DNA of 22,977 nt from an uncultured virus (IMG/VR IMGVR_UViG_3300027747_004168) (Duplodnaviria > Heunggongvirae > Uroviricota > Caudoviricetes). Positions within the stretch are counted from its first letter, which is position 1. Each line of letters starts with the position of its first letter. Below are positions 1-22,977 of the stretch, piece by piece. The position numbers were made by a program, and so were the translations under genes. The notes beneath the pieces were generated by a model. It saw nothing but the letters and a program-made list of their open reading frames with translations, was not told where the DNA came from and searched no databases. The stretch lies in IMG/VR virus record IMGVR_UViG_3300027747_004168; one strand, 5' to 3'.

Positions 1-922
1 TCAGCGGCTCGGCGTCCGACAGGCCGAAGTAGTCCCCGACGATCTCGTTCTTGGAGTTCACGGTGAACAGGCCCATGTACCTGTAGTCGCAGCACATCCT
101 CTTGAACATTTTGGGCGTCTTGAGGCAGTCGAGGTATATCTGGTCCGGCTCGGGGTTCTGCCTCGTCGGGTAGCAGGTGCCGTATATGATTTTCTTCACG
201 CCGATCTTGAGCAGGCTTTTGAAGAACTCCCTCTGCTTCTCCGGGTCGTACACTTCCTGCTGTATTGCCGCCTGGACGGTCATCCTCTCGCCCATCCCCA
301 GCTTGACCAGCCTCGCCAGGTTGCAGAATGTCCTTCTGTGCGGGTTGACCGACTTGTCGGCGGACTTCCGCTGCCAGTTGTGCTGGTCTTCGAGTCCGTC
401 GAGGCTCACGTCGACGTAGGACATTGACAGCAGTCTTACGGAGTCTGCGTCGAGGGGCAGGGCGAGGTTCGTGGTCAGCGAGCAGTTCACGTTCTCCTGG
501 CCGAACTCGCCGATTAGGCCTTCGAGGATTTCTAGGCACTCGCGGGCCTTGATGAGGCACTCCCCGCCCAGGAATGAGACGTTGAACTTCCTCGTCCCGT
601 ATCTCTCCTTGTGGGCTCGGCAAAGCCTGACGAGGTCTGCTGGGTCTATCTTGCACTCGTCTCTGGCCTTGAGGAGTCCCAGCACGCAACAGTGGTTGCA
701 CCTCAGGTTGCATTCCCACGTCGGCAGTATCCTGAGCGACAGTTCTTCTTTCGGCGGGCTGAACAGCCTCCTCTCGAGCGATTCCCCCTCCTGCCCCGCG
801 AGGAAGAGTCCGTCCTCGAGCTCGTCGAGCGGCGCGTCCTCTGGCAGGCTCTGCTGCGTCATGGTGTTGTAGAGGACGCCCTCCGTCCTGACAACGTACC
901 TAGATGTCAAATTATGCAGCAT
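1..922 (-). CDS. Radical SAM protein, anaerobic sulfatase maturase / SPASM-type peptide maturase-like; 3' end runs off the window
   Basis: Hand translation, as it is absent from the ORF track (no stop in the window): MLHNLTSRYVVRTEG...PTWECNLRCNHCCVLG...VSFLGGE...LTTN...VDVSLDG...HNWQR. The CxxxCxxC motif plus GGE, TTN and SLDG motifs are typical of this rSAM subgroup. The start overlaps the end of the upstream gene. Confidence 0.9.
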   Translation of the reverse strand, partial: MLHNLTSRYVVRTEGVLYNTMTQQSLPEDAPLDELEDGLFLAGQEGESLERRLFSPPKEELSLRILPTWECNLRCNHCCVLGLLKARDECKIDPADLVRLCRAHKERYGTRKFNVSFLGGECLIKARECLEILEGLIGEFGQENVNCSLTTNLALPLDADSVRLLSMSYVDVSLDGLEDQHNWQRKSADKSVNPHRRTFCNLARLVKLGMGERMTVQAAIQQEVYDPEKQREFFKSLLKIGVKKIIYGTCYPTRQNPEPDQIYLDCLKTPKMFKRMCCDYRYMGLFTVNSKNEIVGDYFGLSDAEPL

Positions 923-1995
923 ATGTTGTCCACCACCCTGCTTTTGTCGAAGCCCTTCCAGAACGTCGGATACTTGTATCTCCCAACAAGATAAGAGCGA
1001 TAGGGCATGTATTTCGCCTCGCGGCCTTTGAGGAATGAATTTATCTCGGCCCTGTCGTCCTCGGGCAGTCTGTTCTTCTCCCCGTGGTCGAACATGTCGT
1101 GGTATATGTGGAACACCCCGGGTTCCGCCTCTATGAACTGCATGTTCAGCATTCGGGATTTGATTTTGGTTATGAGCTCATGCCCCGAGAGGTATTCGCC
1201 GTCGATCATGGGCCTTTGCTTGTAGTGGGGTACGAACCTGTATTCGCATCTGGTCCTCCCGCACCCGCACGGCTCGAATCCTCGGACCTCCATGATGTCC
1301 GACTTCTTGAACGATGCCTTGGTCAGGTTCAGCAGGTTTGTGACTCTCCCGCCCCTCTCGGACCATATCGGCACTATGTGTCGTCCGCCGTGCTCGCACT
1401 CGTGGAAGTTGACGCCGGTCTTCCAGTCCACCATGCGGTCCAGAGCGTTGATCCTGCGCTTGTCGTAGAAGGCGTCCCAGCAGGACGAGAATATGCGGGC
1501 TTTGCCGGCCGCGAAGTACTCGGCCAGCGTGTCGTGGCATCCCATCATCATGACGACGTTGGGGAACGCCTCCAGCACCGCATCCCCCCTTTTCTCGAGC
1601 CTTCCGAGTAGGTACTCGGCGCCCTTTTCGCACGTGAGGTCCGCGAAGATCGAGTCGCCCAGTTCGGCGAACCGTTCGACCTGGTAGAAGTCGAATCTGC
1701 AGTTCAGCATGACGCGTCTCTTGCGGGACCGCCTCTGTCTCTCCTCGAATCCCCTCACCACATGGGTGCAGTTGGGGCCGAACGCGTATTCGGACTCCTC
1801 TTGGCCGGACCCGTTTGATTTCATCTGGCGCGCCTCCACGGGCTTGCGGAAGCCGCGGTGGACCTCCTCCATTTCGGCCATGTCTGACTCGTAGTTCGAG
1901 AAGTCGTATTCGAATGCGTTGTCCAGGAACTCCTCTGCGGACTCCCTGTCCAGCCTGTCTAGGTATCGGCGGTAGGACTCTGTCATCGCCGACAT
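907..1995 (-). CDS. Divergent phenylacetate-CoA ligase (PaaK/CapK)-like adenylate-forming protein
   Basis: C-terminal ~360 aa of the 907..2787 ORF, starting at MSAMTES (1995, GGAGG upstream) or MTES (1986, ATGA overlap). Contains a degenerate P-loop-like KSNGSG, FHECEHG, VTNLLN and PCGCGRT, reminiscent of the PaaK-like family. Confidence 0.55.
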   Translation of the reverse strand: MSAMTESYRRYLDRLDRESAEEFLDNAFEYDFSNYESDMAEMEEVHRGFRKPVEARQMKSNGSGQEESEYAFGPNCTHVVRGFEERQRRSRKRRVMLNCRFDFYQVERFAELGDSIFADLTCEKGAEYLLGRLEKRGDAVLEAFPNVVMMMGCHDTLAEYFAAGKARIFSSCWDAFYDKRRINALDRMVDWKTGVNFHECEHGGRHIVPIWSERGGRVTNLLNLTKASFKKSDIMEVRGFEPCGCGRTRCEYRFVPHYKQRPMIDGEYLSGHELITKIKSRMLNMQFIEAEPGVFHIYHDMFDHGEKNRLPEDDRAEINSFLKGREAKYMPYRSYLVGRYKYPTFWKGFDKSRVVDNICCII

Positions 1996-2630
1996 AGCTT
2001 CGCGTCCTCCTGGAAGACCTCCTCGAATCCGCCGAGTCTGCGGATGGAGAGCCTGTCGTACTCCGTTCTGCCTATTGCGAAGGTGTTCTTCGTCCCGAAG
2101 GCCCTTTCGATTTCCTCGTCGAGCCGGTCGTAAAGCATTATGTTTGTCTTCTCCGCGCCCAATCGGGCTATTATGCGGTGCTGGTGGAAGAAGTTGAAGA
2201 GCTTGAGCTTGTAGTCCGAGCCTTCGAACTCCACGACCTTTTCGTCTTCGGATGCGTCGGGTTCGTACAGCAGGTCGCCGTGCTTCACCTCGCACGGGAG
2301 AAGGGCCTTCTCGGCCCTCACGAATTCGGTGAATCTCATGTCCTTTATCCTCGTGAGCTCTTCGTACCTGCATCGGGCCGGGATGTCTTTCATTCTCTTG
2401 GTCGAAGACAGGGTGTTCTGTGCGGACAGCCAGATCGACGCGGCCCGCTCGATGGGGGTCCGCAGGACTATTTGCCTGACGAAGTCTCCGTACTCCTCCG
2501 GGACGGAGACCCTGTGTATCGGCAGCAGCTCTTTGCATTCGAATTTGGAGAGCAGGAGCGCGGAGACGGATCTGCTCGCGGTCCTCGGATTCCTGACGAA
2601 CACCCATCGCATCTTTTCGCAGACTATCAT
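1983..2630 (-). CDS. Sulfotransferase family 2-like protein
   Basis: N-terminal WVFVRNPRTASRSV matches the 5'-PSB loop pattern (FxHxPKTAGxS). LRTPIERAASIW matches the 3'-PB pattern (RxPxxRxxS). Coupled to the next gene by an overlap. Confidence 0.7.
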   Translation of the reverse strand: MIVCEKMRWVFVRNPRTASRSVSALLLSKFECKELLPIHRVSVPEEYGDFVRQIVLRTPIERAASIWLSAQNTLSSTKRMKDIPARCRYEELTRIKDMRFTEFVRAEKALLPCEVKHGDLLYEPDASEDEKVVEFEGSDYKLKLFNFFHQHRIIARLGAEKTNIMLYDRLDEEIERAFGTKNTFAIGRTEYDRLSIRRLGGFEEVFQEDAKLCRR

Positions 2631-2660
2631 GAGAGCATTTCAGAATAGTGGGCTTACAAC

Positions 2661-2700
2661 AAAAAAGGCCGGACGATGCTGTTTCCAACATCGTCCGGCC
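2661..2700 (-). terminator. Rho-independent terminator ending the non-coding transcription unit
   Basis: Minus strand GGCCGGACGATGTTG-GAAA-CAGCATCGTCCGGCC-TTTTTT: a 15-bp stem with one G-U pair, a GAAA loop and a U-tract. Confidence 0.9.
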
Positions 2701-3587
2701 TGGTCGGGCGGAAGAAGGTTTTGAGTCCGCTCGCGCTTTCGCGGAGGAACGAACTTCCCAAATTGGTCCGTCGCATGAAGGCAGCATCCCGGGTACTCTT
2801 CCACCGTTGGGCGATTTGCGCCCACCGCACGGTGACCCGTCTGCGACAGCCGTGGTCTGCTCCGGTCGCTCGCTGACGCCATGATCCTGCGGGTTGGGCC
2901 CTTGGCTCCGCCTGTTACCGGCGGTCCGCGTGGGGGCTTGTCCCTAGGGCGGTGCGTCGACTTGCGCCGGGCATTGGCCTCGGCACTCCTGCGTGTTTAT
3001 CGCGTTCAGGCTCCGCGTCGTTTCTGGGGAGTTTTTTGGTTGGACTCGACTGTCCCCTCCCTGGCTCAACACCGCTATGATCCGTCGCCACGGATGCTCC
3101 GCTCTGGCGGAGGGCTTTTGCCGGGGGGACTGCAACGTCCCCCGACTTACCCCGCGATGCAGCGATGACCGCCTCTTCGACTCGCACGGGACCCGGGGCT
3201 TTCGACCCGGGATGCGTTCCCGAACTTGTCGGCGGCGAACTTCGGACGTTTGTCCCGAGCTGGCATTTCTGACAACTAGGTTTATATCGCCCGACCATCC
3301 TCGCTCCGATGCCAGCCGTGGGTTTCCGAACAGGCTCCTCCCCGATCAGTGAAAGCGGGGTTTTGCCTTCTTCGTACGCTGCTGTGCCGATGTTGCCATC
3401 GGTTGCGCCGCGTCCTCGCCCTTTCTTGGCGGATTGGGCTTTTGTGGCCGCGGATTCCGTTTTGGGGAATCCGTCGGCTTGCCCACGGCTTCTGGTTTCT
3501 CGCCGCGACCCTCACGGGCCACGGCAAGGACTTGTGTTTGTCGAATTGTCAAAGATCGGCTCGGCTTCGCGTTACCGCGTCGTCGAT
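2701..3587 (-). ncRNA. Candidate large (~0.85-0.9 kb) highly structured non-coding RNA, in the GOLLD/ROOL size class; family unassigned
   Basis: No protein-like ORF in an otherwise gene-dense window. Bounded by a promoter and a terminator. Many GNRA-closed hairpins read on the minus strand. Long-range complementarities at 3288-3297/2701-2710, 3482-3489/3315-3322 and 3309-3316/3259-3266. Confidence 0.8.
3546..3579 (-). promoter_or_regulatory. rrn-leader-like boxB hairpin plus boxA antitermination element
   Basis: Minus strand CGCG-GTAA-CGCG hairpin (3579-3568) followed by GATCTTTGACAA (3557-3546), similar to rrn boxA (TGCTCTTTAACA / GATCTTTGAAAA types). Confidence 0.6.
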
Positions 3588-3593
3588 GGGCGC

Positions 3594-3621
3594 AGTATAT
3601 CGCATCCGTTCGTGTGTGCAA
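3594..3621 (-). promoter_or_regulatory. Sigma70-type promoter driving the candidate ncRNA
   Basis: TTGCAC-N16-TATACT on the minus strand, with an A-tract upstream. Confidence 0.7.
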
Positions 3622-3664
3622 GGCCCTTGTCCAATTTTTTTCTGGGAGCCTGTTTTTCAGGCGT

Positions 3665-4042
3665 CTAGGCCTGTTGCCTCTCGGGGGCCTCGGACTCCAT
3701 TTCTCTCTGGACTTCCTTGGCGATCCGCTCGCACTCCTCCTCCTCCTTGGCTTCGACCTCTACTTTGTTCCTCTTGAGGTTCCTCGCCAGTTCGGAGACG
3801 CCGAGAAGGCCGAGGAGAAGTGCGACCTGGAATCCCGGGAGCGGGACGAAGCCCCCCGCGAGGGTCCACGCGATGATGCGGTCTGCGGTCTTCTGGCCGT
3901 ATCTCTCGGCGAGGCGCTTCTTCTGTGCCTCTAGGCTTTCCGCGGCCTTCCTGACGATTGGGTTCTTATCGACCGTCAGCCAGTCGGCGACGGATTCCGA
4001 CTGGACTCTCCTGTCCATCCATTCTCTGAAGGTTCGGCCCAT
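3665..4042 (-). CDS. Hypothetical protein with N-terminal F-x-x-W tag and one hydrophobic segment
   Basis: 125 aa, MGRTFREWMDRR...; hydrophobic IIAWTLAGGFVPLPGFQVALLLGLLGV; TAAATA 5 nt upstream of the ATG. Confidence 0.8.
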   Translation of the reverse strand: MGRTFREWMDRRVQSESVADWLTVDKNPIVRKAAESLEAQKKRLAERYGQKTADRIIAWTLAGGFVPLPGFQVALLLGLLGVSELARNLKRNKVEVEAKEEEECERIAKEVQREMESEAPERQQA

Positions 4043-4047
4043 GAGAG

Positions 4048-4073
4048 TATTTATGGGTTTGGCGCACTAAATA
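4048..4073. promoter_or_regulatory. Divergent pair of TAAATA late-promoter-like motifs
   Basis: TAAATA-N5-ATG on both strands (4053-4048 minus, 4068-4073 plus) within a 36-bp intergenic gap. Confidence 0.65.
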
Positions 4074-4078
4074 CCGGC

Positions 4079-4387
4079 ATGAAGAGTTTTTCGCAGTGGA
4101 TGGAGGAGGCTTACCCCTCGGAACGCGGTCAGGAGTGGATCGATGCCGAAAGGAGGAGGCTTTTGGCCTGGCCCAGGGACAGGCTGATCGGCTGGCTGAT
4201 GTGGAACGACCGCAACGGGGTTTTCTCGGACGAGGACGCGGAACGAGAGGGGATGGATCCGATCACGGTGGAGGACGCCGTGGAGCTCGTCATGCAGCAC
4301 GTGGAGGAGAACCTCGAGACCCCAGAGGAGATGATGCGGTCTGCGCGTGGCCCGGTGGCCGGCGGTCAGTATTGGAATCGGCCCTAG
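4079..4387 (+). CDS. Hypothetical acidic protein with N-terminal tag
   Basis: 102 aa, MKSFSQWMEEAY...; protein-like composition; fills the gap between neighbouring genes. Confidence 0.8.
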   Translation: MKSFSQWMEEAYPSERGQEWIDAERRRLLAWPRDRLIGWLMWNDRNGVFSDEDAEREGMDPITVEDAVELVMQHVEENLETPEEMMRSARGPVAGGQYWNRP

Positions 4388-4398
4388 GCCCGTTCCGT

Positions 4399-5385
4399 TC
4401 AGGGAAGCAGGCTCTGTTTGATCATCGCCTCGGCCACCGCCTTTACCATGGGCGGCGGCACGGAGTTGCCGATCTGCCTTATCGCCGTGGAGTCTCTCGC
4501 GGGCATCTTGTGGCTTTGCGGGAACCCTTGGACGAGCAGGCATTCGGCTGGAGCGAGTCTCCGTACGCCATTGTCGTCGTACACCCAGAACCGTCCCGCT
4601 GACTCCTGCGATGGGATCGTCGGGTGTGTCCCGTCCGCGTGGTATATCCTGTTTGGCTGCTTGTGGAATCTGGAGAGGTGCTCCGTCCCCTCCCTCGTCC
4701 CCTTCTTTCGCGCGGGCTTGTTCCTGTACCCGACGAACAGCAGGCCCGATTTCTGTTGCCTCCACTTGTCGCGGGGCAGCAGCGTGTACTCCGATGGTTC
4801 CAGGACGGCCGCTGTTGTGGCGGATAGAATGGGTCTGATGGTGGGCGTGGGGCCGCATCTGTCCACCAGTCCGAAGTCAAACTTCTCCCTCAGGGAGGCG
4901 ACCATGATCGTCCTCTCCCTGTTCTGTGGCACCCCGAAGTCCTTGGCGTTGAGCACCTGCCAAGAGAAATGGTAGCCTTCTTCCTCGAGCATCGACCGTA
5001 TGGTGTCCAGCGTCCTTCCGCCGTCGTGCTTGGACAGGTGCTTGACGTTCTCTAGCAGCAGGGCCTGCGGCCTCTTGCTCTTGGCGATCCTGAGGATGTC
5101 GAAGAATAGAGTCCCCCTCGGGTCGTCGAAGCCCTTCTTCCTCCCGGCTATGCTGAAGCTCTGGCAGGGGAAGCCGCCGGCGAGCAGCTGGTGGTCGGGG
5201 ATTTGTTTCTCGTCGACCTTCGTTATGTCGCCGTCCGGGTAGTCGCCGAAGTTGCTTCTGTATGTCTCCCGGCAGTCGGGGTCGATCTCGGACGAGTAGA
5301 CGCACCTTCCGCCGCAGGCGTCCAGGGCGGTGCGGAAGCCCCCCATCCCCGCGAACAGGTCTATGTAGGAGAACTCGGCGTTCAT
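4399..5385 (-). CDS. C5-cytosine DNA methyltransferase 1
   Basis: MNAEFSYIDLFAGMGG (motif I), AGGFPCQSFS (IV), LLENV (VI), PQNRER (VIII), QIGNSV (X). The ATG at 5385 overlaps the upstream stop (ATGA). Confidence 0.95.
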   Translation of the reverse strand: MNAEFSYIDLFAGMGGFRTALDACGGRCVYSSEIDPDCRETYRSNFGDYPDGDITKVDEKQIPDHQLLAGGFPCQSFSIAGRKKGFDDPRGTLFFDILRIAKSKRPQALLLENVKHLSKHDGGRTLDTIRSMLEEEGYHFSWQVLNAKDFGVPQNRERTIMVASLREKFDFGLVDRCGPTPTIRPILSATTAAVLEPSEYTLLPRDKWRQQKSGLLFVGYRNKPARKKGTREGTEHLSRFHKQPNRIYHADGTHPTIPSQESAGRFWVYDDNGVRRLAPAECLLVQGFPQSHKMPARDSTAIRQIGNSVPPPMVKAVAEAMIKQSLLP

Positions 5386-6386
5386 CGGGGCATTCCGTCG
5401 AGGATGTGGGCGACTATGTCGACTGTCCACCCGTTGCCGAGCATCCTGTACCTCTGGGTGTCTGACACGGGGGACGTGTAGCCGTCGGGCACCGTCTGGA
5501 GCCTTTCGCACTCGAGGGGCGTCACGTAGCGAATGGCGAACTTGCCGGCAGGGAGGTCGCCCTCTCTCGTTATTCGGTGTTCCTTCCCGTCCTTCTCGGC
5601 GACGAGGAATCCGTCCTTGAGCGCTATTCTGATCGGGCCGGACTCCGGGTCCTTGCCTCCGTATACGGGGAACTTTGCCGGGTCCAGGCCCGGGTCCGCG
5701 TCGGCCACGCCGAAGAAGCGCTGCGAGCTGTACTTCTTGTGGTGGTTGGCCTCGAGCATCTGCATCTTCTCGTGGTCTTTGTGGATGGTGATAGGCCTGC
5801 CCTTCCTTATGCTCTCCGCGGCGAGCCACTGCATGGCCTTGTGCGTGTAGTAGTGCTTGTGCAACGCCGCCCCGCGCTCCCTGACGGACCCCCACGAGAC
5901 CTTCTTGTCGCCCGGCTGGGCGAGGCCCGGTATGTTCGTCCAGTACAGCCTCTTCCTGTTCTGTGCGGAGATAAGGTTTGAGTTGATGAGTGCGGGCTCG
6001 ACTCCTAGCGTCCTGCTGATGACTGCCTCGTACTCCTTCTTCATGACCACGTTCTCGAGCAGGAAGAACCGGGACTTGCACTCCTCCAGGATCCTGGCGT
6101 ACTCGAAGAAGAGCTTGCTCTCCGGGTGCTCGAAGTTCAGCTGGTTGCCCGCGAAGCTGAACCCTTGGCAGGGGCTTCCTCCGATGAGGATGTCGGGTCT
6201 GGGTATGTCGCGGGCGAAGACCTTGGTGACGTCGCCCAGGTGCTTTGTGTTTGGGAAGTTCTTCTTGGTGACGGCGATGGCGTCCTCGTCCACCTCGCTC
6301 GCCATGTAGAGGTCGGGTTTGATGTTGAGTTTTTCGAGCGCGAGCTGCCCGCAGCTCATCCCGTCGAAGAGGCTGAGTACGATCAC
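5382..6386 (-). CDS. C5-cytosine DNA methyltransferase 2 (phage Dcm-like)
   Basis: LSLFDGMSCG, GGSPCQGFS, LLENV, AQNRKR, ERLQT, LGNGW motifs; GTG start. Confidence 0.95.
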   Translation of the reverse strand: MIVLSLFDGMSCGQLALEKLNIKPDLYMASEVDEDAIAVTKKNFPNTKHLGDVTKVFARDIPRPDILIGGSPCQGFSFAGNQLNFEHPESKLFFEYARILEECKSRFFLLENVVMKKEYEAVISRTLGVEPALINSNLISAQNRKRLYWTNIPGLAQPGDKKVSWGSVRERGAALHKHYYTHKAMQWLAAESIRKGRPITIHKDHEKMQMLEANHHKKYSSQRFFGVADADPGLDPAKFPVYGGKDPESGPIRIALKDGFLVAEKDGKEHRITREGDLPAGKFAIRYVTPLECERLQTVPDGYTSPVSDTQRYRMLGNGWTVDIVAHILDGMPR

Positions 6387-6392
6387 TCACAT

Positions 6393-6421
6393 AATATAGA
6401 TTATTCTAGATCGTCGCGCAA
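6393..6421 (-). promoter_or_regulatory. Sigma70-type promoter of MTase pair 1/2, probably leaderless
   Basis: TTGCGC-N17-TATATT, 6 nt before the GTG start. Confidence 0.5.
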
Positions 6422-6868
6422 TCTGTCCTTTGATTTCATTCGCCCGACGAATTCTTCTATGGCGTCCTGGTCGTACCCGAGGAGTTTTCCTATCGCCCTG
6501 TGCTGCTCCTCGTCGGCGAGCAGCTCTGGCTTCCTCCTGTTCGTGAGCCTCATCGACTCTTTGACGTGCGAGGGGTGGCCCATGTAGGTGTATCCGAGGA
6601 CGTCCTTGTCGATCTCCATCCTTCCCTCTCTAGCGGCGTCCTCTGCGATGGCCATGAGTTCGCGGCGTAGGGCTGTGGTCTTGTGGGGCGGTTGAATGGT
6701 CAAGGACTTGCCGCCAGACGGGAAACCTTTCCTTGCGTAATGGATTACGGCGGCGATCTCCTCTTCTGGGGTCGCGATGCCGAATCCCCTTCTCCACGAC
6801 TCCCCGGGGTTCTCGATCATCTTGGCGGCCGCGACGGATGGGTCTGTTATAAAAACGCGGAAGTCCAT
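6401..6868 (-). CDS. Hypothetical protein with N-terminal tag
   Basis: Likely start MDFRVFITD at 6868, 2 nt after the upstream stop; C-terminal IGKLLGYDQDAIEEF. Confidence 0.75.
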   Translation of the reverse strand: MDFRVFITDPSVAAAKMIENPGESWRRGFGIATPEEEIAAVIHYARKGFPSGGKSLTIQPPHKTTALRRELMAIAEDAAREGRMEIDKDVLGYTYMGHPSHVKESMRLTNRRKPELLADEEQHRAIGKLLGYDQDAIEEFVGRMKSKDRLRDDLE

Positions 6869-6870
6869 CT

Positions 6871-7680
6871 CTACACTGCTCGTCCCATGCCGGCCTTGGC
6901 GGCGGCCCGTCTTTTCCCGGCCTCCACTGCCTGCTGGTAGAGGTACGGATTGACGAGTATCATTTTGCGTCTGATCTCGTCCCTCTCCTCTTTGGTCTTG
7001 GCCGCCTTGTACATGTCCACGAGCCTCTTCCATTCCTCTGGCTGTGGCTTGGGGCGGTCGGGATCGACGCGCCGCATCGGAGCCTTATCTTGTTTTTCCT
7101 TCCTCTCTAGTTCCTTGAGGAAGGGCTTTGGGTCTGCGGGCTTCTGCGTTCGGACCGCCTTGGGCTTGGTCGTCCTCTCATCCGAACCCTTCTTCTCCTT
7201 CGTGTCCGCATTCTTTCCGTCCTTCCACGAGTCAAGTCCGACGAGGTCTTGGAAGGCGGTTCGGTCTTTGCTGCCGGGGGCGTAAAGCCCGGTTATCCCC
7301 AGCATGGGTTCGCTTACCGCTTGGGCCCCGCGCAGAATCGGGGAGACGCCCGTGGCGACACCCACTCCTTGGGCGATTCCTCTGGCGACCTTGCCTATTC
7401 CTGACCCTATGTTGTCAGAGGCTCGCCTGAAGGTCTTCTCGGCCTCTTCGTGGCCGCCACCTGCTCTCTGGGCCGCGGAAAGGACCCCCTGTCCGATCCC
7501 GTAGGTTCCTTGAAGAACCCCCGAGGAGACATTCCCTATGGCCCGTCCTGTCTGGGACAGGGCGTTGCCAGTCGCGCCGGCGGCGAATTTGAGAGCCGAA
7601 CCCAGCCACTCGTCGATGTGTTCGATGCCCTCGTCGAAGAGGGCCGCCTCTTCGTTCTCTATGAACTCCCTGAATTCCAT
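6871..7680 (-). CDS. Hypothetical Gly/Ala-rich protein with N-terminal tag (candidate virion internal protein)
   Basis: 269 aa, MEFREFIENEE...IDEWLGSALKFAAGATGNALSQTG; TACATA-N4-ATG upstream. Confidence 0.85.
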   Translation of the reverse strand: MEFREFIENEEAALFDEGIEHIDEWLGSALKFAAGATGNALSQTGRAIGNVSSGVLQGTYGIGQGVLSAAQRAGGGHEEAEKTFRRASDNIGSGIGKVARGIAQGVGVATGVSPILRGAQAVSEPMLGITGLYAPGSKDRTAFQDLVGLDSWKDGKNADTKEKKGSDERTTKPKAVRTQKPADPKPFLKELERKEKQDKAPMRRVDPDRPKPQPEEWKRLVDMYKAAKTKEERDEIRRKMILVNPYLYQQAVEAGKRRAAAKAGMGRAV

Positions 7681-7708
7681 GCCCTATGTAGGGGGCTGGA
7701 AGGGGTTT

Positions 7709-7855
7709 TCATGCCCAGGGGAGAGAGGCCATAAACCCGATGAGCATCCGGGCGAGCGGGTTCAGACGCCTATGGGAGTCCATGAACTCCCGCAGCTCCA
7801 TAGGGTTTCTTTCGAGGAAGTCGACAAGGTCGTTGCCGTCGTATTTGCTTTTCAT
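7709..7855 (-). CDS. Small hypothetical protein (48 aa)
   Basis: Hand translation MKSKYDGNDLVDFLERNPMELREFMDSHRRLNPLARMLIGFMASLPWA; lies directly behind a promoter-like motif. Confidence 0.6.
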   Translation of the reverse strand: MKSKYDGNDLVDFLERNPMELREFMDSHRRLNPLARMLIGFMASLPWA

Positions 7856-7861
7856 GACCTT

Positions 7862-7889
7862 ATTGTAGCCTCGTTTGCGCATGGCGCAA
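7862..7889 (-). promoter_or_regulatory. Sigma70-type promoter, probably leaderless
   Basis: TTGCGC-N16-TACAAT, 6 nt before the ATG at 7855. Confidence 0.55.
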
Positions 7890-7898
7890 AGCTGCCAT

Positions 7899-8276
7899 TC
7901 ACCCCCAGATTCGGCGTGCCAAACCTAGGGCGAAAATCACCTTGCCGAGGGCGTTTCTCCTGCAGGATGCCGTCCTTTCGGCGTAGAAGTTCCGGAACTG
8001 CCCGTTGGGCATCTCGCAGGTCACGATCGTTTCTGTCCTGTGGAAGTCAGAGTCCCACTCCCTGTACCTGCTTTGGGCGTCAAGCCGTGCGATGTCCTGC
8101 TTGGTTAATTTCTTCACGGATACCACCCTCGCCAAATGCCTTGTGGTATCGCCGGATACGGGCTGCTGGTATTCGAAGTTGTACACCTGGCCGATCTTGG
8201 CCTCCGACAGGTTGTTGACGATCATGGTTCTGTTCCTTTCGTGTTTCTGGTAGGCGGGATTGTATTTCAGCGCCAT
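7899..8276 (-). CDS. Hypothetical beta-rich protein, possibly WYL/SH3-like
   Basis: C-terminal part of ORF 7899..8753, from MALKYNP (8276) or MIVNN. Pattern VYNFEY...TTRHLARV...GQFRNFYAER. The fold guess is weak. Confidence 0.6.
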   Translation of the reverse strand: MALKYNPAYQKHERNRTMIVNNLSEAKIGQVYNFEYQQPVSGDTTRHLARVVSVKKLTKQDIARLDAQSRYREWDSDFHRTETIVTCEMPNGQFRNFYAERTASCRRNALGKVIFALGLARRIWG

Positions 8277-9238
8277 GGCCTCGTCAACGCCGCCTTCATG
8301 TTTTCCGCGATCCTCCTGACAAGGGGTACGACAACTGCGTTGCCCGCCTGCTTGTAGATGTGGATGTCGGAGGTCTTGATGAAGAAGTTGTCCGGGAAGC
8401 CCTGAAGCCTGAGGCATTCTCCGGGCGTCAACTTCCTGATTCCGAAGTCGTCCCTGATGACAGGCACGTTGTGTCCGCCGCCACCCATGTTTGCGGTGAG
8501 TGTCGGGCATACGCCGTTCTTGTTCTCTCTCATGTACACCCTTCTCATCTGGTAGACGCTTGAGTTGACCATGGCCTTGTCCATCATTTCGTAGCAGCGA
8601 CTTTCGGTGGTGTAGTAGTACTTGTCGTCCTGTCTCTCGCCTCTGTTGAATATTTTCTCCAATGTGTTCGTCAGCGGTATCCCCGAGGGGAAGTCGAAGC
8701 TTGCCAGGACGCTCTCGTCCAGGAAGCCGACGATGAACATTCGCTCCCTGCACTGCGGCACGTTTCCGTGTGTGTGTCCCCCGAGGACCTCATGTTTGAT
8801 GTTGTAGCCGCAGTCGCGGAGGTGCTCGAGGATCACCTCGAAGTCCTTGCCGTGGTTGGTCGACTGGATGTTCTTGACGTTCTCCAGGAGTATGGCGTCG
8901 GGTCTCTTCTCCTTGAGGACTCGCACGATGTCGAAGAACAGGGTTCCCCTGACGTCTGCTAGACCGCCCCTCCTTCCTGCGAGCGAGTAGGGCTGGCAGG
9001 GGAAGCCGCCTGCGAACACGTCGAAGTCGGGGATGTCCTTCGGGTCAACCTGCCTTATGTCTCCCTCGTGCAGGTTGACCTCGGGATGGTTGGGTCTGTA
9101 GTTCTCGCACGCCTTCTTGTCGAACTCGTTCGCGTAGACGACATCGAAGCCGGCCTGCTTGAATCCGTAGCATATGCCGCCGATTCCTGCGAAGAAGGAC
9201 GCGACCCTGATCTTGGGCTCTATTGGGCGAGGGTTCAA
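8267..9238 (-). CDS. C5-cytosine DNA methyltransferase 3
   Basis: ASFFAGIGG, GGFPCQPYS, LLENV, PQCRER, QAGNAV; target recognition domain with CPTLTANMGGGGHNVP. The TTG start overlaps the upstream TGA. Confidence 0.95.
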   Translation of the reverse strand: MNPRPIEPKIRVASFFAGIGGICYGFKQAGFDVVYANEFDKKACENYRPNHPEVNLHEGDIRQVDPKDIPDFDVFAGGFPCQPYSLAGRRGGLADVRGTLFFDIVRVLKEKRPDAILLENVKNIQSTNHGKDFEVILEHLRDCGYNIKHEVLGGHTHGNVPQCRERMFIVGFLDESVLASFDFPSGIPLTNTLEKIFNRGERQDDKYYYTTESRCYEMMDKAMVNSSVYQMRRVYMRENKNGVCPTLTANMGGGGHNVPVIRDDFGIRKLTPGECLRLQGFPDNFFIKTSDIHIYKQAGNAVVVPLVRRIAENMKAALTRPWR

Positions 9239-10209
9239 GCGACCACCCCCATCAGGCTATTCGCCAGGTGGAAGGCGAGCCTCACGGGCACGGCGTTGCC
9301 TATCTGCTTGTACTTCTGGGAGACGGACCCGCAGAACTCGTAGGCGTCCGAGAACGTCTGTATCCGCGCGTACTCCCTGACGGTCAGCGGCCTCGTCTCT
9401 AGAGGGTGGCACCTGTCCGTCTGTTTCTGGGACGGGCTTGTGAGGAGCGTGAGCGAGGGCTGGTCCATGCTTAGCCTCCTTGCGAAACCCCTCATCCCGC
9501 CTCCGGATTTGAGGGCGTTCCCCATGTACTCTCTCTTCACGCCCTCTGGCAGGTCCACCCAGCATCCGCCCTCCGGGACCAGCTCCATGACCTTTCTCTT
9601 CTTCTCTGAGTACTGGATTCCCTCGCTGGGCGGCACGTCTTTCAGAGCGTCACGCAGCAACATTTTTTTGGACGTCGGCGCAGGGAATTCGTACTCTGTC
9701 TCTATGTCCTCCCGGACGCCGACGATTATCATCCGCTCGCGTCGCTGTGGCACCTCGTAGTCCGCGGCGTTCATCACCTTGTGGAGAACCCTGTACTTTC
9801 CTTCGTTGTGGAGGAGCTCGAGTACGGAACGCAGCGTCTCGCCCTTGTTGTGCGTTGCCAGGCCTCTTACATTCTCGACGAGGAAGGCCTTGGGGAGGCA
9901 CTCCATGAGGAGTCGGCTGAAGTCCAGTATCAGCCTGCCGCGGGGGTCTTCGAATCCCCTCCTCTCGCCGGCCTGGCTGAACGCCTGGCAGGGGACGCCC
10001 CCGATGAGAAGGTCGGGCCGCAGGCCTTCGAGAGACAGCAGCTCCATTCCGCACTCCCTGACCATGTCGCCGTGGGAGGGGTGGTTCCTGCGCAGGGTGG
10101 CGCAGCAGGATTTGTCTATCTCGTTTATCAAAAGGGGTTTAAAGCCGGCCTCGATGAACCCGGTACCAAGCCCCCCGCACCCCGCACAAACCTCCACGAA
10201 AGTCGGCAT
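9235..10209 (-). CDS. C5-cytosine DNA methyltransferase 4
   Basis: EVCAGCGG, GGVPCQAFS, LVENV, PQRRER, QIGNAV; target recognition domain with ARRLSMDQPSLTLLTSPSQKQTDRCHP. Confidence 0.95.
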   Translation of the reverse strand: MPTFVEVCAGCGGLGTGFIEAGFKPLLINEIDKSCCATLRRNHPSHGDMVRECGMELLSLEGLRPDLLIGGVPCQAFSQAGERRGFEDPRGRLILDFSRLLMECLPKAFLVENVRGLATHNKGETLRSVLELLHNEGKYRVLHKVMNAADYEVPQRRERMIIVGVREDIETEYEFPAPTSKKMLLRDALKDVPPSEGIQYSEKKRKVMELVPEGGCWVDLPEGVKREYMGNALKSGGGMRGFARRLSMDQPSLTLLTSPSQKQTDRCHPLETRPLTVREYARIQTFSDAYEFCGSVSQKYKQIGNAVPVRLAFHLANSLMGVVA

Positions 10210-10216
10210 CGCACAT

Positions 10217-10244
10217 ATTCTAGTTTTGTGCCGAGTTTTGGCAA
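10217..10244 (-). promoter_or_regulatory. Sigma70-type promoter of MTase pair 3/4, probably leaderless
   Basis: TTGCCA-N16-TAGAAT, 7 nt before the ATG at 10209. Confidence 0.6.
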
Positions 10245-10277
10245 TATCAGAATCTAGTCAAATGCGATATATAAGAG

Positions 10278-10451
10278 ATGCGGGTTGTGAAGGTCGACTC
10301 CAGCTGCTATTTGGTGGAATGGAAGTACAGGGACTTCCTTCGGATAGGTTACGAGTTCCAAGGGGGGACGATAGTAAGGTTGGAGAAGTTCGACCACTTC
10401 GGGTCCGACTACATACGGGTTTTTTTGGAGCCTGCGCACAACAAAATTTGA
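10278..10451 (+). CDS. Small hypothetical protein (57 aa)
   Basis: Hand translation MRVVKVDSSCYLVEWKYRDFLRIGYEFQGGTIVRLEKFDHFGSDYIRVFLEPAHNKI; TATATA-N4-ATG upstream. Confidence 0.6.
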   Translation: MRVVKVDSSCYLVEWKYRDFLRIGYEFQGGTIVRLEKFDHFGSDYIRVFLEPAHNKI

Positions 10452-10493
10452 AGATTCCACCTATATAAGGGTCAAATTCAAAAGGAGAAAAAA

Positions 10494-11153
10494 ATGATCA
10501 CTTTCGGCCAGTTTCTCGAGCACAAGCACAACGACCTCGTCGTCAAGGAATGCACCCACCTCATGGTGGAGATGGAGATCGACCCCTATGTGTACATCTA
10601 CGAGTCGCTGAAGGAGATCGACCCCGTCCTCGCCGAGGGCTGGTGGGACGGCGTGAAGCAGTTCGCCGGCAACGCCTGGAATGCCGCCAAGCAGGTCGGC
10701 AAGGGCGTATGGGACGGAGGCGGGCTGAAGCACGGCCTCAGGCAGGCCGCGGACACGCTCGCCGGGCCGGTCTCCAAGTTCGACGCGGCGGAACGGGCGC
10801 TTGGGGATCTGGTGAAACTCCTGAACAACGACGAAAGGTTCCAGGACAAGTTTAAATCCAGCACTGGACAGGGTTCAGTCGGCCAGTATCTTGCAGGCGT
10901 TCTTGAGTCCTTGAAAAAGGACAAGGAGGCGGTTCCGCAGATGATGAACGCGCAGGTCAAGCAGGATTACGGCACGAGAAAGGATGTTGACGATCAGAAG
11001 TCGGCCGCGGCCGCAGCCAAGGCAGGCGGGGCCGCACAGCCCGCCCCAACAATGGACATGTCGAAGTTGGGCGGAGCGAACCAAGCCGCTCCCCAAACTA
11101 ACCAGCCGGCGCAGAAGAGGAGCTGGGAAACAAGAATGTCCGGCCAAGGCTGA
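10494..11153 (+). CDS. Hypothetical protein with N-terminal tag (candidate virion internal protein)
   Basis: 219 aa, MITFGQFLEHK...LAEGWWDGVKQFAGNAWNAAKQVG; AAGGAG SD and TATATA (10462-10467) upstream; Ala/Gln-rich tail. Confidence 0.85.
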   Translation: MITFGQFLEHKHNDLVVKECTHLMVEMEIDPYVYIYESLKEIDPVLAEGWWDGVKQFAGNAWNAAKQVGKGVWDGGGLKHGLRQAADTLAGPVSKFDAAERALGDLVKLLNNDERFQDKFKSSTGQGSVGQYLAGVLESLKKDKEAVPQMMNAQVKQDYGTRKDVDDQKSAAAAAKAGGAAQPAPTMDMSKLGGANQAAPQTNQPAQKRSWETRMSGQG

Positions 11154-11231
11154 TCGACACGGATTTGCTTGCGGGGCATGCGTTCGAGGCAATTGCAAAG
11201 TAAGACAAGTCCGCACTTTGGGAGTGACTTT

Positions 11232-11450
11232 TCAGATTTTTTTGGCTCTTTTCTTGAGCCACGCTGAGAACTTCCGATTCTTTGCCCTGTTGGGCAGGCC
11301 TTTGTGTTTTGTCTTGGCGAAGTCTTTGGCCGCCTTCTTAGTCATGTTGTCGGCCATCTTCTCTATTTCGGGACTGGCGCAGTTTCCCGTCTTCTGGCAG
11401 GCGTGAACCATTCCGAATAGCCTCTGCTGGGATTTTGACCTGGACGGCAT
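11232..11450 (-). CDS. Small basic protein, DUF3008-like
   Basis: MPSRSKSQQRLFGMVHA...MTKKAAKDFAKTKHKGLP resembles the DUF3008 pattern; AAGGAG SD. Confidence 0.75.
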   Translation of the reverse strand: MPSRSKSQQRLFGMVHACQKTGNCASPEIEKMADNMTKKAAKDFAKTKHKGLPNRAKNRKFSAWLKKRAKKI

Positions 11451-11492
11451 TGTTTTCTCCTTGTTTCATCTATTCATTGCTTTTTGTCGTTT

Positions 11493-11582
11493 TTAGGCTC
11501 CGCTCTCGATGATCCTTCTGCAATCGGGGCAAATTTCATTTTTGTCCGTCGTCTTTGTCTTGCAGAAGGTACAGACCGCCAT
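11493..11582 (-). CDS. 29-aa zinc-ribbon-like microprotein
   Basis: Hand translation MAVCTFCKTKTTDKNEICPDCRRIIESGA (CxxC-x10-CxxC). The ATG lies 2 nt after the upstream stop, with an AAGGA SD. Confidence 0.6.
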   Translation of the reverse strand: MAVCTFCKTKTTDKNEICPDCRRIIESGA

Positions 11583-11584
11583 TT

Positions 11585-14128
11585 TCATTCCTTGTATTTG
11601 TCGTATACATCCTTCAGTGGCGGGCCGCTCTTTGAGTGGAAGGCCTTTGATCTGACTGCCTCTTTCACCCTTTCCTCTCCGACTGCGTCTATGACCCCTT
11701 GTTTGTCGGGTGCGAAGGCGAAGATGGAGAGGAAGTCAAAGTTTTTGAGTTTTATGTTCTTGAGCGTGAATTCAATCAGCTTCTGCAGGTCGTCGGAATC
11801 CAGCTTCAGGTCGCCAAACAAATACGACAAATAGTCGTCTGCCTTTGACACTATTTTTTTTGCTGCGGACAGTTTGTCCGGTGCGTGTTTTATGAGTTTG
11901 AGCACATAAGTCCAATTTTCACCTCGATCCCATTTGAATTCTTTTTTGTCGTTTGCAATTTTGTCCGCGACCATTGTCTTCTGTTCTTCGTCCAAGCGGT
12001 CGCTGTCCATGATTTGGCTGATTTCATGGGGTCTCAGCTCGTTTGCGTCTATTTTTTCAAGGGCCTTCTTTTTGTCCTTTGCGGATATCAGGAGGGAGAC
12101 CATGTTTTTGTGGGACAAATTTGCGTGTATGTCGGCGAATTCGTCGGAAGCTCCCGGCTCCGACAGTCTCAGAACCATGTCGGCATCCTGTTCGGGGATT
12201 TTTTCCAATATCTTCTCGCCCAATATGTCTAGAATCCTCCTCTTTTGGGATGCCATGAGGAACAGGGATGCTATGGGGTTGTGGCCGTGTCTGGTCGTTG
12301 TCCAGTTCAGCAATTCCTCCTTGTTGTCCTCTGCGATTCGCTCCGCGAGCTTCTGTCTCTTTTCGCCCCTTAATTTGTTGAAGAAGTCTCCGCTGAACTG
12401 TCCGAAATAAAATTTCCCCACATCTCCTGGGTATATTCCGGAAAAGACGCCCTTCTTCTTAAGAAGAATATCCAGGGTCTTTTCTGGGTCGCTTGACTTG
12501 GTCACTAGATCGAAGGTCAGGGATCCGAGTGGTTTATCAAGGTGGCTGTTGATCACGCCCAGTATGACATTTTCTTTGTCTTTTGTTGTCGCCAGGATTC
12601 TGGCGAGTGAGCTGGCGTCCAAATTCGCGTGATTCTTGAAGATTTCATCTGATGCGGCCGGGTTGTGTGTGGAGTTCCATATTGAATGGAGGGTTTCCTT
12701 GTCTAGGACGCTAACTCTGTTGCCGAGCATCTTGATGATTTTTTCGGGACTCGGCGCGTGCCTTATGAGTGCATTGATGTCCTCGGGGCTGAGGTCTTTT
12801 TTGCTGGAGATGATCATTTCCGCGATCTTTTGATCTTCGTTCCTGAACTCTGGTCTTATATGGTAATTGGGCTTTATTTCCTCGTACTCGCCTTCCCATT
12901 CCTCGTCCTCGTCCTCGTGCTCTTCACCGTACTCGTCTACCCAGGCCCTCACTTTCTTTTTCATCCCGTCTAGCAAATGTATTATATTTTCCGTTGATAT
13001 TGAACTAAGGTCTACTATGCCTGGTCTGGTGAGCATTATGCTTTTCTCGCTGTTCGTCAGTTTCAGTGGCGTGTCGCTCCTTCCCGCCATGTTCTTTATT
13101 TTTTCTAGCGTTACTTCCACATAGCGTCTTTCTAGTTTTGTGCCCTTGATCAATTCGTACTGTTTATCGGTGAGTCCGACTCCGAATCCGATGTACTTGT
13201 TCTTGAGGTCCTCGGGCAGACTGGCGAACTGTTTGTCCGTCAGCCCACGGTCAAGCCTCACATATATGTCCATGTAGCGATTCTTTCGCTCGTACGGGAG
13301 TTTGGCGAACTTTTCGTCGCTGATGCCGCCGGAGAATTCCTTGTGATCCTGGCGTTCTTCCTGGGACAGGGCCACATTCTTGAATACCTCCTCAAGACCC
13401 GAGAGACTATTGTCTATTGCGGTTATCTCCCGCCACGACATGGGGTTGTCTCCGTCGTTGTTCGCGCTTGTTACGACATACTGTTTTCTTTCCGCGTCCT
13501 TGGGGTCGGCTCCTTTTATTACTTGGATCACGAAGAAGTGATACGGGTCCTTGAATCTGCCTTCGAAGCTGGTCTTGACCAGGTTCCAAAGTTTGAATTC
13601 CTCTTGTGTCTTTTTCTTGTTCTTTACGAAGTAGAAAGAGGGCTCGTTTTGTTTGAACCTGTAGGCGTGGTAGAGATTGCTCGCGTCGTTGCGGGCCACG
13701 CACCAGCCGTACGGTATGTTGCCCTTGTATTTGATGCACGCCCGGGGGCTGTCTGCGTGGTAGATGACAATTGATTCATTTTCGAATACGGGTTTGGCAT
13801 CCACCTCTACATCCTTGAAGTTGACTTTTCCGCTGAAGTCGACTTGTCCCTTGACATGATCCACGACGGCCTCTAGCTCTTCAAATGTCGGATATGCGTC
13901 TATGTTGTTTCTCTTGTTTGTCGGGACGCTTACGCTGGGCAGGGGGTCGTATATTTGCTTGTATTTTTTTGTTACTATGGTCTTGAACTCGTCTATGTAT
14001 TTTCTTACGGCCTCTCTGTTGGCATGTGGGTTTGCCTTGACGAACTTTTCAAGGGCGGTCTTGTAGTCTTCGTTAAGAGTGACGAGTTCTTTGTTTTCAA
14101 ACCATATTCTGAAGTTCATTTTATTCAT
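11585..14128 (-). CDS. Large (~847 aa) hypothetical protein with N-terminal tag, acidic patch and helical repeats
   Basis: Probable start MNKMNFRIWFENKE (14128, or 14119). Features ACIKY...WCVAR...SFYFV, the acidic DEYGEEHEDEDEEWEGEYEE, and repeated units (HANL..., LIRHAPSP, LIKHAPDK, FAFAPDK). Confidence 0.85.
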   Translation of the reverse strand: MNKMNFRIWFENKELVTLNEDYKTALEKFVKANPHANREAVRKYIDEFKTIVTKKYKQIYDPLPSVSVPTNKRNNIDAYPTFEELEAVVDHVKGQVDFSGKVNFKDVEVDAKPVFENESIVIYHADSPRACIKYKGNIPYGWCVARNDASNLYHAYRFKQNEPSFYFVKNKKKTQEEFKLWNLVKTSFEGRFKDPYHFFVIQVIKGADPKDAERKQYVVTSANNDGDNPMSWREITAIDNSLSGLEEVFKNVALSQEERQDHKEFSGGISDEKFAKLPYERKNRYMDIYVRLDRGLTDKQFASLPEDLKNKYIGFGVGLTDKQYELIKGTKLERRYVEVTLEKIKNMAGRSDTPLKLTNSEKSIMLTRPGIVDLSSISTENIIHLLDGMKKKVRAWVDEYGEEHEDEDEEWEGEYEEIKPNYHIRPEFRNEDQKIAEMIISSKKDLSPEDINALIRHAPSPEKIIKMLGNRVSVLDKETLHSIWNSTHNPAASDEIFKNHANLDASSLARILATTKDKENVILGVINSHLDKPLGSLTFDLVTKSSDPEKTLDILLKKKGVFSGIYPGDVGKFYFGQFSGDFFNKLRGEKRQKLAERIAEDNKEELLNWTTTRHGHNPIASLFLMASQKRRILDILGEKILEKIPEQDADMVLRLSEPGASDEFADIHANLSHKNMVSLLISAKDKKKALEKIDANELRPHEISQIMDSDRLDEEQKTMVADKIANDKKEFKWDRGENWTYVLKLIKHAPDKLSAAKKIVSKADDYLSYLFGDLKLDSDDLQKLIEFTLKNIKLKNFDFLSIFAFAPDKQGVIDAVGEERVKEAVRSKAFHSKSGPPLKDVYDKYKE

Positions 14129-14256
14129 GGCTGTTTTTTCGTGGGACCATCTTGAACTCAACGGAAAATCTGAAGGTGGTTCCCGTGGCCTCCGACGCCA
14201 AGCATTTCTATTTAGAGGCATTTTTTTCTTTTTGGGGTGTTTTGAATAGATATTGC

Positions 14257-15123
14257 ATGCTTAACTTCATTGAATTCGCGAAGGAAAAATCCAAAAAGAA
14301 AGTCGTTTTAATTGTAGGCTCCGCCCGAAGCCCCGAATGCTGCCCGGACGAGAAGAGCAAGACCCACAAGATCGCGGACTTCATCAGGGAAGGCTTCTCG
14401 GACTCCGTGTCCTTCGAGGTCGTCGACCTGTCCGTCAAGTGCGACGGGGTGACTGTCCAGCCCTGCAAGGGGTGCGTCAGCACGAGCGCGTTCCACTGCC
14501 ATTGGCGTTGCGACTGCTACAACAAGAAGGACGACCCGAACGACCTCATGCACAAGGAGGACGTCTACAGGAAGCTCGAGGAGTGCGACGGCTTCTTCGT
14601 GTTGACCCCCATAAACTGGAGCTCGTGTACCAGCGTCGTGAAGAGTTTCTTCGACAGGCTGGTCTGCGCGAGCCTTACGATCACGGCAGAGGAGGCGGAG
14701 GAACTGATGGACGGCGATGTCAAAGACTCCGCGAAGAGCAGGGGTCTGGAGGAATCCGGCAAGTACAACGGGATGCTCAAGAATCATCTCGAGGGTAAGA
14801 GGGCCGGTTTCTTCGCGCACGGGAACGAGGGCGGATCCGACTACATGGAGTTCGCCAAGAACAAGAGGAAGATGCTCCCCGTGATTCCAGACAGCCTCGC
14901 CGACTACGAGGACAGGCATGGACGGGAGGACGTCTCCGCTCTCCTGGACCCGCTCGTCAGGCAGTGCGTGTACTCCGGCATCCACGTCGACGACTGCTGC
15001 GTCCGGGTGGTGACCTACGGATTCGGCATCTCCTACGGGGAAGTCAACGACCTGTTCGATAGGGAGACCAAGTTGAAGGAGGAGGCGGCGGAGGTGTTCT
15101 CCAACTTCGTGGAGAGGCTCTAG
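14257..15123 (+). CDS. Flavodoxin-fold NAD(P)H-dependent FMN reductase / iron-sulfur flavoprotein family
   Basis: IVGSAR...SKT, PCKGCVSTSAFHCHWRCDCY, LTPINW...KSFFDRL. Probable start MLNFIEFAKE at 14257 with TAGATA-N4-ATG. Confidence 0.85.
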   Translation: MLNFIEFAKEKSKKKVVLIVGSARSPECCPDEKSKTHKIADFIREGFSDSVSFEVVDLSVKCDGVTVQPCKGCVSTSAFHCHWRCDCYNKKDDPNDLMHKEDVYRKLEECDGFFVLTPINWSSCTSVVKSFFDRLVCASLTITAEEAEELMDGDVKDSAKSRGLEESGKYNGMLKNHLEGKRAGFFAHGNEGGSDYMEFAKNKRKMLPVIPDSLADYEDRHGREDVSALLDPLVRQCVYSGIHVDDCCVRVVTYGFGISYGEVNDLFDRETKLKEEAAEVFSNFVERL

Positions 15124-15305
15124 AGGCTTTTCTGGACTTCCTTGAGAAGGCGCCTGAACAGCCTCTCCCTCTCCAGTTCGGCCTGTTCCTCGCTTCTGAT
15201 AACGAACTTGGTCTCGTTTGACCGCGAGAAATCCGACATTGCCTCCGACTTGATCTTTTGGCTTGGTGTCTCAAGTGCTAAAACAACAAATGCTTCGACA
15301 ATCAT
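15120..15305 (-). CDS. Small hypothetical protein (61 aa)
   Basis: MIVEAFVVLALETPSQK...LFRRLLKEVQKSL fills the gap; its stop overlaps the stop of the convergent gene. Confidence 0.5.
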   Translation of the reverse strand: MIVEAFVVLALETPSQKIKSEAMSDFSRSNETKFVIRSEEQAELERERLFRRLLKEVQKSL

Positions 15306-15327
15306 GGAATATAGGAGTACATGCACC

Positions 15328-16146
15328 ATGCGATTGAAAATCATCGTCCCGGCTCTGGCTTCCGTCGTGCTGGTCGGGTTCCTGCTTTCATTGAGGTTGC
15401 ACAGGTCGGAGAGTTGCGAGGCGGTGGAGGTGTCGCTGTCCGAGCCGTATTTGAGGGCCCTAGCGTCTCTCGGGAGGAAGTCCAGTTTCGAGTCGATCGT
15501 CGCCGCGGGCGGAGGCTCTCTGGTGGAGCGGTCGTGGGACGAGTTCAAGTTCGATCTAGGAAGGGTTCCGAGGCTTTCGACATGGGAGGTGCGAGGCCAT
15601 GGAAAATTCAAGGTGCGTTCGCAGGCGAGGGATTTCTCCGGCGAGATGGAGCTGATGCAGGACGTCGAGGCGGACAAGCACGGCATAGAGGTGTCCAGCC
15701 GACTTGCCCGACCGTGCGGGTTCGTGAAGGCCTACGAAACGAAGACCTCGATTCGAAACGAAACTCCCGTGGCCTTTCGGGTGGAGAACAGGATCGTGTA
15801 CGAGAGGCTCATCCCTTTCTGGATGGCGGACGATGTGGACAATCTCGTTCGGGATCACAACAAAAAGAAGGTCGAGGCCGTCGCCGAGGTGATCAGGTCG
15901 ATTGTTGAGGGAGACGCTCCTTCGCGCTATCCGGCGAACACCGCGCACCAGTATTTTCTGCCCCTGCTGTCTTCTTTGACCCCGAAGCCCGCCCTTCTGA
16001 ACCGCCCCGTGAGTATGTTCTGCCTGTGCGGCGGGCTATTCATCCAAGAGGAGAAGGCTTGCTCGTCGGTTTCCTGCCCCCATGCGATGTTTTCTCCGAC
16101 ATTGCCGTTATCCGCAGCCTCGGCGAGATTCGACATGGACGAGTGA
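15328..16146 (+). CDS. Membrane-anchored or exported hypothetical protein
   Basis: Probable start MRLKIIVPALASVVLVGFLLSL (signal or anchor). The last ~73 codons overlap the CAP gene on the opposite strand. Confidence 0.65.
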   Translation: MRLKIIVPALASVVLVGFLLSLRLHRSESCEAVEVSLSEPYLRALASLGRKSSFESIVAAGGGSLVERSWDEFKFDLGRVPRLSTWEVRGHGKFKVRSQARDFSGEMELMQDVEADKHGIEVSSRLARPCGFVKAYETKTSIRNETPVAFRVENRIVYERLIPFWMADDVDNLVRDHNKKKVEAVAEVIRSIVEGDAPSRYPANTAHQYFLPLLSSLTPKPALLNRPVSMFCLCGGLFIQEEKACSSVSCPHAMFSPTLPLSAASARFDMDE

Positions 16147-16361
16147 ACGAGCCGTCCCGAAGAGGCCATCCGTTCCGCGTGTTTCTGGGCGTAGGCGTGG
16201 AGGCCGTCGTCGAGAGACAGCTCTGCGAGTCCTTTTCTCCGCCTCTCCCTGTTGTGTTCGGCGAGCATTCCTGAGGAGGCCTTGAAAATCTTTCCCGGAA
16301 CGCCGACGCAGACCGCGGCCAGGACGGCCACTATTGCGCAGAGCGCAAGCCTTCTTCTCAT
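15927..16361 (-). CDS. Exported CAP (SCP/PR-1) domain protein
   Basis: Signal-like MRRRLALCAIVAVLAAVCVG; HNRER, AQKHAERMA, HS, GENIAWG, WMNSPPHRQNIL, YWCAVF. ATGA-coupled to the thioredoxin gene. Confidence 0.92.
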   Translation of the reverse strand: MRRRLALCAIVAVLAAVCVGVPGKIFKASSGMLAEHNRERRRKGLAELSLDDGLHAYAQKHAERMASSGRLVHSSMSNLAEAADNGNVGENIAWGQETDEQAFSSWMNSPPHRQNILTGRFRRAGFGVKEDSRGRKYWCAVFAG

Positions 16362-16786
16362 TTGTTCCTCTCCAGCCACGCGTCGTAGTCCGATTCGGAG
16401 AAGCCCACCCTTCTGGCCGTTTCTTTGCCGTTCTCGAGAATCACGGAGGTGGGCAGGGAACGCACCTGGTGTTTCTTCTTTAGTTCCGGTTGGGCTTCGA
16501 CATCGACCACGCATACGAGGCGTCCTTTGAGGTCGGACTCCTTGAGGTGCTCTTTGAGGAGGGTGCAGTAATGGCACCAATCGGCACCGAAGATTACGAG
16601 GACTTTCGCGTCCTTGATCGCTGATGCCTCCTCGTAGGTGTCTATGAAGGTCGGGCCGGCGATCGGAGCCTCCTGGACCTGCGGCGGGGGCGTCGGGTCG
16701 GGCTCTGGAGCCTCCCTCTGTTCCATCTTCAGGAACAAGGCCAAGAAGAGTAGCGATGTGGTGACCACGAGTGCCGCCTTTTTCAT
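16358..16786 (-). CDS. Exported thioredoxin-fold protein
   Basis: N-terminal hydrophobic segment; FGADWCHYC and SLPT cis-Pro motifs; AAGGAGG SD; TAAATA at 16833-16828. Confidence 0.9.
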   Translation of the reverse strand: MKKAALVVTTSLLFLALFLKMEQREAPEPDPTPPPQVQEAPIAGPTFIDTYEEASAIKDAKVLVIFGADWCHYCTLLKEHLKESDLKGRLVCVVDVEAQPELKKKHQVRSLPTSVILENGKETARRVGFSESDYDAWLERNK

Positions 16787-16855
16787 TTTGCCTCCTTGCA
16801 GTGCTTCTGGGCCTTCTTGCCCGAAGTTATTTACCTTGCGAGGAGGCGGTTATTT

Positions 16856-17434
16856 TCAGCTTTTGCGCCGATCTAGGTTCCGCGGCCGCATCCCGTGGGA
16901 GACCCGTATCTTGTCCAGGGCCGAGTTGAGGACTCGCCACGCCGTCGGGAACGAGGTTCCGATCTCCTCGGCGATCTTCCTCACGGGCTTGCCCTCGGAA
17001 CACAGCGAAATGACCTTTAATTCTTGGTTCGTAAGAATCTTCTCCGCTCTCTTTATCAGGCTGGCGACCGTGCCTCCCGCGCCGACCATCGACTTGACCG
17101 CGCCGACGCAAGAGAGGCTCTTCCTCGCCCCTCTTTTCCTGGAGTTCGTGTGGGCCAGGATTTTTTCCATTCTCTTGCGCATGGCCCTTTTTGCCGAGGT
17201 CTCTGAGGGCGGGGGGTTCTTCTTTACCTCTTCCATCGCCTCGTCGAAGGCCTCCTCGACATCGCAGTACTGTATTTTCGGGAATTTCTTGTAGAGCTTT
17301 TCGATGTAGGACCCCTTGAGCTCCTTCTCTATCTTCCTTACAGCCCTCTTGATTTCGGCTGGAGCCACGGATTCCGATATGGTCTCTGGCTGGCTGGAGA
17401 CCGCTTTCATTATGAGGTATTCGCCGAATGTCAT
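16856..17434 (-). CDS. ECF-sigma-like / sigma region-4 (LuxR-type) HTH protein with N-terminal tag
   Basis: DVEEAFDEAM (region 2-like) and LTNQELKVISLCSEGKPVRKIAEEIGTSFPTAWRVLNSALDKIR (region 4 HTH); TACATA-N5-ATG. Confidence 0.75.
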   Translation of the reverse strand: MTFGEYLIMKAVSSQPETISESVAPAEIKRAVRKIEKELKGSYIEKLYKKFPKIQYCDVEEAFDEAMEEVKKNPPPSETSAKRAMRKRMEKILAHTNSRKRGARKSLSCVGAVKSMVGAGGTVASLIKRAEKILTNQELKVISLCSEGKPVRKIAEEIGTSFPTAWRVLNSALDKIRVSHGMRPRNLDRRKS

Positions 17435-17510
17435 GCCCTTATGTATCCGTCTTTTTGCAAATTGCCAGAGGCGGGCCCTAGATACCGCTGTTCAGAACCA
17501 GGAGGTTTCT

Positions 17511-17606
17511 ATGTGCAAGTGCGAATGCGTCCCGTGCAAGAAGGGAACTTGCGACCAGTGCCAGTGCAAGGACTGCAGGTGCGAGGGATGCACCTGCAAG
17601 AAGTAG
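17511..17606 (+). CDS. Metallothionein-like cysteine-rich peptide (31 aa, 11 Cys)
   Basis: MCKCECVPCKKGTCDQCQCKDCRCEGCTCKK; AGGAGG SD 5 nt upstream; TAGATA at 17479-17484. Confidence 0.8.
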   Translation: MCKCECVPCKKGTCDQCQCKDCRCEGCTCKK

Positions 17607-17607
17607 C

Positions 17608-17808
17608 ATGTTCAAGATGCTCGTCTTCCTGATCGCGGCGCCGCAGGTCGCGATGATGTGCTGGCTCGGGCTGGTGCTTCTTTCCGCGGGGGATTTCGGA
17701 TCGGGCCTCCCGCTCGCGTCGCTCGTCCTGATGAGCCTCAGTTACCTGTGCGAAGGCGGCAGGGAGGTCATCCGTCAGGTGAAGGCCAAGATCAAGCGGT
17801 CGCCCTGA
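17608..17808 (+). CDS. Small two-TM membrane protein
   Basis: 66 aa with two hydrophobic segments and a basic C-terminus; starts 1 nt after the Cys-rich peptide stop. Confidence 0.65.
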   Translation: MFKMLVFLIAAPQVAMMCWLGLVLLSAGDFGSGLPLASLVLMSLSYLCEGGREVIRQVKAKIKRSP

Positions 17809-18532
17809 CCGCGAGGGCGTTGATCCCGTACTTCTCTATGTCGTTTTTCCTGTTCGGCAGGACGACAGACTGGTGGACGAACACCCAGCCCGACCGTATC
17901 TTGTCCAATCCCGACTTTAGGAGCGTCGCGCTGCTGGTGGGCTTCGAGTCGTCTCCCTTCGGTATGCTTCCGATCTTCCAGTCTTCTTGTACGAGGTTGT
18001 TGCAGAAGCAGGCGGACAGTATCTTGGGCATTCCCTTGAAATACCCCCAGCCCACTACGAGCACGGTCGTGGTGAGCCTATGATGGGACGAGGCTTTGAT
18101 GCTCATGAACTTGAAGTCGGACATCTTCGATGCCTTGGCGTCGAAGCCCCCTCCCAGATAGGTCTTTTCGGTGGGCTTCTCTATGTAGCTGGCGGTTCCC
18201 TCGAACAGCGGTATGAAGTCGGGGCTTGCCGACTCGTGGGGGTTCTTGACCAGACTTGTCTTTGAAAGTGCGCAGTAGGCCGCGGCTAGGCATTCCCCGA
18301 ATGCGCCGCTCTTGTTCTTCTCCAGGACCCCGTCCCAGAGCACCACCATTCCCTCGTCTGCCCAAGCTTTGAACCGTTTGATCTGTTTCTCGAAGTCCTT
18401 GTTGGCCTTGGCTGCGGCCACCACCATGAGTCTCGGGTCGATGCGCTGCGGCTTGCCTCCGATGTCGGGGTGGTAGCGCAGGGCGTCGGGTGACAGAGTC
18501 TTGTTTGTTAAGTAGTCTTTTGGCTCGAACAT
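17792..18532 (-). CDS. Putative PD-(D/E)xK restriction-endonuclease-like protein
   Basis: SGAFGE helix, then HESASPDF and GGFDAKAS: the order and spacing of a PD...(D/E)xK active site. Confidence 0.55.
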   Translation of the reverse strand: MFEPKDYLTNKTLSPDALRYHPDIGGKPQRIDPRLMVVAAAKANKDFEKQIKRFKAWADEGMVVLWDGVLEKNKSGAFGECLAAAYCALSKTSLVKNPHESASPDFIPLFEGTASYIEKPTEKTYLGGGFDAKASKMSDFKFMSIKASSHHRLTTTVLVVGWGYFKGMPKILSACFCNNLVQEDWKIGSIPKGDDSKPTSSATLLKSGLDKIRSGWVFVHQSVVLPNRKNDIEKYGINALAVRATA

Positions 18533-18602
18533 CCCTTGTCAGAGCCTCGCCGGAGGGCGCCACGAGCGGCACCGGCGGGCCTTTCGTTTTGGAACTTGCA
18601 GC

Positions 18603-18660
18603 ATGATACTAGACTTTTATTGAGAAGTCAATTGACGTGATCGGCACATTCCTATATGAT
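18603..18660. promoter_or_regulatory. Back-to-back divergent sigma70 promoters
   Basis: Plus strand TTGACG(18632)-N17-TATGAT(18660); minus strand TTGACT(18631)-N17-TATCAT(18603). The -35 boxes abut in the palindrome GTCAATTGAC. Confidence 0.7.
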
Positions 18661-18751
18661 CGACAGGTATAGATTTTTGGACATTAGATTTTTCGTGGTT
18701 TTGGCCGTTGCCGTGCTGGTGTTCGTTGCTTTATTGGAGATGATGGGATGA
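18656..18751 (+). CDS. Possible single-TM micropeptide
   Basis: MIDRYRFLDIRFFVVLAVAVLVFVALLEMMG; its stop overlaps the next ATG (ATGA). The start may instead be TTG 18677, because the ATG lies inside the -10 box. Confidence 0.4.
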   Translation: MIDRYRFLDIRFFVVLAVAVLVFVALLEMMG

Positions 18752-19182
18752 GAGTCATATTCCTTGACGTGGACGGCGTGCTGAACAATTTCGAACTGCT
18801 GAGGCAGAACGGCTTCGACTACATCGACCCCGGAATGGTGGCGCTCGTGGGCCTCATAGTGAAGAAGACCAAGGCGAAGATAGTTCTGAGTTCCTCTTGG
18901 AGACTGGACGCCGCCGACATGCGCCTCGTCGGCATGGCCCTCGGAGAGCAGGGCCTGTTCATATACGACACGACCCCAAAATCCGCGGGGGCAAGATCGC
19001 ACGAGATATCAAGCTGGCTGGAGTCGAACCCCTCGGCTGACGTCTACGCGGTGCTGGACGACGACGAGGACGCAGGGTTCGGCATGTCGGGATCCTTCTT
19101 TCAGACCGACCCCGAAGTCGGCCTGACCGAGGAAATCGCAATGAAGGTTGTCGAACACCTAAACGGAGATCGCAATGGCTAG
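18748..19182 (+). CDS. HAD-superfamily phosphatase (HAD_SAK_2 / RNA-repair-type domain)
   Basis: VIFLDVDGVLN, IVLSSSWR, YAVLDDD motifs. Confidence 0.9.
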   Translation: MRVIFLDVDGVLNNFELLRQNGFDYIDPGMVALVGLIVKKTKAKIVLSSSWRLDAADMRLVGMALGEQGLFIYDTTPKSAGARSHEISSWLESNPSADVYAVLDDDEDAGFGMSGSFFQTDPEVGLTEEIAMKVVEHLNGDRNG

Positions 19183-20134
19183 GCTTCTTTTGATTCTGAC
19201 CGCGCTGTGTTCCGTCGCCTCGGGGCAAGAAAACGCGGGGCTTTCTGTGGACCCAGCGGCTGGCAACGTAGCGGCCCTCTTCACCATGACGGACGAGGGG
19301 GGGAGGCTTCGGAACCTCGACTTGATGGAGAGCGTGTTTCGCGGCGGGGAGCTGGGGTTTTCCGTGGAGAGGCACCACAATGTGTCGTCCTCGTTCATAT
19401 ACTCGCGGCTGGAGGGGCTCGCGGCGTCGATGCGGGATGGTTCCACGCTGCTGGTTTACCTGAACAGCCACGGAGGGGGCAGCGGCAACAGATTCATAAT
19501 GACCGCAAAGGACGGAAACTTCAGGTTCTCCAAAGCCCTGGACTCCATGAGAAAGGCGGGCAGGCCTGTGCGGAGGTTGATTCTACTGGTAGACACCTGC
19601 CACGCGGAGGGAAGCATACAGGACAGCACTGGGGGCGACGGCGAACTGCTGAAGGGCCTCAAGACCGCCACTCCTTCGTCGTTCCTGCCCGAGCTCCCCT
19701 CGTCGTACTCCAAGGACAAGATGCCGTTCATATCTCCCTTCGTGAATATGGTTCCGACGGACCAGAAGCTCAAAGGGAAGACGGTTATGAAGCCGGTCGT
19801 CGACTACGGCGAGGGGTCGGGCGTGTGGGACGAGCTTCTGATCGTAAGTTCCTCGAGCGTCGAGGATCTGTCCGTGCGCGGCGTGTTCGCCGGTCGTCTC
19901 GCCTCGACATTCAATTCCGTCAAGGGAGACCCCTACGTCACCGTCGGGGACTTCCTCAGGAGGTTCGCCGAGAGTCACGGCAAGAGCGGACAGCAACCCC
20001 ACTACAAAGTCCTGCCGAACTCCTCGATGTTCGAAGAGCCGCTCTTCGGGCCATGGTTCGCGCAGACGATTCCGATACGCGATTTCGGAGAAAGGGATCA
20101 TTCTGGGGCTTTCGTACCGGTGCCGAATAGATGA
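19175..20134 (+). CDS. Exported caspase-like (clan CD, C14-like) cysteine protease
   Basis: Signal peptide MARLLLILTALCSVASG; His motif LVYLNSHGG, Cys motif LLVDTCHAEG, C-terminal QQP. Confidence 0.8.
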   Translation: MARLLLILTALCSVASGQENAGLSVDPAAGNVAALFTMTDEGGRLRNLDLMESVFRGGELGFSVERHHNVSSSFIYSRLEGLAASMRDGSTLLVYLNSHGGGSGNRFIMTAKDGNFRFSKALDSMRKAGRPVRRLILLVDTCHAEGSIQDSTGGDGELLKGLKTATPSSFLPELPSSYSKDKMPFISPFVNMVPTDQKLKGKTVMKPVVDYGEGSGVWDELLIVSSSSVEDLSVRGVFAGRLASTFNSVKGDPYVTVGDFLRRFAESHGKSGQQPHYKVLPNSSMFEEPLFGPWFAQTIPIRDFGERDHSGAFVPVPNR

Positions 20135-20763
20135 CTAGGTACAAAGTCAAAGAGGTAAGGCCCAATGTAATAGCCGTGGTCGTCCCCGACGACTACGAGA
20201 GGGCCATGCTGTTCTGGAGGGCGCAGGAGTTCTACGAGAGTCCGTGCAAGCGCTTTAGGGGAGGCACCTTCAGCGTGTGGGATTACGCCAGGTGGTACGC
20301 CAAGAAGTACGGCGGTTGCTTCTCCTACCCCAAGGACTTCGTGGGCTTCAACCTCCCCCTTGTTGTGGCCAAGAAGTGCTACGACATGAACCCCGTCGAG
20401 ACGCCCTACGACGAGGAGATGAAGTCCCTGGTCGACTCTCTTTTCGTGAACGGGGAGAGGAAGTACATGATCGGTGCGGAGTCGCTCAAGGGGTCGACAT
20501 TCGACCACGAGATGGCGCACGCCCTTTACTACACTGACGACTCTTACCGCAACTCCATGGACGAGGTTACGGGTGGGTTGCCGAAGTCCTCCATGTCCGC
20601 TTTCAAGAAGAACCTCGCGAAGATCGGGTACTGCCGCCAGGTGGTCTGGGACGAGATACAGGCCTACATGTCGACAGAGATCAGCCCGAAGCTCTGCAGG
20701 GGCGTGCGCGGAAAGAAGTCCATACACAAGCGGTACAGGGCGGTGTTCAAGGATTACCGCTAG
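20131..20763 (+). CDS. HExxH zinc-metallopeptidase-like protein
   Basis: FDHEMAHAL plus downstream DEIQAY (third ligand); ATGA-coupled. Confidence 0.7.
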   Translation: MTRYKVKEVRPNVIAVVVPDDYERAMLFWRAQEFYESPCKRFRGGTFSVWDYARWYAKKYGGCFSYPKDFVGFNLPLVVAKKCYDMNPVETPYDEEMKSLVDSLFVNGERKYMIGAESLKGSTFDHEMAHALYYTDDSYRNSMDEVTGGLPKSSMSAFKKNLAKIGYCRQVVWDEIQAYMSTEISPKLCRGVRGKKSIHKRYRAVFKDYR

Positions 20764-21403
20764 CCCTGCTGGCCCTCGCCGCCGCGTACCTGTCGTGTAG
20801 GCCTCTCCGCCACTCGTAGGCGTCCTTGGCCATTTCTATGACTTGCTCGTCCGTCATGGACTTTATCCTGGCCGCGATGGGCTGGGACGCGGACAGGTTC
20901 GTGGAGTCCCAGATCGCCCCCCTGAGCATGTTGGCGAGCGCCCTTTCTCTGGTGATCGGCGCATAGGAGTAGAAGTTCTGCACTGGCCTGCCGTCCTTGT
21001 CTCGCCCCTGGTGGACGATCCACCCTTTCTTTCTGGCCTCGGCGGGGTCTACCTCCACGGTCTCGCTGTCGTCCAAGTGCAGTTCTCCGGAGATGTATCT
21101 GGCGTATATCCTGCCCATCTCCTCTTGGACGCTCCAGTCCTTGTCTAGGTCGCTTTCTGGCTCGCCCCTGTCTTCCTCCGCGCTTCCGTCGTCCATGTCG
21201 TCGAGGCTTGAGTCCATCCTGTCCTCTAGTTCCTCGAGTTCGGCGTCGAGCCTCTCCGCCGTCCTGTGGTCGCCCCTTTTGTAGGCGTCGTAGACCATCT
21301 TCTCCAGCCGCTGTCTCCTTGCGAGGTCGGCGGGGTTGAGGAGGGAGGAGTACAGGCCTTTTAGACCTTCCGACGCCTCAAGAAACTGGCGGAATGTCGT
21401 CAT
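20747..21403 (-). CDS. Hypothetical acidic protein with N-terminal tag
   Basis: 218 aa, MTTFRQFLEASE...; GGAGG SD; overlaps the end of the ArdC-like gene. Confidence 0.8.
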   Translation of the reverse strand: MTTFRQFLEASEGLKGLYSSLLNPADLARRQRLEKMVYDAYKRGDHRTAERLDAELEELEDRMDSSLDDMDDGSAEEDRGEPESDLDKDWSVQEEMGRIYARYISGELHLDDSETVEVDPAEARKKGWIVHQGRDKDGRPVQNFYSYAPITRERALANMLRGAIWDSTNLSASQPIAARIKSMTDEQVIEMAKDAYEWRRGLHDRYAAARASRASGNP

Positions 21404-22673
21404 TTTCCTCCGTGTCTGCTTCCGTCGTCTCTGTCTTGCTTTTTATGCCGTTGATGATCTCCATGGCGGCTTTCTGGATGTTTCTTCTTCTGGCCTTGAT
21501 GTCCTCTCCCGTGGCACGCCAGAGAGCAAGGTAGTTGCTTGTGTCCTTGGTCTCGAATCCGAAGTGCTTGAGGACGATGTAGGCTGTAGTCTCCGCGTCG
21601 ATCTCCTTCTGCTGTCTGGAGCTCATCTTCCCCTCCTTGTCCTTCCAGTGGAGGATTTCGTGGGCCACCTCGTGTACGTAGGTGCTGAACATGTTTATGC
21701 CCTTGAAGGTGCTGTTTATGGCGATCTTGCCGCCGGCGGAGTACCCGCCCTTCTCGCTGTCCATCTCCTCTGTGTCCACCTTTATGCCCTGTTCCTTGAC
21801 CCAATCTTCCAAGGCTGAGATGTATCCCTTTATCTCCTCCACCTCTTCGTTGCTGTCCTTGCTCCAGTCTTTCCTGCTGACTGGCTCGAAGCTCTTGGGG
21901 TGTCCCGGGATCGGGGCGGTGGCGGACACGTCGTACACCGACTTGGGGATGAAGTACATCCTCTCCCTGACCTCTTTCTCGCCGGTGCTGGGGTTGTCTA
22001 TCTCCTTCCTGGACTTGGCCGGGGCCAGGATCGATATTCCCGCCTTCCAGTCCCTGACCGTCCTTCCGAACTTCTGCTCCCACTGCTTGGCCCCGGCCAC
22101 GTGCTGCGCCTGCCCGCGGGTCTGGATCCAGATCAGCATCTGGTTGTGAAAGCTGTAGTTGTAGAACTTCGACGAGAAGTCGAGGAAGTTCCTGATGAAG
22201 GCCTGCTTCGCCGCCTCGTCCGTGCCGCTGGCGACCTGATCTATCATCCGCTCTATGCTGTCTATGAGCGTCTGGGCCTTCCTGTCCGTGGTCTTGACCT
22301 TCTCCAGTTCGGCGTGCATCTTCTCGAGCGTCTCGTCGGACTTCGACGGCTGCGCCTGGGGCCGGGGCTCGGGTTCGGCGGTCGCCTGCGGGGGGGCGTC
22401 GTAGCCTCCGAGGTCTACGCCCATGCCCTGCAGCTCCGACCGAACCTCCGGCGTCAGCTTGGCGCTGAACATGCTGTAGGTGCCGTTCCCTCCGAAGTAC
22501 CGGAAGCCCAGCCTCTTGAGTTCCTCCTTTTTGGAGAACATGAGGTCTCGCTCCTCCTTGTCCGTTCCATAGAGAACGAGGAAGGTGTTGTCGGGGTTCT
22601 TGGGGCTGGTCTCCTTGCGGGACCTGATGTACTTCTGGGCGCTTTCCAGGAACAGCCAAAGTGTGAAATTCAT
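21378..22673 (-). CDS. ArdC-like protein: ssDNA-binding ArdC-N domain plus zincin metallopeptidase domain, with N-terminal extension
   Basis: YSFHNQMLIWIQ...VAGAKQWEQKFGRTV...ISILAP...VYDVS (ArdC-N); HEVAHEILH...EIDAETTAYIV...SNYLALW (metallopeptidase); TATATA-N5-ATG. Confidence 0.85.
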   Translation of the reverse strand: MNFTLWLFLESAQKYIRSRKETSPKNPDNTFLVLYGTDKEERDLMFSKKEELKRLGFRYFGGNGTYSMFSAKLTPEVRSELQGMGVDLGGYDAPPQATAEPEPRPQAQPSKSDETLEKMHAELEKVKTTDRKAQTLIDSIERMIDQVASGTDEAAKQAFIRNFLDFSSKFYNYSFHNQMLIWIQTRGQAQHVAGAKQWEQKFGRTVRDWKAGISILAPAKSRKEIDNPSTGEKEVRERMYFIPKSVYDVSATAPIPGHPKSFEPVSRKDWSKDSNEEVEEIKGYISALEDWVKEQGIKVDTEEMDSEKGGYSAGGKIAINSTFKGINMFSTYVHEVAHEILHWKDKEGKMSSRQQKEIDAETTAYIVLKHFGFETKDTSNYLALWRATGEDIKARRRNIQKAAMEIINGIKSKTETTEADTEENDDIPPVS

Positions 22674-22771
22674 GCCTCTATATAGTTTTCGACCAAAATC
22701 ATTATCAAGGCTTATTGGCGGAAAAAATCCATAAGGAAAAAAATCAGACCAATAGATAGGTCGGAACCAAT

Positions 22772-22977
22772 ATGAAGCTGGGAACCCTCTCCATACTGAA
22801 TGACATATTGTTCGCCCTCATAGACAAGGGAGGCGGAGGCGGTAGCGGTACATCTGGAGGCGGTAGCGGTACATCTGAAGGCGGTAGCAGTACATCTGGA
22901 GGCGGTAGCAGTACATCTGGAGGCGGTAGCAGTACATCTGGAGGCGGTAGCAGTACATCTGGAGGCGGTAGCAGTAC
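22772..22977 (+). CDS. 5' part of a protein with a Gly/Ser/Thr linker repeat (truncated by the window end)
   Basis: MKLGTLSILNDILFALIDKGG-(GGGS[G/S]TS)n; open to the end of the window; TAGATA at 22753-22758. Confidence 0.7.
   Translation, partial: MKLGTLSILNDILFALIDKGGGGGSGTSGGGSGTSEGGSSTSGGGSSTSGGGSSTSGGGSSTSGGGSS
22835..22977 (+). repeat. 21-bp coding tandem repeat, at least 6.8 copies
   Basis: Unit GGAGGCGGTAGC(G/A)GTACATCT starting at 22835, 22856, 22877, 22898, 22919, 22940 and 22961 (partial). Confidence 0.97.

Follow-up and report, generated by a model that had tools for sequence, protein, structure and literature searches.

A large structured non-coding RNA encoded by a freshwater phage-like element matches no Rfam family

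A large freshwater phage-like element, which we analysed in a window of 22,977 nt (the whole stretch of DNA under study, numbered from its first letter), has a kilobase devoid of protein genes at positions 2661–3621. A sequence-only reading had proposed that a stand-alone structured non-coding RNA (ncRNA) is encoded here on the minus strand. Our analysis supports this proposal and partly confirms the sequence observations on which it was built. The minus strand of this interval is a gene for a large structured ncRNA without a protein product. The features of the locus, in the direction of the RNA, are as follows:

3665–4042, minus strand: upstream neighbour, a gene for a 125-aa protein (exact sequence present in a protein collection)
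3594–3621, minus strand: candidate promoter TTGCAC-N16-TATACT (TTGCAC 3621–3616, TATACT 3599–3594), uncertain
3535–3587, minus strand: possible 5′ leader, with hairpin CGCG-GUAA-CGCG at 3579–3568
2695–3534, minus strand: RNA body found in RNA libraries (metatranscriptome contigs, four studies)
3499–3528, minus strand: hairpin P1 (13 bp, GUGA loop; mean pair probability 0.98, three G-U pairs)
3314–3490, minus strand: 5′ domain, closed by a 9-bp long-range helix, 3490–3482/3322–3314 (probability 0.97)
3258–3277, minus strand: GAAA-loop hairpin (pair probability 0.98)
3178–3231, minus strand: variable stem-loop, with CCCGGG-UCGAAAGC-CCCGGG inside (helix probability 0.97–0.99)
3042–3143, minus strand: central hairpin run (3143–3124, 3112–3097, 3095–3080 and 3055–3042)
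2702–2948, minus strand: 3′ domain, including hairpin CCGCC-GGUAACA-GGCGG (2924–2908); structure from a single-sequence fold only
2661–2701, minus strand: intrinsic terminator (16-bp stem 2701–2666, GAAA loop, U run)
1983–2630, minus strand: downstream neighbour, a gene for a 215-aa protein (homologues P0004, 99%, and P0005, 70%, called as proteins)

Neither neighbouring protein matched a Pfam or PHROG family; the 125-aa protein was found on three contigs, the longest of 146,977 bp. The RNA gene lies among DNA methyltransferase genes, 18 kb from an ArdC-type gene, and the vicinity includes three C5 methyltransferase genes and this ArdC-like gene. The nearest relatives of the ArdC-like protein are in clusters that are 95–100% viral, and the phage-like context of the RNA locus is supported. 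ARAGORN found no tRNA genes in the 23-kb window and no tmRNA. Searches with the 362-aa protein family in viral, metagenome and genome contigs, and with the 663-aa methyltransferase in viral contigs, returned no syntenic loci, and a tblastn search of plasmids and phages with the 362-aa protein was also empty. The radical SAM family was likewise absent from viral contigs and from a tblastn search of phages; 38 radical SAM loci in genome contigs (37 Bacteroidota or unnamed, 1 archaeal MAG) proved to be generic genes, 24–33% identical, from gut and rumen MAGs, and were not used. The search with the ArdC-like protein led to two IMG/VR fragments (L001 and L002) that have about 5 kb of gene order in common with 17.6–22.3 kb of the window and end short of where the RNA locus would lie. 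BLAST found no match to the RNA in either fragment, and the last 7 kb of the contig of L001 contained no large gene-free gap.

The RNA could not be placed in a known family. No Rfam 15 family was matched at the gathering score in the whole window, and relaxing the threshold to E ≤ 10 over 2400–3900, 2650–3150 and 3100–3625 gave noise matches only: SorX, ncS037 and ncS025, all on the terminator, chrB-b on one hairpin, and one miRNA, one lncRNA and one Streptomyces sRNA model. Even at E ≤ 10, the models for GOLLD, ROOL, OLE, raiA, HEARO/omega RNA, RNase P RNA, tmRNA and group I and II introns were unmatched. The sequence-only reading had offered either a divergent member of the GOLLD or ROOL class or a new class, and had suggested a covariance-model search; because nothing beyond noise was matched in Rfam, even at E ≤ 10, the new-class branch is favoured. 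Nucleotide relatives of 2661–3621 were absent from GenBank phages and PLSDB plasmids (blastn), three DNA patterns from the region were not found in viral contigs, one 20-mer was not found in metagenome contigs, and self-BLAST found no second copy within the window. Full-text literature searches returned no account of the RNA; motifs in a catalogue of phage structured RNAs are given an average length of 67 nt (PMC10690425).

The minus strand folds more stably than expected from its composition. Its minimum free energy (MFE) was −423.9 kcal/mol compared with −365.4 ± 8.1 for 20 dinucleotide shuffles (z −7.2), contrary to the possibility, raised earlier, that folding would be no better than in shuffled sequence. 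The plus strand attained the same absolute MFE (−406.7 for 3534–2661) and also exceeded its shuffles (z −4.0). A local fold scan in 300-nt steps of view (152 windows) gave negative z for each of the nine between 2401 and 3900, with a minimum of −8.4 at 3301–3600; the lowest value elsewhere was −3.9.

Six of the nine hairpins written out in the sequence-only reading pair in the proposed register, and three require another. GCCGTGGCCC-GTGA-GGGTCGCGGC (3525–3502) is paired throughout its 10 positions, with two G-U pairs; CCGATG-GCAA-CATCGG (3402–3387) pairs at 6 of 6, CCCGGGTC-GAAA-GCCCCGGG (3211–3192) at 7 of 8 and CGC-GAAA-GCG (2743–2734) at 3 of 3; the stems CGGATTCC/GGAATCCG (3473–3466/3458–3451) and GGGGGAC/GTCCCCC (3143–3137/3130–3124) also pair as written. 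CGCCAA-GAAA-GGGCG, ATCCGTG-GCGA-CGGAT and CCGCCG-GTAA-CAGGCGG do not pair in that register; the second and third are better drawn as AUCCGU-GGCG-ACGGAU (6 bp) and CCGCC/GGCGG (5 bp). The 5′ domain contains hairpins 3478–3447 (CGGAUUCC/GGAAUCCG) and 3402–3387. Counting only GNRA tetraloops closed by at least four contiguous pairs, we found five hairpins in the 0.93 kb of this region and 13 across the remaining 22 kb of that strand, a density of 5.4 per kb compared with 0.59 per kb. The plus strand of the region has none, so the GNRA loops agree with the minus-strand polarity claimed earlier, as do the three G-U pairs of P1. The overall number of G-U pairs does not (19 of 278 on the minus strand compared with 32 of 293 on the plus strand), and leaves the strand undecided.

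The strong minus-strand terminator described earlier was found, with its 16-bp stem, GAAA loop and T run; it is the sole terminator-like site in 1800–4600, and its U run is on the minus strand. The proposed promoter fared less well. Both hexamers are present, but the −35 is weak, matching TTGACA at three of six positions, a scan of 1800–4600 for consensus sigma-70-like promoters reported none, and the RNA contigs start elsewhere, at 3534, 3529, 3524 and 3502, which places the 5′ end in these contigs at about 3534 and not about 3587. In the relative P0043, the −10 is predicted to read TAAACT. Transcription may start near 3587. The possible leader 3535–3587 is kept in P0043 (residues 6–31 correspond to 3603–3526, frame −1) and is covered by none of the eight RNA-library contig pieces, having been either removed by processing or under-assembled.

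The region is present in RNA libraries. Metatranscriptome contigs covered 2695–3534 in run X6 and 2766–3502 in run X5, and sets of three contig pieces spanned 2707–3529 in X10 and 2711–3524 in X12. All eight pieces, from four RNA runs belonging to four lake or freshwater metatranscriptome studies, lie within 2695–3534, and none of the four runs yielded RNA contigs over the flanks 2300–2694 and 3535–4100. The coverage check suggested earlier thus found RNA contigs confined to the region in four of four runs; being assembled contigs, they give neither strand nor true ends, and their common stops and bare flanks count as a weak hint only. The X6 contig runs into sequencing-adapter letters immediately beyond 3534, contigs finish within or shortly before the terminator stem (2695, 2707 and 2711), and those of X10 and X12 break at the variable stem-loop 3178–3231. 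Of sampled words from 2300–4100, 15–37% were present in eight metatranscriptome runs (six studies) and up to 100% in DNA runs. The RNA measures 840 nt in contigs, and 874–930 nt from the promoter or 5′ end to the terminator.

Variation among strains avoids the predicted stems. Of 22 strain-variant sites, 18 are at positions unpaired in the MFE structure, compared with 36.8% of positions overall (binomial p = 2e-5), and the bias was also seen within C (4 of 5) and within G (3 of 4). The sites were distributed 6, 9 and 7 by position modulo 3, showing no codon periodicity. One variant (3137 C>U) retains a G-U pair, two (3001 G>U and 3469 U>C) break pairs, and 2695–2948 holds a single site.

We found three diverged lineages of relatives (P0043, P0044 and P0046) as spurious ‘proteins’ among 1.84 billion representatives. 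Before any counting we discarded P0045 (968 aa, E 1e-6), a further match that proved to be a repetitive insect protein. The spurious translations of the relatives are only 42% identical, yet the central part is kept; 3042–3143 is the most conserved stretch in all three (ASVAT[DE]...EPGR...LPRND as a protein motif), and coverage of the 3′ domain reaches down to 2905 only. The alignment of P0043 (233 aa) with the window passes successively through frames −1, −2 and −3, and that of P0046 through frames −3 and −1. The relatives therefore conserve no reading frame, the observation that the sequence-only reading had named as counting against an ncRNA if it went the other way.

The changes inferred in these relatives appear, on indirect grounds, to be compensatory. 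Covariation was scored by parsimony back-inference of nucleotides from the three spurious-ORF translations, a procedure that is blind to synonymous changes and hangs on the protein-level alignment. Among 314 pair-cells covered by relatives, 31 had inferred changes on both sides, and 23 of these would remain canonical. Sliding the 3′ partner by 1–4 positions gave 9–23 both-changed cells with 6–12 canonical, and rotating the change vector gave 15.8 ± 4.3 both-changed cells (maximum 26 in 245 rotations). In robust helices (pair probability of at least 0.9), 14 of 19 both-sided changes remain canonical, and all five that break pairs fall within 3178–3231, a poorly aligned stretch of P0043. One-sided changes kept pairing in 21 of 59 cases against a background of 0.30–0.33 and are therefore not enriched for pairing, and the inferred substitution rate did not differ between paired and unpaired positions (Fisher p 0.35–0.43). 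The consensus that RNAalifold drew from the gapped pseudo-alignment was poor, with 43 of 278 pairs in common with the single-sequence MFE, and was not used.

The inferred loop changes all stay within GNRA: GUGA to GAGA, GCAA to GCGA and GAAA to GGAA. For P1 in P0043, the back-inference predicts C-G to U-A at 3524/3503 and 3518/3509, G-U to Y-A at 3519/3508, a change at 3505 that gives G-U, and the loop GAGA, with no pair broken. The long-range helix 3490–3482/3322–3314 is unchanged in P0043, and the GCAA loop of hairpin 3402–3387 would be GCGA. Hairpin 3258–3277 would carry double changes at 3277/3258 in P0043 and at 3275/3260, 3271/3264 and 3270/3265 in P0046, with a GGAA loop and one broken pair, 3276/3259. 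The outer stem of 3178–3231 is retained in P0044 through 3228/3181, 3225/3184 and 3222/3187. Putative double changes in the central run are at 3109/3100 (P0044 and P0046), 3054/3043 (P0044) and 3052/3045 (P0046). In P0046, hairpin 2924–2908 is unchanged and the adjoining pair 2928/2906 appears to have gone from C-G to U-A.

Region-confined expression, the lack of a kept frame, strain variants that avoid stems and apparently compensatory changes together argue for a minus-strand RNA gene. The RNA is expressed and does not code for protein, and its stems appear to be under selection. We consider it likely that a stable, abundant, highly structured ncRNA of about 0.85–0.93 kb, from a family outside Rfam, is encoded at 3534–2661 of the minus strand. 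The RNA appears to end at the strong intrinsic terminator and to accumulate far above the neighbouring mRNAs. It would be produced by the phage during infection and may act in trans, as a structural scaffold or, like GOLLD and ROOL, as a particle that assembles itself, and could be held together by contacts of GNRA loops and A-rich linkers.

A giant cis-acting leader, that is, a 5′ UTR for the operon downstream (genes for the 215-aa and 362-aa proteins and a radical SAM protein) with the terminator as a regulated attenuator, is unlikely. The downstream genes are on the same strand, only 30 nt separate the end of the terminator from the ATG at 2630, no promoter-like site lies between the terminator and the 215-aa gene, and the downstream genes stay together in relatives (P0003 and P0011 are both from 9,314-bp contigs). 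However, the terminator is a 16-bp G+C-rich stem with a U run for which no alternative antiterminator was identified, contigs end at it in three of four runs and none extends into 2300–2694, and a length of about 870 nt far exceeds that of known leaders, no riboswitch or leader family having been matched. We consider it very unlikely that the RNA is transcribed, stable and folded yet functionless, whether as a decaying remnant, a spacer or a degradation-resistant piece of a longer transcript. Position 3534, the 5′ end in the contigs, falls within an A-rich single-stranded stretch where processing could occur, and a family with three relative lineages among so many representatives is rare; against this, stems appear to be preserved by selection at two depths of divergence, GNRA loops stay GNRA, and the central part persists in relatives despite their low identity.

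The protein-coding alternative, in which the region encodes one or more small basic proteins, with the 233-aa ORF of a relative intact and the window copy a frameshifted pseudogene, is largely refuted, and we regard it as highly improbable. In relatives, gene callers predicted ORFs of 233, 229, 176, 127 and 90 aa across the corresponding stretch, and the 233-codon open frame of P0043 has a chance of about 0.002 per frame by composition. Yet with U at only 12.7% of the RNA, stop codons are scarce in every sense frame, the window copy has stops in every frame, and similarity runs on across frame changes in two independent comparisons. Pfam matched none of four ORFs from the region, and an exact look-up of nine in a 15-billion-protein collection found none, whereas the flanking 125-aa ORF was present; the strain variants, lacking codon periodicity and avoiding stems, and the seemingly pair-compensating changes also stand against coding. 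Least probable of all is that the hairpins form in DNA and belong to an element acting at that level, for example a replication or transfer origin or the single-strand promoter of a conjugative ‘leading region’. Plasmid leading regions carry methyltransferase and ArdC-like genes such as those nearby, and the plus strand also folds better than its shuffles. However, RNA libraries contain the region, sharply bounded, but not its flanks, the GNRA loops, P1 G-U pairs and terminator all read on one strand, and the ArdC-like protein has its nearest relatives in viral clusters.

Our best guess at its role is that of a trans-acting scaffold resembling GOLLD and ROOL, which are among the nearest known RNAs. 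GOLLD is about 800 nt long and the RNA described here, at about 870 nt, is likewise very large. Both have many hairpins and A-rich linkers, and both are associated with lake-water sequence and a phage or prophage context (PMC5737381; bioRxiv 10.1101/2024.12.08.627333). GOLLD is described as often lying beside tRNA genes in phages or prophages (PMC5737381), whereas the 23-kb window has no tRNA gene and the GOLLD model was unmatched. GOLLD is reported to form a homo-oligomeric nanocage of 14 copies (bioRxiv 10.1101/2024.12.08.627333). ROOL (Rumen-Originating, Ornate, Large) is similarly a large ornate RNA with multistem junctions, sometimes used by phages (PMC5737381; bioRxiv 10.1101/2024.12.08.627333), and is reported to form RNA-only nanocages (bioRxiv 10.1101/2024.12.08.627333). 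It differs in its average length of 581 nt (PMC5737381), its rumen or gut habitat as opposed to freshwater, the absence of a tRNA near the RNA here and the unmatched Rfam model. OLE and raiA are also large or abundant structured bacterial RNAs conserved by covariation (bioRxiv 10.1101/2024.12.08.627333; PMC12968392), but they are chromosomal, found in Bacillota and Actinobacteria and not phage-borne, and their models too were unmatched.

A bolder form of the scaffold reading is doubtful: the RNA could be the founding member of a new giant ornate RNA class of very large freshwater phages, forming a protein-free symmetric multimer through GNRA loops, A-rich linkers and self-complementary elements and used in host takeover or counter-defence. 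Such elements might include the UGCA conserved in the 3143–3124 hairpin loop and the CCCGGG repeats, with an 11-nt perfect long-range complement (3215–3205/2794–2784). Because the RNA sits among methyltransferase genes and 18 kb from the ArdC-type gene, such a use would fit, and we speculate on a role in host takeover or counter-defence from its place in an apparent anti-restriction region.

Very few RNAs of bacteria and phages are described as combining a length above about 500 nt with a conserved, intricate fold, namely rRNAs, group II introns, GOLLD, ROOL and OLE (PMC5737381), and cryo-EM is reported to show that three such RNAs form protein-free multimeric assemblies (bioRxiv 10.1101/2024.12.08.627333). 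The RNA described here would add a new class to the few giant ‘ornate’ microbial RNAs, of a kind already known from GOLLD and ROOL. It is phage-borne, and lake metatranscriptomes from several independent studies contain enough of it to yield assembled contigs. The case also shows that spurious gene-caller proteins can lead to relatives of an ncRNA. One more class, unrelated to the others, would offer a fresh test of the role of such RNAs and of whether RNA-only assemblies are a general phage strategy.

The candidate RNA gene (3621-2661, minus strand) lies between two called genes, and its 3' end is the terminator, which the sequence-only reading had rightly described as strong and which is the sole terminator-like site within 1800-4600:

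4042-3665, minus: upstream neighbour, 125-aa gene, a called protein in the public protein collection
2701-2666, minus: intrinsic terminator with a 16-bp stem, GAAA loop and T run
2630-1983, minus: downstream neighbour, 215-aa gene, a called protein in the same collection

The apparent 626-aa ORF that reads from 2787 across the terminator is artefactual: in its place the collection lists only two distinct proteins, of 362 aa (907-1995) and 215 aa.

The RNA is non-coding. None of the four region ORFs tested matched Pfam, and none of the nine of at least 78 aa was present in an exact look-up in a 15-billion-protein collection. To find translated homologous DNA, we searched the longest, a 127-aa internal ORF (2915-3298), against 1.84 billion representatives and obtained four matches. 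P0045, a repetitive insect protein, was dropped. The remaining three, all from short metagenome contigs, were as follows:

P0043: 233 aa, 71% identical, cluster of 4 members
P0044: 90 aa, 42% identical
P0046: 176 aa, 42% identical

By tblastn, P0043 followed three frames of the window in turn:

residues 6-60: 3603-3445, frame -1
residues 29-92: 3533-3339, frame -2
residues 92-231: 3343-2924, frame -3

Similarly, P0046 followed two frames, at 3337-3035 (frame -3) and 3153-2905 (frame -1). Because this similarity runs across frame changes, and the region has stops in every frame, it is the nucleotide sequence that is conserved and not a reading frame. A frame kept among homologues had been named beforehand as deciding, and none was kept. 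Long open frames arise because U makes up only 12.7% of the RNA, which makes stop codons rare; the 233 open codons, with a chance of ~0.002 by composition, nevertheless count against the non-coding reading.

In a word index of public runs, 2300-4100 was present in freshwater and lake samples only, with up to 100% of its words in DNA runs and 15-37% in eight metatranscriptome runs from six studies. When four RNA runs from four studies were mapped, all eight contig pieces fell within 2695-3534, and none covered 2300-2694 or 3535-4100. Contig X6, the longest with 840 nt aligned to the stretch, reached 3534 on the 5' side and continued into letters that we take to be Illumina adapter, in which case the sequenced fragments would have ended there. 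The other 5' limits were 3529, 3524 and 3502. On the 3' side, contigs of the four runs stopped at 2766 and, within or next to the terminator stem, at 2695, 2707 and 2711. Assembled contigs show neither strand nor true ends, so their shared stops are a weak hint. Even so, this is the pattern to be expected if an abundant, stable RNA lay next to genes with low expression, and on this contig evidence the RNA is abundant.

Folding set the region apart from composition-matched controls. The 930-nt minus strand had an MFE of -423.9 kcal/mol (z = -7.2), whereas 20 dinucleotide shuffles averaged -365.4 +/- 8.1; for the plus strand z was -4.0. As 3534-2661 has equal absolute folding energy on both strands, this asymmetry stems from the composition-matched expectation and not from raw stability. 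A minus-strand scan with 300-nt windows (152 in total, each against 15 shuffles) gave a negative z for every one of the nine windows within 2401-3900 (-0.8 to -8.4), and the lowest value anywhere else was -3.9. Scan window 3601-3900, which takes in the 3' portion of the 125-aa upstream gene, likewise folded better than shuffles (z = -3.9); a long imperfect hairpin there (3728-3826) drew a noise match to a microRNA model. Minus-strand windows 6901-7200, 9001-9300, 12451-12750 and 13951-14250, all inside ORFs, had z of -3.1 to -3.9 (15 shuffles each). The claim of many GNRA-closed hairpins on the minus strand was borne out: five strict GNRA-tetraloop hairpins occur in 0.93 kb of the region and 13 in the other 22 kb of that strand, a density ~9-fold higher, with none on the region's plus strand. 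Six of the nine individual hairpins listed earlier pair in the register written, and three need another.

Strain variation also follows the fold. Between the RNA-run contigs and the window 22 distinct sites differed, 18 of them unpaired in the 3534-2661 MFE fold, compared with 36.8% of the 840 covered positions (binomial p = 2e-5; Mann–Whitney on pairing probabilities, p = 2e-5). This excess persisted for C alone (4/5 variants unpaired; 26% for C overall) and for G alone (3/4; 22% overall), so A-rich loops do not fully account for it. Two of the four stem variants stay paired (2833, A-U to G-U; 3137, C-G to U-G) and two break a pair (3001 and 3469). Applied to the plus-strand fold, this test gave a weaker result (13/22 unpaired, p = 0.01), and sites were distributed 6/9/7 modulo 3. 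The structure of the 3' domain (2905-2702) is a prediction from a single-sequence fold and from near-absence of strain variation, with one of the 22 sites in 2695-2948. The long-range helix 3490-3482/3322-3314 is unchanged in P0043; other long-range helices are predicted. A perfect 11-nt complement within the RNA, noticed in the plus-strand fold, joins GCAUCCCGGGU (3215-3205) with ACCCGGGAUGC (2794-2784), both written in RNA sense and 432 nt apart; it competes with a local CCCGGG hairpin and might serve as a switch, a long-range helix or a contact between molecules.

For the diverged relatives, nucleotide states were inferred by taking, at each aligned codon, the codon or codons nearest to the window's, which detects only amino-acid-changing differences (89/680, 74/264 and 102/433 positions). 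Across 314 covered pair-cells of the single-sequence MFE fold, 31 changed on both sides and 23 of these remained canonical (binomial p = 0.007 against a background of 0.47-0.54 at non-predicted position pairs). Sliding the 3' partner by 1 to 4 positions either way gave 9-23 both-sided changes, 6-12 of them canonical, and rotating the change vector gave 15.8 +/- 4.3 (maximum 26 in 245 rotations). Of 19 both-sided changes in helices whose pair probability was 0.9 or higher, 14 were canonical; the five that failed were all in stem-loop 3231-3178, a stretch that aligns poorly in P0043 and at which the RNA contigs from two runs are interrupted. Inferred changes included:

3528-3499 (hairpin P1), P0043: 3524/3503 and 3518/3509, C-G to U-A; 3519/3508, G-U to Y-A; 3505 gives G-U
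3396-3393 (loop), P0043: GCAA to GCGA
3277-3258 (hairpin), P0046: three double changes; loop GAAA to GGAA
3231-3178 (outer stem of stem-loop), P0044: three double changes
3109/3100 (pair): changed in P0044 and in P0046
3054/3043 (P0044) and 3052/3045 (P0046), pairs of a small hairpin: changed

All eight inferred changes in P1 fit the hairpin, whose loop goes from GUGA to GAGA in P0043. One-sided changes were not enriched for kept pairing (21/59, background 0.30-0.33), and inferred changes were no rarer at paired than at unpaired positions (Fisher p = 0.35-0.43). Some of the one-sided result is to be expected, since a compensated pair will seem disrupted whenever the change in its partner base is synonymous and so hidden; 3095, for example, is a third codon position facing the changed 3080. 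Judged by these comparisons, selection, purifying or compensatory, acts on stems and GNRA loops, the compensatory covariation in stems being suggestive and indirect. With RNA contigs confined to 2695-3534, no conserved frame and folding well beyond dinucleotide shuffles, the proposal of a stand-alone structured non-coding RNA gene on the minus strand stands, and it probably represents a new family.

The 5' end is less sharply placed. Both hexamers of the proposed promoter TTGCAC-N16-TATACT exist, but the -35 matches consensus at only 3/6 positions, and a consensus scan of 1800-4600 reported no promoter. Transcription from the -10-like TATACT (3599-3594) would begin near 3587; no RNA contig extends past 3534 on the 5' side, and 3603-3534, including the hairpin CGCG-GUAA-CGCG, is kept in P0043. 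Either a ~53-nt leader is cut off at the A-rich stretch around 3534, or the RNA starts near 3534 from a promoter not recognised, or its end was lost in assembly. As the scan found no terminator between the upstream gene and the RNA, processing out of a longer transcript is also possible.

All genes from about 10,200 to 1 are on the minus strand. Assigned genes of the element are:

2-922, minus: radical SAM/SPASM-type enzyme
4399-6390, minus: C5 DNA methyltransferase
8267-9238, minus: C5 DNA methyltransferase
9235-10209, minus: C5 DNA methyltransferase (Pfam E 1e-76 to 4e-86 across the three)
15927-16580, minus: CAP/SCP-domain protein
19175-20134, plus: caspase-family (Peptidase_C14) protein
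21378-22673, minus: ArdC-like protein (ArdC-N-like), 431 aa

Three methyltransferase genes in 6 kb suggest that the element's DNA is protected against several restriction systems; the ~339-aa N-terminal half of the one at 4399-6390 has no assigned family. The three genes downstream of the RNA (1-2630, minus) travel together in relatives. In the 362-aa protein some Cys and His columns are invariant, and the 215-aa protein contains RNPIERAAS, a stretch that may be sulfotransferase-like; with the radical SAM/SPASM-type gene they may form a modification cluster. An island of lower G+C at 11500-14500 (46-50%, 57-63% around it) holds an 878-aa ORF (11585-14221, minus) with no Pfam or PHROG match. 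The caspase-like gene is common to the element and its IMG/VR relatives. Window proteins are also recorded on a 146,977-bp contig, and the ESM Atlas clusters nearest the ArdC-like protein are 95-100% viral (Uroviricota). Two IMG/VR fragments carry 59% and 80% identical copies of that protein, with gene order common over ~5 kb; CheckV rates these fragments, 55 and 40 kb long, as 11% and 8% complete, a hint that the phage genome measures several hundred kb. We take the element to be a large freshwater phage, although it could conceivably be a plasmid.

Rfam 15 gave no match in the whole window at gathering scores, and three overlapping sub-searches at E <=10 returned only noise, mostly on the terminator; GOLLD, ROOL, OLE, raiA, HEARO, RNase P, tmRNA and group I/II introns were all absent. 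Passages of PMC5737381 and bioRxiv 10.1101/2024.12.08.627333 describe GOLLD and ROOL as phage-associated RNAs of very large size, rich in hairpins and of unknown function, GOLLD coming from lake water, and passages of the latter report assembly into protein-free multimers via kissing loops and A-minor contacts. By analogy, the RNA is closest in character to these two, being very large, hairpin-rich and in a phage-like setting like both, and occurring in lake water like GOLLD. However, it matches neither Rfam model, the sole sequence-and-structure test of membership available, and their frequent tRNA neighbours are absent, the window containing no tRNA gene. We therefore do not file it under either; of the earlier alternatives, a divergent member or a new class, the latter stands. 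We found no description of the RNA in the full-text literature.

A cis-acting leader is improbable: the terminator is very strong, the RNA accumulates without its neighbours, and any leader known to us is far smaller. From these same points we infer that the RNA would instead act in trans, as a folded particle. Should it belong to a new family, it might also, though we think this rather unlikely, form a protein-free multimeric scaffold in the manner of GOLLD and ROOL, for which, by analogy only, it has the same elements to build with: GNRA loops, A-rich linkers, three CCCGGG palindromes, the 11-nt long-range complement and a conserved loop holding the self-complementary UGCA.

Follow-up and report, generated by a model that had tools for sequence, protein, structure and literature searches.

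A candidate gene for a large structured RNA on a freshwater mobile element and the standing of its proposed long-range pseudoknot

The window analysed here, the whole 22,977-nt stretch of an uncultured virus (IMG/VR record IMGVR_UViG_3300027747_004168; Caudoviricetes), is uniformly oriented over its first part, with all genes from position 6386 down to position 2 located on the minus strand, the strand to which the RNA gene described below is also assigned. Downstream of the RNA lie a gene for a 215-aa protein (2630-1983), a gene for a 362-aa protein and a radical SAM gene (2-922), with 30 nt separating the terminator of the RNA from the next start codon. Three C5 DNA methylases (5382-6386, 8267-9238 and 9235-10209) and an ArdC-like protein (21378-22673) are encoded in the window, many of its proteins are without family, with an NCBIfam search adding nothing new, and tRNA genes in the 23 kb number 0. 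Similarity searches with the ArdC-like protein retrieved 2304 plasmid records and 8 from phages; none reaches 60% identity, and the best among the matches listed show 25-33%. An 878-aa protein shares 51% identity, over 378 residues, with a protein of an uncultured 595-kb phage, and one window protein is also encoded on a contig of 146,977 nt. The host element is thus a large mobile element, phage or plasmid. The locus of the 595-kb phage (L047), considered as a relative of the element, was discarded, with 41% G+C, only that one gene in common and no match to the RNA.

The putative RNA gene and its borders comprise the following features.

2660..3534, minus strand: proposed RNA gene of ~875 nt, with its 5′ end close to 3534 and its 3′ end within the U run 2665-2660.
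2660..2701, minus strand: intrinsic terminator with a 16-bp stem 2701-2686/2681-2666, a GAAA loop and the U run 2665-2660 (inverted-repeat pair I1; predicted probability 0.99).
3594..3621, minus strand: possible promoter, picked by eye, with TTGCAC, a 16-nt spacer and TATACT, which would place a start near 3587.

The extent of ~875 nt (minus strand, 3534 to 2660) is deduced from the ends of contigs assembled from RNA libraries together with the terminator, which with 10 of 16 G-C pairs, a 4-nt loop and a subsequent TTTTTT has the characteristics of a Rho-independent terminator. A promoter consensus scan of 2300-4200 retrieved 0 promoter-like sites on either strand; the start suggested by the promoter picked by eye would precede the contig ends by ~50 nt. 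A weaker -10-like GACAAT is present at 3550-3545.

The stretch 2660-3534 is non-coding. The codon-position GC difference amounts to 0.02-0.22 in the 14 windows starting at 2551-3526 and mostly to 0.3-0.6 in the flanking genes, while the local open reading frames of the stretch belong to no Pfam or PHROG family, for the largest of them (127 aa) a search of 5.8 billion protein clusters found no relative, and 0 of 10 are present as called proteins in a collection of 15 billion proteins by exact look-up. An antisense frame (3309-3668) retrieved one match among 1.84 billion representatives (P0011); as this protein is a six-fold 61-aa tandem-repeat frame contributing ~28 bits per repeat, the score is inflated by repetition and the match was judged to be chance.

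The stretch was found in 20 public sequencing runs, 11 of them RNA libraries. Nine runs contain at least half of the sampled words; five of these nine are RNA libraries, which come from three studies and are all labelled freshwater or lake water. Contigs from three RNA runs and one DNA run were aligned to 1200-5200, an approach uninformative on strand, exact ends or RNA level; the runs containing small shares of the stretch (X15-X20) were set aside. The RNA-run contigs, 97-100% identical to the stretch, cover 2695-3534 (run X6), 2766-3502 (X5) and 2707-2991, 2995-3187 and 3307-3529 (X9), whereas contigs of the DNA run (X2; 1200-3086 and 3144-4583) extend past both borders. The lower ends of the RNA contigs are located within or beside the terminator stem, and immediately beyond 3534 the X6 contig carries 23 foreign letters, which we take to be the Illumina sequencing adapter, so that library fragments ended at this position. 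That RNA contig ends coincide across studies where the DNA continues is a weak hint that they represent transcript ends. The flanks 1200-2694 and 3535-5200 are without RNA contig, a missing cover that carries no evidential weight.

Among the collections searched, the RNA is known from one population (97-100% identity). Strain variation is restricted to eight variable positions across the aligned contigs, 0 of which fall into 3188-3534, including the arms of the 5′ domain at 3327-3478, and most of which cluster in one segment.

2995..3187, minus strand: segment with most strain differences, containing six of the eight variable positions (3001, 3033, 3047, 3062, 3073 and 3177).

In one RNA contig, 5 of the 193 bases covering this segment are different. 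None of the eight variable positions is located in a helix with a predicted probability of at least 0.8, although such helices comprise 35.5% of positions (binomial 0.03), and one variant converts an A-U into a G-U pair.

Homologues of the RNA were sought by several routes. Rfam searched at the gathering score over the whole window gave 0 matches, and relaxing the threshold to E up to 10 on 2400-3900 gave four weak, unrelated matches, none of them GOLLD, ROOL or OLE, the best being the terminator, which resembles the 3′ end of an sRNA. By blastn, 2655-3660 had no match in phage and plasmid records; exact 20-mers of the RNA were found 0 times in viral contigs, and a 22-mer 0 times in genome contigs. 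Two metagenome-contig loci retrieved by 20-mer (L003, L004) share only 21-23 nt and are ascribed to chance, as are the matches of 20-57 nt obtained by BLAST in 807 sampled genomes (5 + 401 + 401; per-genome E 3e-4 to 1e-2). Viral scans guided by six neighbouring or nearby proteins identified two weak loci (L001, L002) with no similarity to the RNA, and a genome scan guided by the C5 methylase had a best match of 53% identity, its taxa too scattered to point to a host. These negatives mean that a homologue was not found in the collections searched, not that it is absent. The neighbouring genes do have relatives in ENA/Logan assemblies, at 70% for the 215-aa protein (P0004) and at 52-80% for the 362-aa protein (P0007, P0008, P0009); with 52-80%, relatives of the element exist and a covariation test is therefore feasible. 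An atlas look-up of the 362-aa protein gave nothing above 0.77. No description of the RNA was found in the literature, which, as papers are not searchable by sequence, is a weak sign of its being unpublished.

Folding was predicted for the minus-strand transcript, with pair probabilities computed on the ensemble of the 875-nt RNA. The major predicted elements, in 5′ to 3′ direction of the RNA, are listed here.

3499..3528, minus strand: 5′ hairpin H1, 13 bp, with the GNRA loop GUGA at 3515-3512 (probability 0.99; also present when the 5′ domain is folded in isolation).
3482..3490, minus strand: 5′ arm of H2, the long-range helix closing the 5′ domain (probability 0.97).
3327..3478, minus strand: four hairpin arms within the 5′ domain, 3478-3447, 3439-3418, 3413-3376 (GCAA loop) and 3374-3327 (probabilities 0.82-1.00).
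3314..3322, minus strand: 3′ arm of H2, pairing with 3482-3490 (probability 0.97).
3294..3309 with 2704..2719, minus strand: preferred register of the 3′ tail, an interrupted helix of 4+3+4+3 bp (probabilities 0.65-0.77).
3187..3222, minus strand: local hairpin with a CCCGGG/CCCGGG stem and a GAAA loop, occupying 3205-3215 (probability 0.99).
2849..2984, minus strand: long irregular hairpin arm, ending in 2924-2908 (probabilities 0.69-1.00).

The fold of 2660-3600 is more stable than that of 20 shuffles, with z -8.54 on the minus and -4.21 on the plus strand; for the RNA minus its terminator the values are -4.85 versus -3.05, and three coding controls scored -0.91, -0.02 and -3.07. Considered separately, the 5′ domain (3534-3310) scores z -6.09 on the minus strand, a stability attained by 0 of 200 shuffles, and -4.02 on the plus strand, the central third -2.55 on the minus strand (1 of 100 shuffles as stable) and the 3′ third (2989-2702) -0.71 on the minus strand, where 42 of 200 shuffles are as stable. 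The predicted stability excess is thus concentrated in the 225-nt 5′ domain closed by 3490-3482/3322-3314. That 3482-3489/3315-3322 closes a multi-hairpin 5′ domain, as proposed in the initial annotation, is well supported by the ensemble, in which this helix, alone among those proposed, has a high probability (0.97); it is part of a perfect 9-bp match, 3314-3322/3482-3490 (inverted-repeat search, pair I6), and a fold that leaves its arm unpaired is 13.3 kcal/mol less favourable.

On the minus strand, GNRA tetraloops (GUGA, GCAA and four GAAA) cap six of 16 predicted hairpins, compared with a mean of 0.36 +/- 0.64 and a maximum of 3 in 80 shuffles; none occurs on the plus strand, and the counts in six coding controls are 0, 0, 2, 0, 0 and 1. 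These caps are the clearest sequence-intrinsic sign of a folded RNA, and the predicted minus-strand assignment derives from them together with the terminator and the asymmetry of the z-scores.

Several long-range complementarities had been read from the sequence as an apparent pseudoknot tying the 3′ end of the RNA to an internal loop, possibly with a conformational switch or intermolecular pairing. The segments involved are the following.

3288..3297 with 2701..2710, minus strand: proposed 3′-end pairing, perfect over 10 bp (ensemble probability ~0.2).
3259..3266, minus strand: arm of the 8-bp helix with 3309-3316 required for the pseudoknot (probability 0).
2784..2794, minus strand: segment with two alternative partners, 3205-3215 (perfect) and 3148-3160 (interrupted), containing the palindrome CCCGGG.

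As complementarities, all of these are present. The inverted-repeat search recovered the 10-bp match of 3288-3297 to 2701-2710 (pair I3), whose latter segment adjoins the terminator stem 2666-2701 located by the terminator scan, as well as the perfect 11-bp match 2784-2794/3205-3215 (pair I2), and reading of the sequence confirmed the interrupted partner at 3148-3160 (4+5 bp) and the perfect 8-bp complement 3259-3266/3309-3316. By sequence, the two crossing helices of 10 bp (2701-2710/3288-3297) and 8 bp (3259-3266/3309-3316) are hence possible. The two helices said to abut, which contribute the arms 3309-3316 and 3315-3322, both exist as well, but with two bases in common they cannot fully form at the same time.

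Whether such matches exceed chance was assessed with 1000 dinucleotide-preserving shuffles of 2660-3534, long-range being defined as more than 100 nt apart. Long-range perfect matches of at least 10 bp number 2, with a shuffle mean of 0.37 and 6.3% of shuffles reaching 2, and those of at least 11 bp number 1, with a mean of 0.10 and 9.1% of shuffles reaching 1. At all ranges, 3 perfect matches of at least 10 bp were observed versus 0.50 (1.2% of shuffles), one of the three being the terminator. A single long-range perfect match is consequently unremarkable and the set of matches is above chance at best marginally. The lesson is a cautionary one, as in an RNA of 875 nt with 64% G+C a perfect 10-bp long-range match arises by chance about once per three tries, and such matches therefore need comparative or probing support. 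The 11-bp match is in addition centred on the self-complementary CCCGGG, which occurs in three copies in the RNA.

In the predicted ensemble the knot does not appear, the crossing helix 3259-3266/3309-3316 having a probability of 0 next to the ~0.2 of the 10-bp helix; 3258-3262 instead pairs locally with 3273-3277 (0.97). When mutually best partners were combined in ProbKnot style, as a form of pseudoknot-aware folding, 0 of the resulting 49 helices crossed. The switch fares similarly, with a probability of 0 for 2784-2794/3205-3215 because 3206-3211 is part of the GAAA-capped hairpin (0.99). Compared with the unconstrained fold of -406.7 kcal/mol, forcing the 10-bp helix in a nested fold gives -403.8 kcal/mol (cost 2.9), forcing the 11-bp helix -402.3 kcal/mol (cost 4.4) and forcing the 8-bp helix -398.1 kcal/mol (cost 8.6). 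With the 8-bp helix forced and the knot arms kept free, the fold has -391.4 kcal/mol and the duplex of the knot arms alone -20.2, so that the pseudoknotted energy is -391.4 plus -20.2 before any knot penalty. Since the costs of 2.9 to 8.6 kcal/mol are inside prediction error, thermodynamics cannot settle the pseudoknot.

A true long-range pseudoknot, in which 2701-2710 pairs with 3288-3297 inside the loop of 3259-3266/3309-3316 and 2784-2794 toggles between its two partners, is on this evidence unlikely. It draws on the presence of every complementarity, on a number of long-range perfect matches about five times the shuffle mean and on a rough energy sum which, before the knot penalty, comes near the nested optimum. 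Against it stand the ensemble probabilities, the overlap of 3309-3316 with H2, the occupation of 3205-3215 by the local hairpin, shuffle p values of 0.06 and 0.09, the threefold palindrome underlying the 11-bp match and the distribution of strain variation, as all eight variable sites are located outside the proposed pairing segments and provide no comparative support. Pseudoknot and two-partner switch are accordingly possible but unsupported by the folding models. From the multi-domain, ribozyme-scale architecture inferred initially, a large multi-domain minus-strand RNA that ends at the terminator is retained; the knot and the switch, which folding does not support, are not.

Another connection of the 3′ end is compatible with the models. 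In the minimum-energy fold the tail 2704-2719 pairs with 3294-3309, and holding 2702-2719 single costs 8.3 kcal/mol; pairing of the 3′ end with the part immediately 3′ of H2 is thus plausible, with its register uncertain.

Considered together, the locus is best explained as a stand-alone gene for a large (~875 nt), stable and highly structured non-coding RNA, encoded on the minus strand of a freshwater bacterial mobile element, a reading to which we assign a probability of about 0.62; the RNA is real and probably new. Such an RNA would be neither message nor leader, but would act in trans as a folded molecule, by analogy with the large ornate phage RNAs as an RNA-only or RNA-protein scaffold. 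Its 3′ tail (2701-2719) may pair back to 3288-3309 and thereby close the remaining two thirds, in a register that is uncertain. As a caveat, a terminator 30 nt before the next gene also fits a leader.

The perfect long-range matches might alternatively be contacts between copies of the RNA, which, in analogy to GOLLD, ROOL and OLE, would then be a homo-oligomer. In its size of 875 nt, its richness in GNRA loops and its location on a mobile element the RNA resembles GOLLD and ROOL. The core of the 11-bp match is self-complementary, and in the known RNAs pairings at first taken for tertiary proved to connect separate chains (PMC12286853). Yet the RNA is without similarity to any Rfam family, these three included, no tRNA is located nearby, and the palindromes are all placed in predicted stems with none in a loop as a kissing site, which renders intermolecular assembly through these matches quite improbable.

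A very long structured leader or attenuator of the 215-aa, 362-aa and radical SAM genes, with the terminator as a regulated stop and the RNA as the terminated product, is similarly difficult to sustain. The RNA and both its neighbours share a strand, the terminator precedes the next start codon at the distance given above, and a switch could be built from the two registers of the 3′ tail beside the terminator. The 16-bp stem, however, has a probability of 0.99 and no competing anti-terminator structure was seen, and no Rfam cis-regulatory family was matched. With 875 nt the RNA is also several times longer than familiar riboswitch or attenuator leaders, so that this explanation is rather doubtful.

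That no functional RNA is encoded at all, the stretch being instead a decayed gene or spacer transcribed by chance, or acting at the DNA level, for instance as a single-strand promoter or origin, is very improbable. In favour of this reading, no homologue was found in the collections searched, the 3′ third has no excess stability, and the one-strand grouping of three C5 methylases with an ArdC-like gene recalls plasmid anti-defence islands. Against it, GNRA loops are in excess on only one strand, the z of the 5′ domain is -6.09, none of the variable sites lies in a confidently predicted helix and no protein similarity was found in any frame tried; the stretch of ~1 kb with 0 promoter-like sites also contrasts with the 50-350 bp of the regions searched for Frpo (PMC11541004).

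The resemblance to such elements nevertheless deserves comparison. Plasmid anti-defence islands carry folded single-strand promoters, and Frpo promoters, for which regions of 50-350 bp were searched, present their -35 and -10 hexamers through the fold (PMC11541004). In common with these Frpo/ssi elements, as described there, the present locus has a strongly folded non-coding stretch among one-strand orphan methylase and anti-restriction genes (PMC11541004). It differs by the absence of a -35/-10 consensus, by its bounded, terminator-ended RNA and by GNRA loops specific to the RNA strand; a single-strand promoter is considered unlikely because of the length, the absent promoter hexamers and these strand-specific loops.

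The large structured RNAs described so far from bacteria or phages are few, and what they do is an open question. Judged by the Rfam models, the sole membership test applied, the RNA does not belong to GOLLD, ROOL or OLE, matching none of their covariance models even at E up to 10. ROOL is also shorter than this ~875-nt RNA, and neither for ROOL nor for GOLLD does the setting agree in one respect, as no tRNA island is nearby. OLE differs by the missing match to its covariance model.

Other traits are shared. ROOL, found in phages and prophages, has a large, pseudoknot-rich predicted fold and no known protein partner (PMC12286853); the present RNA is equally a large folded RNA on a mobile element for which no protein partner is known. 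GOLLD, according to the same source, has many members of more than 800 nt, is encoded by phages or prophages, often near tRNA islands, is composed of GC-rich helices with A-rich joints, is lake-derived and has no known function (PMC12286853). The RNA described here, with ~875 nt, falls into that size range and likewise combines many predicted GC-rich helices with A-rich joints, is carried by a mobile element, derives from lake water and has no known function. GOLLD and ROOL are large phage RNAs that assemble via kissing loops and A-minor contacts, the kissing loops, some of them self-complementary, and the A-minor contacts being the bridges between chains formerly called tertiary pairs (PMC12286853).

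It is conceivable, if a long shot, that this is the first member seen of an undescribed class of ~0.9-kb, GNRA-rich ornate RNAs, which a freshwater mobile element of at least 147 kb would produce abundantly and in which the perfect 10- and 11-bp matches would either bridge copies into an RNA-only assembly, comparable to GOLLD and ROOL, or form a 3′-end lock that stabilises the RNA. RNA libraries of several lake studies contain the RNA, and its gene is surrounded by anti-restriction genes on a mobile element of very large size. This setting hints at a role in the establishment or maintenance of the element, and the RNA is short enough for in vitro transcription and probing. Since GOLLD, ROOL and OLE form RNA-only multimers, each new large RNA becomes a candidate for a new architecture (PMC12286853).

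Within the 5' domain of the RNA, the segment 3329-3338 is the perfect 10-bp complement of 3645-3654, which lies upstream of the RNA (inverted-repeat pair I5), and this pairing would be relevant only if transcription started upstream of 3654. The antisense translation of 3474-3668 weakly resembles P0011, a predicted protein of 382 aa built with six copies of a 61-aa unit, a resemblance that is probably due to chance.

Among the coding regions of the window that were folded against shuffles for comparison with the RNA, the control 12000-12832 (minus strand) gave the most negative z-score (-3.07) and has an unusually low G+C of 0.49. Three stretches of 270-360 bases each, 7261-7620, 11071-11340 and 18451-18750, show a small codon-position G+C contrast and are possibly additional non-coding pieces.

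The protein-coding surroundings include the following genes:

2-922, minus strand, radical SAM protein
907-1995, minus strand, Cys/His-rich 362-aa protein without family
5382-6386, minus strand, C5 cytosine DNA methylase
8267-9238, minus strand, C5 cytosine DNA methylase
9235-10209, minus strand, C5 cytosine DNA methylase
11585-14221, minus strand, 878-aa protein without family
21378-22673, minus strand, ArdC-like anti-restriction/metallopeptidase protein

The second gene downstream of the RNA encodes the Cys/His-rich protein and adjoins the radical SAM gene; relatives of the Cys/His-rich protein, at 52-80% identity, are on record in ENA/Logan assemblies alone. Across its N-terminal 378 residues, the 878-aa protein shows 51% identity to a stretch (L047 20001-21125) of an uncultured 595-kb huge-phage record, and the 41 kb surrounding that stretch have nothing further in common with the window.

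The ArdC-like protein has distant matches in 2304 plasmid versus 8 phage records, the best among those listed showing 25-33% identity and none reaching 60% or more. The C5 cytosine DNA methylase genes, three inside 5 kb and all on the minus strand, are accompanied by no recognised restriction enzyme, an arrangement typical of the anti-restriction cargo that phages and plasmids carry.
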